NCBI GenBank assembly: GCA_017608525.1 | Contig: JAFCFS010000001.1 | Span: forward strand, 1,934-65,933 | Length of the DNA stretch: 64,000 nucleotides | Source of the DNA: Candidatus Woesearchaeota archaeon | GTDB lineage: Archaea > Nanobdellota > Nanobdellia > SCGC-AAA011-G17 > GW2011-AR17 | Reading direction: 5' to 3' | Shown: piece after piece, positions 1-64,000 of the stretch | Layout: each line of letters begins with the position of its first letter | Numbering within the stretch: the stretch's first letter is position 1 | Notes under the pieces: generated by a model | Database searches by the model: none | The model's input: only the letters and a program-made list of their open reading frames with translations | What the model was told of the DNA's origin: nothing | Position numbers and translations under genes: made by a program

Positions 1-361
1 CTATTGAAGTTCCAGATGACATGCTCCTTATATAAACCCCATCATCAAAAATATGATCCATCATCCTGATCCTGTCCCCAAGAATTGCTCCACCTGTAAA
101 TTGACTTGATGGATCGATTGCTATCACTCCAACTTTATTCCCCTCTTTCCGAAATTCCTTTATTACACAATTTATTAATGTACTCTTCCCGCTCCCTCCA
201 CTTCCTGTAAAGCCTATAATGTGAGATTCAATTTCTTTTCCTTTCTTTTTAAGCAGCTTGAGCAATTTTTTAGCCTGCCCTCTTTCAACATAAGTTATTG
301 CTCTTGCAATTGATTTTTTGTCAGCAGAAATAACACCATCGACAATTTCTTCGATTTTCAT
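1..361 (-). CDS. MeaB/ArgK-type P-loop GTPase (LAO/AO transport system ATPase family), N-terminal part; gene continues beyond window start
   Basis: Reverse-strand ATG at 361-359. Translation MKIEEIVDGVISADKKSIARAITYVERGQAKKLLKLL...GFTGSGGSGKSTLINCVIKEF...VIAIDPSSQFTGGAILGDRIRMM matches the MeaB/ArgK Walker A and DPSS-x-TGGxxLGD signature. No stop before coordinate 1. Confidence 0.6.
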   Translation of the reverse strand, partial: MKIEEIVDGVISADKKSIARAITYVERGQAKKLLKLLKKKGKEIESHIIGFTGSGGSGKSTLINCVIKEFRKEGNKVGVIAIDPSSQFTGGAILGDRIRMMDHIFDDGVYIRSMSSGTSI

Positions 362-435
362 AAAAGTTTTTGTAATCTAAAAATTTTTAAAATTATCGCA
401 AAATTTTTAAAAAATTAAGAAAGTTAAAAGCCAAT

Positions 436-1140
436 ATGTTACATGAGATTGTTTTAAAAATTGAAGAAGAAAACGGATTTTATGTTGATGAAAAATGCTA
501 TTCCATTGTAGAAGAATTTATTGAAGAAGCAAAAAAATTTCCTAGAGATAAAATACTAATAGGAATGCATTATTTAATCCATTCAAAATTCAATTTTTCA
601 CTAGATACCAAAATCGAGCTTTTTAGCGAGTGTCTCAGGAAAAGGAAATTTAATTGCAAACATAGCAGTTTACTTTACTTAGTTATTGCTGAAAAATTTA
701 ACTTACCAATCAAGAGTGTTTTTGTACCAAATCACGTTTTTGTCAGGTGGGAAGGTTCTTCGGTATTTAATTGGGAAACAACAAAAGGTGAAAAAAGAGA
801 CAATAAATATTACATAAAAAAATATAATATATCTAAAAACGCGATCAAAAATAGTGTGTATTTAAAAAGTCTAGAAGGAAAGGAGTTTATTTCTGCATTT
901 TATAATGTTGTTGGTATTCAAAACACTAAAATGAAAGAGTTTGAAAAGGCAAAGGAAAATTTTCAAAAAGCAATAGAATTGGTAAATAATTTTCCTGAAG
1001 CTTTATGGAATTATGCTTTGGCATCTAAGTATCTTGGTTGTTTTGATGAGGCTAAAGAAAAATTAGAATTCCTAATTAGCCTTGACACTCACTTAACAAA
1101 TCCAGCGAAAGAATTGCTTAAAAAATTAAAAAATAACTAG
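436..1140 (+). CDS. transglutaminase-like cysteine-protease-fold domain fused to TPR-like repeats; hypothetical
   Basis: Cys (NCKHSSLLYLVIAEKFNLP) then HVFVRWE, resembling a transglutaminase-like Cys/His core. The C-terminal half has TPR-like helices (EFEKAKENFQKAIEL, WNYALASKYLG). Confidence 0.45.
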   Translation: MLHEIVLKIEEENGFYVDEKCYSIVEEFIEEAKKFPRDKILIGMHYLIHSKFNFSLDTKIELFSECLRKRKFNCKHSSLLYLVIAEKFNLPIKSVFVPNHVFVRWEGSSVFNWETTKGEKRDNKYYIKKYNISKNAIKNSVYLKSLEGKEFISAFYNVVGIQNTKMKEFEKAKENFQKAIELVNNFPEALWNYALASKYLGCFDEAKEKLEFLISLDTHLTNPAKELLKKLKNN

Positions 1141-1646
1141 TCCCTTTTATATAGATGTGCATCCGATATTTCTTCAATTTTATGAACAAATGGTTGGATA
1201 AAAATTGCTCCTGCTGCAAAATTAACAAATGCCAATACATTTAAATTAAGCAGAGTTATTGCAATAATTGGCGGAAAGAATAAAAGAACTTCTATAAACA
1301 AAGATCTAAATTTTTTAAAGTTTGTTCCGTATTGAAGACCGTAAATAAATATAAAAGTAGAAGCCAATAGTGTAAAATCTAAAGAATGCCTTAAAAGAAG
1401 CATTAGTACACCAAAATATAAATACTCTTTTCTTATTGCATAACCAATTAACATGCCAATTATAAAAAAGGTATAGTTTGGGAGACTAACGTAAAGCATA
1501 AATAGGCCAAGAAATATGCATATGAAGTTTTTAAGAGCTAAGAAATATTTTTTTCCAGGCTCCATTTCTTCTTTACATATTTTTGAAAGAAAAAATCCTA
1601 CAAAAATTCCTAAAAATGCAACAAGTGGAACCAATATTTCTAGCAT
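1137..1646 (-). CDS. polytopic membrane protein, unknown function
   Basis: 169-aa ORF made almost entirely of hydrophobic segments, roughly 5 predicted TM helices. Confidence 0.4.
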   Translation of the reverse strand: MLEILVPLVAFLGIFVGFFLSKICKEEMEPGKKYFLALKNFICIFLGLFMLYVSLPNYTFFIIGMLIGYAIRKEYLYFGVLMLLLRHSLDFTLLASTFIFIYGLQYGTNFKKFRSLFIEVLLFFPPIIAITLLNLNVLAFVNFAAGAIFIQPFVHKIEEISDAHLYKRD

Positions 1647-1690
1647 ATTTTAATTTAATACTTTCTAATTTTATAATTTTTTGGAGAAAA

Positions 1691-1773
1691 GCCGACTGAG
1701 CTCAGAAACTGGAATTCCATAGGAATTCCGTGTCAGTGTCATTACAACACTGACGTTTCTGAGTTGCTCCGGC
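1691..1773. ncRNA. candidate structured RNA element: GC-rich three-way-junction hairpin in a divergent intergenic region
   Basis: GCCG-A-CTGAGCTCAGAAAC ... GTTTCTGAG-TT-GCTC-CGGC closes a long stem around two internal perfect hairpins (GGAATTCC-ATA-GGAATTCC and GTCAGTGT-CATTACA-ACACTGAC). It is much more GC-rich than the flanking AT-rich spacer. Confidence 0.3.
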
Positions 1774-2035
1774 TTATTTAATAGTAAATTTTAAACTTTA
1801 AATAGTTTACGTTAATTGGATTTCAAAAAAATTATATATTAAAAACTATTTTGTTTTAGTATGGAAGAAAACCCCTTAGTCAAATTGATGTTGGAAAAGG
1901 CAAAGAAAAAAGAGATTGCAAAACCATTTAACGTAAATAAGTACGAAAATGAAGAAAGAATAAAAGAATTTACTGAGAAGATAATAAGGGGGAAAAAAGA
2001 TAAAGTTTAAAAAAGAGAGCATTTTTCCCCTCCCT

Positions 2036-2341
2036 ATGAGCTCGCTAAAAAAGAAATTCGATTTGGCATTGAAGATAGTTAATGGTGAAATTGAAGACAA
2101 GGATTTTGCATTAGAAGAGTGTGTTAATTCTATAAAAAAGATTATTGAAGCTTGTGGAGATAAAGATTTAACAGTAAGATGCTGTTTTGAAAGCTGGAAA
2201 GAAGGCGGAAAAACATGGATTAAATGCGACAGCTATTGTGCTCCTGAAGATGAATTCAAAAAGATATGTAAAGAATGCTATAAAAAAATTGTTAAAGAAT
2301 TTCCGAAGATAGAGGAAGCCTATTTAAAATTGAAAAGATGA
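2036..2341 (+). CDS. small Cys-rich hypothetical protein
   Basis: 101-aa ORF with several Cys pairs (CGDKDL..RCCFESW..CDSYC..CKECY), suggesting a metal-binding small protein. Confidence 0.35.
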   Translation: MSSLKKKFDLALKIVNGEIEDKDFALEECVNSIKKIIEACGDKDLTVRCCFESWKEGGKTWIKCDSYCAPEDEFKKICKECYKKIVKEFPKIEEAYLKLKR

Positions 2342-3058
2342 TCCTCTAGATCTTGGAATTATTCCAGCTTTTTCCAATCTGGATTTAACATTGCCATAAA
2401 ATACTAGTTCTTCAATTTCAAAATTAGCAAAATCTTCTCTTATATTTTTTAGTTTATTTCTTAAATCTTCCAAATTTTTTTCGCTTGAGAAAGATACCAT
2501 AACTGCTGGATGACACGAAACATTGTATTTAGATAAATTTTCTAAAGCCCTCAGTTGGTAATTGAATGCTTCTGGCTTTGCACCAGTTAATTTGGAAAAT
2601 TCTTCTTTATTTGCGCCTTTAAGGGAAACCCTAACATGAAGATTCTCAAATTCGCTCAATCTTTTAGCAAATTTTTTATCATAACCTATCAAGATTCCGT
2701 TGGTTTCCAGAATAAATGTTTTCTTCATGTTTTTTAAGTTCTCCAATAATTTAATTAAATGCTCATCTCCCAATGTTGGTTCATTTCCAGACACCCTCAT
2801 ATTTTCGAAAGAATATTTTTTAGCAATTGATACCAGCCTTTTGGCAATTTCCTTAGGTGAATAAAATTTTCCATACTTTTTTGGATTATGGACAACATTC
2901 CATGCCCAACAAAATATGCAAGATAAGTTGCATCCAACAACGTCAGCTGTAGCTATTCCTCCATAAAATCTTGCAGGTCTTATCCTATAGTATTTCCTTT
3001 TTTCCCCTTCACAAACTATCTTTTTAATTTTTCTTGTTATTTCTATTGGATCAAACAT
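2324..3058 (-). CDS. radical SAM domain protein (QueE/activase-like small radical SAM enzyme)
   Basis: N-terminal CNLSCIFCW (Cx3Cx2C followed by an aromatic residue) after GGIATADVVGCNL, typical of radical SAM 4Fe-4S ligation. Length about 244 aa. Confidence 0.6.
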   Translation of the reverse strand: MFDPIEITRKIKKIVCEGEKRKYYRIRPARFYGGIATADVVGCNLSCIFCWAWNVVHNPKKYGKFYSPKEIAKRLVSIAKKYSFENMRVSGNEPTLGDEHLIKLLENLKNMKKTFILETNGILIGYDKKFAKRLSEFENLHVRVSLKGANKEEFSKLTGAKPEAFNYQLRALENLSKYNVSCHPAVMVSFSSEKNLEDLRNKLKNIREDFANFEIEELVFYGNVKSRLEKAGIIPRSRGSSFQF

Positions 3059-3113
3059 TTTTAAGATAAAATGAATTTTATATTATCTTTGCTGAAAAAA
3101 AATTTGATTTAAG

Positions 3114-3184
3114 TGCAGTAGCCGGGATTCGAACCCGGATTACAGGCTTGGGAAGCCTGTGTCCTGCCGTTGGACGACTACTGC
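3114..3184 (-). tRNA. tRNA-Gly(CCC)
   Basis: The reverse complement folds as a 71-nt cloverleaf: acceptor GCAGTAG/CTACTGC, D-arm GTCC-AACGGCA-GGAC, anticodon arm CAGGC-TTCCCAA-GCCTG (anticodon CCC), T-arm CCGGG-TTCGAAT-CCCGG. Confidence 0.85.
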
Positions 3185-3185
3185 A

Positions 3186-3494
3186 CTATTCCTTTAGTTT
3201 TTCTTTTAATTTTTTTCTGCTTTCCGCCTCTATTCTTCTTTTAGTATCTTCTTCCAAAACTTTCCTAATCAATCCGCTTATATCTCGAACTTTTTTCTCA
3301 TTTCCCAATTTTTTATAGCAGTCTTTCATTCGCATCAATGCTGCATAATTTTTAGGAAAGCTTTCTTTGTATAATTCATAAGCTGCTTTAGCCCTCTCAG
3401 CTGCATCTTCAAACCTATTTTTATCAAATAGCTCCTTAGATTCGTTCATATAGTGTTCGAACAATTTTTCTTTGTCTTTATTGTCTTTCTCCAT
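3186..3494 (-). CDS. small helical (TPR-like) hypothetical protein
   Basis: ORF ending immediately upstream of tRNA-Gly. The start is uncertain (M at 3527 or 3494). Contains AAERAKAAYELYKESFPKNYAALMRMKDCYKKLG helical repeat-like segments. Confidence 0.3.
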   Translation of the reverse strand: MEKDNKDKEKLFEHYMNESKELFDKNRFEDAAERAKAAYELYKESFPKNYAALMRMKDCYKKLGNEKKVRDISGLIRKVLEEDTKRRIEAESRKKLKEKLKE

Positions 3495-4245
3495 TTTCCC
3501 ACATTTGTTCGAATATTTGTTGTACATTGTATGCTAATCTTTTATCTTCTATAAATATTACGCCTCCAAACAAAATTGGATCCTCATAAGATAACTTTAA
3601 TAAAACTTTTTTTCTATCAATGATATCACATCTAATAAATGCTGTGTCCAATCTTCTTACTTGAAACAATTTTGGATATTTTTTGTTAAGCTTACTTAAT
3701 TTTCTAGGCAATATTGTATTTCTTGGATAAATTGCCCTAAAAACAACGCCCCTCTCAACTGCATTTTCTATTTCTTTTTCCCAAATAGTTTTACTTTTCC
3801 TATTTATTGTTGGCTTGTGGAAAATGTTTAAGACTTGGCATACTTCTTTTTCGGCTTCAAGAAATGATCTAAGTTGTATTTTTTCATTTTCTTCAAGGGT
3901 TGTGCCAATTTGAAAAAATCGAGTTTGCTTCTCTTTCTTAACCCTATCAATTTCGGTTGCTACCATCTTTATCTCAGAAATTATTTTTTCATATTCTTTC
4001 TGTTTCTCATTTATTAATTTAGCCAATGTTTCCGAAGCATTTCTTACAAAAACTTTTTTCGGCCTAGAATCGGTTTCTTGAACGAGTCCTTTTTTAACCA
4101 ATGCATTGACAATAGAGTAAACTTTTCCAAATGGAATCCCAGCTTTTTTGCTTAACTGTTTTAACGTAATCTCCTCTCTTAAAATAGTATTTAATGCTTT
4201 GCTTTCATAATACGTTAATCCTAAGTTTTTTAGTTCTTCTATCAT
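3478..4245 (-). CDS. TrmB-family transcriptional regulator
   Basis: N-terminal winged HTH (LGLTYYESKALNTILREEITLKQLSKKAGIPFGKVYSIVNALVKKGLV) typical of archaeal TrmB regulators, plus a C-terminal sensor-like domain. Divergently oriented to 4314-6096. Confidence 0.65.
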   Translation of the reverse strand: MIEELKNLGLTYYESKALNTILREEITLKQLSKKAGIPFGKVYSIVNALVKKGLVQETDSRPKKVFVRNASETLAKLINEKQKEYEKIISEIKMVATEIDRVKKEKQTRFFQIGTTLEENEKIQLRSFLEAEKEVCQVLNIFHKPTINRKSKTIWEKEIENAVERGVVFRAIYPRNTILPRKLSKLNKKYPKLFQVRRLDTAFIRCDIIDRKKVLLKLSYEDPILFGGVIFIEDKRLAYNVQQIFEQMWENGERQ

Positions 4246-4313
4246 TTTTCACCCTAAGTGAGAGTTAAAGTATAGAAAATATTTATAAAATTATCGCAAA
4301 TTGTTTAATTAAA

Positions 4314-4697
4314 ATGGCAACGAAAAATTCAACTTTTTATGTTGAACTGCTTTATTCTTATGATGGAATACCATTAGGAAAGGGGCATAAAAAAATAAAG
4401 AAATTATACAACGGAGGCGATTTAGTTACTAAAATTTTAAATTATTTCGGCGTAAATTTTTCAATCCAGCTTGCTTCAGATTTTTATTACAGAGAACCAA
4501 TTCTTCAATGTGTAAAAAAGGCGGACAAAAATGGAAAAGTTTACACTATCTACTCTAGGTATTCAGATTCGTATCCGTATACAATTGACGGATATGAAGT
4601 AATAGAATATTTAGAGATTTTTGGGGTTATTCCGTGCTCACCCGAAGAAGCAAAAAAATTACTAAATGGTGAAAGTAAAAATGGAAAAAACCAATAA
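4314..4697 (+). CDS. hypothetical protein
   Basis: 127-aa ORF, first gene of a two-gene unit divergent from the TrmB regulator. No recognisable motif. Confidence 0.35.
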   Translation: MATKNSTFYVELLYSYDGIPLGKGHKKIKKLYNGGDLVTKILNYFGVNFSIQLASDFYYREPILQCVKKADKNGKVYTIYSRYSDSYPYTIDGYEVIEYLEIFGVIPCSPEEAKKLLNGESKNGKNQ

Positions 4698-6096
4698 AGA
4701 TCCTTTGGAGATTGTCATTAAAAATCTTATAGAAAGTAATTACGGAACATATGAGCCCCAAAATTCTGAATTATGGCTAAAAATAGTTGGCCAAAATTGG
4801 AATGAAGCTAAAAAACATATAGCAAAAATGCTTTATGATGGGAAGGAAGTTTTTTGCATAAGTAAAATTCTTAAAAATCTCAAAAGAAAAATGAATTGTT
4901 GCTTTGACGAATCTGAAATGAGAGAAATTTACAATCACCTAATTCAAAAAAATGAAATTAATAAAGTTTCGTGGCTTTCTGAATACACTGAAATAAAACC
5001 TTCAGAAAGCCAATTAATGAATATTTGGAAAAAATTTTTTTCAGGATATTGGAATATTTACGAGCTGGAAGAATTGGAAAAGATATTTGGAAAACCAAAG
5101 CTAAGTCAAAAAGATGTAGATGAAATATGCAGCAAATACCTTAGAATATGGCTTGGTAAAGAAAAAACAGATACGGGAATGATGATTCAACCAAAGCAAG
5201 TTAAAAAGTTTATCGAAGAGGTTGGAATAAAACCTAGATGGGACAAAAAAACTGCTGAATTGGTCTACGATAGATGGTTAAGTCATGAAAATCTTATACT
5301 TTTCCTTCAAGAAGAAATTGGCATAAAACCGAATGAGGAAAAGGTACAAGAATACTACAGAAAATTACTTTCAGAAGATATAAGTACAGAATATATTATA
5401 GAAAAGTTAATAAAAGCCGTAAATGTAACAGGGATAATACCAAAAGAAGAATTCGTCGAAAATTTTTATAGAAAACATTTGGGTTATTCGAATGTAGAAG
5501 AAATCAAAAAAGTAGAAAAATTGACCAAAATAAAATGTGATGAAAAAATAGTAAATTTAGTATATTTAAAATTGCTGAAAAAGGGCGATATTGGAGGAAT
5601 TAATTTATTAAGAAATAAAACAAAAATAAAACCAAAATTTTTAGAGAAAGAGGTACAAGTTATTTACGAAAACTTGTTAAGAAATGGCGAAGTTAGAAAA
5701 GCGCTGCATGTTTATTTGTTTACAGAGATAGAACCAAATATCCTAAAAGAAATTGTTATTAAAGCATGCAATCAATTGTTGGTCAAAAAAGTTGATTTTG
5801 AAAATATAGAGCTTTTGGATTGGCTTTTAACGTACTTTGAAGAAGAAGTTACACCATTGCTCCAAGAACACATTTCAAAACTTATTGCCAATGAAAAGTT
5901 TCAAACAGCCGAATATTTGATTTCTAAACTGAATTTTAGATTAAAACCAGAAGAAAAATATGTAGTGCTTTGTAGAAAAGGAGAATGGGAAAAGGCAAAA
6001 AAACTTTACGAAGAATACAAGGATAAAATAAAAACAAAATACCCAGATTATGCAGGCTTAATGGATTTAATCGAGAAGACAGATAAATTTATTTAA
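4681..6096 (+). CDS. helical-repeat protein with ~9 tandem ~34-aa repeats beginning G/K-I-K-P
   Basis: Repeats such as GIKPRWDKKTAELVYDRWL, GIKPNEEKVQEYYRKLL, GIIPKEEFVENFYRKHL, KIKCDEKIVNLVYLKLL, KIKPKFLEKEVQVIYENLL and IEPNILKEIVIKACNQLL, with a TPR/PPR-like period. The start is taken at the internal Met (MEKTNK) to limit overlap. Confidence 0.5.
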   Translation: MEKTNKDPLEIVIKNLIESNYGTYEPQNSELWLKIVGQNWNEAKKHIAKMLYDGKEVFCISKILKNLKRKMNCCFDESEMREIYNHLIQKNEINKVSWLSEYTEIKPSESQLMNIWKKFFSGYWNIYELEELEKIFGKPKLSQKDVDEICSKYLRIWLGKEKTDTGMMIQPKQVKKFIEEVGIKPRWDKKTAELVYDRWLSHENLILFLQEEIGIKPNEEKVQEYYRKLLSEDISTEYIIEKLIKAVNVTGIIPKEEFVENFYRKHLGYSNVEEIKKVEKLTKIKCDEKIVNLVYLKLLKKGDIGGINLLRNKTKIKPKFLEKEVQVIYENLLRNGEVRKALHVYLFTEIEPNILKEIVIKACNQLLVKKVDFENIELLDWLLTYFEEEVTPLLQEHISKLIANEKFQTAEYLISKLNFRLKPEEKYVVLCRKGEWEKAKKLYEEYKDKIKTKYPDYAGLMDLIEKTDKFI

Positions 6097-6120
6097 ACTA
6101 AAGTTCTTATTAATTATGAA

Positions 6121-7398
6121 ATGGAGTTGCTATTGCCAAAAGGTACTAGAGATTTTAAGTTTAATGAAGAGATATTAAGGCAAAGAATAATAGCAACAAT
6201 AAAAAAGATTTTCGAACTCCATGGCTTTCTTCCTTTAGAAACGCCTATTTTAGAAAGGTTCGAAATATTAAAGGCAAAATATGCTGGTGGAGCAGAAATA
6301 CTCAAAGAGGTGTTTAAACTAAGAGACCAAGGAGGAAGAATTCTTGGTTTGAGGTATGATCTAACAGTGCCATTAGCTAGATTTATTGCAATTAATCCCA
6401 CTGTCAAGCTTCCTTTCAAAAGGTATCAATTTGGTCCTGTTTTTAGAGACGGGCCTATAAGAACAGGAAGGTACAGACAATTTTATCAGTTTGATGGAGA
6501 CATAATTGGTGTAAAAAATATTTTGGCAGAGGTTGAATTAATCAATATTGTAAAAGAAGTTTTCAAAACCCTTGGTATTGATGTTGTAGTAAAAGTGAAC
6601 AATAGAAAACTGCTCAGCTCGATTCTGAAATACAGTGGTGTGAAGGAAAAATACATTGAAAAAACGATTCTGGCTGTTGATAAGTTGGAGAAAATTGGAA
6701 AAAAAGGTGTTGAAAAAGAATTAAAAGCTATAGGTTTAGAAAACAGAGTAATAAAAAAATTATTTTGGTTTTTAAATAAAAAAGGGAAAGATTTAATTCG
6801 AATTCTTAAAGATTTAATGCCTGAAAATGAAGGACTAAAAGAAATTGACAGTTTGTTTAAGTACATAAAAGAAAAAGATGTCATATTTGATGCTTCTTTA
6901 GCAAGAGGTCTTGTTTATTACACAGGAACAATTTTTGAGGTGTTTGATAAGGAAGGTAGAATTAAAAGCAGTTTGGCAGCTGGTGGAAGATATGACGAAA
7001 TGATTGGAAAATTTGTACAAAAGAATATGGAATTCCCTGCTGTTGGCGTTTCTTTTGGGATTGATGTAATATTTGATTTGCTTAGGAAAAATTTACCAAA
7101 ATTAAGCATTGATGTTTTAGTTATACCAATAAAAGAGTATAAAGAAGCTTTAGAAATTGCAAAAAAATTGAGAAAAAATGGCATCAATACAGACTTTGCG
7201 CTTTCTGAAAGAAGTTTAAGCAAAAATTTGGAGTATGCAAATTCGTTAGGAATCCCTTACGTTATATTTGTCGGAAAGAAAGAACTTGAAAAAGGGAAGA
7301 TTAAATTAAAAAATATGCTTGATGGGGAAGAAAGGTTGATCACTTTGGAGAAAGCAATTAATATCTTAAAAAAGAATCGAAATATTTCTGGATCATAA
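6121..7398 (+). CDS. hisS: histidyl-tRNA synthetase
   Basis: Class II HisRS motifs: LPKGTRDF, GLRYDLTVPLAR, RYQFGPVFRDGPIRTGRYRQFYQFDGDIIG, AAGGRYD. Followed by a C-terminal anticodon-binding domain. Confidence 0.9.
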   Translation: MELLLPKGTRDFKFNEEILRQRIIATIKKIFELHGFLPLETPILERFEILKAKYAGGAEILKEVFKLRDQGGRILGLRYDLTVPLARFIAINPTVKLPFKRYQFGPVFRDGPIRTGRYRQFYQFDGDIIGVKNILAEVELINIVKEVFKTLGIDVVVKVNNRKLLSSILKYSGVKEKYIEKTILAVDKLEKIGKKGVEKELKAIGLENRVIKKLFWFLNKKGKDLIRILKDLMPENEGLKEIDSLFKYIKEKDVIFDASLARGLVYYTGTIFEVFDKEGRIKSSLAAGGRYDEMIGKFVQKNMEFPAVGVSFGIDVIFDLLRKNLPKLSIDVLVIPIKEYKEALEIAKKLRKNGINTDFALSERSLSKNLEYANSLGIPYVIFVGKKELEKGKIKLKNMLDGEERLITLEKAINILKKNRNISGS

Positions 7399-7436
7399 GG
7401 AAGAAAACATATTAAAAATATTTCTTTATCTTTCTC

Positions 7437-7445
7437 AGGAGGTGG
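7437..7445 (+). promoter_or_regulatory. Shine-Dalgarno-like ribosome-binding site (AGGAGGTGG) 6 nt upstream of TTG start at 7452
   Basis: Seen directly in the sequence. Confidence 0.5.
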
Positions 7446-7451
7446 ACAAAC

Positions 7452-7799
7452 TTGAAAAAGGGCTGTAAAGTTCTATCTTTTTTTGTTGCATGTAGTATAG
7501 CTATGGGTTTAGGAGACAAATTTGATGTACTAGATAAAATGTATTATCCAGTAAAATACAGAAAAATTAAGGTCGACAAAGATTGCTACCAAGAGCCTTT
7601 TAAAATAAAAAAGAAATACCTTGTGAATAAAGATGGTTTTCTCGAGGTTTATATTGGGGACGGAAAAAATTTTTACAAAGTTAAGAAGGGGTTTAGAGTA
7701 AATGAAAGGAGTTTTGAAGAGATTCTAAAAGAGGAAATAAAAAAGATTGTGAAGAAAGGAAAGAGCTGGTACAAATTTATCGAAGAGATTCTTGATTAG
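7452..7799 (+). CDS. small exported/lipoprotein-like hypothetical protein
   Basis: TTG start with a strong RBS. N-terminal hydrophobic signal-like segment with Cys (LSFFVACSIAMG). Confidence 0.4.
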   Translation: MKKGCKVLSFFVACSIAMGLGDKFDVLDKMYYPVKYRKIKVDKDCYQEPFKIKKKYLVNKDGFLEVYIGDGKNFYKVKKGFRVNERSFEEILKEEIKKIVKKGKSWYKFIEEILD

Positions 7800-7804
7800 G
7801 AGGT
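7798..7804 (+). promoter_or_regulatory. Shine-Dalgarno-like RBS (AGGAGGT) 4 nt upstream of ATG 7809
   Basis: Seen directly in the sequence. Confidence 0.5.
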
Positions 7805-7808
7805 AAAT

Positions 7809-8729
7809 ATGGGAAACATAATTGAGGAAACACTTTTATTTGACAAAGAAAACGAGCCTAATTATATAAAATTGAGAAAACAGGTAGAAAATTTAATAAT
7901 CTACCAAAGACAAATCGAAAAGAGAATCAAAAAGATAGGAAAATGGAGCACGGGTTTTAGGTTCAAAAAATTTGTTTACGAAAAAATTTTTAGGAGAAAA
8001 CAGTATACTCTTGAAGAATTGTTTAATATACAATTGGCAAATATAGGCTGTCTTAATGCTAATCTAAAAAGTATAATTTTGAGGTCAAGGAAGGAATTGG
8101 AAAGGATAGAGAAGTATCATTCTAAACTAGATGATGAATTAATATCAAATTTAAGAAACGTAAAGACTGAGAAAAATAATTTGGAAAGCAAAATCAACGA
8201 TTACAAAGTTATGAAAGAATCTATTTCGGCAATGAAAAGGAATGAGGATTACTTTAAAAAAGAAAAGGAGTTAAAAAATTTAAAAAGAAACATCAGCGAA
8301 AAACTTCATTACTACAATTTAAAAAGTGAATCTATAGTGGACATAATAAATGAAAGAAGATTCTTGGAAAAAATTGAAGACCTAATGAGGCTCTCTATCC
8401 AAATGTGTGAAAGAATTGGTGCTAAAGTAGAAAGAATGGAAAGGCATGTAAATAATACAAAAAGAGCATATGATTCCTTTAAAAAACAGCAGATAACAAT
8501 TTCTTCCTTATGTGAAGCTGTTTATACATTGAGAGAGTTTACCATCCAAATACACAAAATGCTTGGAGAAGGCCTTTCAACTATAGCTAAAATTGCAAAC
8601 GAGAGCAAAATGGAAGATTTTTATTCTATTAATGAATCGAGGGTTGAAAATATAATTAAAGAAATAATTGAAGCGAACAAAGTTAAAAATAAAAAAATTG
8701 AAGAAGCAATTAAGGAGTATATTACTTAA
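7809..8729 (+). CDS. coiled-coil hypothetical protein
   Basis: 306-aa Lys/Glu-rich heptad-like sequence. Translationally coupled to 7452-7799. Confidence 0.45.
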   Translation: MGNIIEETLLFDKENEPNYIKLRKQVENLIIYQRQIEKRIKKIGKWSTGFRFKKFVYEKIFRRKQYTLEELFNIQLANIGCLNANLKSIILRSRKELERIEKYHSKLDDELISNLRNVKTEKNNLESKINDYKVMKESISAMKRNEDYFKKEKELKNLKRNISEKLHYYNLKSESIVDIINERRFLEKIEDLMRLSIQMCERIGAKVERMERHVNNTKRAYDSFKKQQITISSLCEAVYTLREFTIQIHKMLGEGLSTIAKIANESKMEDFYSINESRVENIIKEIIEANKVKNKKIEEAIKEYIT

Positions 8730-9216
8730 TTTTTTTTCTTTTTTCGTATTCCTCTTTCATCCTTATTAAATCCCCTATTGTTAATGTCGTGCTTTTGAAA
8801 TCTATCTTCTTCTTTAACGGTTCTTCCTTATACTCTGTAATTAAATTTATTCTCAAAAAGTGTTCAAGTTTTCTTGCAAGTTCTATCGTTGGTACCATAG
8901 TGCCTGCTTCCAATTTATGTATTACAGACTCTTTTTCTCCAATCGCTTTTCCAAGTTTTTCCTGTGTTAACTCCATTTTTTCCCTCGCTTCTTTAATTCT
9001 CTTTGGGTAATCTGGAACAATAGTCTCTATCGGTTCTTCAAAGACATTGCTCTCCGTTAATTTTATCCTCTTTGTAACTTCATTAACTTCTTTTTTTGGC
9101 TCTTCCACTATTTTGCCGTATTTTGAACAGAATTTGCATACTTTAAGAAAAACACCCTCTACAAGAATTTTGAATAGTTTATCAGATTTTCTACCACACA
9201 TCTCACAAATCGGCAT
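8722..9216 (-). CDS. archaeal multiprotein-bridging factor 1 (aMBF1): N-terminal zinc ribbon plus Cro/C1-type HTH
   Basis: MPICEMCGRK...CKFCSKYG (two CxxC pairs) followed by ELTQEKLGKAIGEKESVIHKLEAG (XRE-type HTH). Size about 164 aa. Confidence 0.65.
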   Translation of the reverse strand: MPICEMCGRKSDKLFKILVEGVFLKVCKFCSKYGKIVEEPKKEVNEVTKRIKLTESNVFEEPIETIVPDYPKRIKEAREKMELTQEKLGKAIGEKESVIHKLEAGTMVPTIELARKLEHFLRINLITEYKEEPLKKKIDFKSTTLTIGDLIRMKEEYEKRKKIK

Positions 9217-9314
9217 AAAAAATTAAATTACAACAAATTTTTTAAATTTTTTTACATTTCTGAAATTGAAAAAATTTTTAAGCCCTATTATTAATTTATT
9301 TATTTGGTGATAGT

Positions 9315-9947
9315 TTGAAACATGTTATTATTTTTTGTGCCCATTCTGATGATGAAGCTGTTGGAATGGGTGGAACAATTCAAAAGTTTGTTGATGAAGG
9401 ATTTAACATTGTAAAGATCGTTTTTTCTTTTGGAGAAGCAAGCCATCCTCATTTAAAAGAAAAATTAATTATTAAAAAAAGGGTTTTTGAAAGTGAAAAA
9501 ATTGCTGAAAAGTTTGGAATTAAAAAGACAATATTTTTGGGTTTGACAGACGGTAAAATTAAAGAAGAAGTTGAGAAATACAACATTAAAGACAAAATTA
9601 AAAAACTCATCAGAAAGTACAGGCCAATTAAAATTTTTGTTCCTTCTGAAAATGACCCCCATCCCGATCATAAGGCAGTAAATAAAATTGTTCTTTTGGC
9701 AATAGACGAATTAAAAAAACATTACGAAGTTTACAGCTATGAGGTTTGGAATTTAGTTAAAGAAGAAAAACCAACGATGTATGTTGATATAAGCAGATAT
9801 ATGGGTAAAAAATTGGAGTTTATGAAAAGTTTTGAAAGCCAGAAACATTTTATTTGGGTTCTTCTTCTACCAGTTATAATAAGAGGAAAAATTTACGGAT
9901 TTAAAAATGGCTGTAGATATGCAGAAAAATTTTATAAATTAAGGTGA
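9315..9947 (+). CDS. PIG-L/LmbE-family deacetylase
   Basis: N-terminal AHSDDEAVGMGGT (the HxDDE zinc-binding motif of LmbE-like N-acetylglucosaminyl deacetylases). TTG start as in the ORF track. Confidence 0.6.
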   Translation: MKHVIIFCAHSDDEAVGMGGTIQKFVDEGFNIVKIVFSFGEASHPHLKEKLIIKKRVFESEKIAEKFGIKKTIFLGLTDGKIKEEVEKYNIKDKIKKLIRKYRPIKIFVPSENDPHPDHKAVNKIVLLAIDELKKHYEVYSYEVWNLVKEEKPTMYVDISRYMGKKLEFMKSFESQKHFIWVLLLPVIIRGKIYGFKNGCRYAEKFYKLR

Positions 9948-10871
9948 TATTTCAAGAAAAACTTTGTAATCTAAGTCTATTTCTTCCCCAATAGCTGATG
10001 AAACAGCTTTTTTGATATTTTTCGGGGCCTTATAACCAAGCAGTTTAGTTAGGTCAACCGCTATATGTCCTTTTTCAACGAACTCTTTTCTTAATTTTTC
10101 TGCAAGCCTATTTATTTTTTCCACTTTTTTCCTTGTTTCTTTAAAGCATTTTTGGTAGTATAGGCATTTGTGTTTAAATTTGCTATCTTCTCTGCTTTTT
10201 AATTTGGCATTTATTAAATCTTTACATTTCCCATCAAATATGCATGATGGGCCTGCATTTTCAAATATCTTAGGGGAAACAATTTTTACAGCTAATAATT
10301 GAGTATAAGCCAGCATATTAATTTCCCATTGTGCATTCTGGCAGCATCTCAAATAGAAGAAGTTTTGAAGAAGCTCCCTTGCGTTCATTTTGCAAACTAT
10401 ATTTGTTTTTACGCCAATTGGAAGTATTGTTCTTGCATCCTCTTCATTCAAACCAAGTTCTATTGCCTCTCTATATAAATCGAATGCCTCCTTCTGTTGC
10501 TTTATATATTTTATTATCAATCCCAGATTTTTACTCTCGATCAATTTTGGTGGAACAATAAAATTGTATCCTTTTGGTTTAACGCTCCTCAAACTTTGTT
10601 GTAAATAAGAAGCGATTCTGTGCCTTACGTATTGATGAGTTAACTGCCTACTAACACCCTCAACAGAAAAAATAAATTCTCCAAATTCAAATGGACTCAT
10701 ATGTCCAACATTTAACAACTCTTCTATAGTTTTTTCTAAATTTTTTTGAGTAAAATTTTTCTTGAATAATTCTGCAGCACTTTTTTCACTCTTACATGAC
10801 TTAGTAGCACTTACAATATATTTTTCCATATCTTCCGTATAATAAAGAAGGGCAACTTTTATTTTAATCAC
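9939..10871 (-). CDS. thyX: flavin-dependent thymidylate synthase ThyX (with C-terminal extension)
   Basis: ThyX signature RHRIASYLQQS (RHRx7S) and the downstream ARTILPIGVKTNIVCKMNARELLQNFFYLRCCQNAQWEI block. Confidence 0.75.
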   Translation of the reverse strand: MIKIKVALLYYTEDMEKYIVSATKSCKSEKSAAELFKKNFTQKNLEKTIEELLNVGHMSPFEFGEFIFSVEGVSRQLTHQYVRHRIASYLQQSLRSVKPKGYNFIVPPKLIESKNLGLIIKYIKQQKEAFDLYREAIELGLNEEDARTILPIGVKTNIVCKMNARELLQNFFYLRCCQNAQWEINMLAYTQLLAVKIVSPKIFENAGPSCIFDGKCKDLINAKLKSREDSKFKHKCLYYQKCFKETRKKVEKINRLAEKLRKEFVEKGHIAVDLTKLLGYKAPKNIKKAVSSAIGEEIDLDYKVFLEISP

Positions 10872-11257
10872 CTCACAGATACTATTATTTTTCTCGATCT
10901 TGGTCCATCCAGTTCAACTAGAGCGATGCTTTGCCAAGTACCGAGAAGTAATTTTCCATTTTTAATAGGTACTGTTTCAGACGGACCGAGAATTGCTGCT
11001 TTGATGTGAGCTGCACCATTGTTATCAATTTTATCGTGTTCCCAAATACCTTCAGGAATCAATTTAGATAGTGCATTTAATATATCAGATCTCACATTTG
11101 GATCATAATTCTCGTTGATAATGATTGCTGCAGTTGCGTGTGGTACATATATAGTAACATTGCCTTCTTTCACATCTTTAACAATGTCCTCTATCTCGTT
11201 AGTTATATCAACAATTTCGTATTTTTTATTAGTTTTAATTGTTATTTCCTTTTGCAT
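10868..11257 (-). CDS. YjbQ/UPF0047 family protein (secondary thiamine-phosphate synthase-like fold)
   Basis: 129 aa. VPHATAAIIINENYDPNVRSDI ... AAHIKAAILGPSETVPIKNGKLLLGTWQSIALVELDGPRSR matches the conserved UPF0047 pattern. Confidence 0.6.
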   Translation of the reverse strand: MQKEITIKTNKKYEIVDITNEIEDIVKDVKEGNVTIYVPHATAAIIINENYDPNVRSDILNALSKLIPEGIWEHDKIDNNGAAHIKAAILGPSETVPIKNGKLLLGTWQSIALVELDGPRSRKIIVSVR

Positions 11258-13080
11258 ACTTCCACCCTTACTGCTGCTTTTTTCAAATTTGGTTCATAAA
11301 CCACTGGTGAAAATTCAATCGGTATTAATTTGTTAACAAGTATATTTCTATAATGATAAGGAACTATTATTAAATTTTTTGGAACTTTTTTACTTAGCCT
11401 CACATTTGCTTTAATTTTTCCAACTCTAGAAACAAGACATATTAATTCACCATCTTCTAAACCAATTTCTTTACCATTCTCCTCACTAATAAAACATTCC
11501 GGATGGGAAATCTCTCTCAATTTTTTAGAAGACACGCTCATGTCGCTTGTACAAAATTGATAGGGTCTTCTTGCAGTTGAGAGAATAAAAGGATAATCTT
11601 TAGATGTTGGTTCTTCAAAACCTTCGAACTCAGCAACATGATACTTTTTAAACCTAATCACTCTTTCAACAAATTGACTTTCCCCTTTTATCAATTTTTC
11701 AATGTTAATTTTGTTATAGCCCACAACATTTTTGATGATATCTTTGGTTATGCTTAAAGTATTTGTATAATTATAATGCTTACCTACATATTTTGCAAAT
11801 TCCTTTAAAATAACCCAGTTTGGTTTCGAATCAAACAATGGATTAATTGCGTTTTTAAAATACCTAACTCTACTTTCTGCACTTGTAAATGTTCCGTCTA
11901 CTTCTGCAAAACTGGAACTTGGTAGAACAACATCAGAAAATTCCATTGTTAAATTTTTGTAGCTACATTGAAGAACAATAAATGCCTTCCTAAAAACCTT
12001 ATGAACTTTATTCAAATCCGGCATCGATTGTGCTGGATTTGTCTCAAGAATCCAAAATGCTTTAGAAGGATAAAGAAAGACAGACTCTATAATAGTGTTT
12101 CCATTTTTTCCAGGAACGAGACCCATATCTTGAACACCTTGTATATTTGCCTTCCCCCTCATTGGAATTATTTTACCATTTTTTGCTATTACTAAATTTG
12201 CTGCTGAAAAAACATTTTCTACACCATAGGTATGTTGTGTTAAGACCATCCCATACATCAAACAAAAATTTTTACTTTTCTCTATTTCGTCAACGACTTT
12301 TCTAAAATCGTTTTTTTTAATTCTGCACAACTCACAAACGTATTTTTCTGTGTATTTCATTAAGAATTCAGAAATTTTTTCTTCCACTTTAACATTATTT
12401 CTCAACACCAACTCATTCAAAATGCCATTTAAAAAGATAATATGCGAGCCAGGATAAATTTTAACAAAAATATCAGCATATTCTGTAGTCTCGTCTTCTG
12501 TTTGTTTTACACAAATTATCTTGCAACCCTTCTTTTTTGCATCCAGAATTTTATTAAATGCGACTGGATAATTAGATTTTGGATTCGAGCCTGTTATAAG
12601 AATACAATCAGCATTTTTTATGTCTTTAAGCATCGCATGCGGCATTGCACTAATCCCAAAAGCCTCTTTAAGAGCATAACATGTTGAAGCATGACATAAC
12701 CTTGCACAACTGTCAATATTCTCAGTTTTGTAGATTTCGCGTGCAACTTTTTGAAAAAGAAATGCATCCTCATTTGTTGCTGGGCTTGAACCATAGAAAG
12801 TTATATCACTGGGATCAAACTTTTCCAAATTTTTAGCTATAAATTCAAATGCTTCTTCCCAATTTACTTCTCTCAATTTTCCATTTTTTCTCACCATTGG
12901 CTTTTTAATTCTGTTTTTAGAGTAAATTACTTCGTGAACAGTTAATCCCTTAATGCACGGTTTTCCCTCACTTACAGGATCATCTTTCACCGGCAAAGCA
13001 GAAATTATTTTCCCTTTTTCTATTTTTAAGTATAAAGCACAACCACAACCACAGTATGGACAAATTATTTTCTTAATCAT
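11242..13080 (-). CDS. molybdopterin (bis-MGD) oxidoreductase, formate dehydrogenase alpha-like, Cys-type
   Basis: N-terminal 4Fe-4S motif CPYCGCGCALYL...GKPCIKG. Putative active-site region CARLCHAST (Cys in place of Sec, no in-frame TGA). C-terminal molybdopterin-binding-like beta domain. Confidence 0.7.
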   Translation of the reverse strand: MIKKIICPYCGCGCALYLKIEKGKIISALPVKDDPVSEGKPCIKGLTVHEVIYSKNRIKKPMVRKNGKLREVNWEEAFEFIAKNLEKFDPSDITFYGSSPATNEDAFLFQKVAREIYKTENIDSCARLCHASTCYALKEAFGISAMPHAMLKDIKNADCILITGSNPKSNYPVAFNKILDAKKKGCKIICVKQTEDETTEYADIFVKIYPGSHIIFLNGILNELVLRNNVKVEEKISEFLMKYTEKYVCELCRIKKNDFRKVVDEIEKSKNFCLMYGMVLTQHTYGVENVFSAANLVIAKNGKIIPMRGKANIQGVQDMGLVPGKNGNTIIESVFLYPSKAFWILETNPAQSMPDLNKVHKVFRKAFIVLQCSYKNLTMEFSDVVLPSSSFAEVDGTFTSAESRVRYFKNAINPLFDSKPNWVILKEFAKYVGKHYNYTNTLSITKDIIKNVVGYNKINIEKLIKGESQFVERVIRFKKYHVAEFEGFEEPTSKDYPFILSTARRPYQFCTSDMSVSSKKLREISHPECFISEENGKEIGLEDGELICLVSRVGKIKANVRLSKKVPKNLIIVPYHYRNILVNKLIPIEFSPVVYEPNLKKAAVRVEVCKRK

Positions 13081-13113
13081 TAAAAATTAAAAGAAAAAAC
13101 TCATTTATATAAT

Positions 13114-13560
13114 TTACACAAGGAAAATAATTAAGCCGATAAGTAAAAAAGAAAGTATTATCTCTACTATACCTCCAGTTTTAAGAAAACCCCTCACTTT
13201 AAATTTAAATGGGTAAAATGGCCTAATTCCTTCTACAGTTAAAGCATCTAAAATAATATGGGATGAAAAACCAATTAAGAAAGGGTTTGAAAAATCTCTG
13301 AAAAAAGCAAAAAGAATGAAATAACATAAAAACATAAAAATTAAAGAGTGAAAAAATCCTCTGTGTGAAAAAAAGAAATTAATCATAGAAGAAAAAGGCT
13401 TGAATAACTTTCCAATTTTACTTTTTTTCAAATCTATATCCGGCACTAAAGAAGATATAGCAATTATTACAAAATGAAGATAGCTAAAATTTAGACCAAT
13501 AAATTTGTTTAGGCAAAGCCCAAAAAATATCGAAAATAGCAAATGGGTTATGAATATCAA
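13114..13560 (-). CDS. membrane-bound metal-dependent hydrolase-like protein (YdjM/DUF457-like)
   Basis: 148 aa, 4-5 TM segments. SHIILDALTVEGIRPFYPF resembles the DUF457 His/Asp motif. Confidence 0.4.
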   Translation of the reverse strand: MIFITHLLFSIFFGLCLNKFIGLNFSYLHFVIIAISSLVPDIDLKKSKIGKLFKPFSSMINFFFSHRGFFHSLIFMFLCYFILFAFFRDFSNPFLIGFSSHIILDALTVEGIRPFYPFKFKVRGFLKTGGIVEIILSFLLIGLIIFLV

Positions 13561-14546
13561 TTTTCTATTCTTTTTAACACTTCTCCAGGATTGAGCTCAA
13601 AAACGTCTCTTGCCATGAATTCAAGTCTTTCTTCAAACATATTATTTTTTGTAACTTTCCCCACAACCCCAACTTGCATACCAAGAAGTTTTTCTCTTAT
13701 TGGTTCAAAAATTTCATAATCTTGCCTTATTTTTTCCAGCTCTTCCCTTTGCAAACCGATTAATTTTTCTGCATTTTCTCTAAAGCAAACAACCCTTATA
13801 TTTTCTGTTCCGTCGTCCAAAAAGAAAGTTAATACTGGTATTAGTACCTCATTTACAAACCCGTGTTCTTTGCATGAAAATTTATCGCCCACCAATTCTA
13901 ATCTCTTTCCACATTCCGGGCAAGCTTCAAAAAAAGAAGGTCTAAAAACTTGGACTATTGTGCCTTCAATTTTGGCAAAATCATTTTCTTTTAAATCCTT
14001 AATTTTCTTTTTTTGGATTTCCAATTTTGAAGAAACATTTTCTATTTTTTCACCCTCAGGATTAACTTCTATTTCTGCAAGACTTCCAAGATGGATTTCT
14101 TTCACCCCATTATTTTCCTTAACATACCCACTTTTTATTAGAAGAGTATCACCCTCTTTAAATAAACCATTTTCGATTTTGTTTATAAGTTTTTCATCCC
14201 ATACAACAACTCTTGTAGTTCCTGTTTCATCGCCAAACAAAAAAGAAACAATCCTTCCTTCCCTTTTAGGAGTCTTAAAATTTTTAACCTCGTAGATTTT
14301 AATAACCTTCCCTAAAACCTCCACATTCCTCAGCACTGAAGATAGCTGATTAATTTTAAATCTTTTTAATGTTTTATCAATAAGTTTTACTCCCAATTCG
14401 TTAGCAACTATGTAAGCAGCACCTTCTTTAGATATTAAATAAGATAGTTGCTCCAGTTTTTCTTTAATCAATTCTTCAACTTTACTCTCCTCTAAATTTT
14501 TATCTTTACAAATTTTTTTAATTATTTCCTCATAGGCAAGTTGCAT
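13557..14546 (-). CDS. replication protein A (ssDNA-binding, OB folds plus zinc ribbon)
   Basis: Two OB-fold-like segments (RIVSFLFGDETGTTRVVVWDEKL; IRVVCFRENAEKL) and a CPECGKR...CKEHG C4/C3H zinc ribbon, as in archaeal RPA. Confidence 0.6.
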   Translation of the reverse strand: MQLAYEEIIKKICKDKNLEESKVEELIKEKLEQLSYLISKEGAAYIVANELGVKLIDKTLKRFKINQLSSVLRNVEVLGKVIKIYEVKNFKTPKREGRIVSFLFGDETGTTRVVVWDEKLINKIENGLFKEGDTLLIKSGYVKENNGVKEIHLGSLAEIEVNPEGEKIENVSSKLEIQKKKIKDLKENDFAKIEGTIVQVFRPSFFEACPECGKRLELVGDKFSCKEHGFVNEVLIPVLTFFLDDGTENIRVVCFRENAEKLIGLQREELEKIRQDYEIFEPIREKLLGMQVGVVGKVTKNNMFEERLEFMARDVFELNPGEVLKRIEN

Positions 14547-14599
14547 TTTAAAAAAAGAAATCCTTTTCTATTTAAAAAATTATTCAAAAAAAGAAAAAA

Positions 14600-15514
14600 T
14601 TACGGTTCAAGCCATATTTTTACTGGCTCTATTTTATCTTCGTATGCAAAGTTTTTTAAGGTTATTGTTAATTCACTTGGATCGGGTCCTAGTATTGAAG
14701 GATCGATTTCCGTGATTCTACATGAAATTGTCCTTGATTTGTCTTCCCTCGATAGTGTAATCTCTCCATTGTTTTCACAGCTAACAGGGAATGCACCTTT
14801 CACTTCCACCTTTAGCTCTTCTTTCGGCCTTTTCTCGTATTTAAAGCAATCACCCAATGATTTAACCAAACGACCTGTTCCAACATTTTTAATTGTAATT
14901 TTAAAGTTTAATTTTCCAACACCATTCTCCACTTTCACGACTCCCTGCTCCAAATCCACAACTTGAACCGATGATGCTGGATTCGAACCCGTAGGAAGAT
15001 TTTCACCAATCTCTGTTGCTTTATCTGTATAATAAATATTTGCTTTTACATTAATTGGAATCTCATAACAATATTCACCCTTAATTTCTTTTGATATCTT
15101 CGTTGTTATTTCCCCAACATATTTAATCGGTCCTAAACTAATCTCTTTTGGATAAGAATCACAAGTAGCTGGATCAACACCACTTAACTCTGGATTTGTT
15201 GCTTGTTTTGCACCTACGAAAAAAGCAGGAATGGCAGCATCACCAATTAGCCTTAGTTTCACTTTTCCTGCCGGGATATCTTGTTGGAGTTTATTTGTCA
15301 GTTCAACCATAACATCAATATCTTCACCAGGTAAGTAGGTATCAATTTCAGAGGAAACAGGCGCATCCGGAGCAAATCTAGCCTCTATCGCTTTGGATCC
15401 TGTACATTTATAGTAACCAGGCGCCGTAGTTTTCTTCCTTTCGCATTCTTCAGCACCAAAAACAAGAAATAGGGAAACCATCAATATAAATGTTAATGCA
15501 ATTTTTCTCTTCAT
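14600..15514 (-). CDS. secreted hypothetical protein (signal peptide)
   Basis: N-terminal MKRKIALTFILMVSLFLVFGA signal/anchor, Cys-containing mature part. Third gene of a co-directional exported-protein operon. Confidence 0.45.
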   Translation of the reverse strand: MKRKIALTFILMVSLFLVFGAEECERKKTTAPGYYKCTGSKAIEARFAPDAPVSSEIDTYLPGEDIDVMVELTNKLQQDIPAGKVKLRLIGDAAIPAFFVGAKQATNPELSGVDPATCDSYPKEISLGPIKYVGEITTKISKEIKGEYCYEIPINVKANIYYTDKATEIGENLPTGSNPASSVQVVDLEQGVVKVENGVGKLNFKITIKNVGTGRLVKSLGDCFKYEKRPKEELKVEVKGAFPVSCENNGEITLSREDKSRTISCRITEIDPSILGPDPSELTITLKNFAYEDKIEPVKIWLEP

Positions 15515-15563
15515 ATCAACACCCCCATAATTTAAATCGATTTGATTCTATATAAATTTTTGG

Positions 15564-16469
15564 TTAGTAAACAGTGAAAGTACTCGATTTTATCTTCTCA
15601 AATGAATAGGAAACCTCTATTTTAATTTTTGGTTGATAATTTTTGTATAGGTAAGCTCCACTTTCGTCAAAGAGATTAAATTTCATATTACAATCAACTT
15701 CGGCTTCACCATCCTTAAATACCGCCCTTCCACAATAAAATTCTCCATAATCTGGAACGTCTTTAAGAATAACCTCTACTTCCTCCTCATATTCTTGCAA
15801 AATACAGCCATATTCCCTAAAACTCTCCAGACCCAAAATATTCCCATCCTTTGATTTTTTAAGTTTGATATGGAAAACTACATCAGCAAAATTTTTCTCG
15901 GGCATTAAAGTTTCAGTAATTTGAACAATCTCAATTGGAGCTTTGGATGAAGTTTTCAATAAATTTCCCTCTTGCCTGCATTCCGGTCCATTTAATTCCT
16001 TTTTAATGCACGGCTTGAATTCACCAGTTGTTTTATAAGAATACCTTGCTGAAAATGTTAGTGTATAAGCCCCGGATGCATCGGGTGAAATGCTAAAAGG
16101 TCCAAACTCTATTGTCTCCTCTCTATAATTTGGCGAATTGGGATTTGTACTTATTTCGAAAGGGACACATTCGCAATCTCTAAAACCATAAAACGTTTCT
16201 CCATCAAGACCAAAAATACACAACGTGCCTTCAGTATCAATATCTCCAGTATTTTCTATCCTAACTGCTGGTCTAAATTCATATTCTTTATTGATTTTTT
16301 CTCTGTTTTTCGGGAATAAAATATAAAAATCCACATCACCACCAGATACTGAAATTTTTCCTCCTTTTGGTAATCCAGGAAGTTTTTCTACTAAATGCTG
16401 AAAATTCTCTACACAACCCCCAAAGAAGATGCAACATGCAATTAAAATAACAAGCATTTCCTTTTTCAT
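15564..16469 (-). CDS. secreted hypothetical protein (signal peptide)
   Basis: N-terminal MKKEMLVILIACCIFFGGCV. Multiple Cys. 4-nt overlap with the upstream gene. Confidence 0.45.
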   Translation of the reverse strand: MKKEMLVILIACCIFFGGCVENFQHLVEKLPGLPKGGKISVSGGDVDFYILFPKNREKINKEYEFRPAVRIENTGDIDTEGTLCIFGLDGETFYGFRDCECVPFEISTNPNSPNYREETIEFGPFSISPDASGAYTLTFSARYSYKTTGEFKPCIKKELNGPECRQEGNLLKTSSKAPIEIVQITETLMPEKNFADVVFHIKLKKSKDGNILGLESFREYGCILQEYEEEVEVILKDVPDYGEFYCGRAVFKDGEAEVDCNMKFNLFDESGAYLYKNYQPKIKIEVSYSFEKIKSSTFTVY

Positions 16470-17584
16470 TTTTCTATCGTTACATATTCTTTTTTCTCTT
16501 TTGGGCCATAAACATAGCTTGCTTTAACAATATACATTTTTTTCAAATACGGGCCAACAACAATATTCTCAGGTATTTTTAAAAAGCATTCAAAATTTAT
16601 AACTTCTTTTCCTCCTTCAAATTTTAAACTTTCAAGTATGTCATTTGGGGCAACATATTCTGTAAAACCTCTTAACTGGGATGCTTTAACAAATGGGCAA
16701 ACAACAGAAGGGTTCTTTGAAAGTTCTGAATCAATCTCTATTCCATCAGGCAAGTACAATCTAATTTCTGTAATGTTTATAAGTTTACCATCCCACATAT
16801 TTCTAAGAATAATCCCAACAAAAGGGGTATAACCTTCTCCAATAATCACTGGCTGTTCTGTGTCAGTTACACCAATAGATATTTCAATTGGTTCACCATT
16901 ATAAGTTACCCTTATTGGTTTAGAAACGTCTATACCGAAATGCCTAAAAAAATCTTCCCCTTTAAGTCTCTCGAAAATTCTGCTTGTCGTTATAAACACA
17001 TCAATCTTTGCTTCCTGTTCGATTGGAAATGTAAATCCACCTACTATTTCTTCTTTTCCACTCAGATTCTCAGTTTTTGAAATCAAACACCTGACATTTG
17101 TTCTTCCATATGGTGAAATTATTGGATTCTTGGGTATAATTTCTCCCTTTATATCTTCATAAGGCATACTACAATAAAATTGAGGGAATATTTCTTTTTC
17201 GTAATTTTTTAATTCAATCTCATATTTTAAAGTTATTGGTGTTCCCGGTGGAATCCTTTTACTACCGACCAATTTGAAATCTTTGAATACTAAACCCCTT
17301 ATAGTTGAGGACTTATTTAGTTCTGTTCCCCAACCGCTTTCTCCAATTTTTTTAGCCCTCTCGAGCTGTTCAGAGTACCAAAATAGGTATCTCTTCATAC
17401 CTTCAAAGGCATGCGATATTTTTTTCTTCCCTTCTTCACTAGTTGCCCAATAATAAGCTACAACACCCAAATATAATAATCCAGCCAACAAAATAAGAAT
17501 TGCGATGATTTTAATAATAGATTTAATGGACCTCGGACCTGGAAAATATGCTCTATAATAGAATTTAGGACTTTCTTGCTCCAT
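16466..17584 (-). CDS. membrane-anchored extracellular hypothetical protein
   Basis: Single N-terminal TM (IIKIIAILILLAGLLYLGVVAYYWAT) followed by about 320 aa with no cytoplasmic-type motifs. First gene of the exported-protein operon. Confidence 0.45.
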   Translation of the reverse strand: MEQESPKFYYRAYFPGPRSIKSIIKIIAILILLAGLLYLGVVAYYWATSEEGKKKISHAFEGMKRYLFWYSEQLERAKKIGESGWGTELNKSSTIRGLVFKDFKLVGSKRIPPGTPITLKYEIELKNYEKEIFPQFYCSMPYEDIKGEIIPKNPIISPYGRTNVRCLISKTENLSGKEEIVGGFTFPIEQEAKIDVFITTSRIFERLKGEDFFRHFGIDVSKPIRVTYNGEPIEISIGVTDTEQPVIIGEGYTPFVGIILRNMWDGKLINITEIRLYLPDGIEIDSELSKNPSVVCPFVKASQLRGFTEYVAPNDILESLKFEGGKEVINFECFLKIPENIVVGPYLKKMYIVKASYVYGPKEKKEYVTIEK

Positions 17585-17621
17585 ATGAAAAATAAATTAT
17601 ATAAAGTATAAAAACTTTTTT

Positions 17622-18134
17622 GTGAGTATGCTCCCAATATGTGTAGAAGCAATAATAAGGGCATTCTTCCACTTTCTAAAATTTTTATTGCATAAATGGT
17701 TCCTAGTTCTTCTTTTAATTATTATTTTAGCTATACTAAGAAAGCCGCTCATTATAGGGATTGCAGGCTATATTGCTAAACTTCCTACTTTAATTCCTGC
17801 AATTTCAACTGCATGGTATTACAACCCATTTGTTCAAATCATTGTTTGGATTACGATGTTGCTTTTTTCTCCCGTAAACATTTTCATTAAAATAGCCTCT
17901 CTTCCATTTTTCTTTTTCGCAGGACTCGTCATTGGTGTTCTTTCAATAATCCCCTATGTTGGTAAAGTAATTACTCTAATCCCTTTTGCCCCTGTTGTTG
18001 GTTATTTACTTTCCGTGCCAACGATAAATAACTTTCTAGCTTTAGTTCCAGCTTTTTATGGATTAAAAATATGGCTATTTGGAGGAAAATATTTTTGTAC
18101 AGCAATAAACAAATTCTTAAAGTTCTTTGAATGA
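17622..18134 (+). CDS. polytopic membrane protein, unknown function
   Basis: 170 aa, 4-5 hydrophobic helices. Divergent from the exported-protein operon. Confidence 0.35.
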   Translation: MSMLPICVEAIIRAFFHFLKFLLHKWFLVLLLIIILAILRKPLIIGIAGYIAKLPTLIPAISTAWYYNPFVQIIVWITMLLFSPVNIFIKIASLPFFFFAGLVIGVLSIIPYVGKVITLIPFAPVVGYLLSVPTINNFLALVPAFYGLKIWLFGGKYFCTAINKFLKFFE

Positions 18135-18219
18135 ACCACTATTAAGTGATTAAAAAATGGAAAAATTTAAATATGATTTCTAAAAATTAACAAAAAAAGG
18201 AATTGCCGGAGGACTTAAA

Positions 18220-20607
18220 ATGGTAAAAGAATTAAAAGCTGAAGAATTAAAACTTCATATACCAAAGGATCTTCCTGAAACGACAAAGGAAGTTGAACCC
18301 TTAGAGTCTATCGTCAGCCAAGAGAGAGTTCTTGACGCAATAAAAAGCGGAATAGATATTGAAGAAAAAGGTTTTAATATTTATATTTCGGGTTTGAATT
18401 CACCAGATAGATTAAATATCGTAAAAGAACTTGTTGAAAAATTAACCCAAGATAAAGAATCCAAATTATATGATTTTTGTTACGTTTACAATTTTAAAAA
18501 TCCAGAAGAGCCGAGAATTTTAATCTTTCCAGCAGGAGAAGGAAAAAAATTTAAAGAAAGAATGGACAATCTCGTAGAAATCCTCAAAAAAGATATAAGA
18601 AAGGCTTTAACAGATTCAGTATATGAGAAAAAAATATCGGGTTTGCGTTCAGAGCTTAATTCTAAAATAATGGAACTGGAAGCGAACTTAAAAAATGAGG
18701 TATCAAGTTTCGGATTTGTTATAGTTTCTACCCAAACAGGAGGATTTGATGTTGGGATTCCAATAATGAACAACAACATAGGTAGGCAAGTTGTAGAAAC
18801 AAAACTAGATAGATTAAAGGGAATTTATAGTGAGGAAGAAATAAAAAATTTGAAAAATACACAAAACGAGTTGAGAAGAAAGTTGAAAAAAGTCGGAAAA
18901 CAAATAATGTATTTGAAAGAAGAATATGCAAAAAAAGAAAGAGAAGTAAAAAAGGAATGGTTGTTTACAGTTGTTGAGTCACCAATAGAAGCGCTAAAGC
19001 AACTATACCCTGACAATGAAAAGGTTAAAGAACATTTGGAAGAAATGAAGGAAGATGTTGTTACTTATTCTTCATCTTTCGAAGGAACATCGCAACAAAA
19101 CGTTATGGGTTTATTGGGTTTAATGGGAGGTTCTAGTGGAAATATATCAAGTGTGGTAGAAAGTGAAACATTTGGAGTTTACGATGTTAATATTGTGGTT
19201 GATAATTCAGGGAAGAAAAGAAGACCTGTTATCGTAGAAACAAATCCGAGTTTTTTAAATTTAAATGGTAAAATAGAAAAAATATCATCACAGGGTATTG
19301 TCCATAGCGACTTTAGAAAAATTAAGGCAGGAAGTATAGCCAAATCAAGCGGAGGGTATTTAATTGTTGACGTGTATGATTTGTTAAGAAAGCCAAAGGC
19401 ATGGGAAGTTCTAAAAAGGACATTAAAGACAGGAGAAGTAAAAATTGAAGACATATACGAAAATATAGGGGTTCTTTCAAGCGTTTTGGATCCTCAACCG
19501 ATTCCAGTAAAATTAAAAGTTATAATGTTAGGTGATGAATACGCTTATTATGTGCTTTCGCAATATGATGAAGATTTTAAAGAGTTATTTAAAATAAAAG
19601 CGCAGTTTGATCCAGAATTAGATTTGGAAAAGGGAACAAAAAATTATGTCTCATTTGCTGCAAAAGTTGTAAAGGAAAAAGAGCTTCCACCAATTGATAA
19701 AACCGGATTAGAGGCGATTATAGAATACGGTGCTAGATTAGCAGGAAGAAGGGAAAAGCTTGCAGAACTAACGAAAATTGAGGAGGTAATTGTTGAAGCG
19801 GGTACATTGGCAAAGAAAGGAAAAAAAGATGTTGTAACAAGAAAGGATGTTGAAAAAGCAATAGAAGCAAAAACAAAGAGGCACAGCTTGTATATGGAAA
19901 AATATCAGGAAGTAATAAATAAGGGGTTAAAGCTTATAGAAACAGATGGCGAAAAAATTGGGCAAATTAATGGTTTGGTATATTATGATGCAGATTTTGC
20001 CTTTGGAGCACCGATAAAAATAACTGCAGTGACATCTGTTGGTAGGAACGGAATTGTAAGTATAGAAAAGGAAACAGGGTTGTCCAAAAAAATACACAAT
20101 AAAGGTGTTTTCACAATAGAAGGTTATCTGAGGCATAAATTTGGACAAGATATGCCATTATCTGTTCATATTAATCTAGCATTTGAGCAACTTTATAATT
20201 ACTTAGATGGAGATAGTGCTTCCTCAACAGAACTATATGCTATACTTTCAAGTTTGGCTGGGGCACCAATAAAACAGGGAATTGCTGTAACAGGTTCAGT
20301 TAACCAATTTGGAGAAATACAACCGATAGGTGGGGTAAATGAAAAGATTGAAGGATTTTTCGATATTTGTAAAGCAAGAGGTTTAACAGGGGAACAAGGA
20401 GTAATAATCCCTGAACAGAATGTAAATGACTTAGTTTTGAAAAAAGAAGTAGTCAAAGCAGTAGAAGAAGGTAAGTTCCATATTTACCCCGTAAAAAGAA
20501 TCGAAGAAGGCATTGAAATATTAACAGGGAAACCTTTTGAAGAGATTGCAACAAAAGTTAAGGAAAAACTTAAAACTTATCTAAATGCAATGAAAAACTC
20601 AGAGTAA
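18220..20607 (+). CDS. Lon-like S16 serine protease with degenerate AAA+ module (LonC-like, probably ATP-independent)
   Basis: C-terminal Lon proteolytic domain: GDSASS (catalytic Ser context) and PIGGVNEKIEGF (catalytic Lys). The N-terminal AAA-like region lacks a canonical GxxGxGKT Walker A (ISGLNSPDRLN). No TM insertion, unlike archaeal LonB. Confidence 0.7.
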   Translation: MVKELKAEELKLHIPKDLPETTKEVEPLESIVSQERVLDAIKSGIDIEEKGFNIYISGLNSPDRLNIVKELVEKLTQDKESKLYDFCYVYNFKNPEEPRILIFPAGEGKKFKERMDNLVEILKKDIRKALTDSVYEKKISGLRSELNSKIMELEANLKNEVSSFGFVIVSTQTGGFDVGIPIMNNNIGRQVVETKLDRLKGIYSEEEIKNLKNTQNELRRKLKKVGKQIMYLKEEYAKKEREVKKEWLFTVVESPIEALKQLYPDNEKVKEHLEEMKEDVVTYSSSFEGTSQQNVMGLLGLMGGSSGNISSVVESETFGVYDVNIVVDNSGKKRRPVIVETNPSFLNLNGKIEKISSQGIVHSDFRKIKAGSIAKSSGGYLIVDVYDLLRKPKAWEVLKRTLKTGEVKIEDIYENIGVLSSVLDPQPIPVKLKVIMLGDEYAYYVLSQYDEDFKELFKIKAQFDPELDLEKGTKNYVSFAAKVVKEKELPPIDKTGLEAIIEYGARLAGRREKLAELTKIEEVIVEAGTLAKKGKKDVVTRKDVEKAIEAKTKRHSLYMEKYQEVINKGLKLIETDGEKIGQINGLVYYDADFAFGAPIKITAVTSVGRNGIVSIEKETGLSKKIHNKGVFTIEGYLRHKFGQDMPLSVHINLAFEQLYNYLDGDSASSTELYAILSSLAGAPIKQGIAVTGSVNQFGEIQPIGGVNEKIEGFFDICKARGLTGEQGVIIPEQNVNDLVLKKEVVKAVEEGKFHIYPVKRIEEGIEILTGKPFEEIATKVKEKLKTYLNAMKNSE

Positions 20608-20670
20608 ATTATTTCCTTTTTTTCTTTATAAAAAAATTTAAAAACTTGCTAATGAAAAATTTAATACTGT

Positions 20671-20743
20671 GGCGGTAGTAGTATAGTGGCTAGTACACAG
20701 GGCTGTGGCCCCTGGGATGTGGGTTCGATTCCCACCTACCGCC
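20671..20743 (+). tRNA. tRNA-His(GTG) with encoded G-1
   Basis: G-1 + GCGGTAG ... CTACCGC + C73; anticodon arm CAGGG-CTGTGGC-CCCTG; T-arm GTGGG-TTCGATT-CCCAC. Confidence 0.85.
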
Positions 20744-20748
20744 TTAAA

Positions 20749-22137
20749 ATGAGTTTAAAACTATACAATACTTTAACAAGGAAAAAAGAAACATTTAAGT
20801 CAATTAAACCAGGATTCGTTGGTATGTATTGCTGTGGGCCAACTGTTTACAATTACGCTCATATTGGAAATTTAAGAACTTATATATTTGAAGATATCCT
20901 AAAAAGGGTTTTAATTTATAACGGATTTAAAGTAAAGCATGTAATGAACATAACTGATGTTGGGCATTTAACTTCAGATGCAGATGTTGGTGAAGACAAA
21001 ATCGAATTGAGAGCAAGAAGAGAAAAGAAAACGGCATGGGAAATAGCAAAATTCTATACAAGAAAATTTTTTGAAGATATTGAAAGGTTAAATATAATCA
21101 AGCCAGATATAACTCCAAAAGCAACAGAACACATTAAAGATATGATAAGCCTTATAAAAATTCTTGAAAAAAAGGGTTATACTTATATTATAGAAAATGA
21201 TGGTGTATATTTTGATACATCGAAATTTAAGGATTATGGAAAGCTAGCAAGATTAAAGATTGAAGGGCTAAAAGCAGGAGCAAGGGTAGGGTTTGTTAAA
21301 GGGAAAAGAAATAAAACAGATTTTGCATTGTGGAAATTTTCTCCAAAGGGGGTAAAAAGGCAGATGGAATGGGAAAGTCCATGGGGTATTGGGTTTCCTG
21401 GATGGCATATCGAATGTTCTGCTATGGCAATGAAGTATTTAGGAGAACACTTTGATATTCATTGCGGAGGGGTTGACCATATTCCAATACACCATACAAA
21501 TGAAATTGCACAAAGTGAAGCAGCAACAGGAAAAAAATGGGTTAATTACTGGTTGCATGGGGAATTTTTAATTTTGGAAAAAGGCAAAATGGCAAAGTCA
21601 ACTGGAATGTTCATAACGTTACAAAAATTAATAGATGACGGATTTGATCCATTAGATTATAGATATTTCTGTTTAAACGCGCATTATAGGACTCAGTTAA
21701 GATTTAGTTATAAAGCTTTGGAAGATGCAAAAAGGGGATTCGAGCACCTAAAAAACAAGATTATAGAAGTGCTCTCGATTAAAAATAAAGGAAAAAAATC
21801 TACTATAGCTTATGAAAAAAGATTTATGGAAGCTATAAATGACGATCTGAATATGCCAAAAGCTTTAGCAATAGTATGGGATATGCTAAAAGACAATGAA
21901 GTAAGAAATGATTTAAAGTATAAAGCAATATTGAAATTCGATAGGGTTCTTGGTTTGAAATTAGATAAAATTAAAATAGAAATACCTAAAAAAATTAAAG
22001 AATTGTTGGAAAAAAGGGAGGAAGCAAGGAAAAAGAAAGATTTTGAATTGGCTGATAAGATTAGGGAGGAAATTAAAAAAGAGGGCTATGTTATTGAGGA
22101 CACAAAAGAAGGGCCAATTCTTAAAAAAGCAATATAA
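20749..22137 (+). CDS. cysS: cysteinyl-tRNA synthetase
   Basis: [18 protein letters not shown] (HIGH), WHIECS zinc-site context, KMAKSTG (KMSKS). The start is moved to MSLKLYNTL at 20749 because the track ORF's N-terminal 21 codons overlap tRNA-His. Confidence 0.9.
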
Positions 22138-22175
22138 AAAAATTTTTAAAATAGAAAAAATAATTTACTTAAGAA

Positions 22176-22583
22176 ATGGAATGCGTATTCTGCAAAATAG
22201 CAAATAAGGAAGTACCTGCAGAAATTGTTTACGAAGATGAAAATGTAATTGCTTTTTTGGACATTAGTCCTGCAGCAAAAGGTCATACACTAGTAGTACC
22301 GAAAGAACATTTTGAAGATTTAACAAATGTTCCTGAAGAAATAGTTTCAAAAGTAATCAGAGTTGTAAAGAGGGTAACAAAAGCTTTGAAAAGTTTTAAC
22401 GACGGAGTAAATGTATTGCAGAATAACGGAAAAGCAGCTGGACAATTAATTCCTCACATTCATTTCCATATCATACCCAGAAAAGAAAATGACAACTTGG
22501 AAATAGCAAAATGGAAAGCAAACAATTACGACAACGATGAAGAGATGAAAGCTATTGCAAAGATGATAAAAGAAAATTTATAA
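22176..22583 (+). CDS. HIT-family (histidine triad) hydrolase
   Basis: HIHFHIIPR histidine-triad motif. 135 aa. Confidence 0.75.
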   Translation: MECVFCKIANKEVPAEIVYEDENVIAFLDISPAAKGHTLVVPKEHFEDLTNVPEEIVSKVIRVVKRVTKALKSFNDGVNVLQNNGKAAGQLIPHIHFHIIPRKENDNLEIAKWKANNYDNDEEMKAIAKMIKENL

Positions 22584-22621
22584 TAAAATTTAAAAACTAA
22601 AAATAAAATAAGAATAGCTGA

Positions 22622-22694
22622 GCCACCGTAGCTTAGCGGCTAAAGCACGAGTCTCATGAGCTCGCGATCGCCGGTTCGAATCCGGCCGGTGGCA
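22622..22694 (+). tRNA. tRNA with CAT anticodon (elongator Met or Ile2-type)
   Basis: GCCACCG/CGGTGGC acceptor, D-arm GCTT-AGCGGCTA-AAGC, anticodon arm CGAGT-CTCATGA-GCTCG, T-arm GCCGG-TTCGAAT-CCGGC. It lacks initiator features (no A1:U72, no three G-C pairs at the stem base). Confidence 0.8.
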
Positions 22695-22839
22695 TTAGTT
22701 TTTAATTTGCAAAAATTTTCATAAAATCAAAGTATAAATTAAAAACTTCGTTAAGAAATTTGTGCATTTTGCCTCTCGGATTCTTAGTTTTAAGTGCTTC
22801 TCCAAAAATTTTATAAAAACAAAAAATAAATAGGATAAC

Positions 22840-23013
22840 ATGGGTATCGGAAATTTCTTTAAAAGGGTTGGGAGTACAATTGGAAAACAAATAAAAAAAT
22901 CTCAAATTAATTTTAAGCGAAGAGAAGAAATAAGAGTCGTAAAAGAGAAGTACCTTTCTCAACTCTCTCATCGTGAATTGGTTCAAATTTATAAAACATA
23001 TTTAAGTGAATAA
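22840..23013 (+). CDS. possible small basic protein (58 aa)
   Basis: ORF MGIGNFFKRVGSTIGKQIKK... just upstream of 23006-23803 on the same strand. It competes with an antisense 94-aa track ORF; neither has a recognisable motif. Confidence 0.2.
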   Translation: MGIGNFFKRVGSTIGKQIKKSQINFKRREEIRVVKEKYLSQLSHRELVQIYKTYLSE

Positions 23014-23803
23014 AATGCCAAGAAAAAAACCTAAAAAAAGAAAAAGTAAAGGAAAAGAGGATATATTTGGTTTAGATTTTGATACACCAAAAATTGAAGT
23101 TCCTGAAATAAAAATACCTTTGGATTTTGGTCTTGACCAAGAACAGAAAAGGATAGATCCAAATAAAATACCTAAAGTAAAACTTGTTGGGATTCTTTCG
23201 AAACAACTTTCCATAAATCAAGTTTATCAGTCATTCATTAGGCTAGGTAAACATAGAATGGCAGAAGAATTTTTAAGCGAGACAGATTTTATAAACAAAA
23301 AATACGACAAAATGCTTCTTAAAATTGAGGGGAAAGAAGAAGAAACTATGGGAGATAAAATATTAGGTACAGTAGTAGATGAAATAATTAACCATATGAA
23401 AAAATTATATTCTATGTCCTTCAAACCAAAAGATGAGATTGATTTTCATAAACAAATAGAACCATTTCTCAGTGGACTAGTTTCTGTGATGGAAACTTCT
23501 TTAATTAGATTTGGTTGGAAAGCTAACGTAAGTAGAGAATACAAATTACCTTCAAATGAAAGAATCGATTTAATGGTTTCACTTGGAGGGGTTAAGATTG
23601 GAATAGAAGTTAAGTATGATTTAAAAGAGACATCAAAACTTCAAAGATTATTGGGACAAATCGATAGGTATATTCCGTATATGGACTTATTAATTATAAT
23701 TTCCTATCATCCATTAAATGCAAATGCGATTAGTGCGATTAAAAATAAAGAAATTGAAAAAGGAAAACCAATAAAAATCCTAACTCCCAATAAAATAGTG
23801 TAA
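23006..23803 (+). CDS. protein with C-terminal Hjc-like/PD-(D/E)xK nuclease-fold domain and Lys-rich N-terminal extension
   Basis: C-terminal METSLIRFGW...REY...ERIDLMVSLGGVKIGIEVKYD matches the E...D...E-x-K restriction-endonuclease-like core (Hjc-like spacing). The N-terminal ~60 aa are highly basic (PRKKPKKRKSKGK). Confidence 0.4.
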   Translation: MNKMPRKKPKKRKSKGKEDIFGLDFDTPKIEVPEIKIPLDFGLDQEQKRIDPNKIPKVKLVGILSKQLSINQVYQSFIRLGKHRMAEEFLSETDFINKKYDKMLLKIEGKEEETMGDKILGTVVDEIINHMKKLYSMSFKPKDEIDFHKQIEPFLSGLVSVMETSLIRFGWKANVSREYKLPSNERIDLMVSLGGVKIGIEVKYDLKETSKLQRLLGQIDRYIPYMDLLIIISYHPLNANAISAIKNKEIEKGKPIKILTPNKIV

Positions 23804-24144
23804 AACTTGACTTACATTTAGCAAATTCCATTTACACTAATAAAACTACATAATTTTTATTTGATTTTTTCTTTAACGACCAAATTAAACTTCATTATAT
23901 ATCTTTCTTTTTCTAGTTGATTAGAAAAATACCAACCCAAAATCGGCTAAGTATTGTAGTAAATGTGGTCAAGAATTTTGGATGTAATACGAAATTTTAC
24001 TGGGCCGATTTTTACTTTTCCAAAATTAATTTAATCAGAACAGTTAATAGATTTATAAAAATTGAAAAATTGCATTTGAATTAGAGAACAATTTCTTTAA
24101 AATTTGAGATTTGTAGAGAATCTAGGAAAATCTACTTGAGTTTT

Positions 24145-24741
24145 TTATACCTTAATTTTCCTTCTCAATCTTATCAATCCAGCTTCTATTCTAACAAATT
24201 TTATCGTTTTTCTATTGTATTTGTTTAGATTTATTTTCAGTTTCTTTGCTATTTTCTTAACAATTGGCAGTATCTCAGGATCACTTTTTTTCCAGAAAGG
24301 CCTTAATTCTCTAAGAAAAATATTAACAGTAACGGGTCCAACTCCGTAAAATTCGAGTAATCTTCTTTCCAAATCTTTTGGGTTTTTTGATTTTGAGTGC
24401 AATTTTTTTAAACTTCCTCCATATTTTTCAAGAAGAAATTCGCATACCTTTATTAGTTGGGCTGATGTTTTTCCGTCATACCTTGCATAACCGCCTTCCC
24501 TCATTATTGGGTCAACCAAAAAATCCCATCCCACATTAATAATTTTTTTAGGATCTAAAAGTTTATGTTTTTCCAATGTTTTGTAAGTATTTTTTGCAAT
24601 CGTTTCAGTTATTCTTGCCCCAAATAGGATGCTTGCTATAAACCATTTAAATAATTCTTTATCGTTATTTTTTCTTAAATCTATTCCTAATTCTTCGGAA
24701 TAGAGTTTAGATTTCTCAAGTTCTTTTAGACTTATTTTCAT
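24145..24741 (-). CDS. HhH-GPD-like DNA glycosylase superfamily protein (tentative)
   Basis: Helix-hairpin-helix-like LEFYGVGPVTVNIFLREL followed by an acidic SDPE segment, 198 aa. Assignment by motif resemblance only. Confidence 0.35.
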   Translation of the reverse strand: MKISLKELEKSKLYSEELGIDLRKNNDKELFKWFIASILFGARITETIAKNTYKTLEKHKLLDPKKIINVGWDFLVDPIMREGGYARYDGKTSAQLIKVCEFLLEKYGGSLKKLHSKSKNPKDLERRLLEFYGVGPVTVNIFLRELRPFWKKSDPEILPIVKKIAKKLKINLNKYNRKTIKFVRIEAGLIRLRRKIKV

Positions 24742-24817
24742 AAATTAAACTATTAACTTATTAATTTTAAATTTTTTTTCGGTAGATTTATAAAGAGATT
24801 TACAAACGTCCAAATTT

Positions 24818-25321
24818 ATGGCTAAAAAACGTTCCTTAAATGAGATTGTAAATAATGAAGAAACATCTACATTGGTAATCAAAACTCCAACTAAGGTTGC
24901 TTACCCAGAGGAAGCTATCGATTTTGTTGTAAAGAATTTTAAAAAGAAAGTTAAGGATGAAACAATGATAGAAGATGTTAGATTTGCTGCAGGTGAAATG
25001 GTTGCTAATGCAATAGAACATGGGAATAAACGGGATGAAACGAAACTTGTAAAAATTTATTGTTCTTGGTTTGGCGATGATTTCTATTTCGTTGTACAAG
25101 ATGAAGGTGAAGGATTTGATATAGAAAATCCGAGATATAAGCATTCTCCTCCTGAAGGCGGTTTGGGGATTATTTATACAAAACAAAGGATGGATTTGGT
25201 TTATAATTTTGAAGATTCTGCTTCTTACTTATGCAAAATCTATAAAAGAAAAAAATCAAATTTGCAAAAATCAAGTTTACTAAAGAAAGTTCACAAATTT
25301 TTAAAATCGATAACTTTATAA
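24818..25321 (+). CDS. GHKL/HATPase_c domain protein (RsbW-like anti-sigma-factor-type kinase fold)
   Basis: N-box (AAGEMVANAIEHGN), G1 box (VQDEGEGFD) and G2 (GGLGII) in a 167-aa protein. Confidence 0.55.
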   Translation: MAKKRSLNEIVNNEETSTLVIKTPTKVAYPEEAIDFVVKNFKKKVKDETMIEDVRFAAGEMVANAIEHGNKRDETKLVKIYCSWFGDDFYFVVQDEGEGFDIENPRYKHSPPEGGLGIIYTKQRMDLVYNFEDSASYLCKIYKRKKSNLQKSSLLKKVHKFLKSITL

Positions 25322-25345
25322 TTTTTTTAAAAAGAGAATAGTAAT

Positions 25346-25978
25346 ATGGAACTAAAAAAAGGGCTGCTTCTTCTCTCAAGCGGAATAGATTCTGTAATTG
25401 CTGGATATATTATTTTAAGCAGTAATATAGAAATTGTTGCAGTGCATTTCATCAATTATCCATACTCAAGTGGAACTTTAGAAAAAGCTAAAATGTTAGT
25501 TAAAAAATTAGAAAAGATAACTAAAAAAGATATTAAGCTATATTCTGTACCAATTGGAGAGCATCTAAAGAATTTTAAAAATAGAGCAAATGAAAAATTA
25601 ACCTGTATTTTTTGTAAAAGGCTGATGTTCAGGATAGGAGAAAAAATTGCAAAAAAAGAGGGCTGTAATTTTTTACTAACAGGGGAGAACTTAGGACAGG
25701 TTGCATCACAGACTTTAGAAAATATGGCAACGATTGAAAGTTGCATCAAAATTCCAGTAATAAGGCCCCTACTATGTTTCGATAAAGAAGAAACTATAAA
25801 AATAGCTAAAAAAATCGGAACATACGATATTTCAATTCAAAAAGAAATAGGTTGTAAAGCTGTTCCAAAATATCCGAGAACAAAGACAACATTGCATGAA
25901 ATTGAAAGGGAAGAAAAAAAATTTAACATTGGAAAAATGATTAAAGAAAGTTTAAAAAGAGTTATTTTAGTTCTTTAA
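25346..25978 (+). CDS. ThiI-like PP-loop sulfurtransferase domain protein (lacks THUMP domain)
   Basis: PP-loop LLLSSGIDS, the ThiI block TGENLGQVASQTLENM, and a CIFC (CxxC) motif like archaeal ThiI. Only about 210 aa, with no N-terminal THUMP region. Confidence 0.6.
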   Translation: MELKKGLLLLSSGIDSVIAGYIILSSNIEIVAVHFINYPYSSGTLEKAKMLVKKLEKITKKDIKLYSVPIGEHLKNFKNRANEKLTCIFCKRLMFRIGEKIAKKEGCNFLLTGENLGQVASQTLENMATIESCIKIPVIRPLLCFDKEETIKIAKKIGTYDISIQKEIGCKAVPKYPRTKTTLHEIEREEKKFNIGKMIKESLKRVILVL

Positions 25979-26618
25979 GTGCCTTCTTCATTTCTTTTCT
26001 TTTTCCAGCCTCCCTAAGCACTATTAAAGTTGCTCCATCTTTTATTACTGTATTTGGCAGGAAGTGAAATTCACCATCTTGATATACTGCAAGCGTTGTA
26101 AAAAAGTTTCCTTTAACCTTATTTATCCTTTTCCCAATTAAATTTGGATAAAATTCAGTTTTCTTTTCCACAATTTCGAATTTTCCACTTCCCAAAACAA
26201 GTTCTGAAACTAATGGTTCTTCAATTTTCAATGCTACATTTGAGGCTGCTGATTCATCAAAGTTTATTGGTATAATATCACTCATTTCCTCTAATAGTTT
26301 GCCGGTTCTCTTATTAACAACCTTTGCGAATATCTTGCTTACGCCTTCTTTTTTGGCATACAAACAAGTTAAAAGATTTGTTTCTTCTCTCTTATCAGCT
26401 GCTACAAATACCTCACATTCTTTTAGGTTCAATTCTTCTAAAATTTTTGGATCGAGTGGATTTCCATTAATTACTATTATACCGCTCTCGGAAGAACTTA
26501 TGTCAAGAGCTTTTTCCTTATCTTCCACAACAACGATTATTTTATTTTCCTTTCTTTCTAGTCTTTTTGCAAGTTCGATAACAAAATCGCTACTTCCTAC
26601 AATAACTATATTGGTCAT
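25962..26618 (-). CDS. trkA: TrkA-like regulatory protein (RCK/TrkA-N NAD-binding plus TrkA-C domains)
   Basis: N-terminal Rossmann IVIVGSSDFVIELAKRL and a C-terminal TrkA-C-like beta domain. Confidence 0.6.
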   Translation of the reverse strand: MTNIVIVGSSDFVIELAKRLERKENKIIVVVEDKEKALDISSSESGIIVINGNPLDPKILEELNLKECEVFVAADKREETNLLTCLYAKKEGVSKIFAKVVNKRTGKLLEEMSDIIPINFDESAASNVALKIEEPLVSELVLGSGKFEIVEKKTEFYPNLIGKRINKVKGNFFTTLAVYQDGEFHFLPNTVIKDGATLIVLREAGKRKEMKKALKELK

Positions 26619-26724
26619 TTTTTAATTTAAGAAATAAAGAGTGCTTAAAAATTTTTTGCATATAAAGAATATCAATTTTCGAAAATTTTATAAATAATTC
26701 GTTACTCTCCAATGGTGTCATTTC

Positions 26725-26730
26725 GGAGGT
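26725..26730 (+). promoter_or_regulatory. Shine-Dalgarno-like RBS (GGAGGT) 5 nt upstream of ATG 26736
   Basis: Seen directly; it supports the internal start for the MoxR gene. Confidence 0.45.
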
Positions 26731-26735
26731 TTAAA

Positions 26736-28088
26736 ATGAAAATCGTTGAAAAACTTAAGGCTTTTGTTGAAAAAACAGCAAATTCAGTACACTACGATAC
26801 GACAAAATTAGATACTGGAACCGAAATAATAGAACACGGCATACTTACACTAGAAACACTCGTTTTTTTACTTAATAAAAAAGCTTTAGTTATGGGTAAC
26901 CCAGGAACAGGTAAAACAAGTTCTGTTAATAAATTAGCTTCCCTTTTAGTTGGTATTCCATTACCATTGGCAGAATCTATCCATTTAAGAGGAAACCCAG
27001 AAGAAACAAAAGAATCGCTAATCGGTAGACCAGATTTTGGAAAATTAAATTTGGGGGATGAAAAGGCATTATTTATATTTGCGCATTTTTTTCCATATCT
27101 TCTTATTGATGAATTAAACAGGCTTAAACCTGGAAAACAGAGTTTGTTACTTCAGGGACTCCAATCTGGGATTTGGAAATACTTAAACGATTATATTAAA
27201 ACAGGAGACAGGCCAGTATTTGCAACCGCCAACCATACTGATGAAGGAACAGAAAAAATAATACCTCCATTGGAAGACAGATTCAATATTTGTTTTGAAA
27301 TACCCCCTTTAAAAACAACCTACGATGTTTTTGATGTCGAAGCCGCTGACACATACGCAAGAAATTTATTAAGTAATGATGAAATAGAAGAAAAAATGTT
27401 AAAGATATTGCTAGATAATAAAAAACCAAATAAAGAAAAACAAATAGAAATCTCGAGGCTTTGCAGAGAATTCCAAGATTACTTAAAAAAAGAGGGTGTA
27501 TTTTTGCTTAGTGAAGAAGATAAGAAGGAGATAAAGAGAAAAATTGAAGAAACTGAATTGTCAACACATTGCAAACTTTACATTGAAGCTGTTTTTCAAG
27601 AAATTAACTATTCCGAATTATACGGTTTTAAAAGGGCGTCTGATCCAATAATTTTAGATACAACTGATAAGAATTATGCCGGAGGAGATGTAGGGTGTGG
27701 ACTTGGAAACAGAGCTGTAGTTGATATGTGGCACATCACTAAAATTTTTGCATTTTTAAGTGGGTGTGAAGAAGCAAATGTAGAACATGCAAAGATGGCA
27801 ATACCTTATGTTTTAAACCATAGATTAAAGTTTACAGCAGATTTTGAAGCGAGATCTGAAAGGAAAAGCAGAAAGGAAATGAAACAACTTGGTCTAACAA
27901 GAATATTACTTGAAGAAATCAATGCAAGGTTCAACCAAGAAGCTAAAAATTTACAGGAAGCATTGTATTGGAGAAAGGAGAAAGGGATCAAAAAAATAGA
28001 GGATTTACCAGACAGGATTAAAGAAAAACTCAAGAATACTAAGTACCCACCTCTTGTAGTTTTTAGAGACTTATATTTTGAAAAATAA
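26736..28088 (+). CDS. MoxR-family AAA+ ATPase
   Basis: Walker A LVMGNPGTGKTS, Walker B LLIDELNR, and a sensor/arginine region. A C-terminal ~150-aa extension follows. Confidence 0.75.
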   Translation: MKIVEKLKAFVEKTANSVHYDTTKLDTGTEIIEHGILTLETLVFLLNKKALVMGNPGTGKTSSVNKLASLLVGIPLPLAESIHLRGNPEETKESLIGRPDFGKLNLGDEKALFIFAHFFPYLLIDELNRLKPGKQSLLLQGLQSGIWKYLNDYIKTGDRPVFATANHTDEGTEKIIPPLEDRFNICFEIPPLKTTYDVFDVEAADTYARNLLSNDEIEEKMLKILLDNKKPNKEKQIEISRLCREFQDYLKKEGVFLLSEEDKKEIKRKIEETELSTHCKLYIEAVFQEINYSELYGFKRASDPIILDTTDKNYAGGDVGCGLGNRAVVDMWHITKIFAFLSGCEEANVEHAKMAIPYVLNHRLKFTADFEARSERKSRKEMKQLGLTRILLEEINARFNQEAKNLQEALYWRKEKGIKKIEDLPDRIKEKLKNTKYPPLVVFRDLYFEK

Positions 28089-29919
28089 AATGTTTGAAAA
28101 AATAATTGAAAAAGAATGGGAAAAAGTTAAAAGAAGATTTATACCTAGTGTTTGGGGTGTAGTAATTGAAGAAGGTGAACACATAAGCATAAATGGTGAG
28201 AAAGAAGAAGTTAAGACTGCAGTATATTCACCAAAAAGGAGAACAATCGTAATAAATCCAGAATTTGTAAAATTTGTTAGCCAAAATCTAGATAACAGTG
28301 AAGTAATAAAAGCGATATTGCTCCATGAGATTGGCCATGAAAGATTCTTTCCGATGAATGCAAAAGCAACCATACTATTGTCTTATTATGCCCATGAAAA
28401 ATTTCCTGAAATAGGCGGTAGAGTGTGGGAGTTGTACGTTGATGTTGTGTGTAATCTCAAAAATATCCTTGTTGGCAATAATGAAATATTAGAATTTTAC
28501 AGAGCTTTGGATAAGCCACCACTCACTATATCTCCAGAAGATAAAGTTTGCAAATACTATTATGAACTCCAGGCAATTGAAGTAAATGAAAAAAATTTAG
28601 ACCAAAAATTAAAAGAGTTGAAAGTTGAAAAAGAACTTATTCCTTATGTTAAAAGAATGCTAGGGATTCCATTTATTCAAGAAGATGGTAGGGTTTTCAA
28701 AAATAGCTGTACAGACAAAGAATCCCTTGAAATCCACAAATCATTAATTTTACGTTTCGGGTTTATTATGGAAGATCTTCTTAAAGATCCTAAATTAGAG
28801 AATGTAAGAAGGAAAAACGAACAAGGGAAAAAGGGACAAGGTAGAGGAGGTGGAAAAGGAAAAAGGCTCGGAGATATAAAATTTACAGAGAAAGAAGTAA
28901 GGGAAGCTATGAAAGAAATAATGAAAGACGTAAGCAAAGAAGAATACGAGAAGATTAAAAAATTTCTTAAAGATAAGTATGGAATTGATTTAGACAAAGA
29001 AAACTCAAATATATTCAAAGGAATAGGAGTTGGGGGCGGAAAGTTTAGATATAATCCAGAAATCATATCATATTATCATGAATTAGCTTCTTCTTTCCCG
29101 TTATATATTAAGAAAAAGCCGATCGTTAGCAATACAGAAGATTTATACCCTGATCACTATACAGAGTGGAATGTCGGCGACCCTGTAAAAAGACTGAATA
29201 TTTATGTTTCTGGTGGCAAAATTTTTCCTGGTATAACTCAAAAAATGGAAGAGAAAAGAGGAAAAGCCTTGCTTGAGCTTGATATACCTCATGCTTTAAT
29301 TATGCTAGATTGTTCCGGAAGTATGCCAAATCCGGTAACAACCAAATCTATGGCTGTTGTTTCAGCTTATTGTTTAGCGATAAACTATCTGCAAAATGGC
29401 TCATATGTTGGCGGGATTGTTTTTGGAGGCGATACATATGTTCATCCATTTACTAGGGATTTATTGGAAATCGAAAGACACTTTACAATTTATGATGGGG
29501 GAGGAACAACAATAAACTTCGAAAAAGTAAAAGAGTTAATTCCAATCCCTGAGTTAAAAAAAATTGAAAAGGGCAAAGAAAATATCGAAGAAAGTGTTAA
29601 AAATTATTTGAAAGAAGAAATGCTTTACAAATATGCATTAGAAAAGAATGTTAAAATAAATACAAATTTCAAAATTGAAGAGTTGAAAAATTTAGACATA
29701 TTTGTCATTACTGATGGAGGAATTTGGAATCTTGGAGAGACTTTAACTTATCTTCATAGTTTTGCAAAGAAGAAAGCAAGAACACATATATTCCACACAG
29801 GGAACAGATACTCTTTTGATAAAAGTAAATTTCCAGAAAATGTTAGTGTTATTCCTATAGATAGCGAGGAGGATTTAATGAAAACAACAATTGGTGTTCT
29901 TAAACAGATTTTCACATAA
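28078..29919 (+). CDS. VWA-domain protein with N-terminal HExxH putative metallopeptidase-like domain (DUF2201_N/DUF2201-like, MoxR partner)
   Basis: N-terminal LLHEIGHERFF (HExxH), a Gly-rich linker, and a C-terminal VWA MIDAS motif LDCSGSM with downstream T and D residues. The alternative start at 28090 gives a 1-nt gap after the MoxR stop. Confidence 0.65.
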   Translation: MKNKMFEKIIEKEWEKVKRRFIPSVWGVVIEEGEHISINGEKEEVKTAVYSPKRRTIVINPEFVKFVSQNLDNSEVIKAILLHEIGHERFFPMNAKATILLSYYAHEKFPEIGGRVWELYVDVVCNLKNILVGNNEILEFYRALDKPPLTISPEDKVCKYYYELQAIEVNEKNLDQKLKELKVEKELIPYVKRMLGIPFIQEDGRVFKNSCTDKESLEIHKSLILRFGFIMEDLLKDPKLENVRRKNEQGKKGQGRGGGKGKRLGDIKFTEKEVREAMKEIMKDVSKEEYEKIKKFLKDKYGIDLDKENSNIFKGIGVGGGKFRYNPEIISYYHELASSFPLYIKKKPIVSNTEDLYPDHYTEWNVGDPVKRLNIYVSGGKIFPGITQKMEEKRGKALLELDIPHALIMLDCSGSMPNPVTTKSMAVVSAYCLAINYLQNGSYVGGIVFGGDTYVHPFTRDLLEIERHFTIYDGGGTTINFEKVKELIPIPELKKIEKGKENIEESVKNYLKEEMLYKYALEKNVKINTNFKIEELKNLDIFVITDGGIWNLGETLTYLHSFAKKKARTHIFHTGNRYSFDKSKFPENVSVIPIDSEEDLMKTTIGVLKQIFT

Positions 29920-29921
29920 AA

Positions 29922-30554
29922 ATGGATTCGTTAGAAAAGTGTTTCAAAAATGTGGAAAACCCAACAGAAGAAAAAGCTTCTGTTGTACTTGGAAATTCAA
30001 TAACAGTTGACGAACTTATTAATATTTTCAAAATAAAAGATGGAAAAATTTTAGGGGTAGTAGATAAAGATGGCCATATAGAATGGAATGAAAAGAAATT
30101 TATGGAAAAATGTGAAGTATTACAATCCTATACTGTAGAAAGGAAAATTCTTAATGAATTTATTTCTTATACAAGAAAAAATATTGATTTTTCATCAAGA
30201 ACAAACCTCCTTGGAGTTGGTGCAATAATCTCTGTTCTTGTACAAATCCTTTACGATAAAGGTGAAAACTACTTTAAATTTGGTGACGTAATTGCTAATG
30301 GCTTTTGTAGTTTTTTGAAAGGCAAAGAGAAAAACAAAATATGGATTCATGTTGATAAACTTTATGGTGAGGGTTGTCTTTTTGGAGCTCAAAATGTGAT
30401 TTTTGATGTCGATGCTCTTTATGGAAACGATCATGCAAATATGATTAAAAATTGTATCATTACTGTTGATGTATTTTCAGGAGAATCATTTTGCAACGTA
30501 AATTTTAATTCCTATTATTGCATAAAAAGAAAATTAAAAAGTTTCAAAAACTAA
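29922..30554 (+). CDS. hypothetical protein, third gene of the MoxR-VWA operon
   Basis: Starts 2 nt after the VWA gene stop. 210 aa with several Cys and no recognisable motif. Confidence 0.4.
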   Translation: MDSLEKCFKNVENPTEEKASVVLGNSITVDELINIFKIKDGKILGVVDKDGHIEWNEKKFMEKCEVLQSYTVERKILNEFISYTRKNIDFSSRTNLLGVGAIISVLVQILYDKGENYFKFGDVIANGFCSFLKGKEKNKIWIHVDKLYGEGCLFGAQNVIFDVDALYGNDHANMIKNCIITVDVFSGESFCNVNFNSYYCIKRKLKSFKN

Positions 30555-31505
30555 ATACACCATATACATTAAATAAATTACAAACAGCAATGTCCCTTCT
30601 ACCCTTGAAAGTCTCAATCTATGAAGAATAAAAAGAAGAAATATAGTTGAAATTATAAGCATAATTGCTGTATCAACTATTAGCCTAGGTACAATTTGTA
30701 ATGGCCTTGTTAATGCGCTTATCCCAACAATCATCAATGTATTAAAAACGCAACTCCCTATAACATTCCCCAAAGCTATGTTTCCTTCTTTCTTTAATGC
30801 TGCCACCACCGAAGTTACTAATTCTGGAAGTGAGGTTCCTATAGCGATAATTGAGAGACTTATTATGGCTTCATTAATCCCAAGATGTTCAGCAATTAGT
30901 ATTGACGAATCAACAGTAAGTTCTGCACCAAGAACAACACCAATTATCGACAAAACTATAAAAATGCAATGCATCAAAAAACTTTTCTTTTTCATCTTAA
31001 ATTCTTTTTCAAATTCTCTAAAAAGCCTAGTAGTTCTCCTTTGCTTGAGTGAAAGTATAGCAGTATAGACCATAAACATAAAAAAGAAAAATAATAGAAT
31101 TATCCCTGCCAACCTTGTTAAAACATATGGCTTATAAAAGAACAAGAGAAAAAAGAGAAGAAGACTACTACCAAGCATGAACGGAGCATCAATAATTAAA
31201 GTTGTTCTCTCAACCAATATTGGGGTAATCAAAGCTGCTAAACCTAGAACTAAACAAATATTTGCAATGTTACTCCCTATTATATTTCCTAACGAAAGAT
31301 TTCCTGAGCCTTTAATTGCGGCAATTACACTAACACTTAACTCAGGAGCGGATGTACCTATGGAAACAATCGTTAAACCAATTATTAATGGCGAAATCCC
31401 CAGATATCTAGCTATTCTTGAAGAACTATCCACTAAAGTTCCTGCAGCCTTCAAAAGGAGAGCTAAGCCAATTATTAAAACCATAAAATAAAATCTTAAC
31501 TCCAT
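30534..31505 (-). CDS. Ca2+/cation antiporter (CaCA family, YrbG-like)
   Basis: Two alpha-repeat signatures, GTSAPELSVSVIAA and GTSLPELVTSVVAA, in a 10-TM protein. Confidence 0.7.
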   Translation of the reverse strand: MELRFYFMVLIIGLALLLKAAGTLVDSSSRIARYLGISPLIIGLTIVSIGTSAPELSVSVIAAIKGSGNLSLGNIIGSNIANICLVLGLAALITPILVERTTLIIDAPFMLGSSLLLFFLLFFYKPYVLTRLAGIILLFFFFMFMVYTAILSLKQRRTTRLFREFEKEFKMKKKSFLMHCIFIVLSIIGVVLGAELTVDSSILIAEHLGINEAIISLSIIAIGTSLPELVTSVVAALKKEGNIALGNVIGSCVFNTLMIVGISALTRPLQIVPRLIVDTAIMLIISTIFLLFILHRLRLSRVEGTLLFVIYLMYMVYLVFETF

Positions 31506-31545
31506 ACTAATTTCTTATTATGGATTTTATTTAATTTTATCGATT

Positions 31546-32976
31546 TTACATCCTTTTAACAATTATAAAGCTTCTTAAGAATACCAAAAATGGGATAATC
31601 TCCATTCTTCCTAAAAGCATATGGATCATAAGTTGAATCTTTAATAATGGAGACATAAAAAAATATTCGTTTGGTTCAAGTACATTAAGACCAACATTTC
31701 CCTGAGCTGAAGCTACAGTAAATACAGATTTCATTACTGGATAACCTGCAAGCATAAAAATCATCGAACCTCCAACCAAAAATGCCAAATAAAGCAAAAT
31801 ATACGATATAGTTTTTAATGCTTCTTCATCAGACATGACTGTGTTTCCCATTTTTATATGTGTTATTGCATGCTCTGGCAAAAAGACTTTTAGTATTTGT
31901 CTTCTAATGACCTTAAACAATACCAAAGTACGCCATAATTTTATTGCCCCACCTGTAGATCCGTATGTTGGGCCGGAAATCATTAAAAAAATAAGAATAA
32001 GCGTAGCAACAGACGGAAATGCTCCTACTGGAAATTTAGTTGTGGCTCCAGTTCCAGTCAATGCTGATACAATATAAAACAACCCATCAAAATAGTTTCC
32101 CTTCTTTGTTAAATAGATTTCAAGAGAAACAAAAGCAAATGCAAATACTATTATGATAAACATAAATATTATTTCAGGATTTTTAAAGAACTGTTTTATT
32201 TTTCCTTTTATAAGATTATAGTGGCTTGCGAAACTTATTCCACCTATAAGCATTAATAAAATTGTTATACACATAGGCATAATTCCAAAATAACCAACTC
32301 CTATCTCATTTGTTGTAAAGCCACCAGTCGCTATTGAAGTAAGAGTGTTAATGAATGCATCAAATAAGGGTACACCAGAAATTAACATTAAACAAAAACC
32401 CAAAAGTGTAAAGAAAGCATATACAAGAACAATCATCCTGGCCACTTTAAGCAAATCTGTATAAAAATTTTCAGATCTTCCTTCTGCCAAAAAAAGAGTA
32501 AATGCCGTTTTTGGTCTTTCATAAAGCAATAAGACTAAGACAACAATACCAAAACCACCAACCCATTGAATTAAACCCCTCCAAAAATTTAAACTTAATG
32601 GTAGATTTTGTGGATTTTGTATCATACTAAAGCCAGTTCCTGTCCACCCAGAAAATGCTTCAAAAAATGCGTCTATAAATTTAATTCCATGCACCAAAAA
32701 TGGTATTGCTGAAGCTAAAGCTATGGATGTCCAGGCCAATGCAAGAGATATTACCGCATGCTTAAGCCTACATTCCTCCTTTTTTAAGAAATATTTGATT
32801 GTTGAAAATACTGCTATGAAGATAACAGCCATCAGTCCAAACAATTTAGTGAATTCTATTTCTTCAACAGCAAAAGAAAAAATTGTTGGCACAAGCAACA
32901 AAAAACCGAACGCCCTAAACATATTTGCTAGAATTTGCAATATGATAAGCCAATCCTTCCTGTGTATTTCCCCCAT
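31546..32976 (-). CDS. trkH: Trk/Ktr-type K+ transporter membrane subunit (TrkH family)
   Basis: Multiple pore-loop-like repeats (GWTGTGFS, SIATGGFTTNE, LTGTGATT) in a 476-aa polytopic protein. Confidence 0.7.
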   Translation of the reverse strand: MGEIHRKDWLIILQILANMFRAFGFLLLVPTIFSFAVEEIEFTKLFGLMAVIFIAVFSTIKYFLKKEECRLKHAVISLALAWTSIALASAIPFLVHGIKFIDAFFEAFSGWTGTGFSMIQNPQNLPLSLNFWRGLIQWVGGFGIVVLVLLLYERPKTAFTLFLAEGRSENFYTDLLKVARMIVLVYAFFTLLGFCLMLISGVPLFDAFINTLTSIATGGFTTNEIGVGYFGIMPMCITILLMLIGGISFASHYNLIKGKIKQFFKNPEIIFMFIIIVFAFAFVSLEIYLTKKGNYFDGLFYIVSALTGTGATTKFPVGAFPSVATLILIFLMISGPTYGSTGGAIKLWRTLVLFKVIRRQILKVFLPEHAITHIKMGNTVMSDEEALKTISYILLYLAFLVGGSMIFMLAGYPVMKSVFTVASAQGNVGLNVLEPNEYFFMSPLLKIQLMIHMLLGRMEIIPFLVFLRSFIIVKRM

Positions 32977-32996
32977 GAAAATGAAAGAAATTTTTT

Positions 32997-33752
32997 TTGT
33001 TTAAAATTTTTTTTGGAAAAGTTTATAAAAACCTCCTATTTGGGAAAGAAAAAATGTCATTAGAAAAAATCTTTAAAGAGAAAATTGAAAATGAAAACTC
33101 TAAAGATTTAAGTTTCGTCAAGCATGATTACTTAATTGAAGAAATACTAAAATTTATAGAAAAAGAACTGGGGAAAAACACTCTTGATTTCAATGGTGTA
33201 ACAAAAAGAACAAAAGATTTTATAAAAAATTATGGGATAACTCCAATGGACATTAGTAAATTGGTTTGTATCGCAAATGACTTTCAACAGGTAAAGAAGA
33301 TGAGGTATTTTCTCGGGACTATTTTTTCAGCAATAATTCAAGAATGCTATGAGCAAGGAAACAGATTTTTCAAATTCGAAAATCTAGAGATACCAGATTT
33401 TGGAAATTGCTTAAAATGTAGCGAAAATGAAAAAATCGAAATTGTGGTAGGGAGAGCAAATGCGGATAATTTATTTTCTGAAGCTCAAAATATTTCGATC
33501 AGTTGTGAAATTCTTGACACCGGTGCTTGGCTATTCTTACATAGAGCAAAAAATTGCTATGCTGAAATTAATAAAGCTAAAGGTTATTTTCTTTTCTGTG
33601 GAGCTGATGGGTGTAGGGCAAAAGTTATCGAATTGGACGAAGAAAAATATCCGTTATACAACTCAATAAATTGTTCACTTTATATAGAAAAAAGTGGGAT
33701 TAAATTAGAAACAACATACTTGGGATTTCTAGAAAGGTCTAAAAGGAAATGA
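32997..33752 (+). CDS. hypothetical protein (Cys-containing)
   Basis: 251-aa ORF. A more likely start is MSLEKIF at about 33054. No motif recognised. Confidence 0.35.
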   Translation: MFKIFFGKVYKNLLFGKEKMSLEKIFKEKIENENSKDLSFVKHDYLIEEILKFIEKELGKNTLDFNGVTKRTKDFIKNYGITPMDISKLVCIANDFQQVKKMRYFLGTIFSAIIQECYEQGNRFFKFENLEIPDFGNCLKCSENEKIEIVVGRANADNLFSEAQNISISCEILDTGAWLFLHRAKNCYAEINKAKGYFLFCGADGCRAKVIELDEEKYPLYNSINCSLYIEKSGIKLETTYLGFLERSKRK

Positions 33753-34000
33753 GAACTGTAAAAGAAGAGCTAAATAAAATCAAATGGGATAAAAGGGAAA
33801 ATCCAGAAGTTTATGAAATCGGGTATTATGATAGAATTTCACAAAAAGAGATAAGAATAAAATTTTGTGAGATAGAAAAAATAGAAGAAGGTTTCATTGT
33901 TGTTAGAGGGAAATTTATACCATTACACAGAATAAGAAAAATTTATAAGAAAGGAAGGCTGGTATGGGAAAGACATGGAATGCAAAAAAAACGAGAATAA
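33749..34000 (+). CDS. small conserved archaeal-type protein (possibly UPF0248/DUF504-like)
   Basis: 83 aa. [22 protein letters not shown] resembles the DUF504 C-terminal motif; assignment tentative. Confidence 0.3.
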
Positions 34001-34172
34001 AAAATTTTGCAATTGCACCTATCCTTGTGAAAAGAAGGGAATTTGTTGCGAATGTATAAAGTATCATAGAGAAAGAAACGAACTCCCTGCATGCTTTTTT
34101 GACGCTGAAACAGAAAAAACATATGATAGAAGTTTTGAAGCATTCATAGAAATGCACAAAAGAAAAGGATAA
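33975..34172 (+). CDS. small Cys-rich protein
   Basis: [20 protein letters not shown]...PACFF, seven Cys in 65 aa. Overlaps the previous ORF by 26 nt. Confidence 0.3.
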
Positions 34173-34207
34173 AAAAATTTTTATACCACCATCATATTAG
34201 TGAATTT

Positions 34208-35737
34208 ATGAACATTATAGAGATGCTTCATCCGTTGGAGAGGAAAGTTCTTCCATTTTTAAAAGAAGAAAAAACACTAAAGGGTCTAGTAAAAAAAACA
34301 GGACTTAAAGAAGTGGAGGTTATGAGAGCCCTCCAATGGTTGGAAAATAAGGGTTTGTTAAAAATCAAAATAGAACTCAAAGAAATTGTAACATTGGACA
34401 AATTTGGGAAAAAATATTGTGAAGAGGGCCTTCCTGAAAAAAAGTTTCTGACTTGTATTAAGGATGGGGAAAAAACAATACAGGAAATTAAAGAAAAAAC
34501 TAAATTAAACAACAATGAAATTAACGCATGTATAGGGATATTAAAAAATAGGGCTTTGATAGAATTTAAAAAAGGAGGTCTTATCACAATTACTAAGGAG
34601 GGAAAATTGTTTTTAGAAAGAGAAACTCTAGAAGAAAAATTTTTAAAGAAATTAAATGTTTGCGCAGAACTTGATGTATCTTCTTTGCAACCTGAAGAAA
34701 AATTTGCAGTTGAGGAACTGAAAAAAAGGAAGGGTTTAATTAATGTTAACATAAAAAAGATAAGGAGTATAGAATTGACCGAGTATGGAAGAAAGCTTCT
34801 CGAAAAAGGTATTCCGAGCAAGGAAGTTATAGACTCTGTAACTCCTGAAATTCTTTCCACTGGATCCTGGAAAAATAAAATTTTTAGAAAATATGATGTT
34901 AGAATTAATGTACCAAAAATATTTGGAGGTAAGAGACATTTCGTTAATTATGTTGTAGATTATATTAAAAGAATATGGCTTGATATGGGATTCAGGGAAA
35001 TGAAAGGTCCCTTACTCCTTCCATCATTCTGGAATTTTGATGCTCTGTTTGTACCGCAAGATCATCCTGCTAGAGAAATGCAGGATACATTTTACATAAA
35101 ATCTCCAAAAAAAGGAAAACTCCCGAAAAAGGAACTGGTTGAAAGAATAAGAAAAGTTCATGAAAATGGATACACAACCGGGAGCAAGGGATGGGGTTAT
35201 AAATGGGAAGCCAAAAAAGCAGAATTAAATATTTTAAGAACACAAACAACCGCTGTAAGTGCTATGACTCTGGCCAATCTTGATCTAAAAGAATTACCAA
35301 TGAAATTTTTTGCTATAGGAAAAAATTTTAGAAATGAAGCACCAGACTGGAGCCACTCATTTGAATTTATACAAACAGAAGGAATAGTTATTGATAAAAA
35401 CGCCAATTTAAGACACCTTATAGGCTATCTAAAAGAATTTTTCGGGAAGATGGGTTACAAAAAGATAAGAGTTAAACCATCTTTCTTTCCGTTTACAGAA
35501 CCATCCATGGAGGTTGAAGTTTATGACCCAAAGAGAAAGGAATGGATGGAAATAGCTGGTGCAGGTATATTTAGGCCAGAAGTTACTAAACCATTACTTG
35601 GAAAAGAAATTCCAGTCTTAGCATGGGGGATTGGTGTGGATAGGATGATGTTCAATTGCTACGATATTAAAGACATAAGAATAATTCGCAAAAATGATAT
35701 AAGTTTTTTAAGGGAAGTAAAACTTTGGCTCACGTAA
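34208..35737 (+). CDS. pheS: phenylalanyl-tRNA synthetase alpha subunit (archaeal type)
   Basis: N-terminal winged-helix repeats, then the class II core: motif 2 FRNEAPDWSHSFEFIQTEG, motif 3 GAGIFRPEV...GIGVDRMM. Confidence 0.9.
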   Translation: MNIIEMLHPLERKVLPFLKEEKTLKGLVKKTGLKEVEVMRALQWLENKGLLKIKIELKEIVTLDKFGKKYCEEGLPEKKFLTCIKDGEKTIQEIKEKTKLNNNEINACIGILKNRALIEFKKGGLITITKEGKLFLERETLEEKFLKKLNVCAELDVSSLQPEEKFAVEELKKRKGLINVNIKKIRSIELTEYGRKLLEKGIPSKEVIDSVTPEILSTGSWKNKIFRKYDVRINVPKIFGGKRHFVNYVVDYIKRIWLDMGFREMKGPLLLPSFWNFDALFVPQDHPAREMQDTFYIKSPKKGKLPKKELVERIRKVHENGYTTGSKGWGYKWEAKKAELNILRTQTTAVSAMTLANLDLKELPMKFFAIGKNFRNEAPDWSHSFEFIQTEGIVIDKNANLRHLIGYLKEFFGKMGYKKIRVKPSFFPFTEPSMEVEVYDPKRKEWMEIAGAGIFRPEVTKPLLGKEIPVLAWGIGVDRMMFNCYDIKDIRIIRKNDISFLREVKLWLT

Positions 35738-35738
35738 A

Positions 35739-37373
35739 ATGCCAACAATAACAATAAACAAAAAGGATCTTTTGAAGCTGTTGGGAAGAAAAATAGACGA
35801 AAAAAGGCTTTTAGATAGGATAACTATGCTAGGTCTTAGTATAGAAGATATTCAAGGTGAAGAACTTATCATAGAAGTTTTCCCAAACAGGGCCGATTTA
35901 TTGTCAGTTGAGGGTATTGCAAGAGCGCTTTCCTCTTTTTTGGGCATTAAAAAAGGATTAAGAAAATTTAAAGTTTATAATTCAAATTATCTTGCAAAAA
36001 TTGATAAAAAAGTTAAAAAAGTCAGACCTTATGCTGTTGCTGCTGTGGTTAAAGGAATTAAACTAAATGATTACATTATTCAAAGTATAATGCAGCTCCA
36101 AGAAAAATTACACGAAACATATGGAAGAAAAAGAAGAAAAGCATCTATAGGTATTTACGATTTGGACACCATAAAGTTTCCATTAATATATACAACCAAG
36201 CCAAAAAATTTTAAATTCGTTCCACTAGATATGGAAAAAGAATTAACACTTTCTGAAATTCTTGAAGTTCATCCAAAAGGTATAGAGTATAAACATCTAC
36301 TTGAAAATTTCAAAGAATTCCCTATTTGGATTGACTCAAATGGACAAGTATTATCTATGCCACCCGTAATAAATTCTAACGAAACAAGAGTGAAAGAAAC
36401 AACAAAAAACCTTTTTATCGATGTTACAGGACTTGATAAAAAAACTGTTGAGGATACACTTAATATAGTTGTCACTTCTTTAGCTGAAAGAGGAGGTAAG
36501 GTATATAGAGTTAAAATAGAAAACAAAAATTACCCAAATCTCGAACCAAAGACAATAAAAGTAGATATAGGCTATTGTAACAAAGTTTTGGGTCTTAAAT
36601 TGGATACTAAAAAATTTGCATTGCTCGCTAAGAAAATGGGGTTTGATTTTTTAAAAAACAAAATTTATTATCCTTGTTACAGAACAGATATAATGCACCA
36701 AATAGATATAGTAGAGGACATAGCAATTGCTTACGGCTATGAAAATATTAAAGAGAGTATTCCAAAAATTGCAACTATCGGCAAAGAGGACAAATTGGAG
36801 ATTATAAAAAGAAAAATTGCGGAAGCGTTGATTGGTTTAGGTTTTATAGAAACATTTACTTACCATCTAACAAGCAAAGAAAATCAATGCTCTAAAACTT
36901 GCGTGGAAATTCCTTTGGTAGAAATAGAAAACCCACAAAGTGAAGAATACAGTGTTTTGAGAAGTTGGTTAATCCCAATTCTCCTAGATGTACTTTCAAA
37001 AAATAAACATAATGAATACCCGCAAAAAATATTTGAGTCGGGAACAATATTCAAACTAAAAAATGGACAGGTTGAAGAAAATATTAGGCTTGCAGTTGCT
37101 ATATGCGATACAAAAGCAGATTTCACTGACATAAAACAAATTTTTGAGTATTTGATAAGGTTGCTTGGGCTAAACTACGAAATTGTTGAGGAAAAAGATC
37201 ATCCAAGTTTTATTCCAGGGAGAGTTATAAGGATAGCTATTAACGGGAAAAAAGTGGCTTGGTTGGGGGAAATCCATCCTAAAGTTCTTGAAAATTTTGA
37301 AATTGAAATGCCAGTTGCTGCATTCGAATTAAATCTGTCAGAATTATTCGGAAAGGAAAAAAATAAATACTAA
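35739..37373 (+). CDS. pheT: phenylalanyl-tRNA synthetase beta subunit (archaeal type)
   Basis: N-terminal B1/B3-B4-like region (EVFPNRADLLSVEGIARAL), B5 and a class II-like C-terminal domain. Starts 2 nt after pheS. Confidence 0.9.
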   Translation: MPTITINKKDLLKLLGRKIDEKRLLDRITMLGLSIEDIQGEELIIEVFPNRADLLSVEGIARALSSFLGIKKGLRKFKVYNSNYLAKIDKKVKKVRPYAVAAVVKGIKLNDYIIQSIMQLQEKLHETYGRKRRKASIGIYDLDTIKFPLIYTTKPKNFKFVPLDMEKELTLSEILEVHPKGIEYKHLLENFKEFPIWIDSNGQVLSMPPVINSNETRVKETTKNLFIDVTGLDKKTVEDTLNIVVTSLAERGGKVYRVKIENKNYPNLEPKTIKVDIGYCNKVLGLKLDTKKFALLAKKMGFDFLKNKIYYPCYRTDIMHQIDIVEDIAIAYGYENIKESIPKIATIGKEDKLEIIKRKIAEALIGLGFIETFTYHLTSKENQCSKTCVEIPLVEIENPQSEEYSVLRSWLIPILLDVLSKNKHNEYPQKIFESGTIFKLKNGQVEENIRLAVAICDTKADFTDIKQIFEYLIRLLGLNYEIVEEKDHPSFIPGRVIRIAINGKKVAWLGEIHPKVLENFEIEMPVAAFELNLSELFGKEKNKY

Positions 37374-37389
37374 AAATCTTCTTAAAAAT

Positions 37390-37472
37390 GGGCCTATGAT
37401 GTAACGGATAGCATGCACGGCTTCGGATGCAGAAGAAACCGTGTCGTGGAGGTTCGAATCCTCCTAGGCCCA
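37390..37472 (+). tRNA. tRNA-Arg(TCG) with 11-nt intron at canonical position 37/38
   Basis: Acceptor GGGCCTA/TAGGCCC, D-arm ATGT-AACGGATA-GCAT, anticodon stem CACGG, loop CTTCGG^[ATGCAGAAGAA]^A, CCGTG, T-arm GGAGG-TTCGAAT-CCTCC. Loop residues CTTC pair with intron GAAG, giving a bulge-helix-bulge-like splice motif. Confidence 0.65.
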
Positions 37473-37510
37473 TCAAAAACATTTTAAATTTCTAAAATTA
37501 TATTTTTATT

Positions 37511-38656
37511 ATGAAAAAAGATACTAGAAATTTTCTCGAAGCAACTGCAACATTAATCGGCTGCATAATAGGGGCTGGAATTTTTGGCATACCATATGTT
37601 GTCGTAAGGTCTGGCTTCCTTACAAGTTTAATAGATTTCCTAATTGTTGGTATTGCTATATTAATGATTCATCTCTATATTGGAGAAATAACATTAAGAA
37701 CAAAAGGAAAACACCAATTGACAGGATTTGCAGAAAAATATTTGGGGAAAAATGGAAAGGCATTAATGCTTTTTGCAATGCTTTCGGGAAATTATGGGGC
37801 CCTAATCGCTTATATGATTGGTGAAGGAAAGGCCATAAAAGCAATTTTTGGTATACCTGAAATTTATGGAACATTGATCTTTTTTGCAGGAATGGCGATT
37901 TTAGTATGGTTTGGTTTAAAAGTTATTAGAAAATGGGAGCTATATTTAAGTGCACTAATGATATTTGTTGTTATGGTAATATGTTTTATTTGTTTGGGAA
38001 AGATAAATCTCCAAAATTTAATGGTGTTCAAACCTGGATTTGAGAGTCTTTTTGTTCCGTATGGTGTTTTGCTTTTTGCATGTGTTGGTACAGTAGCAAT
38101 ACCTGATCTTGAAGTTGAGGTTAGAGAAAATAAAAAACTATTAAAGAGAGCAATAATAGTTGGAACGATCATTCCGTTACTTATTTATTTGTTTTTTGGA
38201 TTTTGCGTTGTTGGGGTTACTGGTTCTTTAACAACAGAAGTTGCAACAGTCGGTTTAGGTAAAGCTATAGGCACTTATATGGTTTTGCTTGGAAATATAT
38301 TTGCAATTTTTGCCATGGCAACAAGTTTTCTGGTTTTAGCTTTGGGTCTTAAATGGGTATTCAGATATGACTACAAATTTGGAAATTTCAATTCTTGGGC
38401 CCTCACATGCTTTATTCCATTGATTGTTGTGCTGTCTAAAATTACAACATTTGTTAAAACAATATCAATAGCAGGTGCGGTAGCTGGCGGTCTTGAAGGA
38501 ATACTAATCGTTTTAATGCATAGAAGGGCTAAAAAATATGGTGATAAAAAATTTAGGGAATGGATCAAGCCAAGGATTTTAATAGATATGATACTAATAT
38601 TTATATTTATTGGAGGGATAATTTATACCATATTTGAAACAATGAAGGTGATATAA
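37511..38656 (+). CDS. amino-acid transporter (APC-superfamily-like, 11 TM)
   Basis: N-terminal TLIGCIIGAGIFGIPYVV, typical of amino-acid/aromatic permeases. 381 aa, polytopic. Confidence 0.55.
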   Translation: MKKDTRNFLEATATLIGCIIGAGIFGIPYVVVRSGFLTSLIDFLIVGIAILMIHLYIGEITLRTKGKHQLTGFAEKYLGKNGKALMLFAMLSGNYGALIAYMIGEGKAIKAIFGIPEIYGTLIFFAGMAILVWFGLKVIRKWELYLSALMIFVVMVICFICLGKINLQNLMVFKPGFESLFVPYGVLLFACVGTVAIPDLEVEVRENKKLLKRAIIVGTIIPLLIYLFFGFCVVGVTGSLTTEVATVGLGKAIGTYMVLLGNIFAIFAMATSFLVLALGLKWVFRYDYKFGNFNSWALTCFIPLIVVLSKITTFVKTISIAGAVAGGLEGILIVLMHRRAKKYGDKKFREWIKPRILIDMILIFIFIGGIIYTIFETMKVI

Positions 38657-38657
38657 A

Positions 38658-39731
38658 ATGGAAAGGTTAAAACAATATGCAAAAATTCTTGTTGGGTATT
38701 CAATTAAAGTTAGAAAGGGTGATGTAATTCAAATCAAAGCCGGCATAGAAGCTGAGCCGTTGATTTTAGAAATTTATGAAATGTTGCTAAAAAAAGGTGC
38801 CATACCAAAGTTGAATTTATACCTACCAGGACAAAAATATAAATATTTCAGGTATGCAAATATTGAACAACTAAAGCATTTCCCAAAAATAGACTACTAT
38901 GAAGAAAGGAATATTGATGGAAGCATTATTATAATAACAGAAAGTAACACAAGAGAGCTTACAAATATCCCACCTGAAAAAATTTCAATAAGATCAAAGG
39001 TTTTAAAACCACTTTTAGATGCTAGACTTAAAAAGAAAAATTGGGTTCTTTGCGCTTATCCAACAAATGCGCTTGCACAGGATGCGGAAATGAGTCTTGA
39101 AGAATTTAGAGATTTTGTTTATGATTCAGTTTGCCAAAATTGGTATGAAGAATCAAAAAGACAGGATAAACTGAAAAAGATTTTGGATAAAGGAAAAAGG
39201 GTAAGCATAATTGGTGAAGAAACAGAGCTTGAATTTGGAATAAAAGGAAGAAAAGCAATAAAATGCGATGGTCATTATAATATGCCAGATGGTGAAGTTT
39301 TCATAGCGCCTGAAGAAAAAACTGTCAATGGAAAAATATTTTATTCGTTTCCAGCCATCTACAATGGAAGAGAGGTTTCAGGAATAAGGTTGGAGTTTAA
39401 GAATGGGAAGGTTATAAAGGCAAAAGCTGAGAAAAATGAAGAATTTCTCAAAACAATAATTAACACAGATAATGGTTCAAAGTATCTTGGAGAATTTGGA
39501 ATTGGAACAAATTACAAAATTAAGAAATTTATTAAAAACATTCTATTCGATGAAAAAATAGGAGGAACGATTCATTTAGCACTTGGTAATGCGTATAAAG
39601 AAGGTGGCGGAAGGAACAGCTCATCTATTCACTGGGATATGATAAAGGATTTAAGACATGGAGGAGAAATTTACGTTGATGATATCTTAATACAAAAAAA
39701 TGGGAAGTTTAAAATTAAAGGGTTAAGTTAA
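38658..39731 (+). CDS. aminopeptidase (M29/AmpS-like thermophilic metalloaminopeptidase family)
   Basis: Length and the conserved C-terminal GEFGIGTN...GGTIHLALG...HWDM pattern characteristic of peptidase M29. Confidence 0.6.
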   Translation: MERLKQYAKILVGYSIKVRKGDVIQIKAGIEAEPLILEIYEMLLKKGAIPKLNLYLPGQKYKYFRYANIEQLKHFPKIDYYEERNIDGSIIIITESNTRELTNIPPEKISIRSKVLKPLLDARLKKKNWVLCAYPTNALAQDAEMSLEEFRDFVYDSVCQNWYEESKRQDKLKKILDKGKRVSIIGEETELEFGIKGRKAIKCDGHYNMPDGEVFIAPEEKTVNGKIFYSFPAIYNGREVSGIRLEFKNGKVIKAKAEKNEEFLKTIINTDNGSKYLGEFGIGTNYKIKKFIKNILFDEKIGGTIHLALGNAYKEGGGRNSSSIHWDMIKDLRHGGEIYVDDILIQKNGKFKIKGLS

Positions 39732-41035
39732 GCTTTACCAACGACCTTTATTTTTGGAACAAACAATTCTGGAACGTAAAATCCTCCAGTTCCGCAAAAG
39801 CAATGTTCAATACTTTTCCCAAGCTCAACGTCTTTTATCATATCAAAAAAATTTCCTACTATCATGACATTCTTCACTGGGAATTTTATTTCTCCTTTTT
39901 CAACATAATAGCCTTCTAAAACCCCCAATGAAAAATCTCCTGTTGCCGTATTGATTGTGTGGGTACCTATAAGCCCTCTCACATACAAACCCTTATCTAT
40001 TTCATCAAGTAATCTTTTTTTCCCTGGCTTTATTATAAAATTATTGCAGTCTATTATTGGTAATGTTTCAACCGTTCTATATGCATTAGAAGTGCTTTCC
40101 TTCCCCTCTTTGTTTGCTGTATAAGTATTATAGATGAAATTTTTGAGTACACCATTTTTAACGATTAGCGTTTTTTTAGAAGGTATCCCCTCACAATCGA
40201 AACTTCTTGTACAAAATAAACCTCTTGTCATCCCATCATCAATTATATTAAATTTTTTGTCGCATATCCTTTCATCAATTTTCCCAAAGTATACAGATTT
40301 TTTATGCTGTACATTTTCAGAATTTATTGCAAAAACAAAGCATTCATTAAAAAAATTCGCTACAGCTTCTGGATGAAGAAGCAATTGCATTTCACCACTA
40401 ACTACCGGATTTTTATTAAAGCAATTTATAAGCCTCTTACCCAAATCTAAGCCAATCTTTGGATTAATCGGTGCTAGCTCCCCTTTAGATACATCAAGTG
40501 CTTCTTTCCTTCCATTTCTTTCCAAAACAGCTTCAGAATCGAAGATATTTTTCAAATTTGTTTCCTCCAGATCAACACCTTCAGAATTGATAACTCTTAC
40601 ATTTTCTTCAATTTTATAGTAGGCTGAGGAACTGATTTTTATTTTTTTGTCAACCTCTTTAACATAAGAAATAAATTCGCGGTGGAATTTTAAAAAGTCC
40701 TTTGGGCCATATTCCAAAAGATTTTTATTTATCTTTACCAAATTTTTGCATTTTTCTTTCTTAGCAAAAGAAACGAAATCTTTGTCTTTTTTGTTTACCT
40801 TTGCAAGTTTTATCGCACTTTTAGCACATTCCATAATTTTTCTTTGATCACTGGTTGAAGCAAAGCCAAGTTTTCCATTAATATAAACTCTTATACCTAA
40901 TCCAAAAGAATTTGATTCGGAAATAAAATCTGTTTTTTCGTTAAACACCTCAATATTCAAAATCGATGCTTTAGTAGAATAAATTTCGAACATGTCTGAA
41001 TTTTTCTTTAAAAAATAAACTAATTTTTCAAACAT
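39728..41035 (-). CDS. pmbA: PmbA/TldE-family protein (TldD partner)
   Basis: U62-family fold without HExxxH, with a C-terminal Gly-rich segment (GTGGFYVPE). The start is set to the Met whose ATG overlaps the tldD stop (ATGA coupling). Confidence 0.7.
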   Translation of the reverse strand: MFEKLVYFLKKNSDMFEIYSTKASILNIEVFNEKTDFISESNSFGLGIRVYINGKLGFASTSDQRKIMECAKSAIKLAKVNKKDKDFVSFAKKEKCKNLVKINKNLLEYGPKDFLKFHREFISYVKEVDKKIKISSSAYYKIEENVRVINSEGVDLEETNLKNIFDSEAVLERNGRKEALDVSKGELAPINPKIGLDLGKRLINCFNKNPVVSGEMQLLLHPEAVANFFNECFVFAINSENVQHKKSVYFGKIDERICDKKFNIIDDGMTRGLFCTRSFDCEGIPSKKTLIVKNGVLKNFIYNTYTANKEGKESTSNAYRTVETLPIIDCNNFIIKPGKKRLLDEIDKGLYVRGLIGTHTINTATGDFSLGVLEGYYVEKGEIKFPVKNVMIVGNFFDMIKDVELGKSIEHCFCGTGGFYVPELFVPKIKVVGKA

Positions 41036-42378
41036 CACAGACCACCAACCTTCGCCTTTTCTATAAGTATATGAGGAGAACCACAAGATATAGGAACCCC
41101 CTGTGAAGATTTTCCACACGTACCTCCACTGAATTTTAGATCGTTACCAATCAATCTTATATTTTTTAATGTTTCTAATATGTTCCCCAACAATGAAACA
41201 CCTTTAACTATACCATTAAACTCCCCATTTTTTATGATATACCCTTCTTTAGCATTAAATAAAAAATCTCCACCTGCTGTATCAACTTGACCACCTGCCG
41301 ATCCTTTCAAATAATAGCCATTTTTGATTTCGCTAAGCATTTCCTCAAAATTTGAATCACCATTTTCAATATAAGTGTTTGTCATTCTTGGGATTATTTT
41401 GTTAGCCAAGGAATCGTTTCTTCCATTGCCAGAAGGCTCGGCACCAAAAACTTTAGACGTTTCCCTACTATGTAAAAAGTTTAAAAGTACACCTTTTTTA
41501 ACCAAATACGTTTTTTTAGCCAGAACTCCCTCCGAATCAAACGGTGTCCATCCCCATTCCCTCAAATTCCCGTCGTCAACAATGTTAACAATATCTGAAC
41601 CAATTTTTTCCCCCAATTTTTTCGAAAAGGATGATGAGTTGTTGAGCACGAGATCAGCTTCGCAAGCATGACCAACTGCTTCGTGTGTAAAAACACCACC
41701 CAATTTTTGGTCTAAAATAACATCAAAAATCCCTCCTTTAGCATGTTTTGCTCTTAATAATTCCTCAGCTTTTGACATAGCATATCTTGCCGTCTCTTCT
41801 GATTTTTTCATCAATTCGTAACCACACCTTCCCCTCTCAATTTCCATAAAATTTTCCAGTTTATTTCTTGTTTTAGCAAATGCCCATGCCACAAATACCG
41901 TATAAATGTCCCTTACAAATAACTCTGAACCTTCTGAATTTATGAATCTATGATTAACTGTGCCATCAAAATAACTGATTTTAAGGGTATTGACTTTACG
42001 ATAATCCTTTCTTAATTTATCAACGTATACTAAATCCTTAATTTTCCTTTCATAATCCACATCCTCTGGATTAATTTTAAATTTTGTATAAAATCTTTTT
42101 TTCACCGCTTTACAGGAGGCTATTTCGCTTCTTTTTTCCATAACCTTTGAATTTTTTATGGCTTTATCTATTAAATTTTTGATTTCTTCTTTATTTGAAA
42201 AAGCATTCCCGAATTTTGATTTGTATAACACCCTAACACCATACCCGACTTTAAATCTCGAAGAAAGTTCTCTTATTTTTCCATTGTATAGCTCTATTGT
42301 CGTTCCCCTACCTTCAACACTAGATATCTCTACATATTCTGCGCCTTTCTTTTCTGCATAGCGTATCCACTTCTTCAT
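41035..42378 (-). CDS. tldD: TldD-family metalloprotease (peptidase U62)
   Basis: HEAVGHACEADL (TldD HExxxH zinc motif) and a C-terminal GxGG-containing domain. Immediately upstream of pmbA. Confidence 0.8.
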   Translation of the reverse strand: MKKWIRYAEKKGAEYVEISSVEGRGTTIELYNGKIRELSSRFKVGYGVRVLYKSKFGNAFSNKEEIKNLIDKAIKNSKVMEKRSEIASCKAVKKRFYTKFKINPEDVDYERKIKDLVYVDKLRKDYRKVNTLKISYFDGTVNHRFINSEGSELFVRDIYTVFVAWAFAKTRNKLENFMEIERGRCGYELMKKSEETARYAMSKAEELLRAKHAKGGIFDVILDQKLGGVFTHEAVGHACEADLVLNNSSSFSKKLGEKIGSDIVNIVDDGNLREWGWTPFDSEGVLAKKTYLVKKGVLLNFLHSRETSKVFGAEPSGNGRNDSLANKIIPRMTNTYIENGDSNFEEMLSEIKNGYYLKGSAGGQVDTAGGDFLFNAKEGYIIKNGEFNGIVKGVSLLGNILETLKNIRLIGNDLKFSGGTCGKSSQGVPISCGSPHILIEKAKVGGL

Positions 42379-42379
42379 T

Positions 42380-43147
42380 CTACTTTTTAAATTCCAGAAT
42401 TGATTTTGCCAGCCTTTTTCCGCTTACACTTTCGGGAAGAACAACGATTTGTGCACCAACTTTGTGTAGTCTTCTTATTGCTTCTTCATTAACTGCTCTC
42501 GCCGCAAAAATTAAATCTTCTCTAATATCTTTTGCAGTCATTATTAAATATAGATTTTCTGCATCATCTGGTAGTGTTGCAACCAATGCTTTTGCTCTTT
42601 CTATACCTGCCTCTCTTAACAATCTTGGGTCTAGTGCATTACCTGTTACAACGAACTCTCCATTTTTTATTAGATCACTTACTTTAGCTTCATCCTTTTC
42701 AATAATTACATATGGTTGTTTCTCTTCCCTTAATGCTGCACAAACATACTTACCAAATTTTCCATAACCGCATACTATAACATGATTCTTTAACCTTTTC
42801 ATTTTTTTCAAACCCCCTTTAATTACAATAAAAATCGAAACTATTTCGCCTTCAATAACTGCTATTGCAAATTGCATTGCTATATACAGAGTTATACCCA
42901 TACCAGCTAAAATAATAAATACTCCTAAAGCCTTTCCTACAGATGTGGAAGGAAGAAACTCCCTTGGTGCACCCACTGTTGTTATGCTCAGAAAAACATA
43001 ATACAAAGAGGAATAGAAGCTCTTTTTTTCAATTGTACTAAATAAAGCTGAGCCTCCGAAAACAATTAAAAATAGAGCAAACAAGCCAACAAAAAGATTC
43101 TTTACTCTTTTTTCCAGTTTAATTTTCTTTTCGTATCTTCCAAACAT
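42380..43147 (-). CDS. 2-TM ion channel with cytoplasmic RCK (TrkA-N) domain, MthK-like, non-canonical filter
   Basis: M1, pore helix and M2 topology. The pore sequence SITTVGAP replaces canonical TTVGYG. RCK Rossmann VIVCGYGKFGKYV. Confidence 0.55.
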   Translation of the reverse strand: MFGRYEKKIKLEKRVKNLFVGLFALFLIVFGGSALFSTIEKKSFYSSLYYVFLSITTVGAPREFLPSTSVGKALGVFIILAGMGITLYIAMQFAIAVIEGEIVSIFIVIKGGLKKMKRLKNHVIVCGYGKFGKYVCAALREEKQPYVIIEKDEAKVSDLIKNGEFVVTGNALDPRLLREAGIERAKALVATLPDDAENLYLIMTAKDIREDLIFAARAVNEEAIRRLHKVGAQIVVLPESVSGKRLAKSILEFKK

Positions 43148-43239
43148 AAAATAATTCTTTAATTTAGAAATTTAAATAAGTTTTTCTTATTTACTCTTAT
43201 CAGTAAAAAATATAAATGTTAGATTTTTTCTAATGAAAG

Positions 43240-44475
43240 ATGGAAATTTTTTGCGATCTTCACATTCATTCAAGATTTAGTAGGGCGTGCAGTTCCAAAA
43301 TTTCTGTTAAAAATTTAGAAATCGGTGCCAGAGAAAAAGGCATTCATTTATTGGGAACTGGCGATTTTACGCATGAAAAATGGTTAAATGAGATTAAAAA
43401 TAGTACAGAAGAGGAAGATGGAATACTTAAAACAAAAAATGGCTTTAGTTTTTTGCTTACAGGTGAAGTTTCGAATATTTTCTTTCAGAATGGAAAACAA
43501 AGAAGGATACATAGCTTAATTATCGCACCAAGCATAGATGTTGTTGAACAAATAAGATATGAGTTATTGAAAAAAGGAAATCTAAATTATGATGGTAGGC
43601 CAACATTCGGTATGTCATGCATAGAACTTGCAGATATAATTTTTAGTGTAAGCGAAGATTGTATAATAATTCCTGCACATTGTATGACTCCTTGGTATGG
43701 AATATTTGGGAGCAAATCTGGATTCGATTCTGTTGAGGAATGTTATGAAGAATACACCAAAAAAATATTTGCTCTTGAAACAGGGTTGAGTGCAACACCT
43801 GATATGCTATGGAGAATATCTTCTTTGGACAAATTCAATCTTGTTTCATTTTCTGATGCACATTCTATTGGAAACATAGGCAGAGAATGCGTTATTCTGG
43901 ATCTTAAAAAATTGACTTATAAAAATATTGTTCAAGCGATAAAAGAAAACAAAATTAAAACGATAGAATTTTATGCTGAGGAAGGGAAATACCATTATGA
44001 TGGACATAGGTTTTGCAATGTCTGCCTTTCCCCTAAAGAAGCAATAAGATTAAACAACATTTGTCCAGTTTGTAAAAAACCGTTGACTATTGGTGTTGCC
44101 CATAGAGTTGAAGAGCTGGCAGATAGAGAAGAGGGTTTTGTTCCAAAAAACTGCATGGAATTCAAAAAATTGGTTCCACTAAAAAAATTAATAGCTGCAA
44201 TATTAAACATTGGCGAATATACAAAAAAAGTTAATGGAATTTATTCAGATTTAATAAAAAATTTTGGTTCTGAATTCGATGTTTTATTGAAAGTAGAAGA
44301 AAATGATTTATGCAAAGTTGCTGGAGAAAAAATAACAAAATGGATCATTAAAAATAGGGATGGAAAAATAAAAGTTAAGCCTGGTTATGATGGAGTATAT
44401 GGAAAGATTGTTATAGAGGATTCGGTGGATGAAGAAAAACAATCTTTCTTAAGTGGATTTATCCAAAATAATTGA
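43240..44475 (+). CDS. endonuclease Q (EndoQ)-like PHP-domain nuclease with C-terminal zinc finger
   Basis: CDLHIHSRFS PHP motif, LLGTGDFTHEKW, IIPAHCMTPWYGIFG, LETGLSATPDM, SFSDAHS, then CNVC...CPVCKK (Zn finger), matching the EndoQ architecture. Confidence 0.65.
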   Translation: MEIFCDLHIHSRFSRACSSKISVKNLEIGAREKGIHLLGTGDFTHEKWLNEIKNSTEEEDGILKTKNGFSFLLTGEVSNIFFQNGKQRRIHSLIIAPSIDVVEQIRYELLKKGNLNYDGRPTFGMSCIELADIIFSVSEDCIIIPAHCMTPWYGIFGSKSGFDSVEECYEEYTKKIFALETGLSATPDMLWRISSLDKFNLVSFSDAHSIGNIGRECVILDLKKLTYKNIVQAIKENKIKTIEFYAEEGKYHYDGHRFCNVCLSPKEAIRLNNICPVCKKPLTIGVAHRVEELADREEGFVPKNCMEFKKLVPLKKLIAAILNIGEYTKKVNGIYSDLIKNFGSEFDVLLKVEENDLCKVAGEKITKWIIKNRDGKIKVKPGYDGVYGKIVIEDSVDEEKQSFLSGFIQNN

Positions 44476-45214
44476 GTTTTCTCTTCTCCATAAAAGGCTT
44501 AAGCAATTCTTTACCTTTTTCGAATCTTATTTTAAGCTCCTTTTCAAGTTGGTTTATTTCTTCGTCAAATCTTTTAATGTCTATCTCCAAATTATAAGTT
44601 TTGTTTAGAACATTCATAATTTCTCTCGATGCAGATATCCCCAAATGTGCCAAGTGAGCATAAGTTTGGGCTAGCAAAGCAACAGCGGGAATCCCGTAAA
44701 AGCCAGCCATGCCAACCAAAACCCCTGTCACTCCAACTATGGGACCAACAACACCGTATATTTTTTTGTTACACCCTTTAAAATTGTTAATCAATTTTTT
44801 ATTGTTTCCTGTTATATAAACAATTGGTTTTTTTGGGATTTCACTTAATCCGATCCCTCCTATCGTTACAATTTCCTTTGTTTTCCACTTCTTTAAAATA
44901 TTCAGAAGATTAGCACAAAATTCGTAACAGCTTGGCTCATCTATTGGTTGAACATCACCTGCCATAAAAACAAAATCCTTATCTCCTATTTTTTTATGAA
45001 ATAATTCTATTTTTGGAAGCTGAACTAAATTATTTTCTCCAATAAATACATAATGAGGGAAGTATTTTGAAATAATATACCCGATTTTCTTCGGTGCTAA
45101 TGTATCTATTATAAAATCGACAGCAACCTTCCCCACATTTCCTATCCCTGGTAAGCCCTCTATAAAGATGGGATTTTTGATTTTTTTCTTGTAAAGACAT
45201 ATTTCAAAATCCAT
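44459..45214 (-). CDS. PAC2-family protein (proteasome assembly chaperone-like, archaeal PbaA/PbaB type)
   Basis: N-terminal IFIEGLPGIGNVGKVAVDFI signature of the PAC2/ATP-grasp-like family. 251 aa with a C-terminal helical tail. Confidence 0.55.
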   Translation of the reverse strand: MDFEICLYKKKIKNPIFIEGLPGIGNVGKVAVDFIIDTLAPKKIGYIISKYFPHYVFIGENNLVQLPKIELFHKKIGDKDFVFMAGDVQPIDEPSCYEFCANLLNILKKWKTKEIVTIGGIGLSEIPKKPIVYITGNNKKLINNFKGCNKKIYGVVGPIVGVTGVLVGMAGFYGIPAVALLAQTYAHLAHLGISASREIMNVLNKTYNLEIDIKRFDEEINQLEKELKIRFEKGKELLKPFMEKRKLNYFG

Positions 45215-45248
45215 TTTATTTAAGGAATTGGTATTATGTTTATAAAGA

Positions 45249-45416
45249 TTATGATATAATGCCTTTTTCTTTTTTGACTTTTATCCTGTATTTAGAGAAT
45301 CTGTCAAGTGGACTGAACCTTGCTGGTTTTGGAGTGACTGTTTTTTTTCCACATTTAGGGCATTTCTTCTTTAAGGTATATTCTTTACATTCAGAACAAT
45401 AAAATATTCTGTTCAT
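45249..45416 (-). CDS. nop10: H/ACA ribonucleoprotein subunit Nop10
   Basis: 55-aa MNRIFYCSECKEYTLKKKCPKCGKKTVTPKPARFSPLDRFSKYRIK, the canonical Nop10 zinc ribbon with PxRFSP. Not in the ORF track (too short). Its ATG overlaps the aIF2alpha stop (ATGA). Confidence 0.7.
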   Translation of the reverse strand: MNRIFYCSECKEYTLKKKCPKCGKKTVTPKPARFSPLDRFSKYRIKVKKEKGIIS

Positions 45417-46204
45417 TTCTCCTCTATTGAAATTTCTCCCCTGTTCTTTTGAAAGAATTCAATTATTGTATTTTTCGTTTCCTCCAAGACTTTTTCGACT
45501 TCTTTATAATTTTTAGCTTTCGCCATCAATTTATACCTTGGTGCTCCTAAGTAGGTTATTTCTATGTTATACTTTTTTCTTTTAGCAAATTCTTCACCCG
45601 CCTTTAATGCATTTTTAATTACCTCAATACCATTAGGTTCGTAGCATTTCATCATTATTACAACTGACTTTGTTACTTCTGGGGGCTTTATTCTTTCTCT
45701 TATGAACTCTACCAATGGCCCAATGATTTCTTTTTTCACTTTCAATTCTTTAAGAACATTTTCTCCCTTATTCAATATTTCTTGAAATGCAGCATGCAAA
45801 GAACCGTATCTTTCAATAAGTCTGTAGCCAACTTCTTCATAAATTTCTTTCAGGCTCTTTTTTAGTTTATTGCCAACCAATTCAAGTATTTTTTCAGCTT
45901 TTGTTTCTAGTTTATATTCTTCATTCTTAGCTTTTGCCGCTTGTAGTGAAACCCTTCTTAATGAAAGATCGAACTGATTCTTACCTGGATATATTTTAAG
46001 AACCTTACAAATTATTCTTTTTCCTTCCACAACATAATCTCTTATATTTCTTATTCTCCCCGGTGCAATTTCTGAAATGTGAATCATTCCCTCTAGATTT
46101 TCATACTCTTCCAAATCAACAAAAACAGAATGCGGTAATATTTTTTTAACAACGCATATTACTATTTCATTCTCCTCTGGTGTTCCTTTCTTTTTATAGA
46201 ACAT
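45413..46204 (-). CDS. eif2a: translation initiation factor 2 alpha subunit (aIF2-alpha)
   Basis: S1 domain with GMIHISEIAPGRIRNIRDYVVEGKRIICKVLKI, plus helical and alpha-beta C-domains. The start is taken at MFYKKKGTPEENEIVIC. Confidence 0.85.
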   Translation of the reverse strand: MFYKKKGTPEENEIVICVVKKILPHSVFVDLEEYENLEGMIHISEIAPGRIRNIRDYVVEGKRIICKVLKIYPGKNQFDLSLRRVSLQAAKAKNEEYKLETKAEKILELVGNKLKKSLKEIYEEVGYRLIERYGSLHAAFQEILNKGENVLKELKVKKEIIGPLVEFIRERIKPPEVTKSVVIMMKCYEPNGIEVIKNALKAGEEFAKRKKYNIEITYLGAPRYKLMAKAKNYKEVEKVLEETKNTIIEFFQKNRGEISIEEK

Positions 46205-46205
46205 T

Positions 46206-46391
46206 TTATTCAAGTATTTCAAGTATCCTTGCTTTTATTTTTGATTTTCCACCAGTGCTTTCAGCCAGTACTTTATTACAAACCAAGCATTTTACTGTTG
46301 TAGCGCACTTTCCAAAAATTATTTGTTCATTTTTGCATTTAGGGCACCTTACTTTTACAAATTTACTTTTTGGTTCTGTTATGTATTCCAT
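46206..46391 (-). CDS. rps27e: ribosomal protein S27e
   Basis: VRCPKCKNEQIIFGKCATTVKCLVCNKVLAESTGGK, the C4 zinc ribbon of eS27. Confidence 0.85.
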   Translation of the reverse strand: MEYITEPKSKFVKVRCPKCKNEQIIFGKCATTVKCLVCNKVLAESTGGKSKIKARILEILE

Positions 46392-46393
46392 TT

Positions 46394-46711
46394 TTATTTG
46401 ATTTCAATTCTTTTTGCCCTAAATCCTGAAGATTGGACCATAATTTTGCCACAAACGCTGCACTTAAACCTTAAATCTGTTTTTTTGCTGCTTTTCACTC
46501 CATATCTTTTCCAAGAAGAGACTGCTCCTTTCGAAGTTTTTCCTTTGTTTCCGGCACCTCTATCAAGGCCCCTTCTTCTCATTCTAAGCCTAGAACCCCA
46601 ACTCATTGGATGTGCTTTGTTCCTACCCATAGATTTTGCCTGCGATACTGTCATCTCTTGATATTTGCCGCAATATTTGCAATACTTCCTTATTTTCTTA
46701 GGCATTTTCAT
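46394..46711 (-). CDS. rpl44e: ribosomal protein L44e (eL42)
   Basis: MKMPKKIRKYCKYCGKYQEMTV...FKCSVCGK, the eL42 zinc-ribbon pattern. Highly basic. Confidence 0.8.
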   Translation of the reverse strand: MKMPKKIRKYCKYCGKYQEMTVSQAKSMGRNKAHPMSWGSRLRMRRRGLDRGAGNKGKTSKGAVSSWKRYGVKSSKKTDLRFKCSVCGKIMVQSSGFRAKRIEIK

Positions 46712-47294
46712 CTTTTATTGCAACTCCCCTATTAAGCAATATTTTTGCATAGTCAAGTGGAATTTCAGCAGTTTCTCCTTTTTTAAATGGCCCATATTTA
46801 TTTTTCTTATCATCAACAAATGAAACTGTGTCCTTTAAAAATTTTATTGTTAGCGTATTCTTTTCATTCTCTCTTTTTAATTCTTTCGGTTTAGATGAAA
46901 ATTCAGTTAAATTAAACAATATTTTTCTTCTAAACTTATTTAAAACTTCAATCAACTCGTTTAAGAATTCTTTTTCCTCTGGTAGAAGTCCCTCAACTTC
47001 TCTACCTTCATTAACTCTTGAACATAATAAAGCATGCTCGATTATTTTGTTCTCCCTTTTTTCGTATAATTCCTTCAGTAACCTTTTTGCATTTTCAAGT
47101 TGTTTTTTAATATTTTTAATTTCAGACACAAATATTCCCGATTTTTCCTGGTTTTCGAGAATCTCTCCCTTCTCCCTTAAATAATCTTTAATATCCTCAA
47201 AAAAGTTTTCACCTAAATTTTGTAAATTCTTTTCTCTTTTTTCCTTCATTAACAATTCGTATATTTTATCATAAGTTATTATTCTCTTTGCCAT
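46698..47294 (-). CDS. GINS subunit (Gins51/Gins15-like)
   Basis: N-terminal alpha-helical A-domain (ITYDKIYELLMKEKREKNLQNLGENFFEDIKDYLREK) and C-terminal small beta B-domain (VSFVDDKKNKYGPFKKGETAEIPLDYAKILLNRGVAIK), as in archaeal Gins51. Motif/architecture resemblance only. Confidence 0.5.
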   Translation of the reverse strand: MAKRIITYDKIYELLMKEKREKNLQNLGENFFEDIKDYLREKGEILENQEKSGIFVSEIKNIKKQLENAKRLLKELYEKRENKIIEHALLCSRVNEGREVEGLLPEEKEFLNELIEVLNKFRRKILFNLTEFSSKPKELKRENEKNTLTIKFLKDTVSFVDDKKNKYGPFKKGETAEIPLDYAKILLNRGVAIKDENA

Positions 47295-47304
47295 CTTAAT
47301 TATT

Positions 47305-48444
47305 CTAAGTTGATTTGTTTATATAATTTTCCAAGATTTTCAACATCTGCACTCCATAGATTTTACCAATTTTTCCATTTCTGCAAGCTTTTTCTGAAAA
47401 TATTTTAACTTTGTCTTTAAAACCACCATACATCACTATTGGAACAGGATTTTTTGAGTGCGCCATATACTTGCAGGGTGTTGAATGATCTGCGGTTACA
47501 CAAATAAAAGCGTCTAATTTTAGTAATCTTGATATAAATTCTTCGTCAATCTTTTCTATTGCTGATTTCTTTCCTAATGGATCGCCTGCATGTCCAAATG
47601 TATCCGGCCCTTTAATTTGGAGGTAAAAGTTATCAAATTTCTTAAAATTATTTTTTATCGTATAAAATGTCTTTTTCAAATTTTTGCTCTTCTCCAAAAT
47701 TTTCATTCCAGTTAGTTTTCCTATTGCCTTTTCTACTGGCATATCAGCAAGGAGAGCCCATTTTCCAGGCAGTTTCTTCAATTTAGGAAGCCTATTACCT
47801 GCACCGCGAAGTATTATCGTTTTATTTTTTAATATTCTTTTTGCCCTATAAACAAAATCGTTAATGAGTTTTGCTGTTTCTTTAGCAGCACTTTCCAATG
47901 GCCTGCATTTTCTTTCTTTTAATCGTCTTCCAGCAATTCTTTTTGCTGATGTGACAAAATTTTTGACTATTTTATATCCTGGATGTGTATTTGTCACTCT
48001 TGGCGATGATTTTGTTGAGAGAAGCATAACAGCTCTATAGCCGATAGTTGGAATTATTTTAATTTTTTCTGTAGACAAAAGTTTTGAAAATTTTCGTGTT
48101 TCTTTTTCACTAGCACCCTGAATCTTTGTTATATAACCATTTTTTATTTCTGAGAAATTGCATCTTATTGCTATTTTCCCCCTGAAATCTATCCCACTAC
48201 CATACGCCTCAAGTGGCCCCCTCCCTGTATAATATTTAAAAGGATCGAAACCTAGTAAAGCGAGCATTGCCTGATCAGATTCAGGAGCAATCTCTTTATT
48301 TATTGGCCACATTATTCCGTTTATCCCATTTTCAGTCAAAAAATCTAAATTTGGAGTATTTGCTGCTTCTAGTGGTGTTTTTCCTTTTAACGTCTTGCAT
48401 GGAAGCCCAGAAGCACCATCCAAAATAACAATAATTTTTTTCAT
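47305..48444 (-). CDS. apgM: 2,3-bisphosphoglycerate-independent phosphoglycerate mutase, archaeal type (ApgM)
   Basis: N-terminal KKIIVILDGASGLP...GKTPLEAANTPNLD and the metalloenzyme-superfamily layout (about 380 aa) typical of archaeal iPGM. Confidence 0.75.
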   Translation of the reverse strand: MKKIIVILDGASGLPCKTLKGKTPLEAANTPNLDFLTENGINGIMWPINKEIAPESDQAMLALLGFDPFKYYTGRGPLEAYGSGIDFRGKIAIRCNFSEIKNGYITKIQGASEKETRKFSKLLSTEKIKIIPTIGYRAVMLLSTKSSPRVTNTHPGYKIVKNFVTSAKRIAGRRLKERKCRPLESAAKETAKLINDFVYRAKRILKNKTIILRGAGNRLPKLKKLPGKWALLADMPVEKAIGKLTGMKILEKSKNLKKTFYTIKNNFKKFDNFYLQIKGPDTFGHAGDPLGKKSAIEKIDEEFISRLLKLDAFICVTADHSTPCKYMAHSKNPVPIVMYGGFKDKVKIFSEKACRNGKIGKIYGVQMLKILENYINKST

Positions 48445-48483
48445 AAGGTTAAAAAAATATTGCTAACTTAAAATATTTTTGGA

Positions 48484-49443
48484 ATGAAAATAAAACAAAT
48501 ATATGACGATTTTATAGTGAAAGAAGTATCGGAAATAAATTTAGGTAGAGGAAATTATGCATATTTTATTTTAGAAAAATGGGGAATAGGAACACCAGAA
48601 GCAATAGGACTAATCGCTAAAAAAGCAAATGTAGAAAAAAAATTTATTAATTTCGCAGGGCTCAAGGATAAAAATGCACATACTTTTCAATATATTTCTT
48701 GTCCGAAATTTTTGAAAGCAAAACTTGAAAAATTAAAATTTAACAGAATTAAACTTAAATTTCTTGGTTATGGTAAAAAAAGAATTGGTATTGGAGATTT
48801 GAAAGCAAATGAATTCGTCATTACTATTAGGGATTTAGAAAAACCTATTGAAAAAAAAGTTGAACAAATACCAAATTATTTTGATGAACAAAGATTTGGC
48901 ACCGAAAGAAAAAATCATATAATTGGGAAGTTAATAATAAAAAAGGAATTTGAAAAAGTTTGTGAATTATTGAATCTGAAGGTTGAAGAAAAAGATTACA
49001 TTAATTCGTTGAGAAAAATCGGGATAAGAAATTTAAGATTTTATATCAGCGCCTATCAAAGTTATTTATTCAATAAACTTCTTTCAAATATTTTAAAAAG
49101 AAGAAAACATATAAGGGTGAAATATTCTTTGGGCAACTTTATTTTTCCTTTAAGAAAATTGAAGAACAAAAAAATAGATATCCCGGGATTTTTACATTAC
49201 AAAGGATATAAGTTGATTTTAAAGAAAGAGAAAATAAGACCTAAAGATTTTATAATTAATGAAATTCCTGAATTAAGTTCCGAGGGTGACAAAAGGGATA
49301 TGCTGGTTAAAGTTAAAAATTTCAAAATTCTCGGGTACAGTAAAGATGAATTAAATAAAGGAAAATTTAAAGAGAAAATTAGTTTTTTATTGCCAAAGGG
49401 AAGCTATGGTACTTTAGTTTTAAAATTTTTAGCAAGTAGTTAA
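48484..49443 (+). CDS. truD: tRNA pseudouridine synthase TruD/Pus7-family
   Basis: FIVKEV...GLKDKNAHTFQ (GxKDxxAxTxQ with catalytic Asp) and NYFDEQRFG. Confidence 0.7.
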   Translation: MKIKQIYDDFIVKEVSEINLGRGNYAYFILEKWGIGTPEAIGLIAKKANVEKKFINFAGLKDKNAHTFQYISCPKFLKAKLEKLKFNRIKLKFLGYGKKRIGIGDLKANEFVITIRDLEKPIEKKVEQIPNYFDEQRFGTERKNHIIGKLIIKKEFEKVCELLNLKVEEKDYINSLRKIGIRNLRFYISAYQSYLFNKLLSNILKRRKHIRVKYSLGNFIFPLRKLKNKKIDIPGFLHYKGYKLILKKEKIRPKDFIINEIPELSSEGDKRDMLVKVKNFKILGYSKDELNKGKFKEKISFLLPKGSYGTLVLKFLASS

Positions 49444-49720
49444 TTGTTAGTTTTTATATTTTGAATGTTATAGAAATATTTTTTAATCTGAGTCTATTAA
49501 CATACCTTTTTAAACGATACAAAAATCAAATTCTGTAAACTTATTATGAAGCAAGTGCAACAAACTCTAAATTGCTTAACTTACTAATACTTGAAGCAAA
49601 GCCGTAATTTGAGAAGTTTTTATTGCAAGTTTTAAAAGCAGTCAATTAATATTGTTTTTACTATAAAGTGATTAAAAAACCGAAAAATTTAAATACTTAT
49701 TTTTAGTGTTATTACTTAAA

Positions 49721-49727
49721 GGAGGTG
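49721..49727 (+). promoter_or_regulatory. Shine-Dalgarno-like RBS (GGAGGTG) upstream of ATG 49732
   Basis: Seen directly in the sequence. Confidence 0.45.
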
Positions 49728-49731
49728 AAAA

Positions 49732-50220
49732 ATGAAAGGTAAACCCAAAATCGAAAAACCCCTAGAAGATAGAATAAAAGAAGCTGAAAAGTTCATAGGG
49801 GTTGAGATAGGAAAAAAATATAACACAAATTTTGCCTCTTGGGGTTTCTATTGGAGCTACCAAATTAGAGATATAATTTATAAAAAAATTGGTGAATATA
49901 AGGTTGTAGCTCTTCATGTAGAAAGACACGAAAGTGCACTTGAAAATGCAAATAGGGGAGTAGAATGGGAGTACCGTACAGAATTAATAGTATCGGATAA
50001 TAAAAAAACAATTAAAAAAACAGCTTATAAAGAAGTTGTAAGAGATGCGTACTCAGATTATTACGACAAACCTCACTTATGGGATTACACAAAAATAGGT
50101 TTGGTAAATAAGGGCGGTAAAAAAATTAAAGTTTACTGGAAAAATTCAAAAGGAGAAAAATACAAAGGAAGCGAAAAAGAATACAATCTAGAGGAGCTTT
50201 TCAATAGCTCTAAAAAATAA
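49732..50220 (+). CDS. hypothetical protein
   Basis: 162-aa Lys/Tyr/Trp-rich ORF with a strong RBS. Preceded by an unusually long (~290 nt) non-coding spacer. Confidence 0.4.
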   Translation: MKGKPKIEKPLEDRIKEAEKFIGVEIGKKYNTNFASWGFYWSYQIRDIIYKKIGEYKVVALHVERHESALENANRGVEWEYRTELIVSDNKKTIKKTAYKEVVRDAYSDYYDKPHLWDYTKIGLVNKGGKKIKVYWKNSKGEKYKGSEKEYNLEELFNSSKK

Positions 50221-50321
50221 AGATGGGCAGCTAAAATTGAAAAAAGCTTTAATTTTCCTTTTCTTTTTAATTGAATTGAGCGAAAAAATTAAAAATAAAT
50301 TTGAAATATCTCTATTCAAGT

Positions 50322-50452
50322 GGGCCCGTAGCTTAGCCTGGTGGAGCATCGGTCTTATATGGCACCATCGGCAACAGCCTAAGAGAGCCGAGGGTCAAGG
50401 GAAGACTCCAGCTCTTGCTGAAGTCTCTTGAATTCAAATCCCTTCGGGCCCA
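50322..50452 (+). tRNA. candidate tRNA-Ile(TAT) carrying two introns (26-nt at 37/38 and ~31-nt in the T-arm at 53/54)
   Basis: Exons assemble to a 74-nt cloverleaf: GGGCCCG-TA-GCTT-AGCCTGGTG-GAGC-A-TCGGT-CTTATA[intron]A-GCCGA-GGGTC-AAGGG[intron]TTCAAAT-CCCTT-CGGGCCC-A. Loop CTTA pairs with intron TAAG (BHB-like). The T-arm intron carries its own hairpin (GACTCCAGC/GCTGAAGTC). Confidence 0.5.
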
Positions 50453-51862
50453 CTATTTTTTAATTTTTTCAACATATTCTTCTATCTTCAACAATTTTGG
50501 TTTTTTGGCCTTCGCTCTTATAAATAAAATTACTAAGAAAACAACTAGTAGGATAATTACCACTACAATTGTTCTTAATATTTTTTTCTTTTTTTCCTCT
50601 CTTAATTCTTCTTTTGGTGTTTTGGTTTCTGTATAATTCACAATAACTACCTCCTTTTCCTTAGAAATATTTAATTCAACCAATTCTGTTTTATTTTTAA
50701 CTTCTTCTGCAACGTTAGTGAAAAGAAAAGACATTGGAAATTCTATCCTTCCTTCTTTACTGGAAACAATCAGATTTCCATAGTATAGTTTTCCAGGAAT
50801 TGCGTTCTTATCTTCGTTAACTACAATATTGAGGCTAGTTGTTTCGTAAGGTTGCAGTACATTGATTGTTTTTTTGTCTATTTTTACAATTTCATTAAGA
50901 TTACCATCTAACTTAATAGAAATCTGGTTTATTGGGTATTCTCCATCGTTTTTGAATTTAATTTCGCCAATGAAAATTTTGTTAACTGGAGCTCTTTTAC
51001 TTAATGATTTATTTTTCATCAAAAATTTAAGTTTAAATTCTTTCTCAACTATTTCGCAAGGTCCACAAACTCCACCACAATCAACACCCTCTTCACCCTC
51101 ATCCTTTACACCATTATTACAACAATCGTCAATTGCTTCGCATGGTCCACCACAATCAACACCTCTCTCACCTTGGTTTTTAATTCCATCGTTGCATGTT
51201 GGAGCTTCTTTCTCCTCTTTTTTAATGATTACTGGAATTTCGTAAAATTTGTTTCCGTAATTTAAAATGACACTCGTTTCTTTTACAGTTATATTTTTTA
51301 CATCAACTGAGAAATATACATTTAGTGAAGAAAGTGGTTCTATTATTAAACTCTCTCTAAATGGCCTAATTGCATCCTCGTTTGATTTTGGTTTTACTTC
51401 GGTTTTGTTGAGGCCCTTATTGCTTAATTTTATGGCGAAAGTTTTCGTGTCTTCCGTTACAAATACAATTGAAGGTTTTATACACAAGTATGGTTCCTCA
51501 TTTTTTATTGTAAAATTTTTATAAAAAGAAAATGTCTTTAGCGTTGCATTTATTCTTTTTTTATAAGAGATCACAATACTACAATCGCTCTCCTCAAGCT
51601 CTGGTAATTCAAAAGATAAAAAATACGTGTTATTCTTTAGATGAAAAATTAAAAGACCAATATCTATTTTTGTTTCGTTACAAATCAATTTTACATTCTC
51701 TGGTGTAAGTAAAATTTCTGAATAAACCCAAAATTGAACACTTTCGTATTCTGAATAAGTATCTCTTTCTATTTTAATTGTGTCTTCACCATAAACGAAA
51801 GGAAAGAGAAAAACAAACAACAAAAATATACAAAATAATTTACTTTCTTTGAAAAATTTCAT
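50453..51862 (-). CDS. secreted/surface protein with Cys-rich modules and C-terminal TM anchor
   Basis: N-terminal signal (LFCIFLLFVFLFPFVYG), a C-terminal TM (ILRTIVVVIILLVVFLVILFI), and an internal module PTCNDGIKNQGERGVDCGGPCEAIDDCCNNGVKDEGEEGVDCGGVCGPCE shared with the next gene. Confidence 0.5.
   Translation of the reverse strand: MKFFKESKLFCIFLLFVFLFPFVYGEDTIKIERDTYSEYESVQFWVYSEILLTPENVKLICNETKIDIGLLIFHLKNNTYFLSFELPELEESDCSIVISYKKRINATLKTFSFYKNFTIKNEEPYLCIKPSIVFVTEDTKTFAIKLSNKGLNKTEVKPKSNEDAIRPFRESLIIEPLSSLNVYFSVDVKNITVKETSVILNYGNKFYEIPVIIKKEEKEAPTCNDGIKNQGERGVDCGGPCEAIDDCCNNGVKDEGEEGVDCGGVCGPCEIVEKEFKLKFLMKNKSLSKRAPVNKIFIGEIKFKNDGEYPINQISIKLDGNLNEIVKIDKKTINVLQPYETTSLNIVVNEDKNAIPGKLYYGNLIVSSKEGRIEFPMSFLFTNVAEEVKNKTELVELNISKEKEVVIVNYTETKTPKEELREEKKKKILRTIVVVIILLVVFLVILFIRAKAKKPKLLKIEEYVEKIKK
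51053..51204. repeat. 152-bp direct repeat copy A (97% identical to 52393-52544)
   Basis: Aligned by eye, with 4 mismatches. Encodes the shared 50-aa Cys-rich module in the two adjacent paralogous surface-protein genes. Confidence 0.85.
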
Positions 51863-53679
51863 ATTCTAAATTTATATTCTGGTTTTTCTGGCAGTGATTC
51901 GAATATTCCTTTTGGTCCTCCTTCTTCTTTCTTACCTTTTTTTGGAGGTGTTAAGAATTTTTTATAGAATATGAAGCCAATTATTAGGAGCAAAACAATC
52001 ACAACTCCTATAATTGCCCAATAGTTAATTCCACCCTCCTCCTCGACTTCAGGAGGTGTAGGTGCGGGAGTTTCAGGAGCCTCTCTAGCTCTTTTTTCTT
52101 CCTCACAATCTTCAGGACATGTATCTTCATCTTCCGTATCATCGCAAACACCATCTCCACAATAACAATCTGCTGGACAATTTTCGCTATTCTCACCTTC
52201 ATCAACTTCGCACACATCATTTTCTAAGCATACACATGGATTAACACATGGTCCACCACAATCAACACCTTCTTCAAATCCGTTTTGAATTCCGTCATGG
52301 CATGTGTCCTCACAATCGCTCGGGCAATTTATTACATTTTCACCTGCATCAATATCGCACTCCCCATCATTATCACAAACTTCCATTTCCTCTTCGCAAG
52401 GTCCACAAACTCCACCGCAATCAACACCCTCTTCACCCTCATCCTTTACACCATTATTACAACAATCGTCAATTGCTTCGCATGGTCCACCACAATCAAT
52501 TCCTCTTTCACCTTGGTTTTTAATTCCATCGTTGCATGTTGGAGTATGCGGAACCTCTATTGTTGTGATTAATGCATCTGGAAATGCAGCGTACAAAACA
52601 AGAGCAGTACTTTTAACATCTTCACCCCAGCTACCATCAGCTCTTTGGTGATTTTCTAACCATGTTATTCCATTTGTAACTTCATCAGCATAGTCTGGAT
52701 TTTCTTTTAATGCAAGAATAGCAAATGCTGTATCTAAAGGATTTTTATTCCAGCTTCCATCAGGTTTTTGCAACTTTTTTAAATTTTTTAAATATTCCTC
52801 ATCGTTTGTTAAAAGGTATAAAATAGAGTTATCCAAAACTCTACTTTCATCATAGTTTTCTTTGAGATAGAGGTTTACATTAGATTCACTGTTTAATTCT
52901 TTAAGAGCCCATCCACCATATAAACTTGCTTCAACATTGCAAGACTTACGAAATCTCATACCAAAACAACCGTTGTTTATTCTTAATATTGCAGAAGTTC
53001 CCCTCACGCTTTCTAAAAGGTAATAAGTATTGCCTTCCTTGTACAATAAGGTTATTATCGCATCAGGTAAATCGCAGTCAATTTCTATTACTAAAGAAGG
53101 ATTTCTATCAACAAGATTCGTTCTTTGTAAATGTCTATTCAAATTCAGGAATGTTGTGTTCCCGTGATCTGGAAAATAACCCTTATTCACTTTTATCTCC
53201 ACATCTCTTATTATCTCATTTAATGTATAAGAAATCGTACATTTTCCCTCACCAGAGGTTGAAATCTGCAATAACCAATCACCAACCTTTAATCCTGCAG
53301 ACTGGGACTGAACCAACCAATTTTCGATTTCGCTTATGTTTTCATAACCCATCAAATTAAGTGCAATTGCTACCATTGCTGTATCTTTCACATTACATCG
53401 CTGAGGCCAACAATTAAGCTTTTCATTCCTTTTGGACATCAACCAATCGTAAATATCTCCTGCTGTAACTGTGTCGCCGTATGTATTAAATGTTAATAAA
53501 GCTAAAGCGGTGTCAAAAACATTGCCGTATGCTTTTTCACTATCATAGGTTTTAACTAACCAGTCATATGCTCTTTGTTCACTAAAATTCGCAACTGCAT
53601 GAACACTAGGAATTAACAGGAACGAAACAAGAAATACAAAAAATAGAACCTTTTCTCTCATAAAAATTCCTAATATCAA
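51859..53679 (-). CDS. secreted/surface protein with prenyltransferase/squalene-oxidase-like alpha/alpha-toroid repeats, Cys-rich repeat modules and C-terminal TM anchor
   Basis: Signal peptide; repeats KPDGSWNKNPLDTAFAILAL and RADGSWGEDVKSTALVLYAA (QxxDGSWG-type); tandem Cys-rich modules (CNDGIQNGFEEGVDCGGPC, CGDGVCDDTEDEDTCPEDC); a Pro/Glu linker; C-terminal TM YWAIIGVVIVLLLIIGFIFY. Confidence 0.5.
   Translation of the reverse strand: MILGIFMREKVLFFVFLVSFLLIPSVHAVANFSEQRAYDWLVKTYDSEKAYGNVFDTALALLTFNTYGDTVTAGDIYDWLMSKRNEKLNCWPQRCNVKDTAMVAIALNLMGYENISEIENWLVQSQSAGLKVGDWLLQISTSGEGKCTISYTLNEIIRDVEIKVNKGYFPDHGNTTFLNLNRHLQRTNLVDRNPSLVIEIDCDLPDAIITLLYKEGNTYYLLESVRGTSAILRINNGCFGMRFRKSCNVEASLYGGWALKELNSESNVNLYLKENYDESRVLDNSILYLLTNDEEYLKNLKKLQKPDGSWNKNPLDTAFAILALKENPDYADEVTNGITWLENHQRADGSWGEDVKSTALVLYAAFPDALITTIEVPHTPTCNDGIKNQGERGIDCGGPCEAIDDCCNNGVKDEGEEGVDCGGVCGPCEEEMEVCDNDGECDIDAGENVINCPSDCEDTCHDGIQNGFEEGVDCGGPCVNPCVCLENDVCEVDEGENSENCPADCYCGDGVCDDTEDEDTCPEDCEEEKRAREAPETPAPTPPEVEEEGGINYWAIIGVVIVLLLIIGFIFYKKFLTPPKKGKKEEGGPKGIFESLPEKPEYKFRI
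52393..52544. repeat. 152-bp direct repeat copy B
   Basis: See copy A; same reading frame on the minus strand. Confidence 0.85.
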
Positions 53680-53713
53680 TTACTTTAAAAACTTTTCTGT
53701 ATTAAAAATTTAC

Positions 53714-54322
53714 ATGAAAATTTCAATACCAAATGTGAAAGATTTAAAGTTTTTGGCCAAAGGAAAAAGGGCTGTTGTTTATAAAGGATTTCTAAATGGG
53801 ATTCCTGTTGTAGTTAAAAAAGAAAAACCTGATATAAAGGCAAAAGGAAGAATTAAAAATGAAGCAAGATGGCTCAAAATTCTCAACAAATACCAAATTG
53901 GTCCAAGATTGTATTTTTCTGGTAAGGATTATGTTGTTTGTCAATTTATAGAAGGTGATACAATATTAAGATGGATACCCAAAAGCAAAAAATCAGAAAT
54001 CAAAAAAATCATAATAGAGGTTTTGGAGCAATGCAGGATACTAGATCAGCTTGGTATTAATAAAAAAGAACTTCACAGGCCATTAAAGCACATAATTATA
54101 AAAAAACATCCAGTAATGATAGATTTTGAAAGAACATACAGAACAAAGAGGCCAAAAAATGTTACACAATTCTGTCAATTCATTTTTTCTATTTCAAACA
54201 TACTAAAGGAAAAGGGAATCAAAATAGATAAAGAAAAATTAAAAAAATTATTGATTAATTATAAAAAAAGAATGCGTGAAAAAGACTTCATTAAAATAAT
54301 TTCTTTCTTTAAAAAAATTTGA
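53714..54322 (+). CDS. Bud32/RIO-like small protein-kinase-fold protein, probable pseudokinase
   Basis: Gly-rich loop AKGKRAVVYKG, VVVKK lysine, EARWLKIL, FIEGDTI. The catalytic-loop position reads LHRPLKHIII (no Asp where HGDL is expected) and IDFERT replaces IDFG. Confidence 0.45.
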   Translation: MKISIPNVKDLKFLAKGKRAVVYKGFLNGIPVVVKKEKPDIKAKGRIKNEARWLKILNKYQIGPRLYFSGKDYVVCQFIEGDTILRWIPKSKKSEIKKIIIEVLEQCRILDQLGINKKELHRPLKHIIIKKHPVMIDFERTYRTKRPKNVTQFCQFIFSISNILKEKGIKIDKEKLKKLLINYKKRMREKDFIKIISFFKKI

Positions 54323-54360
54323 TATAGGAAGATTTTTATAGGAATTTTCACTAATTCATT

Positions 54361-55440
54361 TTGATGAAAATTAGGAATCTACTTTTGATTATATTTGTAA
54401 TTTTCCTTTTTACTCTTGCATATGCACAAGAAAAAAAATATGTAGTTATAGAGTTCGAAAGCTTTGGAGGCAATAAGACGGTAACTATCAATTTAAAAGA
54501 AATATTTGGGAAGAGTTACTATTTTGTTCATAGCGAAACTGAGCATGTCGACATTAAAATCAATATTGGGGAGGGTACTGCAGTATTAAAGGCGAAAGAT
54601 CCTAGATGGAAAGGAAAAGAAAGGGTAGTTTTTGCAATAAATAAAAAGGCCCTCGAAGAGGCTCTTTTAATAGAGGGCCTAAAAAAACAACCTGAAAAGA
54701 AAGAAAAGAAGGTTGGGAAAGAAGAGGTTCCAAAGTTAAAAATCGATGTTGAAGATGTAATCCATGCACTGGAGCCGATCCTAAAAAAAAGCTTTATTGG
54801 GATACTGCATGACATACCGCTGGTTGATGCAAAAATATATGCTTATAAAACAAACGATTCATTAATTCTTGACCTAAACAGAGAAATAATCATGAATATA
54901 AGCTTTGCACAATTTGGTTACAAACCGACTATTAAATTAAACATAACTTTGAATAAAACGGGCTTGGCCCCCCCCAAATACGAGCCAAAAGATACTGAAA
55001 ATTATTATCTTGCAGTTGTTATCTTCCTTACAATTACAGTAATTGGATTTTATTTAAAATTTGGAGAAAATCTATTCCCAAAATTCAAAAGGAGAAAAAA
55101 AGAACTCAAGGAAGAGAAGTTGTTGGAGCATATTAAAATTCAGAAAGAGAATATAATCGGAAAGATAAAAGCTTTGAAAGGTGAAAAAAATATTGAAAGG
55201 GCATATAAAAGTGCTGTTAAATCAATGAACGATTTCTTAATAGAGTTTTTAAAGCTGAAAGATTTGACGAACAAAGCCGTAATTTCAACAATGAAAAAGA
55301 AAAAGTATCCGCAACAATTAATAGATGAGGTTAGGTCATATTTAAGAAAGTCCCAAAAGCTTTATAGCCCTGAAGGTGTAAATAAAAAAGATCTAGACGA
55401 ACTATTGGAAAAAATAGAAGACATAGTTAAAAAAATCTAA
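54361..55440 (+). CDS. membrane protein with N-terminal signal/TM, internal TM and coiled-coil C-terminus; unknown function
   Basis: Hydrophobic N-terminus (LLLIIFVIFLFTLAYA), a mid TM (YYLAVVIFLTITVIGFYL), and a Lys/Glu-rich helical tail. Confidence 0.4.
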   Translation: MMKIRNLLLIIFVIFLFTLAYAQEKKYVVIEFESFGGNKTVTINLKEIFGKSYYFVHSETEHVDIKINIGEGTAVLKAKDPRWKGKERVVFAINKKALEEALLIEGLKKQPEKKEKKVGKEEVPKLKIDVEDVIHALEPILKKSFIGILHDIPLVDAKIYAYKTNDSLILDLNREIIMNISFAQFGYKPTIKLNITLNKTGLAPPKYEPKDTENYYLAVVIFLTITVIGFYLKFGENLFPKFKRRKKELKEEKLLEHIKIQKENIIGKIKALKGEKNIERAYKSAVKSMNDFLIEFLKLKDLTNKAVISTMKKKKYPQQLIDEVRSYLRKSQKLYSPEGVNKKDLDELLEKIEDIVKKI

Positions 55441-55441
55441 A

Positions 55442-56767
55442 ATGAGATTAATTATCTTTTTGTTTTTGCTATTTATTGATCTTTGTCAAAGTGCAAAAGC
55501 GGAAACAATTTTAATTTTTGGAAGAGAATACTCAATTGTTGTTCTTGTACCATTCATCCTAATTATTTTATCTTTTGCATTTCTTACTTTTATCCAATTG
55601 AAAAGAAAAAAGGAAAAAATTATTGAAATTCTGAAAAGTTTTCTGGCTTTATTCATTGCTATTCATGGAGTAGTTGAAAAACTTGGTATTAGGAAGATCT
55701 TTGAATATTTGAAAGAAAAATTGCCAAGAAAGGAGAAAAAAATCATTGTTGAAGAAAAACCGAAAAAAGTTATAGATTATGAAAAAGAGGTGGGAAATAT
55801 TAGAAAAGGGATTAAAAGACATAGCCCAATGGTTAGCTTCGAAAAAATTGCAAAACTTTCAAGAGATTTCTTCAAGGAATATTTAGGAATAGAATACGAA
55901 GCTACTTATGAAGAACTTGAAGAAAAATTGCGTGAAAGAAATAAAAAAATGGCTGATTTTGTTAGAGATATTTCATTCATAAAATACAAAGGAAAAAATA
56001 TCACGAGGGGGGATGTAAGAAAACTACTAAACGATTTTGAGAAATTTGTTACAAAAAAAAGAAAGAAAAAAATTGGTGTTACAAAGAAAGGAATATTACA
56101 AAGAATAATAGAGGAGGATAAAAAAATACTCCTAGCAATAAAAGATTTAATAGAGGGTGCAAAGGAGAAAGATAAACTTAATAGGCTAAACAAACTTCTC
56201 ATTGAGGAAAGAATAATACTAGCGAGAGATTTCAGGAAAGTTAAAAGTGCCTATAGAAAAATTCTAAGATTGTACTCCAGATTAAATGAAGAAGAGAAGA
56301 AGAAAATCTTCCCAAAGATAATAGAATTTTACAAATTTATAAGTGTTCATCCAATGATTACAGAAAAGCAGAGAAAGGATTTAGAAGTTTTCATGAAAAA
56401 AATAAGCAAAGAGGGAAACTTTAGTTTTCTCTCAAAAATTAAGGAAGCTGTTCTTAATGAAGAGAAAATTATAAGCGAGAAAGTTATGGAAAGAATAGAT
56501 AAACTTCATGAAGAAGAAAGAAAGCTCTTGGAAAAAATATCCGAGCTGTCAAAAAAAGAAGGTGCAAGAATTGAACTTTCTGAAAAATTGGAAAAAGAAA
56601 TTGAAAAATTAATAGAACTTGGAAAAAAGGCATTGGAGGAAGGAAAGAAAGAGAAAGCAGAAATACATTATAAAAAAATCAAAGAGCTATATTACAAACT
56701 CAAGAAAGAAAGCAGGGAGAAGATAAAAGATAAAATAAATAGATTTGTTGAATTATTTTCTAAATAG
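55442..56767 (+). CDS. membrane-anchored coiled-coil protein, unknown function
   Basis: Signal-like N-terminus, a TM (VVLVPFILIILSFAFLTFI), then about 370 aa of heptad-like Lys/Glu-rich sequence. Starts 2 nt after the previous gene. Confidence 0.4.
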   Translation: MRLIIFLFLLFIDLCQSAKAETILIFGREYSIVVLVPFILIILSFAFLTFIQLKRKKEKIIEILKSFLALFIAIHGVVEKLGIRKIFEYLKEKLPRKEKKIIVEEKPKKVIDYEKEVGNIRKGIKRHSPMVSFEKIAKLSRDFFKEYLGIEYEATYEELEEKLRERNKKMADFVRDISFIKYKGKNITRGDVRKLLNDFEKFVTKKRKKKIGVTKKGILQRIIEEDKKILLAIKDLIEGAKEKDKLNRLNKLLIEERIILARDFRKVKSAYRKILRLYSRLNEEEKKKIFPKIIEFYKFISVHPMITEKQRKDLEVFMKKISKEGNFSFLSKIKEAVLNEEKIISEKVMERIDKLHEEERKLLEKISELSKKEGARIELSEKLEKEIEKLIELGKKALEEGKKEKAEIHYKKIKELYYKLKKESREKIKDKINRFVELFSK

Positions 56768-58042
56768 CTTTTTCTTCTTGAATGCTTTAAATGCATAATT
56801 TACAGGATTCTTAAATACTGCACATTCTTTATTTGCATCACATATTCCCATATCTTTGTAGTAAGAACTATTGCTGCAATTCGGTGGCAAAAGTTTGTTT
56901 TTCTGTTGTTTATGCCATCTCAACTGGGCAGCTATATAACCCTGTTTCAGCGGAGGATTGTTTTTGCTGTTCCATTCCCATACTAATTTTTCTATAGACC
57001 CAAAATCCCAACCAACGCTTCTTAAAAAATTTATCAGAATGAACAAGCTCCTTTTTCTTCCATCATTTAAACCAGCTGCAAGTATTTTTTTAATGCATGG
57101 TGGAAAAAATTTTTCACCTATTGCACTCTCTGGAATGAAACTTTTTTTCTCAATGTTGCTTAGTACGGGTTTATCAATTTTCTTAAGTGTGTCAAATGCC
57201 TGTATTATCAACTTTTTTGCCTCCTCCAGTTTTGTACTTTTTGCATCAAGAAACTTCAGATTTGCATCGACATTTTCAGGAAGGGCCATTTCTCTCTTAA
57301 AATTTTTAATCTTCTCAGGATCAATAGGCAAGCTAACTAACCCGCTTTTTTCATGGAGCGAATAAGGACACCTGTATAAATGCCTACTAGAAATAAGAAT
57401 AGTGTCTATTTCTATTACACTAAATGGGTCAAAGTTGCCGTTTGGAAAAATTTCTTCTTCCTTTTTTCCTGTGTCTTTTAGAATGCTTTCAATATCAACC
57501 TTCTTCATTATAAGTTTTGAAAGACCTTCCCTAACAAAATTTTTTAGATAAAGAGATATTATTTTTGGACCATCTGGAAAAAGCAATCTTGTTTCAACAC
57601 CATTAACTTCTGGAGGAAAAGCCTCAAAAGGAACTGCAATATGAAATCCCTTATTCCCGCTAAATTTACAACTAATGTTTTCCACGCCAAAAAATCTTAA
57701 TGCTTCAACAAGAATCTCCGCTGTCAGTTTTGCACAATCCCATATTTTCGTATCTATATCCAAAACAAGATCCCACCCAACCCTCATATCATCGAGTTGT
57801 TTTTTACTCATTCCCGACCTCAATTCTAAAGGATTTGCCCACTTCTCTTCAGAAACATGGAATGATGTCGCACCCTGCTTAACAAACTCCATTATATCTG
57901 CTTTAAAATTCAAAACATCAGGCCTTCTAAAATTCTTCCCAAAAAACATAATCCCAACTTCTCTGTTCTTGGAGGAAAATAAAATTGCTTCTTGTATTTC
58001 AGCCCTCGAATAATAATCCATTACATACTTTTGGTTAATCAT
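56753..58042 (-). CDS. priS: DNA primase catalytic subunit (PriS-type AEP) with C-terminal Cys-containing PriL-CTD-like extension
   Basis: AEP motifs WDLVLDIDTK (DxD) and SGNKGFHIAV (SGxRGxH). The C-terminal ~110 aa carry 4 Cys (PPC...NCS...GIC...KEC) in a helical region, reminiscent of the PriL Fe-S domain fused in Nanoarchaeum-type primases. Confidence 0.65.
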   Translation of the reverse strand: MINQKYVMDYYSRAEIQEAILFSSKNREVGIMFFGKNFRRPDVLNFKADIMEFVKQGATSFHVSEEKWANPLELRSGMSKKQLDDMRVGWDLVLDIDTKIWDCAKLTAEILVEALRFFGVENISCKFSGNKGFHIAVPFEAFPPEVNGVETRLLFPDGPKIISLYLKNFVREGLSKLIMKKVDIESILKDTGKKEEEIFPNGNFDPFSVIEIDTILISSRHLYRCPYSLHEKSGLVSLPIDPEKIKNFKREMALPENVDANLKFLDAKSTKLEEAKKLIIQAFDTLKKIDKPVLSNIEKKSFIPESAIGEKFFPPCIKKILAAGLNDGRKRSLFILINFLRSVGWDFGSIEKLVWEWNSKNNPPLKQGYIAAQLRWHKQQKNKLLPPNCSNSSYYKDMGICDANKECAVFKNPVNYAFKAFKKKKLFRK

Positions 58043-58079
58043 GAATTCAAAAGAAATATCTTGGTATTTAATTTTATCG

Positions 58080-58475
58080 TTATTTTTTCAGCTTCTCTAT
58101 CTCCTCTTGTAAATCCTTAACTTTAATCGCCTGCCTTTGCAACTCCATTTCCAGCCTAACCAGCAAATCATTTAATTCACGAATCTGCTTTTCTATAAAC
58201 TCCCTTGCTTCCTGAACGCTTTTAACCACTATAATGTTTGAACCAACATTTATAAGAATCTCGTCATTTTTCTTTAATTTTGTTTTAATATAGAGCCCGC
58301 CACCTATTTGCGATAATATCTCTGTTCCCTCCTCCAATTTTTCTATTTCTTCCAGAGAATTTTTTATAGTTTTCAAGGTTATAATTTCTTGATCTATAAC
58401 GCTTAGTTCATTGTTTATTAATCTCATCTGTTCTTTGTGGGTTAGCAATTCTGCTTTTTTCTTTTCTATACTCAT
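58080..58475 (-). CDS. pfdA: prefoldin alpha subunit
   Basis: 131 aa: coiled coil, two beta hairpins (IGGGLYIKTKL ... EILINVGSNIIVVKS), coiled coil. Confidence 0.7.
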   Translation of the reverse strand: MSIEKKKAELLTHKEQMRLINNELSVIDQEIITLKTIKNSLEEIEKLEEGTEILSQIGGGLYIKTKLKKNDEILINVGSNIIVVKSVQEAREFIEKQIRELNDLLVRLEMELQRQAIKVKDLQEEIEKLKK

Positions 58476-58777
58476 TTTTTACTTTCCCTTTTTTCTTTTG
58501 GTTTTTCTTGTTTTTTTGCTTCTTTTTCCTTTTTCTTGATTTTTTTCTTCACCTCAATTCCAGCTTTTTTCATTGCTTTGAGAATTTCTTCTGTTGTGGC
58601 ATTTTTTTTGATTTTTAGAACTTTATCGGTAGGTTCTATATGCCTTATGTTACATTTTCTTCTTCTAACATTGCCGTCTATTAAAACATATTTATCGTTT
58701 AAAACATCAACAACAACTGCAATTTCCCCTGCATCTCTTCCTGCTATTTTAACACAAACTCTACCTATCTCTATCAT
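58472..58777 (-). CDS. rpl14e: ribosomal protein L14e
   Basis: KOW-like N-terminus IEIGRVCVKIAGRDAGEIAVVVDVLNDKYVLIDG and a Lys-rich tail. Confidence 0.75.
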   Translation of the reverse strand: MIEIGRVCVKIAGRDAGEIAVVVDVLNDKYVLIDGNVRRRKCNIRHIEPTDKVLKIKKNATTEEILKAMKKAGIEVKKKIKKKEKEAKKQEKPKEKRESKK

Positions 58778-58857
58778 TTTAAAATAGAAATAAATGAGCT
58801 GTTTATAAAATTTTTGGAAATCGTTGTTTAAAGCTTTTAAAAGATTTTTTATTCCCT

Positions 58858-59334
58858 TTGTATATGTCTATAAGGAAAATGTTGATTACAGTAATTTTTT
58901 TAATTCTGATTTTAGAATTAAAGTTCGGACTCTTTCATAATTTTTCAAAAAAATCTAGTGCCTTAGTTATTAAAGTTATAGATGGAGACACAATTGTTAT
59001 AGAAAGTGGAGAAAGAGTAAGGTTATTGGGTATAGATGCCCCAGAAAAAGGTGAAAATTATTACAAGGAAGCAAAAGAAAGGCTGGAAGATTTAATTTTA
59101 TTTAAGAATGTAACTCTAGAAAGTTATGGAAGGAATAGAGACAAATATGGAAGATTATTGAGATATATTTGGGTTAATGAAGAGAACATTAATATCAAAA
59201 TGATTAAAGAAGGATTTGCATTTCCATATATAGAAAAGAACACAAAATATAAGGATGAATTAATTTATGCCGCAAAAACAGCAATGCTCAATAAATCTAA
59301 TTTATGGAAAGCTAGAAAAAAATTTAAACGCTAG
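58858..59334 (+). CDS. membrane-anchored staphylococcal-nuclease (SNase/thermonuclease) homolog
   Basis: N-terminal TM, then VIKVIDGDTIVIESGERVRLLGIDAPEKGENYYKEAKERLEDL..YGRLL, the classic SNase Ca2+/active-site pattern. Confidence 0.75.
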   Translation: MYMSIRKMLITVIFLILILELKFGLFHNFSKKSSALVIKVIDGDTIVIESGERVRLLGIDAPEKGENYYKEAKERLEDLILFKNVTLESYGRNRDKYGRLLRYIWVNEENINIKMIKEGFAFPYIEKNTKYKDELIYAAKTAMLNKSNLWKARKKFKR

Positions 59335-59350
59335 GAATATTAAAGATTTT

Positions 59351-61006
59351 ATGGAAAAAGAAATAACTAAATATGCTTTGCTTAATGCTATTAAATTTGA
59401 TGGTAAGGCCAATCCTGGTGCTGTGATGGGAAAGCTCATTTCTGAACATCCGGAATTAAAACAAAATGCTAAAGAATTAAGCAAGAAAGTTTTGTCCATT
59501 GTTAAGGAAATAAACAAACTAAGTCTAGGAGAACAAAAGAAAAAATTTTCAGAACTTTTTCCAGAATATAAAGAAAGAAAGAAAAAAGAGAAAGAGAAAG
59601 ATTTGCCTCCACTAAAAAAAGTTAAGTATGGTAAAATAGTTACGAGAATTGCTCCTGAGCCAAGCAAACACATACACCTTGGCCATGCTTTAAGCTTCGT
59701 AATTAACTATTACTATGCAAAAAGGTATGGAGGAAAATGTATACTAAGATTCGAAGATACAAATCCAGCAACTGCAAAAAAAGAATTCTACAAAGAAATA
59801 GAAAAAGACATAAAGTGGTTGAAAATAAATTACGATAAAAAATTGATTGTTTCCAACCACATGCCAATTTTTTATAAATATGCAAAAAAATTGATTGAAA
59901 AAGGAAATGCATATGTTTGTTTCTGTCCAAAAGAAAAAATGGACAGGTTTAGACAGAAAAGCATGATTTGTGATTGCAGAGAAAATTCTGTTGAAAAAAA
60001 CTTAATCGAATGGAAAAAGATGTTATCAAAAAAATACAAGGAAGGGGAATGTACATTGAGATTGAAGGGAATTATGGATTCTTTTAATGCTGTAATGAGA
60101 GACCCTGTTATATTTAGGATATGCAAGGAAAAACACCCAATTCAAGGGAAAAAATATGCTGTGTGGCCAATGTATGATTTTGAAAATGCAATTGAAGACT
60201 CGATTAATGGGGTAACACACATTTTTAGAAGTTCAGAATTCGGAACGATGAGGGTTGAGCTTCAAAACTATATAAAAGAATTACTAAATTTGAAAAAGCA
60301 AGAAGTTGTTCAATACACAAGATTTAATGTAATCGGTGCAATAACAAAAGGGAGAGAAATAAGAAAATTAATTAAAGAAAAAAAGGTTATTGGTTGGGAC
60401 GATCCTAGGCTAGTAACGATAAAAGCTTTGAGAAGAAGAGGAATACAACCTGAAACATTTCACGAATTGATTAAGGAAGTTGGTATAAGCCTTTCTTCGA
60501 AGAATATAGATTTCAGTTTGGTCGCTTCGATAAACAGAAAAATTTTGGATCCAATAACTCCCAGGTATTTTTTCGTTGCTAACCCAAAGTTAATAAAGAT
60601 TAAAAATGCACCAAAAATGGTAGCGGAAATTGAAGTGCATCCAGACAAACCAGAAATGGGAAAAAGGAAACTTATAGCTCATGACAAATTTTATGTTTCT
60701 GATGACATAAAAAAAGGAAAAATATACAGACTAAAGCACCTTTTTAACTTTAAAGATTTTAAATTCATTTCAACAGATTATATACCACAATTAAATGCTG
60801 AAATAATACACTGGTTGCCGGCAGACAAAAAACAATTAGTTAAAGCAGAAATTCTTATGCCGGACTGTAAACTTATAAAAGGATTTGCTGAAAAATCTGT
60901 AAAAAGACTTAAGATAGGAAGCATAGTCCAATTTGAAAGATTTGGTTTTTGTAGACTAGATAAAAAATTAAAAAATTCTTTGAGATTTTGGTTTACTCAT
61001 AAATAA
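59351..61006 (+). CDS. gltX: glutamyl-tRNA synthetase (archaeal/eukaryal-type GlxRS) with N-terminal GatB/YqeY-like appended domain
   Basis: N-terminal KYALLNAIKFDGKANPGAVMGKLIS (YqeY-like), then the class I core with HIGH variant PSKHIHLGHALS and GlxRS catalytic and anticodon-binding domains. Start chosen at MEKEITKY (59351) to avoid overlap with the nuclease gene. Confidence 0.85.
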   Translation: MEKEITKYALLNAIKFDGKANPGAVMGKLISEHPELKQNAKELSKKVLSIVKEINKLSLGEQKKKFSELFPEYKERKKKEKEKDLPPLKKVKYGKIVTRIAPEPSKHIHLGHALSFVINYYYAKRYGGKCILRFEDTNPATAKKEFYKEIEKDIKWLKINYDKKLIVSNHMPIFYKYAKKLIEKGNAYVCFCPKEKMDRFRQKSMICDCRENSVEKNLIEWKKMLSKKYKEGECTLRLKGIMDSFNAVMRDPVIFRICKEKHPIQGKKYAVWPMYDFENAIEDSINGVTHIFRSSEFGTMRVELQNYIKELLNLKKQEVVQYTRFNVIGAITKGREIRKLIKEKKVIGWDDPRLVTIKALRRRGIQPETFHELIKEVGISLSSKNIDFSLVASINRKILDPITPRYFFVANPKLIKIKNAPKMVAEIEVHPDKPEMGKRKLIAHDKFYVSDDIKKGKIYRLKHLFNFKDFKFISTDYIPQLNAEIIHWLPADKKQLVKAEILMPDCKLIKGFAEKSVKRLKIGSIVQFERFGFCRLDKKLKNSLRFWFTHK

Positions 61007-61144
61007 TTGGTCTATAAACGCATAAAACAGAATAACATTTCTCTAAACGAAATCCCTCAATTAACTTTTCTTGATTCTCTAAAACCAATAGCAATTTTTC
61101 TCTTTTTAAATTGATTGGGGTTCTTTTAAGTTTCCCTTCTAATT

Positions 61145-62395
61145 CTAAGATTTTGTAGGAATGTTTTTTTGGTTTGCTACTTTTGGTTTGCTACCAATTT
61201 TGTATTTAACAAAGTATGTTTTATTTTCTTTTAGCATCTTGTATTCCTCTAGCCAAATCAAATAAGGGTCATTTTTATCCCAAGATAAAGATGCTATTCT
61301 TAAAGCTGAATCAGTTACTATTTGATCATCTTTAGTTAAATTAAAGTCCTTTTTGATTCTATTGAAATCTTTTAATGCTAAAGCATCATTGTTCATCTCA
61401 AAATAGGGAAAAACAAGAAGTAGAATTATTGGTAGTGAAAGAAGACAAGTCAAAATTGTTTCTTTTTTCTTGAAAATAGTCGACAGCAATAGTGCTATAA
61501 ATGGAGAAACCAAAAGAAAATATTTAAATATGCCTCCTCTCACTAAAATTATTGCACTTGAAAGAAAAACAAACAGAATTTCTTTAAAATATTTTTTCAA
61601 ATCAATTTTGTAAATTCTAAAAAATAAAGGAGTAATTCCTATTAAAAACAAAATCCATGCACTAGGCCTAAATAAACCCTGGGAAAAGGACCAAGAAGCT
61701 TGTTTTGCTAACTTAAAAAAAACAACAAAATTATTTCCAACATATCTAATAAGAGAATAGACACAAAGACCAAAAAGATATTGATCGAGGATGAGCCTTG
61801 GTAAAAAGCCAATCAAAAATGCAAAAAAATAGATAAAGATTGTATAGAATTTTTTATTAAAAAAGAAAAAGAGAAGAAATATAATTAACAATATGAAACT
61901 TGCTGTATAAAATGCACAACTTAAACCAAAGAATAATCCAGAAAAAAACAGCATCTTGAAGTTTTTCCTTTTTTGAAAATCCTTAAAAAAATAATATGCA
62001 AGAAAAAGGAAAAAGGATGAAGGGAGAATAGGAGAAATCAGTACAGAAAGATGCCAGGTCAATGGGGAAAAAATAAAGATTAAATATGCTTTTTTATTTT
62101 TAAACAAAAGCAAGAGAAGCAAAGCTATTAATATAAGCCATAGAGTATTCAATAATTTCAAAGTTAGAATATTTGGAAAAAATCTTGTTAGTAGCGAAAG
62201 GAAAAATGGATAAAGAGGAGAATGCGTTAAAAAAACTTTAACATTTCCCATTCCTGCTAACTCTTTTGTGAATGATATAAACTCATGCGTATCATGAAAG
62301 GATATCCTTGTAGAGAATACCGAAAAAAGAAAAAGCAAGATAACAAATGTGATCGTAGCATACAAATATGAAAAATTTTTAAGTTTAAGTTTCAT
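61145..62395 (-). CDS. large polytopic membrane protein, possible GT-C-type glycosyltransferase (divergent from aglB)
   Basis: 416 aa, about 11 hydrophobic helices, no soluble-domain motif. Position next to the oligosaccharyltransferase is the only functional hint. Confidence 0.35.
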   Translation of the reverse strand: MKLKLKNFSYLYATITFVILLFLFSVFSTRISFHDTHEFISFTKELAGMGNVKVFLTHSPLYPFFLSLLTRFFPNILTLKLLNTLWLILIALLLLLLFKNKKAYLIFIFSPLTWHLSVLISPILPSSFFLFLAYYFFKDFQKRKNFKMLFFSGLFFGLSCAFYTASFILLIIFLLFFFFNKKFYTIFIYFFAFLIGFLPRLILDQYLFGLCVYSLIRYVGNNFVVFFKLAKQASWSFSQGLFRPSAWILFLIGITPLFFRIYKIDLKKYFKEILFVFLSSAIILVRGGIFKYFLLVSPFIALLLSTIFKKKETILTCLLSLPIILLLVFPYFEMNNDALALKDFNRIKKDFNLTKDDQIVTDSALRIASLSWDKNDPYLIWLEEYKMLKENKTYFVKYKIGSKPKVANQKNIPTKS

Positions 62396-62474
62396 TTATT
62401 CTTTTTCGCTCTTCAAATTTTTTAAATTTTTTCAAAAAACATTTAAATACCTAAGTAAAGAGAAGATAAAAAGA

Positions 62475-64000
62475 ATGGACGTTATCGAGAAAAGAAAAAG
62501 AGTTATTTTGGGGTATTTAAAAAATAATTTTAACTATTTGATATGGATAGTGTTTTTTCTGATAACATTTTTTGGAATGTATATTAGAACAAGAAATTTA
62601 AAATTACTTAAAGACGTAACAACAAATGATTATATTCCATTGGCCCTAGATCCATTTGCTTTTCTAAGATATGTAAAATATATTGTTGCTCATGGAAAAT
62701 TAATGGCTGTAGACACTTTAAGATATTATCCCTTAGGTTATTCAAATCTCCAGGAATTTAGCTTTTTATCCCATTTTATTGCTTACCTATACAAAATATG
62801 GCACTTAATTGACCCAAGTGTTACTGTAGCTAAAGTTCATGTGTTATACCCTCCAATTGCTTTTGGGGTTGGGTTAGTATTTTTCTTTTTATTAGTAAAA
62901 AAGATATTTAACTGGAGAGTTGCCATAATGTCCTCAACTATTCTCTCTGTTATTCCAACTTATTTGTACAGAACAATGGCCGGTTTCTCAGATAAGGAAC
63001 CATTGGCTTTAGCCTTTATGTCTGCATCTTTTTATTTTTATGTATCTTCAATTAAGAGTGAAAAAATAGTTAAAGCAATAATCTTTGGTTGTTTATCTGG
63101 TTTATTTACCGGATTTATGGGTTTGGTTTGGGGTGGTGTTAAATTTATGTTTTTAATATTTGGAACATTCGCAATTTTGGCAATAATTTTTGATCTTTTT
63201 GAAAAGAAAGATATTTTTTCTTATCTCGGATGGGGCTTCTTTACAATAATAACCCTTTACATTGGCTACCCAAATAGATACAATTTCTCAACATTTGCCT
63301 TTTCATTAACAACAATTCCAATGATTTTTGCTTTTTTAGTTTGTTTAATTAAGCTATTAATTTTTGATTTAGATAGCTTAAAATCCAAAGAAAAACTAAC
63401 CAAAAGATTGCCTTCAGGAATCCTCTCCGTAATCTTAGCATTTGCTGTAGTTTTTATTTTCTCCATTTTTTACGATCCATCATTTCTTTTTGGCAAATTT
63501 CATGATGTATTTAATCAACTTATTCACCCGTTCCAATCAAGATGGTCTTTAACTGTTGCAGAAAGCCACCAACCTTATTTTAAGGATTTAATTCACCAGC
63601 TTAATTGGAAATTTACTTTATTTATGTTGTTTGGAGGAGGATTTTTGTTTTTCGATATGCTTTCAAATTTGAAAAAGAAAAAGGCGATAAAAGGAGTAAT
63701 TTTATTTGTATGTTTTGTTATATTGTTCGTTCTAAGCAGATATTCAGGATCTTCTACAATTTTTAATGGCAAGACTTTCATTTCAAACTTTTTTTACATC
63801 GGCTCTATATTGGGAATTTTTGGTTTTTCAATTTTCTATTTGTTGCGTTCTTTTTATAAAGAAAAAGAAACCTACAGTGCTTTAACAAAGTTGAAACCAT
63901 CGTATCTTTTTGTTTTTATTTGGTTCTTTTACATGCTACTTGCAACAAGAACAGCCATTAGACTTTTCTTATTGTTTGCGCCTATTTTCTCCATCTTTTT
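62475..64000 (+). CDS. aglB: oligosaccharyltransferase AglB/STT3, N-terminal membrane domain (continues beyond window end)
   Basis: ORF open from ATG 62475 to the window end (translated by hand, no stop). External loop 1 LALDPFAFLRY...AVDTLRYYPLG, MAGFSDKEPLA, and a TVAE (TIxE/SVSE-type) motif in SRWSLTVAESHQPY, then further TM helices. Confidence 0.65.
   Translation, partial: MDVIEKRKRVILGYLKNNFNYLIWIVFFLITFFGMYIRTRNLKLLKDVTTNDYIPLALDPFAFLRYVKYIVAHGKLMAVDTLRYYPLGYSNLQEFSFLSHFIAYLYKIWHLIDPSVTVAKVHVLYPPIAFGVGLVFFFLLVKKIFNWRVAIMSSTILSVIPTYLYRTMAGFSDKEPLALAFMSASFYFYVSSIKSEKIVKAIIFGCLSGLFTGFMGLVWGGVKFMFLIFGTFAILAIIFDLFEKKDIFSYLGWGFFTIITLYIGYPNRYNFSTFAFSLTTIPMIFAFLVCLIKLLIFDLDSLKSKEKLTKRLPSGILSVILAFAVVFIFSIFYDPSFLFGKFHDVFNQLIHPFQSRWSLTVAESHQPYFKDLIHQLNWKFTLFMLFGGGFLFFDMLSNLKKKKAIKGVILFVCFVILFVLSRYSGSSTIFNGKTFISNFFYIGSILGIFGFSIFYLLRSFYKEKETYSALTKLKPSYLFVFIWFFYMLLATRTAIRLFLLFAPIFSIF

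Follow-up and report, generated by a model that had tools for sequence, protein, structure and literature searches.

A structured GC-rich element with a bulge-helix-bulge stem, a candidate small-RNA gene in Candidatus Woesearchaeota

Our data indicate that an 83-nt GC-rich element at positions 1691-1773 of the window (i.e., the whole 64,000-nt stretch of DNA analyzed here) is a real feature, far beyond chance, and that it is highly structured, single-copy, and lineage-specific. Most likely, it is a minus-strand RNA gene. We tentatively propose, as a reading that falls somewhat short of probable, that the element is an independent small-RNA gene whose closing stem, a bulge-helix-bulge (BHB), would be cut by the tRNA-splicing endonuclease EndA to give a 68-nt, probably circular, RNA. 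Among the candidate identities named in a preliminary description of this DNA, a small structured non-coding RNA is the one we favor, on account of its tRNA-like GC island, its promoter spacing, a T-run that follows it, and its fit to one slot of the size of a transcription unit.

Direct reading of the sequence confirmed where the element lies and that both of its inner hairpins are exact. These are GGAATTCC-ATA-GGAATTCC at 1711-1729 and GTCAGTGT-CATTACA-ACACTGAC at 1732-1754; as minus-strand RNA, the latter (hairpin A) has 8 bp and the loop UGUAAUG, while the former (hairpin B) has 8 bp and the loop UAU. The GC excess noted previously is real as well, with 49% GC in the element compared with 11 and 13% in the flanking spacers, 31% in the window as a whole, and 55-63% in its tRNAs. 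A GC-rich island is said, after work by Klein, Misulovin and Eddy in 2002, to be the classical mark of structural-RNA genes in AT-rich thermophiles. RNAfold gave a nested three-way junction on either strand (-45.2 kcal/mol for the plus strand and -44.2 kcal/mol for the minus strand), with a z-score of -7.6 on either strand and a stability matched by none of 200 dinucleotide-preserving shuffles. All 34 of its 34 pairs are Watson-Crick pairs, with no G-U pair among them. The outer stem that had been described exists, but not in the register first given to it; it is better read as helices of 4-6 bp, 4 bp, and 8 bp with two staggered 3-nt bulges between them.

We scored promoters with a position weight matrix (PWM) trained on 26 leaderless genes of the window, from which both genes flanking the element were left out. 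Nearly all genes of the window are leaderless, with an A-run plus a TTTAAAAA-like box that ends 22-23 nt before the ATG (for example at 9216, 24741, 32976, and 62395 on the minus strand and at 22176 and 34208 on the plus strand). Between 1640 and 1870 only three good sites were found. The first, at 1825-1838 on the plus strand (score 13.1), lies 22 nt before the ATG at 1861 of a 49-aa ORF, and the second, at 1683-1670 on the minus strand (score 13.2), lies 23 nt before the ATG at 1646 of a membrane-protein gene (1646-1137) and bounds the element on its downstream side. The third, the BRE/TATA-like sequence GTAAACTATTTAAA at 1810-1797 on the minus strand, stands back-to-back with the promoter of the 49-aa ORF and has a moderate score of 9.2, which is equalled or exceeded at more than 87 sites in the window (87 sites at a threshold of 10 and 229 at 8). 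It ends 23 nt before G1773, the first minus-strand base of the element, and 22-23 nt is the modal distance from promoter to start among the leaderless genes of this organism. No plus-strand promoter site upstream of the element was found in the same scan. In three of the five tRNA genes (tRNA-His, tRNA-Met, and tRNA-Ile), the box stops 25-26 nt short of the mature 5' end, and in the remaining two, tRNA-Gly and the tRNA at 37389, the highest-scoring site stops 18-19 nt short of it; these spacings indicate that tRNA leaders are short or absent.

On the other side of the element, directly after the stem, a T-run (UUUU in the minus-strand RNA, 1690-1687) is a candidate archaeal termination signal, and a weak one, as the plus-strand flank is also T-rich (TTATTT) and four T's make a weak archaeal terminator. 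Together, promoter spacing and T-run predict a primary transcript of approximately 87 nt, 5'-GCCGGAGCAAC...GAGCUCAGUCGGCUUUU-3', from 1773 to 1687 on the minus strand. A scan of 1400-2100 for bacterial-type terminators (a GC-rich, short-looped hairpin and then 5 or more T within 8 bases) returned none. Neither strand has a gene end close to the element; the least distant is that of a minus-strand radical-SAM ORF whose stop lies at 2324, approximately 550 nt upstream. The element had been placed in a divergent promoter region between genes at 1137-1646 (minus strand) and 2036-2341 (plus strand). The minus-strand gene and the divergence itself hold, but the nearest plus-strand gene is the 49-aa ORF at 1861-2010, and three promoters are present rather than those of a simple single pair. 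Since the membrane-protein gene has its own strong promoter between the element and its ATG, the element appears to be a separate unit. With three promoters found, the spacer is fully accounted for as three units, and one of these, a minus-strand slot that runs from promoter to T-run, is taken up by the element. The 49-aa ORF is among the best promoter matches of the region and is an annotated gene in JGI and ENA assemblies, without homologues; the 101-aa ORF that follows it is cysteine-rich and also an orphan.

We found that the two breaks in the outer stem, when read as minus-strand RNA, make up the canonical archaeal hBHBh' motif, i.e., a 3-nt bulge, a 4-bp helix, and a 3-nt bulge. Its 5' strand reads GCCG-GAGC-aac-UCAGAAAC and its 3' strand GUUUCUGA-GCUC-agu-CGGC, with the bulges on opposite strands. 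In the outer helix h, GCCG (1770-1773) pairs with CGGC (1691-1694), and two further A-U pairs (1774-1775 with 1689-1690) extend it provided that those bases are transcribed; in the central helix H, GAGC (1766-1769) pairs with GCUC (1698-1701); in the inner helix h', UCAGAAAC (1755-1762) pairs with GUUUCUGA (1702-1709). The motif calls for flanking helices of at least 2 bp, and here they have 4-6 bp (outer) and 8 bp (inner), all Watson-Crick. Each bulge (AAC at 1763-1765 and AGU at 1695-1697) follows its own strand of the central helix on the 3' side, which is the handedness of genuine introns, and the plus strand carries only the mirror image of the motif. A scan for BHB geometry on both strands of the window ranked the element first (score 46, runner-up 37) and also recovered the genuine intron at position 37/38 of tRNA-Ile(UAU), which has the same handedness and follows the same cut rule. 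In this intron (UCGGU-CUUA-uau-GGC / GCC-UAAG-aga-GCCGA) the numbering of the anticodon loop places the cuts between the second and third bases of the bulges. Applied to the element, the rule predicts cuts at AA/C, between 1764 and 1763, and at AG/U, between 1696 and 1695 (the slash marks the cut), which would excise 68 nt from 1763 to 1696. The excised RNA refolds into three arms in linear as well as circular folds, and the joined ends would give GCCGGAGCAAUCGGC plus U's, i.e., a 15-nt hairpin with a U-tail.

The window is part of a cellular archaeal chromosome and encodes both PheRS subunits (alpha and beta), GluRS, and a LonB-related protease, along with a TrmB-family regulator and an oxidoreductase that resembles formate dehydrogenase. 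Introns interrupt two of the five tRNA genes present, and the organism must therefore have EndA and a ligase. One is tRNA-Ile(UAU), at 50322-50452 on the plus strand, whose canonical BHB intron at 37/38 was recovered by the BHB scan at 50349-50391 and is placed at about 50359-50384. The gene was missed by ARAGORN and reached only 34.6 bits with the Rfam tRNA model; by eye, it has a second insertion of approximately 31 nt between T-stem position 53 and the T loop, a non-canonical intron position that suggests a splicing endonuclease of broad specificity. The other, at 37389-37474 on the plus strand, was called differently depending on the tool setting, as Pro(CGG) without the intron option and as SeC(UCA) with an 11-nt intron with it. 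Read by eye, it shows the same BHB geometry (CACGG-CUUC-gga-UGCA-GAAG-aaa-CCGUG), and this reading implies a tRNA-Arg(UCG) with an 11-nt intron at 37/38. Elsewhere in the window, a 152-nt direct repeat (51053-51204 and 52393-52544, 97% identical) is accompanied by shorter related copies at 51141-51199, 52247-52305, and 52481-52539. The repeats lie inside two adjacent large minus-strand ORFs (50453-51862 and 51859-53679), the latter of which has a weak squalene-cyclase-like repeat match; they are relatively GC-rich and are probably paralogous domain repeats.

We hypothesize that the element is a small-RNA gene with its own processing stem, a model that rests on one sequence. Transcription would start at about G1773 from the BRE/TATA promoter at 1810-1797 and end at the T-run at 1690-1687, and the 5' and 3' ends of the transcript of approximately 87 nt would pair, with the canonical hBHBh' as the closing stem. 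EndA would then cut each bulge after its second base, and RtcB, the tRNA ligase, would seal the ends into a three-armed, probably circular, 68-nt RNA (1763 to 1696), while the end pieces of 10 nt and approximately 9 nt might be discarded or joined into a mini-hairpin. In minus-strand RNA, the predicted circle junction is GAGCUCAG/CUCAGAAAC (as k-mers, UUUCUGAGCUCAG/CUCAGAAACGUC), the predicted junction of the joined ends is GCCGGAGCAA/UCGGCUUUU, and the unprocessed 5' end would read GCCGGAGCAACUCAG. With loops of 3, 5-7, and 7 nt and almost every base paired, the product might serve as a stable protein-binding or scaffold RNA, although this role is a guess. A bolder form of the proposal, which we regard as possible and hold with some doubt, is that the element is a dedicated circular-RNA gene that runs from promoter to terminator, has no host tRNA, rRNA, or mRNA, and has the sole purpose of presenting a minimal BHB stem to the splicing machinery and so producing a small, very stable circular RNA, its cargo belonging to no recognized class of RNA.

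The BHB motif on its own is only modestly beyond chance, since a score of 46 was reached in 3 of 60 simulated first-order Markov windows. The case is raised because independent indicators of strand agree, namely the handedness of the motif, the promoter spacing, the T-run (weakly), and the sole natural variant, at position 1726 in hairpin B, which changes an A-U pair to G-U on the minus-strand RNA and would leave A-C on the plus-strand RNA. The alternative that survives best, though we consider it unlikely, is that the same linear RNA of approximately 87 nt with its three-way junction is made and stays uncut, and that the BHB-like interruption is an internal loop that arose by coincidence. Such an RNA would be favored to the same degree by the GC island, the promoter spacing, and the T-run. 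Furthermore, its minimum free energy (MFE) structure has a 5x5 internal loop in place of the BHB, and when the 5+5 loop bases were randomized within the same stem, 1.7-8.8% of trials formed a correctly oriented BHB by chance. Archaeal EndA, however, cleaves minimal BHB substrates whatever their context, and cleavage would be expected of an RNA that is indeed made and that visits the BHB conformer, which lies 1.9 kcal/mol above the MFE. The motif is also strictly canonical (3-4-3, all Watson-Crick) and is found on the same strand as the promoter, which argues for a processed RNA.

We asked whether the element belongs to a known RNA family or class. The preliminary description had recommended a comparison with Rfam; at gathering thresholds, with the window as linear sequence and Rfam 15, the element matched no family, and at E values of up to 10 the region 1600-1900 gave only chance-level matches (SNORD58 with 12.6 bits and E = 8.8; poplar-1 and CRISPR-DR55 with E = 3.1). 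Its statement that hallmarks of tRNA, C/D-box, and H/ACA RNAs are lacking is correct by ARAGORN, Rfam models, and reading by eye. A tRNA or permuted tRNA was rejected, as ARAGORN and the Rfam tRNA model were silent at 1691-1773 and the circle has 68 nt (less than approximately 72) and only three arms. A C/D-box sRNA was rejected too, with the chance-level SNORD58 match alone in its favor, no UGAUGA, and would-be guide regions that are fully paired. By eye, there is no tandem of 5'-GA/3'-AG beside a 3-nt bulge as in a k-turn, and neither a hammerhead core nor an H/ACA structure fits. A BHB intron in the strict sense does not fit either, since no tRNA or rRNA host surrounds the element and the joined ends amount to the 15-nt hairpin with its U-tail. 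Restriction-site avoidance was set aside, as the window contains GAATTC and GAGCTC as often as expected, and so was a replication origin, given that the resemblance of the CATTACA loop to a CRESS-like nonanucleotide or of the element to an ORB box is partial and no Rep or Orc1 gene lies nearby.

We found no second copy of the element. A repeat search of the window gave none, a covariance model built from the element (R1) found only the element itself in the window and nine related loci, and three scans of viral collections as well as blastn searches of phage and plasmid collections were negative. A pattern scan of metagenomes anchored on both halves of the BHB returned one unrelated GC-rich chance match (1663-1730 of locus L016, contig LSQX01085380.1), which is no homologue. 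The genes that flank the element are orphans. The membrane protein and a TPR protein, compared with 5.8 billion proteins, matched the same species only. The radical-SAM protein had one relative of 91% identity, on a contig (L017) that stops before the element, and then none above 62%; among contigs of the genome collections, the same search gave at most 61% identity and no neighbors or synteny in common. The contigs that do cover the element are identical to it or differ by one base (the variant at 1726, in locus L009), are all at least 99% identical across it, and come from one species, so that they offer no covariation and no measure of conservation. Samples in which this genome occurs are JGI 3300033150, 3300014911, and 3300021472 as well as ENA ERZ27248349 and its relatives. 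In the metagenome JGI 3300033150, the element-side contig (L009, compared with window positions 1-2281) has 99.6% DNA identity, whereas on the adjoining contig (L017, compared with 2324-12000) the radical-SAM protein has only 91%, and the break falls inside the 101-aa ORF. This difference points to mosaic divergence or a recombination boundary approximately 0.5 kb from the element.

A set of 34 out of 34 Watson-Crick pairs without any G-U is unusual for an old functional RNA and fits a DNA palindrome or a young foldback equally well. It is improbable, in our view, that the element acts as DNA, with nested palindromes that serve as sites for dimeric regulators of the neighboring promoters. A palindromic operator, one of the candidates of the preliminary description, does fit the perfect two-fold symmetry. 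Both GGAATTCC and CTGAGCTCAG are palindromic by themselves, and the candidate sites would include a pair of GGAATTCC boxes separated by 11 bp as well as GTCAGTGT-N7-ACACTGAC. The membrane-protein gene, moreover, has its promoter 8 bp downstream of the element, and the gene of the TrmB-family regulator is 1.7 kb away. An operator leaves the nesting, the GC enrichment, and the bulge geometry unexplained, however, as it needs neither an outer stem of 18 bp around two palindromes nor staggered 3-4-3 bulges, and 49% GC within a spacer of 11-13% GC is not required of it. Furthermore, the element exactly fills a promoter-to-terminator slot, and the words of the candidate sites are not over-represented elsewhere in the window.

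We give an equally low probability to the idea that the element is a non-functional or selfish foldback, i.e., a young palindromic insertion, a mobile-element remnant, or an orphan BHB-type intron that is neutral in one lineage. Its presence in one species only is in keeping with this, and its perfect pairing suggests a recent origin. In addition, three independent metagenome contigs break 20-35 nt from the edges of the element (L010 and L011 end at 1656 and L013 starts at 1793), which could reflect a presence/absence polymorphism in the population; the breaks are equally explained by the trouble that hairpins cause in de Bruijn graphs, and either account may hold. On the other hand, the element is single-copy in the window, the related loci, and the metagenome, viral, phage, and plasmid collections, which speaks against the remnant of a mini inverted-repeat element that had been suggested, and the element lacks a target-site duplication as well as terminal inverted repeats other than the stem itself, with no transposase in the neighborhood. 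Least probable of all, and in our judgment very doubtful, is that the membrane-protein mRNA (1646-1137, minus strand) has a long 5' leader from which the element is removed as a BHB intron to tune expression. This reading has a precedent in HVO_1309 (PMC7714728), and the element precedes the ATG by 45 nt on the strand of the gene, with a weak T4 that may permit read-through, but the promoter of the gene lies between element and ATG at the 23-nt leaderless spacing, nearly all genes of the window are leaderless, and an in-frame TAA two codons before the ATG rules out splicing that would extend the ORF.

If a processed small-RNA gene is the correct reading, it would show that archaea use their tRNA-splicing machinery as a general means of producing small RNAs, and the element would be a compact natural cassette for circular RNA that consists of a promoter, approximately 10 nt, the cargo, approximately 9 nt, and a T-run. 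If it is not, the element would be a palindrome or an orphan structured RNA that is confined to a single uncultured lineage and of local interest only. BHB cleavage followed by circularization is established outside tRNA and rRNA (PMC4731332, PMC7714728). Confirmed archaeal EndA substrates beyond tRNA and rRNA are very few and consist of the cbf5 mRNA, a single 5' UTR in Haloferax, and the permuted Thermoproteus SRP RNA. A stand-alone BHB small-RNA gene is not among the entries of recent surveys of circular RNAs (PMC12558985, PMC3326292).

One close comparison is with the BHB introns of archaeal pre-tRNAs, such as that of tRNA-Ile(UAU) in this window, with which the element shares the hBHBh' geometry, the handedness, and the predicted cuts, and whose enzymes would act on it as well. 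In contrast to these introns, the element is without a tRNA, its "exons" have approximately 10 and 9 nt, the excised part would be the product, and the hairpin of the joined ends has a 7-nt loop, GAGCAAU, without U33. The logic of the processing stem is common to archaeal 16S and 23S pre-rRNAs, in which a BHB forms in the helix of the flanking sequences and EndA and a ligase release and circularize what lies inside (PMC7714728, PMC12558985); there the cargo is 1.5-3 kb of rRNA, whereas the element would have a non-rRNA cargo of 68 nt and a promoter of its own. In Thermoproteus, the termini of the SRP RNA are processed by the splicing endonuclease (PMC4731332). The circular permuted SRP RNA of T. 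tenax is recognizable, has approximately 300 nt, and has a known function and partners, while the element matches no family and is too small for a permuted known RNA.

Two further substrates lie inside mRNAs. The intron in the 5' UTR of HVO_1309 in Haloferax volcanii has 46 nt, is circular, and has had its cleavage confirmed in vitro, and the cbf5 mRNA of Crenarchaeota is another BHB substrate that is neither tRNA nor rRNA (PMC7714728). The element differs from both in that it looks like a separate unit, the downstream gene having its own promoter. With the Hgc RNAs of AT-rich hyperthermophiles, the element shares the signature of an isolated, GC-rich, structured island in an AT-rich spacer, but it has no Rfam match to HgcC, HgcE, HgcF, HgcG, or any other family. 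Metazoan tricRNAs are likewise stable circular RNAs from the tRNA-splicing machinery (PMC4536317), although they are by-products of real tRNA genes and the element has no host tRNA. Overall, the BHB reading of the element is a new variation on a known principle of processing that is both specific and testable.

Follow-up and report, generated by a model that had tools for sequence, protein, structure and literature searches.

A MoxR-like ATPase, a zincin-like/VWA protein and GXGXG-type beta-helix proteins as a recurrent gene module of uncultured archaea and bacteria

The stretch of DNA analysed here (64,000 nucleotides; the window) carries three co-directional genes on the + strand, designated A, V and B (Table 1). 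They are separated by spacers of 1 nt (A/V) and 2 nt (V/B): gene A stops at 28086-28088, 1 nt before the ATG of gene V, and gene V stops at 29917-29919, 2 nt before gene B begins. The tight coupling of these genes, proposed in an earlier note on this DNA, is thereby confirmed, and the motifs that it read in them (GNPGTGKTS, DELNR, HEIGH and DCSGSM) are all present. The open reading frames that it listed do exist, but two starts have been revised, that of gene A from 26712 to 26736 and that of gene V so that the product shortens from 613 to 609 aa. For gene A the ATG at 26736 is most likely the true start, since the ribosome-binding site GGAGG stands ahead of it and the Woesearchaeota homolog has an equivalent start; a 450-aa gene call from this codon already exists (P0195). 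Gene V most likely starts at ATG 28090, and its 609-aa product is identical to P0001. Upstream of gene A, the TATA-box-like TTTTATAAATAA may be the archaeal promoter of the three-gene unit. The triad has trkA as its neighbour on one side and, on the opposite side, a Na/Ca-exchanger gene and trkH; gene B overlaps the convergent exchanger gene by 21 nt at its 3' end (30534-30554).

Table 1. Features of the A/V/B locus, in positions of the window
Feature	Position	Strand	Remarks
TATA-box-like TTTTATAAATAA	26686..26697	+	5' of gene A; read from sequence
Ribosome-binding site GGAGG	26725..26729	+	6 nt ahead of ATG 26736
Gene A, MoxR-like AAA+ ATPase, 450 aa	26736..28088	+	Walker A 26895-26918; Walker B (DE) 27108-27113
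Gene V, HExxH domain and C-terminal VWA/MIDAS domain, 609 aa	28090..29919	+	
V, N-terminal zincin-like domain, ~aa 1-245	28090..28824	+	HEIGH 28324-28338; D118 28441-28443
V, Gly/Lys-rich disordered linker and conserved helical middle, ~aa 246-345	28825..29124	+	
V, VWA/MIDAS region	29125..29919	+	DCSGS 29308-29322; T473 29506-29508; D542 29713-29715
Gene B (third gene), 210 aa	29922..30554	+	
B, N-terminal tail, ~23 aa (MDSLEKCFKNVENPTEEKASVVL)	29922..29990	+	Proposed recognition tag
B, helical domain (motif G..ISVLVQ.LY), then degenerate GXGXG-type right-handed beta-helix	29991..30554	+	
Second B-family copy, 232 aa	33054..33752	+	2.5 kb further downstream; two convergent transporter genes lie between

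The product of gene A matches the Pfam families AAA_lid_2 (27.7 bits against a cut-off of 22.7), AAA and AAA_5 above their cut-offs. AAA_3 (PF07726), the family of MoxR proper, stays below its gathering score (16.9 bits against 27), so that the protein is MoxR-like in a broad sense only. The family profile finds its nearest solved relative in MoxR 2r44 (E 1.9e-18), followed by BchI (4.8e-12). Walker A, Walker B, sensor 1 and the Arg finger are all intact, and G54, G57, K60, T61, D125, E126, T164, N166, R182 and R326 are invariant among 22 family members. Judged from these features, the protein can be placed in the MoxR-like clade of AAA+ ATPases with a helix-2 insert.

Gene V encodes a composite protein. 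In the AF2 model (V and gene B were both predicted as monomers) the head consists of a beta-sheet followed by helices, mostly with pLDDT >85. HEIGH, residues 79-83, lies inside helix 69-85. A third zinc ligand, which the earlier note had left to alignments to reveal, has a conserved candidate in D118, for which N/D/E122, four residues further on the same helix (109-127), may act as a second-shell residue (cf. ExxxD). Alignments A3 and A9 show no variation at H79, E80, H83, P88 and D118. In the wider family of 231 members, where percentages refer to the sequences covering each position, H79 and H83 are kept in ~95%, and residue 118 is D in 185/203 (~91%) and E in 10/203. The HExxH...D...N site of the window protein is complete, including the catalytic Glu. 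In ~20% of V proteins, which form a bacterial sister clade with a single B, the catalytic Glu is replaced by G, A or Q. Cleavage can therefore not be general, and peptidase activity can not be a universal core of the mechanism. Similarity of the head to M48 peptidases and minigluzincins is sub-threshold only, and a profile of the domain yields only weak minigluzincin matches among PDB sequences.

Between the two domains of V, residues 250-262 and 309-318 have pLDDT <50, while helices are predicted at 267-297 and 323-334, and Y/E/IK and GIG motifs are conserved in the A3 consensus. The VWA fold of the C-terminal region is confirmed, with matches including NorD, midasin and BchD. Its MIDAS motif DxSxS...T...D (D407, S409, S411, T473 and D542) is conserved in 97-100% of those of the 231 sequences that cover each position. 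Pfam VWA/VWA_2 falls below the gathering score for the window protein (14 bits against 27) and matches weakly in 15/41 relatives. Searches of the three proteins against Pfam, NCBIfam, PADLOC and PHROGs returned generic AAA+ matches only, and none for V or B.

The third gene, of unknown function in the earlier note, can now be assigned to a type. Gene B is a degenerate representative of a family in which a novel helical domain is joined to a GXGXG beta-helix of the kind found in FwdC and at the C terminus of glutamate synthase, and its fold agrees with a right-handed beta-helix. Canonical family members match PF01493 and FwdC. A search of gene B itself with PF01493 gives no match, its glycine motifs being degenerate; the GXGXG glycines are lost from the Woesearchaeota-type copies. 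The connection is made by profiles: hhalign aligns gene B's clade with the PF01493-matching proteins at 93.8% probability (E 1.7e-7), and an HMM built from the B copies of the window and of locus L001 matches the copies of L011 with E about 1e-15. The second copy in the window, which corresponds to P0004, is related to gene B with a BLASTP E of 3e-7 and an HMM E of 6.6e-83. A structure model of gene B, built from a 5-sequence alignment, had no significant match in the PDB by Foldseek.

Relatives of V were gathered by exhaustive HMMER search, with a metagenome scan based on alignment A4, and 77 non-redundant related loci were compared. Word-indexed homolog searches yielded no more than 2 to 5 close relatives, also when a 41-sequence profile was used, and a genome-contig scan with a poor two-sequence pattern matched the Woesearchaeota contig alone. 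Gene A precedes V in 36 of the 41 non-redundant loci having at least 2.3 kb of upstream sequence, and B-family genes are detected in 19 of 30 loci with both flanks. The orders A-B-V, A-V-Bn and A-Bn-V-Bn all occur, with 1 to about 11 B copies between or after the A-V pair; loci L020, L030 and L053 have B and V without an adjoining A, and distant relatives carry other third components. In the closest relative, the Woesearchaeota contig, five B paralogs flank the pair, of which the fifth is truncated by the end of the contig. The co-occurrence of the third gene with the MoxR/VWA pair, on which the earlier note had staked its operon, is thus found in related genomes, and the three-component MoxR-like/VWA module is conserved across related loci. 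The A-V order, together with gene B homologs, in dozens of independent metagenomic loci is not a chance arrangement. The hosts are DPANN archaea, Desulfobacterota and uncultured soil lineages. Searches for a phage origin (PHROGs; tblastn against 50,697 phage records) and for a plasmid origin gave no matches. The triad recurs as a module in uncultured archaea and bacteria and has apparently not been described before; a literature search linking GXGXG to MoxR, vWA or AAA+ found no relevant paper.

The neighbourhood also bears on the adjacent cation transporters, which had been suggested as targets. The window triad does sit between trkA and the Na/Ca exchanger with trkH, but such transporters recur beside it in 0/80 related loci, and in the Woesearchaeota relative only B paralogs and small membrane proteins surround the A-V pair. 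Homologs of the small membrane proteins of L001, sought in the window, were not found. Around the related loci no gene family other than the triad recurs, so the adjacent transporters are not supported as targets, and action of the A-V pair on TrkA/TrkH or the exchanger is extremely improbable. The beta-helix proteins are the best candidates for clients.

Residues 1-23 of gene B have pLDDT <50 and are predicted to be disordered, and the blocks of this tail are conserved to the same degree as the B core. A related motif is found on different B subfamilies and also, in loci L014 and L015, on non-homologous third components. Such a distribution is what a common recognition tag would be expected to show. 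Acidic 'PE' tails go together with an intact HExxH in V, and 'NPFxxFR' tails with H[GA]xxH. This pairing rests on essentially two clades and could be purely phylogenetic.

On the basis of these data it is possible to propose a mechanism, to which we would give slightly less than an even chance. A, V and B would form a self-contained module in which B proteins, rather than regulating something else, are themselves the clients of the machine. V may serve as a cochaperone of A that takes hold of the conserved, disordered, acidic N-terminal tail of B; a Glu would complete the metal coordination of the MIDAS site and/or the tail would sit in the zincin cleft. A hexamer of A would then remodel the bound B at the expense of ATP. 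Where HExxH is intact, as in the clade to which the window belongs, the tail would probably be cleaved, by which B would be matured or released so as to assemble into an oligomer or filament. There are precedents elsewhere. The MIDAS site of CbbO engages an acidic residue of its client, which is remodelled by CbbQ (PMC4660213). In the Acidianus two-tailed virus (ATV), both p618 (MoxR) and p892 (VWA) show interactions with p800, a filament-forming protein, and have been implicated in the development of the viral tail (PMC4124505), and for the jumbo-phage MoxR with its metallopeptidase-vWA fusion a coupling of assembly with the processing of structural proteins has been predicted (PMC7824862). 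In a broader and speculative version, which we consider unlikely, this would be a hitherto undescribed "tag-and-process" assembly system, the short N-terminal tag marking whole families of small beta-helix proteins, and in other lineages proteins with unrelated folds, for a dedicated A/V machine that would mature them and build or remodel a heteropolymer. The structure could be imagined as intracellular, a cytoskeleton-like element or a scaffold, in DPANN archaea as well as several lineages of uncultured bacteria.

Alternatively, B might assist the A-V chaperone as an accessory subunit or adaptor, in the manner of a specificity factor, and the substrate would be an unlinked cellular complex. 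RavA-ViaA act on respiratory complexes, and GXGXG beta-helices are scaffolding domains in the FwdC and glutamate synthase complexes. MoxR-VWA pairs often work on substrates encoded elsewhere (PMC4660213), and the varied third components of distant loci could be alternative adaptors. However, a tandem series of as many as about 11 B paralogs in one locus would be unusual for an adaptor, the loci have no other conserved neighbour, and a tail common to unrelated third components is more like a substrate tag; an adaptor role is, all in all, rather unlikely. Metal handling is another conceivable function, the H-x-x-x-H...D site of V holding a metal and the ATPase helping its insertion into a client, as with NorQ/NorD, CoxD/CoxE and the chelatases. 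The better conservation of the ligands H79, H83 and D118 than of the catalytic Glu would agree with it, as would BchI as second-best structural relative of A and the NorD and BchD VWA domains among the fold matches of V. Yet neither a conserved Cys or His cluster nor any other obvious metal site is seen in B, and no metalloenzyme is found among the conserved neighbours, which makes a metallochaperone quite improbable.

A role in biological conflict, likewise suggested by some features, seems improbable. The ternary architecture, the variable third component and the tandem, fast-diverging paralogs would fit, and the MoxR-vWA ternary systems known so far serve in conflict (PMC7159879). Against this, PADLOC, PHROGs, plasmid and phage searches are without matches, no effector domain or EAD is found, and the third component is not VMAP, iSTAND, FtsH or a beta-propeller. 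V has the opposite architecture, with the zincin-like domain N-terminal, the VWA domain C-terminal and no effector, and the module occurs in tiny DPANN genomes adjoining housekeeping genes.

For most MoxR-VWA pairs the client is not known, while here comparative genomics points to tandem beta-helix paralogs as candidate clients and to the conserved tail of B as a candidate recognition element; with both at hand, the mechanism can be tested with three small soluble proteins. Assembly of the beta-helix proteins into a structure, if it takes place, would make the module a new ATP-dependent system of assembly in genome-reduced DPANN archaea, in which the gene families retained are likely to be important. 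A stand-alone role would also fall to the GXGXG domain, of which hitherto only the scaffold function in FwdC and glutamate synthase has been known.

Among described systems, CbbQ/CbbO, NorQ/NorD, RavA/ViaA and CoxD/CoxE have the same layout, in which a MoxR/chelatase-clade AAA+ gene precedes one whose product carries its VWA domain, with a perfect MIDAS, at the C terminus, and the same expected logic of MIDAS-mediated client capture and ATP-driven remodelling. The present system differs by the N-terminal zincin-like HExxH domain of V, by a third partner from the GXGXG beta-helix family, often in many tandem copies, and by having no linked enzyme client such as Rubisco, NOR or CODH. It is not a Mg/Co-chelatase (BchI/BchD/BchH), since the N-terminal half of V is zincin-like and not AAA-like and no H/CobN-like gene is nearby. 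FwdC/FmdC/FhcC and the glutamate synthase C-terminal domain (PF01493) share the beta-helix with B, which in contrast is stand-alone, has the novel N-terminal helical domain and the conserved tail, and is encoded without linkage to Fwd or Glt genes.

The pairs of DUF2201_N/DUF2201 type and those of jumbo-phage group 2.2 (PMC7824862) likewise place a metallopeptidase-like head before a VWA domain, beside a MoxR-like ATPase. Profiles of DUF2201_N and DUF2201 (PF13203/PF09967), to which the earlier note had pointed, match neither V (E<=0.1) nor any of 50 relatives (40 at 0.01, 10 distant ones at 0.1), and the present system is cellular and has dedicated beta-helix partners. The MoxR-vWA ternary conflict systems (Kaur et al. 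2020; PMC7159879), found preferentially in multicellular bacteria, also join a conserved third component to a MoxR-vWA core, whereas here both that component and the architecture of V are different and effector or EAD domains are absent; none of the four described types (VMAP, iSTAND, FtsH, beta-propeller) applies, as the third component is a GXGXG beta-helix and V has no C-terminal effector. In the set p618/p892/p800 of ATV the partner of the MoxR-VWA pair is a polymer-forming structural protein, and the pair is implicated in the making of a filamentous structure (PMC4124505). The set is viral, lacks a zincin domain and has clients that are not beta-helices, and it is likened here by function; for clients that are structural proteins, it offers the best functional analogy. 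We rate A/V/B as a variant, not described before, of MoxR-VWA systems.

The three plus-strand ORFs described in the earlier note, with the motifs quoted there, are present in the window: a MoxR-like AAA+ ATPase (gene 1, hereafter A), a zincin-like HExxH protein with a C-terminal VWA domain (gene 2, V) and gene 3, the first of a family designated B. Together they are referred to as the triad. For A, the best start is ATG 26736: a GGAGG lies before it (26725-26729), and it agrees with both the N-terminus of the Woesearchaeota homolog and the existing 450-aa gene call. The best start of V is ATG 28090, 1 nt past the stop of A, and gives a protein of 609 aa identical to database protein P0001. A spacer of 2 nt separates V from gene 3, the 3' end of which shares 21 nt with the convergent gene for the Na/Ca exchanger.

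This linkage is not confined to the window. In a set of 77 non-redundant related loci, A precedes V in the same orientation in 36 of the 41 that have at least 2.3 kb upstream. Where both flanks are covered (n=30), A is found in 26 loci, B in 19 and both in 16, the HMM-based count of B being an undercount that misses at least one further B-like gene, in locus L004. The third component claimed for the operon thus does co-occur with the A-V pair. Gene order varies. Soil lineages and Desulfobacteraceae/Thermodesulfobacteriota have A-B-V with a single B; other loci have A-V-Bn or A-Bn-V-Bn, with B counts of up to about 11 (L008), 9 (L006) and 8 (L047), and in a few B-V occurs without an adjacent A. 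Distant relatives, for example in Thermoflexales/Anaerolineae, have unrelated third components without a Pfam match. Proteins of 245-297 aa in this third slot, which constitute one or more families, adjoin the A-V pair and are mostly found between A and V. The triad family has no match in phage collections, plasmid collections, PADLOC or PHROGs.

A passes the cut-offs for Pfam AAA_lid_2, AAA and AAA_5 and does not pass that for AAA_3, the model for MoxR proper. A profile of its 22-member family matches MoxR structure 2r44 (E 1.9e-18) and then BchI/ChlI, and relatives carry the JGI annotation "MoxR-like ATPase". Walker A, Walker B, sensor 1 and arginine residues are invariant in the family. A is a MoxR-like AAA+ protein in the broad sense, and presumably an active one.

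For V, a word-indexed search yields a single non-self relative (52% identity, from a Woesearchaeota MAG), and HMMER, run exhaustively over 1.84 billion cluster representatives, retrieves 301 at E <= 1e-3. Its AF2 model (mean pLDDT 82.6) falls into four parts. A domain of beta-sheet and helices at the N-terminus is followed by a disordered linker rich in Gly and Lys, then by a middle region of helices and, at the C-terminus, by an alpha/beta domain. Across 231 family sequences, the MIDAS residues D-x-S-x-S...T...D are essentially invariant, H79 and H83 are kept in about 95% of sequences with the position covered, P88 in 199/200, and position 118 is D in 185/203 and E in 10/203. Residue 122 is N, D or E, and its spacing from D118 is presumably that of the ExxxD "glutamate helices" of gluzincins. 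Retention of the catalytic E80 is limited to about 80% of the family. In a bacterial clade (L018, L020, L023, L029, L030, L037 and related loci) HExxH is replaced by H[GA]xxH...CPWD; both His and D118 are retained and a conserved Cys is gained, and the clade looks as if it had kept the metal site without the catalytic base. The DUF2201_N and DUF2201 profiles, which the earlier note had put forward, match neither the window protein nor any family member examined, and the peptidase-like signals are all sub-threshold (M48; the minigluzincin projannalysin at E 0.12-0.4). V is accordingly a zincin-like/VWA fusion whose family has no Pfam model.

Gene 3, listed in the earlier note as being of unknown function, can be assigned to a type. 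The clade of the window and of L001, a Woesearchaeota contig and the closest relative, is represented by five of 5.8 billion clusters and so is very rare. An HMM built from the copies of these two only reaches five tandem genes surrounding the A-V pair in the Nanoarchaeia-type locus L011 (E ~1e-15), and the iterated search converges at 96 ORFs within 80 related loci. Canonical B members match Pfam GXGXG, and the family profile matches FwdC (E 2.5e-28) as well as the C-terminal domain of glutamate synthase (E 2.9e-11). Hhalign joins the Woesearchaeota-type and canonical clades (93.8% probability, E 1.7e-7, 187 columns) over the helical domain, with its motif G.F.SALI, and the beta-helix alike. 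AF2 models the gene-3 protein (pLDDT 74) with a disordered tail in addition to a helical domain and beta-strands. Gene 3 therefore encodes a degenerate beta-helix protein of the GXGXG type that is poor in glycine and whose N-terminal domain is novel. In L001, five B paralogs flank the A-V pair, one overlapping the V stop codon and the fifth truncated at the contig edge. Scattered among them are genes for two paralogous small membrane proteins sharing a C-terminal motif, ...G.L...EK.EIC..TG....IPY.SLE.YVE.Y.K, of which no homologs are found in the window.

B proteins open with a short motif ahead of the folded domains: LENVFGKPEKVEPEKKLEV in Woesearchaeota and, in others, RFGGFKPESE..VR, AADLFDGLDPEE...RK or NPFEAFRSY...RELPLDRI. 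In gene 3 this tail is predicted to be disordered (pLDDT < 50, residues 1-23), and within the clade it is as conserved as the protein core. Such a tail is also present on the non-homologous third components of L014 and L015 (FRRFKPEPTHEVRKP, for instance; pattern F..F.PE...R). Acidic "PE"-type tails, usually on several B copies, go with an intact HExxH, and "NPFxxFR" tails on a single B go with H[GA]xxH. This pairing is only suggestive, since roughly two clades underlie it.

The window has a low GC content (~31%) and is archaeal; it encodes both the alpha and the beta subunit of an archaeal-type PheRS and an MJ1316-domain protein, and homolog search gives Candidatus Woesearchaeota as its closest relatives. 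The plus-strand triad separates trkA from the Na/Ca exchanger and trkH, with a second B copy beyond trkH, as if the module had been inserted into a cation-transport cluster (25962-32976) or rearranged inside it. The 4-nt overlap of this B copy with the seemingly unrelated MJ1316-domain gene suggests translational coupling. Elsewhere, a HATPase_c_2 gene lies upstream of a stand-alone ThiI-domain gene in this archaeal genome. An Rfam tRNA match, not called by ARAGORN, is probably an intron-containing archaeal tRNA; tRNA-Pro is likewise long. As the mechanical CysRS ORF begins within tRNA-His, translation must in reality start at a Met further downstream, probably that of MSLKLYN.

Features of the window and of related loci
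Feature	Location	Positions	Strand	Remarks
tRNA-His	window	20671-20744		
CysRS, mechanical ORF	window	20686-22137		
HATPase_c_2 protein	window	24818-25321		167 aa; anti-sigma-factor / serine-kinase type; E 2.8e-15
ThiI-domain gene	window	25346-25978		
trkA	window	25962-26618	minus	
Gene 3 (B)	window	29922-30554	plus	
Na/Ca exchanger	window	30534-31505	minus	
trkH	window	31546-32976	minus	
B-family paralog	window	33054-33752		
MJ1316-domain gene	window	33749-34000		83 aa; Pfam PF04457, E 2.2e-18
tRNA-Pro	window	37389-37474		86 nt
tRNA match	window	50322-50452		131 nt; Rfam, 34.6 bits
Small membrane proteins	L001	5178-5750; 6974-7279		E 4e-15 to each other
Third-slot proteins	L014	4159-5858		245-297 aa, no Pfam match
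Third-slot proteins	L015	15-866; 4863-5732		as above
Third-slot proteins	L019	891-2499		as above
Third-slot protein	L062	1956-2693		as above

Directly established for the triad are its linkage, its domain identities and its conservation patterns. The cation transporters, proposed earlier as targets, flank the triad in the window; no gene family other than those of the triad is recurrent around it in the related loci, and the proposal is therefore unsupported. B itself is very probably the cognate partner of A-V. From the established behaviour of MoxR-VWA systems, the proposed mechanism is that V docks onto an A hexamer, that the acidic tail of B is captured by V at the MIDAS and/or in the zincin cleft, and that B is remodelled through ATP hydrolysis. 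Where HExxH is intact, as in the window, the tail would then probably be cleaved. The scheme as a whole is tentative, though a serious candidate; the cleavage step, taken by itself, commands less confidence.

In the databases, V and B go by no other names than "hypothetical" or "vWA domain-containing", and full-text searches of the openly accessible literature turned up nothing relevant on GXGXG together with MoxR, vWA or AAA+. The triad is a member neither of MoxR proper, DUF2201 or the chelatases, nor of the four ternary conflict systems of PMC7159879. The MIDAS site of CbbQO engages a carboxylate of the client, which is remodelled by the ATPase, and Rea1/midasin has a comparable mode of action (PMC4660213). 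ATV offers one analogy for structural clients, its p618 and p892 being interaction partners of p800, which forms filaments (PMC4124505). Another is a jumbo-phage pair of MoxR and a metallopeptidase-vWA protein, for which a coupling of assembly and processing has been predicted (PMC7824862). In its presumed mode of action the triad resembles a MoxR-VWA chaperone pair.

Follow-up and report, generated by a model that had tools for sequence, protein, structure and literature searches.

In most archaea, the AUA codon is decoded through the agmatidine (TiaS) route. The window, by which we mean the whole 64,000-nt stretch of DNA analysed here, contains a 131-nt tRNA-like gene at 50322-50452 that raises the question of whether AUA is read in a different way in its host, by a tRNA that would have to be spliced twice. 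An earlier note on this DNA, whose quoted letters match those of the window at 50322-50452, had interpreted the gene as a tRNA-Ile with anticodon UAU that carries 57 extra nucleotides in two introns, one of them in the T-arm. We computed the gene itself, its exon and intron boundaries, the geometry of its splice motifs, their conservation and covariation, and the codon demand of the host. The results make it very probable that the forward strand of 50322-50452 carries a functional three-exon (38 + 16 + 20 nt), two-intron gene for an AUA-decoding tRNA-Ile(UAU) of a DPANN (Woesearchaeota/Nanoarchaeia-type) archaeon.

Gene identity and the cloverleaf after in-silico splicing

The Rfam tRNA family (RF00005) matched 50322-50452 on the forward strand from end to end (model positions 1-71). 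At 34.6 bits, the match exceeded the gathering score of 29, and its E value was 0.0017 when the whole window was searched against 4227 families. The alignment contained large insertions at two places only, the anticodon loop and the T-loop. The score was modest because of insertion penalties and was the lowest among the five tRNAs of the window. ARAGORN, which the earlier note had proposed as a check, called the four other tRNAs when run on the window but missed this one.

We then removed 50360-50385 (26 nt) and 50402-50432 (31 nt) in silico, which together make up the 57 extra nucleotides. This left 74 nt, in which ARAGORN recognized a standard cloverleaf and called tRNA-Ile(tat). The spliced form has a 7-bp acceptor stem, a 4-bp D stem, a 5-bp anticodon stem, and a 5-bp T stem, all of them perfectly paired, as well as 7-nt anticodon and T loops. 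Its anticodon loop, CUUAUAA, contains U33 and a purine at position 37 (A37), and the anticodon U34 A35 U36 lies at 50356-50358. The Rfam alignment and the splicing defined by the archaeal bulge-helix-bulge (BHB) motifs agreed on this position. The spliced tRNA also shows the T-loop UUCAAAU, the G53-C61 pair, and A73. The gene has a GC content of 56%, compared with ~31% for the window. CCA is not encoded at its 3' end; among the matches listed below, CCA is encoded in 4 of 80 homologs. The parts of the gene and its flanking elements are summarized in Table 1.

Table 1. Parts of the tRNA-Ile(UAU) gene and its putative flanking signals, in window coordinates
Feature	Coordinates	Strand	Description	Basis
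Putative promoter	50289..50299	+	TATA-box-like element TTAAAAATAAA, -33 to -23 from first tRNA nucleotide	Sequence reading
Exon 1	50322..50359	+	38 nt; acceptor 5' strand, D-arm, anticodon-stem 5' strand, loop 32-37 CUUAUA	Rfam, in-silico splicing and ARAGORN
Intron 1	50360..50385	+	26 nt, UGGCACCAUCGGCAACAGCCUAAGAG; position 37/38, strict hBHBh'	BHB geometry, homologs
Exon 2	50386..50401	+	16 nt; A38, anticodon-stem 3' strand GCCGA, variable loop GGGUC, T-stem 5' strand AAGGG	Rfam, ARAGORN
Intron 2	50402..50432	+	31 nt, AAGACUCCAGCUCUUGCUGAAGUCUCUUGAA; position 53/54, relaxed HBh'	BHB geometry, covariation
Exon 3	50433..50452	+	20 nt; T-loop UUCAAAU, T-stem 3' strand CCCUU, acceptor 3' strand CGGGCCC, discriminator A73	Rfam, ARAGORN
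Putative oligo-T stop	50456..50469	+	TTTTTTAATTTTTT, two T6 runs that begin 4 nt past the discriminator	Sequence reading

The lack of an ARAGORN call and the low Rfam rank would also fit a decaying tRNA pseudogene that has gained two insertions and lost both its processing and its use, and the absence of an outer helix from the second splice motif (described below) would point in the same direction. However, decay is difficult to reconcile with a cloverleaf in which every stem pairs perfectly after splicing, or with two insertions that lie exactly at the cleavage sites predicted by the BHB rule. Two further results, from relatives and from codon usage, bear on this possibility and are given with those data.

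Splice motifs and covariation

In our coding of the BHB rule, a helix H of 4 bp separates two 3-nt bulges that lie on opposite strands; an outer helix h and an inner helix h' border the bulges, and the cut falls behind the second nucleotide of each bulge. With this rule, all (a,b) pairs in the gene were scanned exhaustively. At intron 1, H is formed by C32U33U34A35 and UAAG (4/4 pairs) and lies between the bulges U36-A37-U and A-G-A38. The inner helix is GGC/GCC (3 bp), and the 5-bp anticodon stem is the outer helix. The motif is a strict hBHBh' (3-4-3). The CTTA/TAAG helix with a 3-nt bulge on each side, which the earlier note had placed around the insert after position 37, was therefore recovered with all four pairs and with UAU and AGA as its bulges.

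Further (a,b) pairs with a 4-bp H near the anticodon were also returned, for example at gene positions 38-65, 38-75, and 38-82. A different intron register would give another anticodon, in which case the gene would not be Ile(UAU), as the earlier note had itself pointed out. However, these alternatives produce a 5-nt loop (38-65) or lose the 3' strand of the anticodon stem; none restores a cloverleaf or leaves a usable anticodon loop, and 39-64 alone has all three helices. Rfam puts the anticodon at the same place, and the pairing of C32U33U34A35 with the intron is conserved in 57 homologs, for which the search pattern had fixed the 5' strand. We give another register next to no chance, and the assignment to Ile(UAU) is retained.

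At intron 2, H is formed by C48A49A50G51 and CUUG (4/4 pairs), with G52-G53-A as the 5' bulge. The inner helix AGACU/AGUCU (5 bp) is extended by 4 bp (CAGC/GCUG) around a UCUU loop, and the intron's own hairpin reads AGACU-c-CAGC UCUU GCUG-a-AGUCU. A canonical outer helix was sought at this junction and none was found (h = 0), the 3' side being A-A-U54; h is likewise 0 at 53/54 in L093, the genome-derived relative introduced below. With a 4-bp H, an intact 3-nt bulge that holds the splice site, an h', and a symmetric second site, the motif is a relaxed HBh' and lacks the outer helix of a strict hBHBh'. The (H, h', h) values are thus (4, 3, 5) for intron 1 and (4, 5, 0) for intron 2. The insert of ~31 nt with a hairpin of its own that had been noted earlier in the T-arm was borne out, and it is additionally flanked by a 4-bp helix (CAAG/CUUG) and a GGA bulge.

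For both introns, cutting exactly where the motif demands also restores the cloverleaf (9 and 12 specified pairs, respectively). This coincidence, together with the recurrence of a compensated geometry in independent homologs, is more than would be expected by chance.

Formation of H at intron 2 requires the T-stem to open. The predicted energies of the two precursor conformers were nearly equal, at -42.0 kcal/mol for the HBh' conformer versus -42.2 kcal/mol for the one with a closed T-stem. Without constraints, the 131-nt precursor was predicted to adopt a minimum-free-energy (MFE) fold at -50.9 kcal/mol that corresponded to neither. In a local fold, G44-G46 and C61-C63 might serve as a surrogate outer helix of intron 2 with the 3' loop enlarged to 8-9 nt, although this is speculative.

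In the MFE fold, the hairpin of the insert stacks upon a helix that resembles the T-stem. This would be consistent with splicing of the anticodon-loop intron only, in which case the mature RNA would retain the 31-nt T-arm insert as an additional hairpin. The inefficient cutting of relaxed motifs such as this one by strict alpha4/alpha'2 endonucleases (PMC5829648) would fit as well. However, all elongator tRNAs require the tertiary core formed by the T-loop and D-loop, and an insert between G53 and U54 would disrupt it. In addition, 53/54 is an established intron site (PMC3239211).

Covariation across the junction bears on the same point. For intron 2, we used fixed-offset junction constructs from eight distinct tRNAs with a 53/54 intron, representing three anticodon classes. 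Because of the retrieval pattern, C48, G51-G53, the leading A of the intron, and its closing GAA were invariant in this set, and only positions 49/50 and the inner helix were free to vary. In H and h', 97.2% of cells were paired in the eight tRNAs, compared with 26-46% when the partners were slid. Changes on both sides were found in seven of the nine pairs, and none of 500 shuffles attained the observed values. T-stem positions 49/50 vary among these tRNAs (AA, CU, UU, GA, GC, and GU), and intron positions b-3/b-4 track them. A 4-bp helix and a 3-nt bulge that covary at fixed distances from both junctions are expected of splice-site recognition and not of a passive hairpin, which counts against retention of the insert. 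We regard retention as extremely improbable and favor the removal of both introns.

Intron 1 was tested with boundaries placed without reference to the BHB rule. Among the matches listed, 57 distinct homologs were available, and 90.5% of cells were paired, compared with 27-46% when slid. The search pattern had fixed the 5' strand of H in this set, and the informative variation is that of the anticodon stem and h'.

Relatives, codon demand and host

We scanned one genome per GTDB species with a pattern for the 5' half of the gene (GGGCCCGTAGCT-N9-13-GCR-N5-CTTATA) and obtained at least 120 matches. At least ~80 of them were tRNA-Ile(UAU) genes of DPANN archaea; those listed came from Woese-, Micr-, Undin-, Aenigm-, Pace-, and Iainarchaeota, Nanopusillaceae, Nanobsidianus, and Haiyanarchaeum. 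About 37 of the listed matches were bacterial genes without an intron (CPR and others). The window gene and the ~80 DPANN genes listed have in common the 5' half GGGCCCGUAGCU...CUUAUA, the T-loop, and the 3' end CGGGCCCA. The window's own contig was absent from the matches to both this pattern and the metagenome pattern described below.

Among the matches listed, 79 of the 82 archaeal-type genes carry an insertion at 37/38, with lengths ranging from 16 to 186 nt; in the Nanoarchaeota relatives from Nanobsidianus (L097) and Nanopusillaceae (L024), this intron has 18 nt. A second intron in the T-loop was present in ~20 of the 79 DPANN Ile(UAU) genes listed (e.g. L018, L009, and L099, which combine 37/38 with 59/60), nearly always at 59/60 or 58/59. 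At these two sites the motif is a strict BHB, and the T-stem serves as the outer helix. A 53/54 intron in Ile(UAU), in contrast, was found only in the window gene and, among the matches listed, in L093 and L127.

L093 (LSSJ01000031.1, 'archaeon SM23-78') was the sole genome match listed with the 53/54 layout. Its introns likewise have 26 and 31 nt. Its intron 2 is identical to that of the window gene at only 13 of 31 positions, and all helices are kept by compensatory change. A metagenome scan targeted at the 53/54 junction returned nine loci. The L093 sequence appeared twice more, and L127 brought the number of two-intron Ile(UAU) genes with a 53/54 intron to three; both share with the window gene the 53/54 site and the junction GGA...GAA|UUCAAAU. 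A further locus (L129) was an Ile(GAU) gene with extra inserts, whose 53/54 intron is identical to that of L093 at 25 of 31 positions, and four Lys tRNA sequences (five loci) also carried a 53/54 intron. Compensatory changes thus preserve the architecture of the window gene in L093 and L127, which speaks against a decaying pseudogene.

The relatives were also compared in their surroundings. When six neighbor proteins of the window gene, TruD/Pus7 among them, were searched by tblastn against the 129 loci retrieved, one weak match was obtained. A TruD/Pus7 gene lies 880 nt upstream of the tRNA gene, and a functional pairing of Pus7 with tRNA-Ile(UAU) was considered and rejected, as the neighbors are not syntenic in the 129 loci. 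Elsewhere in the same loci, introns were called by ARAGORN in 3 of 21 Gly(GCC), 4 of 18 Glu(UUC), and 0 of 9 Val(UAC) genes, figures that are rough upper bounds; the intron mode of ARAGORN was erratic here, re-labelling parts of Ile(UAU) as Ser(tga) and proposing introns of hundreds of nucleotides.

The need for an AUA decoder was assessed from codon usage. In 36 long ORFs of the window, ATA accounted for 661 of 1472 Ile codons (44.9%) and for 4.4% of all codons, indicating that a decoder of AUA is indispensable. Neither ARAGORN nor Rfam found another one in the window. The sole CAU tRNA of the window (22622-22694), whose acceptor stem GCCACCG differs from that of Ile tRNAs, resembles an elongator Met tRNA and not an Ile2 tRNA. 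This demand is a further argument against loss of use, and together with the intact cloverleaf, the placement of both insertions, and the compensated relatives it leads us to consider a pseudogene very unlikely; a functional tRNA-Ile(UAU) remains our reading.

The host belongs to DPANN. The best named relatives of its GluRS (59267-61006) are from Candidatus Woesearchaeota and Nanoarchaeia, and a Pfam scan of ~58 window ORFs identified archaeal core proteins (LonB, aIF2-alpha, GINS, primase, PheRS alpha/beta, HisRS, CysRS, TruD, ThiI, and prefoldin). Neither a TiaS domain, whose gene the earlier note had predicted to be absent, nor a splicing-endonuclease (EndA) domain was found among these ~58 ORFs of the 64-kb window.

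Two broader statements of the earlier note were upheld in part. It had called a UAU tRNA rare in archaea, and this is so outside DPANN, as only Korarchaeum and Nanoarchaeum had one among 167 mostly cultivated genomes (PMC6000648), but it does not apply within DPANN, given at least ~80 genes in our scan and those of ARMAN-2, -4, and -5 (PMC3239211). It had also taken the multi-intron form to be lineage-restricted and phylogenetically informative. The form does point to DPANN, but it is common in that group (~20 of the 79 genes listed), and the protein content already identifies the window as DPANN.

Proposed maturation and comparison with known systems

In the pathway that we propose, the transcription signals, the enzymes of cleavage and ligation, charging by IleRS, and the absence of TiaS are inferred. 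Transcription would start from a TATA-type promoter ~27 nt upstream and end at the oligo-T tract. The A/T-rich element TTAAAAATAAA is a putative archaeal promoter element, in a genome segment where A/T-rich runs are common (31% GC). Upstream of 77 homologous intron-containing genes among the matches listed, the A+T fraction peaks at 0.82-0.91 at -30 to -27, against a background of ~0.6, and the distance of this peak agrees with that of the element in the window. The T6 runs in TTTTTTAATTTTTT are a putative transcription stop; a run of at least four Ts occurs within 10 nt downstream in 37 of 80 homologs among the matches listed. The TTTTTTAATTTTTT stretch also codes for the C-terminus of a convergent ORF (50453-51862, reverse strand).

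After end trimming, CCA would be added post-transcriptionally, because none is encoded. EndA would cut the precursor at four sites, each past the second nucleotide of a 3-nt bulge, in the strict BHB at 37/38 and in the relaxed helix-bulge-helix at 53/54. To present the second motif, the precursor would pair C48-G51 with the 3' end of intron 2 in place of the T-stem. An RtcB-type ligase would then join the three exons into the 74-nt tRNA, which would be charged by IleRS and would read AUA independently of agmatidine and TiaS. A modification of U34, or some other constraint on it, presumably prevents the reading of AUG.

As intron 2 has no outer helix, its removal would need an EndA of broad specificity, and the relaxed 53/54 motif therefore predicts such an enzyme in the host lineage. 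DPANN alpha4 EndAs with an L3 loop, including one from a Woesearchaeota genome, accompany increased tRNA gene disruption (PMC5829648). Literature searches returned no paper on agmatidine in DPANN and, on tRNAs, introns, or anticodons in Woesearchaeota, nothing relevant beyond that EndA paper.

Nearly all archaeal-type genes listed (79 of 82) have the 37/38 intron, even though its length and sequence vary freely, and other tRNAs in the same loci are seldom intron-bearing. We therefore considered whether selection keeps this intron. The precursor might be the substrate for a modification of U34 and/or U36 that bars the reading of AUG, and the T-arm intron might be a neutral passenger under a broad-specificity endonuclease. 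By analogy this is conceivable, although we think it unlikely. If true, it would parallel, in archaea, the formation of Psi34 and Psi36 in yeast, where the intron of tRNA-Ile(UAU) is a recognition element for Pus1 and is required for both modifications (PMC4090602).

The survey shows that, among the matches listed, Ile(UAU) with a 37/38 intron is the norm in DPANN, with a second intron at 59/60 (common) or 53/54 (rare), and it bears on how archaea without agmatidine discriminate AUA from AUG. It also provides a further case, supported by comparison, of one tRNA that would undergo two endonuclease-dependent splicing events, one of them through a relaxed motif. Because ARAGORN is blind to the gene and the generic model scores it low, automatic annotation of this and similar DPANN genomes would report a missing AUA decoder, although the host has AUA among its two main Ile codons.

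Several known systems resemble the window gene in part. Yeast tRNA-Ile(UAU) (PMC4090602) has the same anticodon for AUA and an intron beside the anticodon, which is obligatory in yeast. Unlike the window gene, eukaryotic tRNA-Ile(UAU) has no T-arm intron, and the eukaryotic endonuclease measures from the mature domain and does not read the BHB alone, in contrast to the archaeal mode of recognition. Further counterparts are Nanoarchaeum equitans and Korarchaeum cryptofilum, which use a genome-encoded tRNA-Ile(UAU) instead of TiaS and tRNA-Ile2(CAU) (PMC6000648), without an agmatidine route, as proposed for the host. The Ile(UAU) gene of K. cryptofilum is also intron-bearing; however, both species have single-intron genes and are hyperthermophilic hosts richer in GC.

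Within DPANN, ARMAN-2 (Candidatus Micrarchaeum acidiphilum; Fujishima et al. 2011, PMC3239211) offers the same isoacceptor with a 37/38 intron of 25 nt, compared with 26 nt here, in a strict hBHBh', and its pre-tRNA-Ile(UAU) is cleaved in vitro by its own EndA (PMC3239211). ARMAN-2, -4, and -5 possess tRNA-Ile(UAU), and ARMAN lack both TiaS and tRNA-Ile(CAU) (PMC3239211). The ARMAN-2 gene was described with a single intron, whereas the window gene has a second one at 53/54, and the Woesearchaeota-like host is of another DPANN lineage. T-arm introns are nevertheless found in ARMAN-2, where tRNA-Pro(GGG) carries introns at 53/54 and 59/60 (PMC3239211); they share with the window gene the 53/54 site, the presence of several introns per gene, and BHB-type pairing between exon and intron, but they are described as strict hBHBh' and lie in a tRNA of other identity, whereas the 53/54 motif here is a relaxed HBh'.

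The window gene also resembles L093, L127, and the ~20 two-intron DPANN relatives, which share the 5' half and the anticodon loop. In most of these two-intron relatives, however, a strict BHB encloses the second intron, which lies at 59/60 or 58/59 and not, as here, at 53/54 in a relaxed motif; intron sequences are unrelated to those of the window gene (13/31 to L093), and the flanks are not syntenic. All the components of the gene have already been described for ARMAN, Nanoarchaeum, and Korarchaeum, and it is an ordinary feature of the DPANN group. Its combination of a 37/38 intron with a relaxed 53/54 intron in Ile(UAU) is a rare variant of a common DPANN theme.

Other tRNA genes in the window

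The window holds a tRNA with the anticodon CAU (see the table for coordinates). Its position 37 is G, not A, and G37 is unusual beside an anticodon for a codon beginning with A. Because its acceptor stem is unlike those of Ile tRNAs, this gene probably encodes elongator tRNA-Met rather than tRNA-Ile2, as judged from sequence.

The intron-containing tRNA at 37390-37472 was called Pro(cgg) by ARAGORN, and SeC(tca) when the intron search was on. Both identities were contradicted by the Rfam alignment and the bulge-helix-bulge (BHB) register, which give the loop CUUCGGA and thus tRNA-Arg(UCG). An 11-nt mini-intron, ATGCAGAAGAA, lies at 37/38 (central helix H 4/4, outer helix h 6, inner helix h' 1). 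Automatic annotation would probably give this gene a wrong identity.

Features discussed in the text (BHB, bulge-helix-bulge)
Feature	Location	Strand	Remarks
CAU-anticodon tRNA	window 22622-22694	+	loop CUCAUGA; acceptor stem GCCACCG
Small protein with MJ1316 'RNA cyclic group end recognition' domain	window 33749-34000	+	Pfam PF04457, E = 2e-18
tRNA-Arg(UCG), intron-containing	window 37390-37472	+	Rfam alignment and BHB register
TruD/Pus7-family pseudouridine synthase	window 48484-49443	+	~880 nt upstream of tRNA-Ile(UAU) gene
469-aa ORF	window 50453-51862	-	stop codon immediately adjoins tRNA-Ile(UAU) discriminator base
tRNA-Ile(GAU), 152 nt	L129:1532-1683 (metagenome contig Ga0190359_1043832)	+

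Protein genes

The anticodon loop of mature tRNA-Ile(UAU), U34-A35-U36-A37-A38, matches the loose Pus7 target pattern UNUAR, and a TruD/Pus7-family gene lies upstream. This adjacency was conserved in none of 129 related loci, and the neighbourhood is therefore probably coincidental. The window also encodes an MJ1316-domain protein; RNA cyclic group ends are products of the tRNA-splicing endonuclease. On the other side of the tRNA, the 469-aa ORF had no Pfam match. As it abuts the discriminator base, the putative oligo-T terminator of the tRNA falls within the Lys/Asn-rich C-terminal coding sequence of this ORF.

tRNA-Ile(UAU) genes in other genomes

Among the matches listed from the genome scan (L001-L120), 79 of 82 archaeal-type tRNA-Ile(UAU) genes carried a 37/38 intron of 16-186 nt. 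In about 20 of the genes another intron lay at 58/59 or 59/60, and some of these second introns exceeded 100 nt (L013, L023, L037 and L089). Neighbouring tRNAs in these loci were mostly intron-free: introns were present in 3/21 Gly-GCC, 4/18 Glu-UUC and 0/9 Val-UAC genes.

The GGGCCCGTAGCT...CTTATA 5' half also occurred in bacterial genes without an intron, which are genomically encoded tRNA-Ile(UAU)-like genes. Those among the matches listed (L001, L004, L005, L010, L026, L040, L044, L095 and ~30 more) came from CPR/Patescibacteria, Chloroflexi, proteobacterial MAGs and Streptomyces. A single intron-containing gene, 102 nt long, was found at L045; its MAG carries the label Binatia bacterium, and the contig is probably archaeal and mis-binned.

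Introns at 53/54 in other tRNAs

In the tRNA-Ile(GAU) gene of L129, both the D-loop region and the anticodon loop contain additional inserts. The 53/54 intron of this gene, 31 nt long, matches that of the tRNA-Ile(UAU) gene of 'archaeon SM23-78' (L093) at 25/31 positions, a similarity suggesting that the UAU gene derives from the GAU gene by duplication, or that the intron was transferred between isoacceptors. Five metagenome contigs (L121, L122, L124, L125 and L126) carried 53/54 introns in tRNA-Lys(UUU) and tRNA-Lys(CUU) genes, some with an additional 37/38 intron. The junction GGA...GAA|UUCAAAU was identical in these Lys tRNAs and the window tRNA-Ile(UAU); the 53/54 intron site is therefore common to several tRNA identities in the sampled metagenome communities.

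Follow-up and report, generated by a model that had tools for sequence, protein, structure and literature searches.

Several described protein families are built on an alpha/alpha toroid. Class II terpene cyclases carry a DxDD general-acid motif and sit at the cytoplasmic face of the membrane, in a monotopic location with access to isoprenoids. The beta subunit of protein prenyltransferases has a Zn2+ site made of Asp, Cys and His. In (alpha/alpha)6 glycoside hydrolases (GH8, GH76, GH105, MmpH) a catalytic acid/base pair is conserved in the central cavity. The TED of alpha-2-macroglobulin, complement C3, TEP1 and CD109 has a CGEQ-type thioester in a scaffold of MG and CUB domains with a bait region, and in transcobalamin, intrinsic factor and haptocorrin a beta domain is appended C-terminally to the barrel; transcobalamin-like carriers bind cobalamin between the two. 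Another frequent building block of surface proteins is the Ig-like beta-sandwich, including CARDB and ASH (HYDIN-type) domains. Genes for surface proteins also exchange segments. Domains are duplicated within a genome or genes are converted ectopically, a general evolutionary process whose mark is a short, sharply bounded tract that is nearly identical in two neighbours, with more synonymous identity than expected.

The gene pair described here was compared with all of these. It lies in a 64,000-nucleotide stretch (the window) of contig JAFCFS010000001.1, from a Candidatus Woesearchaeota archaeon, a tiny member of the DPANN. We propose, with a probability of roughly 0.65, that two non-homologous surface proteins are encoded in one operon, that a tract was copied one way between their genes, that the toroid of the larger protein is non-catalytic and that the two proteins have a joint function at the cell surface.

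Two surface proteins from unrelated families

Both ORFs are on the minus strand, and their coordinates agree with the first-pass annotation. For the large gene, ATG 53661 is a more probable start than TTG 53679, to which the ORF as listed extends: orthologs begin at the corresponding Met, and TTTTTAAAG (at about 53682-53691), which resembles a TATA box, lies ~25 nt upstream of the ATG. The gene (51859..53661) then encodes 600 aa, the length of the database copy of the protein (P0001), in the order signal peptide, toroid with a beta insert, Cys-rich stalk, Pro/Glu linker, transmembrane (TM) anchor and cytoplasmic tail. The predicted signal peptide, MREKVLFFVFLVSFLLIPSVHA (53596..53661), is hydrophobic over aa 2-27 and helical over aa 2-19 in the AF2 model, and its position is kept in orthologs. 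The N-terminal half of the toroid (helices 1-5, aa 28-118, 53308..53580) includes a conserved C84-x4-C89 loop. It is followed by a beta-sandwich insert (aa 121-232, 52966..53301), delimited by AF2 strands at 128-229 and by conservation, and by the C-terminal half (helices 6-12, aa 243-359, 52585..52935) with two QW-type repeats, LQKPDGSW and HQRADGSWG. The most conserved motifs of the large family, GxFPxCGxxTF and NGCFG, are both in the insert. Four disulfide pairs are conserved in the family. A C166/C177 pair is found in 60-61 of 63 relatives; the protein of the window has His/His there.

At the base of the toroid are two tandem type-A modules, PTCNDGIKNQGERGIDCGGPCEAIDDCCNNGVKDEGEEGVDCGGVCGPCE (52393..52544), which make up the donor tract discussed below. 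The rest of the stalk (52102..52392) has no Pfam or PDB match; it consists of type-B modules (CxxDGxCDxxxGExxxNCPxDC, CGDGVCDD...) together with a third type-A module, TCHDGIQNGFEEGVDCGGPC (about 52247-52305), that has diverged to 81% identity with the tract over 59 nt. A Pro/Glu-rich linker (52027..52101), read from the sequence and apparently flexible (pLDDT <50 at aa 523-546), leads to the TM anchor (51952..52023; hydropathy peak at aa 542-573, AF2 helix 547-570), and a cytoplasmic tail of 30 aa (51862-51951) comes directly after it. The tail motif [LI][DE]KS[IL]xEA[KR]KL, present in 53 of 63 relatives, is missing from the protein of the window. The features that the first-pass annotation had named in this protein are all present: the pair of QxxDGSW repeats, the modules rich in Cys and the segment rich in Pro and Glu.

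The small gene (50453..51862) encodes 469 aa that read as a signal peptide, three beta domains, a TM segment and a short basic tail. The beta domains are placed at about aa 23-115, 141-214 and 287-382 by AF2 secondary structure of low confidence; the acquired pair of modules is between domains 2 and 3, and an acidic stalk and the TM segment (aa 424-455 by hydropathy) follow. In both proteins hydropathy and AF2 helices show a single hydrophobic segment at either terminus, in agreement with their earlier description as signal-peptide proteins with a C-terminal TM anchor. These are predicted hallmarks of type I surface proteins.

The small protein is not an orphan; synteny and profile searches ruled this out. 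A word-indexed homolog search with the small-family profile returned 3 proteins only, and it was an exhaustive search of representatives that exposed a family of 1025 representative clusters. Syntenic orthologs are 23-30% identical. Like Ig-like, CARDB and ASH domains, the family appears to be all-beta, but it has motifs of its own, YFxYF[ND]LP and, near the membrane, NY[ST]. Matches to the HYDIN_VesB Ig domain (4 of 80 members) and to CARDB (3 of 80) are all below curated thresholds, and the window protein has none. The AF2 model, made from a 3-sequence alignment, is poor (pLDDT 52.7), and its Foldseek matches to ASH and PapD-like domains indicate a generic Ig-like fold only. A match to the S-layer protein 4uid (E 5e-4) is likewise weak.

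The stop codon of the large gene and the start codon of the small one overlap as ATGA (51859..51862, minus strand), which suggests translational coupling in one operon. The same 4-nt overlap is found in another locus, L001. The small gene is directly 3' of the large gene in 8 of 12 informative loci, and adjacency in the same orientation is kept in relatives whose large proteins are ~30-50% identical to that of the window. Since the small gene is absent downstream in the other 4 loci, the partnership is not obligatory. The first-pass annotation had called the genes adjacent paralogs. This did not hold: BLASTP similarity is confined to the shared module and the proteins belong to two different families, one of which, the large, comprises >800 proteins from the homolog search. 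By their sequences, two unrelated families appear to be combined in an operon that is conserved among DPANN archaea of the Woesearchaeota type.

Some Woesearchaeota have small-family proteins with an inserted toroid (P0297, P0327, QQG39254.1). It is tempting to read them as simple Rosetta-stone fusions. This reading has to be tempered, as in CP066683.1 such a protein is encoded beside a large gene of the usual kind and carries a toroid that is an old paralog (29% identity); this is weaker evidence of linkage than a true split/fused Rosetta stone.

A tract shared by the two genes

The donor tract in the large gene (52393-52544) and a recipient tract in the small gene (51053-51204, minus strand) form a direct repeat of 152 nt with 148 identical positions (97%), as had been reported, and the flanks are indeed diverged: over 90 nt on each side they align at 29-37% identity, as unrelated sequence does. 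The recipient tract lies in frame in the linker between beta domains 2 and 3, and the two copies share one codon phase. Three of the four differences are synonymous and one exchanges V and I. Hence the shared 50-aa module stands, but the peptides are identical at 49 of 50 residues and not, as first described, at all of them. Among 49 same-residue codons 46 are identical, against 24.5 +/- 3.3 expected from genome codon usage (P ~ 7e-12), and because of this excess we attribute the tract to recent copying of DNA and not to constraint on the protein.

If the second copy came from a collapsed or chimeric repeat, all of this would be an artefact of assembly. A tract of 152 nt is about as long as a typical read, and the assembly was made from a metagenome. 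However, the copies differ at 4 positions, neither ORF is broken, and the sequence on either side of the insertion has homology to orthologs. The first-pass annotation had itself named an assembly artefact as the danger to its claim. An independently assembled contig from a sister strain (L085, JGI sample 3300033150) carries both copies with the same four differences, and for this reason the tract is not an artefact; we give that explanation next to no weight. A more biological alternative is reciprocal non-allelic gene conversion, in which both genes would have had ancient homologous type-A modules that were recently homogenised. The tract is sharply bounded and in frame, the direct repeats are 1.34 kb apart, and a short stretch of partial similarity immediately upstream (TAATCA..AGAGG) might be what erosion has left of an older tract. 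On the other side, DCGG modules are found in none of 5 syntenic orthologs of the small protein, and the window's protein (P0121) is the sole carrier among 148 representatives of the small family, the other 147 having none. The linker that received the tract is hypervariable in sequence and length, and that of the window, with the module taken out, resembles the short acidic linker of another locus (L011). Four fixed copy-specific differences are common to both strains, which means that the copies have not been homogenised after the two diverged. We regard reciprocal conversion as very doubtful.

What remains of the earlier claim of recent gene conversion or cassette-like exchange is a recent copy at the DNA level; the evidence is for a one-way transfer and not for reciprocal conversion. 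The large-family consensus has a double module at this site, which is taken as ancestral from the family's sequences. Since large-family proteins had it from the start, whereas among the 148 small-family representatives it is restricted to one lineage, the copy went from the large gene to the small one. The module of the small gene is closer to that of its neighbour (49/50) than to that of any ortholog (best 40/50, median 31/50). In the proposed event, the first two stalk modules of the large gene would have been copied in frame into the linker of the small gene, 1.34 kb downstream; the presumed mechanism is template switching, or else illegitimate recombination, between direct sequences close to each other. 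Unlike in ectopic conversion among surface-protein genes, donor and recipient are otherwise non-homologous here, and therefore the event is better described as a one-off acquisition of a domain into a linker than as homogenisation of a gene family.

Between the copies dS is 0.104, against 0.011 between strains, and dN is ~0.008 at a dS of ~0.10. The copy is accordingly older than the split of the two 99.8%-identical strains, and both copies have been under purifying selection since. Variation within the tract was not seen between the two strains. Nor do the strains bear out an expectation of hypervariable surface genes: the counts of differences are 5 for the small gene, 0 for the large gene, which is partial, and 6 for ApgM, so that the surface genes have no more than their housekeeping neighbours, in a comparison of very low power (14 differences in total). 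Pattern scans of metagenomes for the pre-insertion allele and the post-insertion junction gave 0 matches; as the second would have matched L085 had the sample of that contig been in the collection scanned, these nulls carry no weight.

The type-A module itself, of 19 residues (CxDGIkNQgEeGVDCGGpC), is uncurated: it has no Pfam match better than E 2.9, none in NCBIfam and none in PDB at E<=10. It is nevertheless widespread: we counted 619 copies, spread over 200 of the 385 proteins that had been collected, and it is found in secreted proteins of DPANN, CPR, Myxococcota and Bacteroidota. Orthologs carry different classes of Cys-rich module in the stalk. With toroids inserted in some small-family members, this shows the stalk and linker regions to be modular.

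The toroid and the possible roles of the pair

In the AF2 model of the large protein (pLDDT 85) the (alpha/alpha)6 toroid is complete and belongs to the fold class of class II terpene cyclases and TEDs, in line with the toroid that the first-pass annotation read from the QxxDGSWG repeats. Of the pair, the large protein alone has it. It is most like single-domain class II terpene cyclase-like proteins and the C-terminal domain of squalene-hopene cyclase (8zg0, 8paj, 6ij1, 6sbb/MstE, 1gsz; PF13243). The QW repeats reach 26.3 bits with Pfam SQHop_cyclase_C (cutoff 26.1), and SHC in PDB is matched at 1.6e-8, or at 1.7e-11 in a profile search. In contrast to those enzymes, the large protein has ~110 residues of beta-sandwich between helices 5 and 6, its toroid continues into a Cys-rich stalk with a TM anchor, and it appears to be secreted and membrane-anchored, with its four conserved disulfide pairs. 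The N-terminal signal-like segment, the single C-terminal TM segment and the conserved Cys pairs would place the toroid outside the cell and not, as far as sequence can tell, at the cytoplasmic face with access to isoprenoids. Unlike transcobalamin, intrinsic factor and haptocorrin, with which it has no sequence similarity, it has its beta domain inserted in the barrel.

Could the toroid be an extracellular enzyme? It might modify lipids in the manner of a class II terpene cyclase, or act as an (alpha/alpha)6 glycoside hydrolase on an envelope polymer of the host or partner, with the small protein as a carbohydrate- or envelope-binding accessory. Its similarity to cyclases, however, is confined to the repeat unit. 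A motif scan finds no DxD[DE] in the window's protein, and DxDD is not conserved in the large family, where 7 of 63 relatives have an incidental copy at scattered, non-homologous positions. The family conservation scan finds no invariant Asp, Glu or His in the toroid except the structural Asp of the QW motif, and the Asp/Cys/His Zn2+ site of the prenyltransferase beta subunit is not found there either. We think an enzyme unlikely, though a glycoside-hydrolase-like activity is conceivable; these motif and conservation scans point to a non-catalytic binding module. The pair might instead be a minimal, thioester-less system of the alpha-2-macroglobulin/TEP type, with a TED-like toroid and Ig/MG-like domains that bind or trap proteins, for example proteases. 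The fold is shared, but the CGEQ-type thioester (C[GAS]EQ) occurs in 0 of 63 large-family members, terpene-cyclase-like domains outscore TED domains, and the large protein is much smaller than TED proteins and has no MG or CUB domain and no bait region. In the small family MG (MG2) and A2M are each matched by 1 of 80 members, below curated cutoffs. Such a system is most improbable.

The preferred reading, a non-catalytic pair, can be drawn as follows. The (alpha/alpha)6 toroid, with its disulfide-stapled beta-sandwich, would be held off the membrane on a stalk of Cys-rich modules, and the downstream protein would be a string of three beta (Ig-like) domains. The two may act together at the cell surface. 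The acquired pair of modules could serve as a rigid spacer, probably stabilised by Ca2+ and disulfides, that lengthens the ectodomain of the small protein. Judging from these sequences, a non-catalytic surface binding complex is the most likely function of the pair, and a role in host attachment or in the S-layer is plausible. A more specific and quite unlikely variant is that the toroid and its beta-sandwich lid form a receptor for isoprenoid lipids or another hydrophobic nutrient or cofactor, while the Ig partner docks on the donor surface. A DPANN symbiont recruits host lipids selectively by a mechanism that is unknown (PMC11035636). If the suggestion is correct, the gene pair would be part of the machinery by which lipid- or cofactor-auxotrophic DPANN archaea take up such molecules.

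What the gene pair means for DPANN archaea

DPANN archaea live in dependence on other cells; of the protein families that are specific to their lineages and membrane-bound or extracellular, the majority lack a predicted function (PMC8204110). In the literature on surface, terpene-cyclase-type or alpha-2-macroglobulin-type proteins of Woesearchaeota and DPANN we found no description of this family. The copying event is in itself an ordinary evolutionary process; it offers a clean, datable case of domain acquisition between adjacent non-homologous genes. Beyond it, a widespread and conserved DPANN gene pair is now defined, with a confident model of the main ectodomain from which the cyclase and thioester motifs are absent, and this pair is a testable candidate for a surface function, in binding or in the capture of nutrients.

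Two protein families at one locus

Two ORFs were called on the minus strand, one of 469 aa at 50453-51862 (the small protein) and one of 606 aa, from a TTG start, at 51859-53679 (the large protein). The two had been described as paralogs. This label is wrong: BLASTP finds similarity only over a shared 50-aa module, apart from weaker matches to the third module, and the module itself, which had been reported as identical, agrees in 49 of 50 residues. The large protein has more than 800 full-length homologs (560-750 aa, 30-50% identity); the named ones are from MAGs of Woesearchaeota, Nanoarchaeota or Nanoarchaeia, and their annotations include "hypothetical". The small protein could have been taken for an orphan, as a word-indexed search matched its module only, but synteny and profile search overturned this. 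At two related loci, L001 and L002, a 436-439 aa gene lies directly after the large ortholog, and its product aligns with the small protein on both sides of the module at 25% identity (E 2e-23 and 3e-17). At E<=1e-3 an exhaustive profile search gave 1,025 representative clusters, of which 651 remain at E<=1e-10; almost all are 390-460 aa long and matched over their full length.

The stop codon of the large gene overlaps the start of the small gene in an ATGA, and the identical overlap is found in L001. The large gene most likely starts at ATG 53661 and encodes 600 aa, because it is preceded at about 25 nt by a TATA-like TTTTTAAAG and the orthologs begin at the equivalent Met; the database copy is also 600 aa long. 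When all fetched loci were searched by HMM, a small-family gene was immediately downstream of the large gene in 8 of 12 informative distinct loci (the window with its sister-strain contig L085, L001, L002, L004, L011, L013, L083 and L086) and absent from that position in L003, L006, L010 and L084.

The neighbourhood holds some further features. A tRNA at 50322-50452 (+), scored at 34.6 bits by Rfam and missed by ARAGORN, is convergent with the small gene and ends right beside its stop codon. Its anticodon loop is CUUAUA, with anticodon UAU (Ile), and compared to the model 27 nt are inserted at the anticodon loop and about 31 in the T-loop; the gene is probably an archaeal tRNA-Ile(UAU) with two introns. 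Elsewhere in the window tRNA-Pro(CGG) (37389-37474, +) is, at 86 nt, above standard tRNA length and may contain a short intron. Divergent from the pair is a small kinase of 202 aa (53714-54322, +; PDB matches 7vnx, TkArkI, E 2e-15, and 8yv4). A gene of ~195-203 aa occupies the equivalent position in L001, L002, L083 and L086, and the kinase is probably housekeeping synteny outside the system. The products of the adjacent genes at 54361-55440 (+) and 55442-56767 (+) each have a hydrophobic N-terminal segment and long, coiled-coil-like stretches rich in Lys and Glu; Pfam matches neither protein.

A tract copied between the two genes

The module lies in a direct repeat of 152 nt, 97% identical, at 51053-51204 in the small gene and 52393-52544 in the large. 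In coding orientation 148 of 152 positions agree, against only 37% and 29% in the 90-nt flanks, so the near-identical segment with diverged flanks noticed in the first-pass annotation holds. The codon phase is the same in both genes; of the four mismatches three are synonymous and one exchanges Val and Ile. Codons for the same residue are identical in 46 of 49 cases, where 24.5 +/- 3.3 would be expected under independent choice with the genome's codon usage (P ~ 7e-12); protein-level constraint therefore cannot account for the identity of the DNA. All five type-A modules (a 19-residue Cys-rich unit, two of which the tract encodes in tandem) in the 64-kb window are inside these two genes.

Could the repeat be an assembly artefact? 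One other protein, P0381, falls into the 90% cluster of the small protein; it comes from another JGI contig, L085, which is 7,176 bp long and matches the window at 99.79% identity over 6,772 bp (14 mismatches). Both copies of the tract are present there, and the four bases that tell them apart are the same as in the window. The duplication is therefore no artefact. It is older than the divergence of the two strains, after which no homogenisation of the copies has taken place. By Nei-Gojobori, dS is 0.104 and dN 0.008 between the copies, and dS is 0.011 between strains. The copy event would be roughly ten times older than the strain split, an estimate based on three synonymous changes only, and purifying selection has acted on both copies. 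The 14 strain differences fall in the small gene (5, of which 2 nonsynonymous), orf162 (3) and ApgM (6), with none in the 0.9 kb covered of the large gene; diversifying selection, for which a comparison across related strains had been suggested, left no sign in this two-strain comparison, whose power is very low.

Which gene was the donor? The large-family consensus includes a double module, PSCxDGxKNQGERGxDCGGxC...CCxNxxxDxxExGxDCGGxC, at the junction of toroid and stalk. The small-gene copy matches its large neighbour in 49/50 residues, the best large ortholog in 40/50 and large orthologs at a median of 31/50. The DCGG module is found in none of five syntenic small-gene orthologs and, among 148 small-family representatives, in the window's protein only. 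It sits in the most variable segment of the small family, the linker between beta domains 2 and 3. In L011 this linker is short and acidic, L001 and L002 carry a different 6-Cys segment there, and in L004 and L013 it is rich in Asn, Thr and Pro. In the simplest history ~150 nt of the large gene were copied in frame and in one direction into this linker, which lies 1.34 kb downstream on the same strand, perhaps by template switching or illegitimate recombination. Of the gene conversion or cassette-like exchange proposed before, the copy event is well supported, and it is refined to one that went one way, into a linker, and can be dated.

Architecture of the two proteins

An AF2 model of the large protein, built from a 63-sequence alignment, has a mean pLDDT of 85 (> 90 at residues 30-360). 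Its twelve helices (5 + 7) form an (alpha/alpha)6 toroid, which bears out the toroid repeats proposed earlier, and an eight-stranded beta domain (aa 121-232) is inserted between helices 5 and 6. The Cys-rich modules have pLDDT about 70-93, the Pro/Glu linker is disordered, and a TM helix spans aa 547-570. The structural matches are the class II domain of drimenyl-diphosphate synthase (8zg0; score 23.4, 229 residues, 2.8 A, 22% identity), a single-domain cyclase-like protein (8paj, 22.1), a prenylcyclase (6ij1, 21.2), MstE (21.1), the MmpH hydrolase (20.6), GH76 and GH8 (19.3), the TED domains of CD109, TEP1 and C3 (18.0-18.8) and the transcobalamin family (17.3-17.8). Foldseek agrees, with weak E-values, and likeness in sequence to cyclases is restricted to the QW repeat unit. 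On this model the domain belongs by fold to the terpene-cyclase/TED toroid class.

The most conserved motifs of the large family, GxFPxCGxxTF and NGCFG, are in the beta insert. Eight conserved Cys occur in apparent pairs. One pair, C166/C177 (window ~53131-53166), is present in 60-61 of 63 relatives and is His/His in the window's protein, a joint change consistent with a disulfide between these Cys in other members. A cytoplasmic tail motif, ...[LI][DE]KS[IL]xEA[KR]KL[LI]xKK, ends 53 of 63 family proteins in the alignment (A1) and is missing from the window's protein (51862-51951), its closest relative P0002 and 8 others; it is possibly a cytoplasmic partner site or a membrane-binding helix.

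The Cys-rich region has no match in Pfam, NCBIfam or PDB. Type-A modules (consensus CxDGIkNQgEeGVDCGGpC, with E10, D14, C15, G16, G17 and C19 invariant) number 619 in 200 of the 385 proteins collected, mostly in tandem in secreted proteins of Woesearchaeota, Altiarchaeota, Methanosarcinales, many CPR bacteria, Myxococcota and Bacteroidota. Arrays reach 15 copies in secreted proteins of CPR, Sorangium, Polyangiaceae, Bacteroidota, Altiarchaeota and Methanosarcinales (loci L015-L082; proteins P0122-P0230); those of Bacteroidota also have T9SS and pappalysin domains. With its invariant acidic and amide positions the module may be a disulfide-bonded spacer stabilised by Ca2+.

The small protein has one hydrophobic segment at each terminus. 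Its AF2 model, from three sequences only, is poor (pLDDT 52.7) and has three all-beta domains (~aa 23-115, 141-214 and 287-382), for which Foldseek returns ASH and PapD-like folds. Family members match HYDIN/VesB Ig (4/80) and CARDB (3/80) weakly, and the family matches the S-layer protein 4uid at E 5e-4. These weak, recurrent matches point to a generic Ig-like beta-sandwich class. N-x-S/T sequons number ten in the small ectodomain and three in that of the large protein, which is the larger of the two. Close to the membrane on its outer side, an N-[YL]-[ST] sequon (VNYTE in the window) has an Asn that is invariant in the six syntenic orthologs, which suggests N-glycosylation. Many family members end in a short basic tail of the type ...EY[VIL]xx[LI]KK. 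In about 37 of 148 representatives (e.g. P0234, P0235, P0242, P0232) another 6-Cys module, C..L.G..C....C.G......G.CC.G.C, separates the TM segment from the last beta domain, and 68 of 148 are Cys-free.

Three small-family representatives contain the large-family toroid. In P0297 and P0327 toroid and beta insert are placed between beta domain 1 and beta domains 2-3. P0326 is without beta domain 1 and may be a truncated gene call, its cluster-mate P0382 being longer (755 aa). In the complete Woesearchaeota genome CP066683.1 (L086, 4272-8268) the toroid-bearing QQG39254.1, of 755 aa, takes the place of the small gene, immediately downstream of an ordinary large ortholog of 601 aa. The two toroids are 29% identical, which makes that of QQG39254.1 an old paralog. 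The stalk of that large ortholog consists of Asp-rich CxDxxDNDxDxxDC-type Cys modules, not DCGG; the stalk is therefore modular. The toroid-bearing proteins show that toroid and Ig-like domains can work within one polypeptide and that the locus has exchanged domains more than once, although as evidence of linkage they are weaker than a classical split-versus-fused Rosetta stone.

What the pair might do

The topology features, the fold, the lack of the catalytic motifs, the linkage in an operon and the history of domain exchange are demonstrated; on function some suggestions can be made. The toroid and its beta insert would be a non-catalytic binding module displayed on a rigid stalk. At the cell surface the toroid protein would have the Ig-domain protein as its partner, and the acquired pair of modules would make the small ectodomain longer or stiffer.

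There are three rivals: an extracellular enzyme, a thioester-less A2M-like system, and a nutrient or lipid receptor. The defining catalytic feature of class II cyclases is missing: a motif scan of 63 family members found no conserved DxDD (incidental DxD[DE] in 7/63) and no conserved His, and near-invariance among acidic residues is limited to the Asp of the QW motifs and D195 of the beta insert. The defining feature of thioester proteins is missing too (C[GAS]EQ in 0/63). A DPANN symbiont recruits host lipids selectively, by an unknown mechanism (PMC11035636); lipid scavenging is however tempered by the isoprenoid (MEP) pathway genes reported in many Woesearchaeota (PMC8204110).

Among the protein families specific to DPANN, many lack annotation and are located outside the cell or in the membrane (PMC8204110). 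As an evolutionary event the copying of the module is ordinary. What makes it interesting is the surface system to which it points, a DPANN gene pair that is widespread yet uncharacterised and has at its core a known fold in a new variant.
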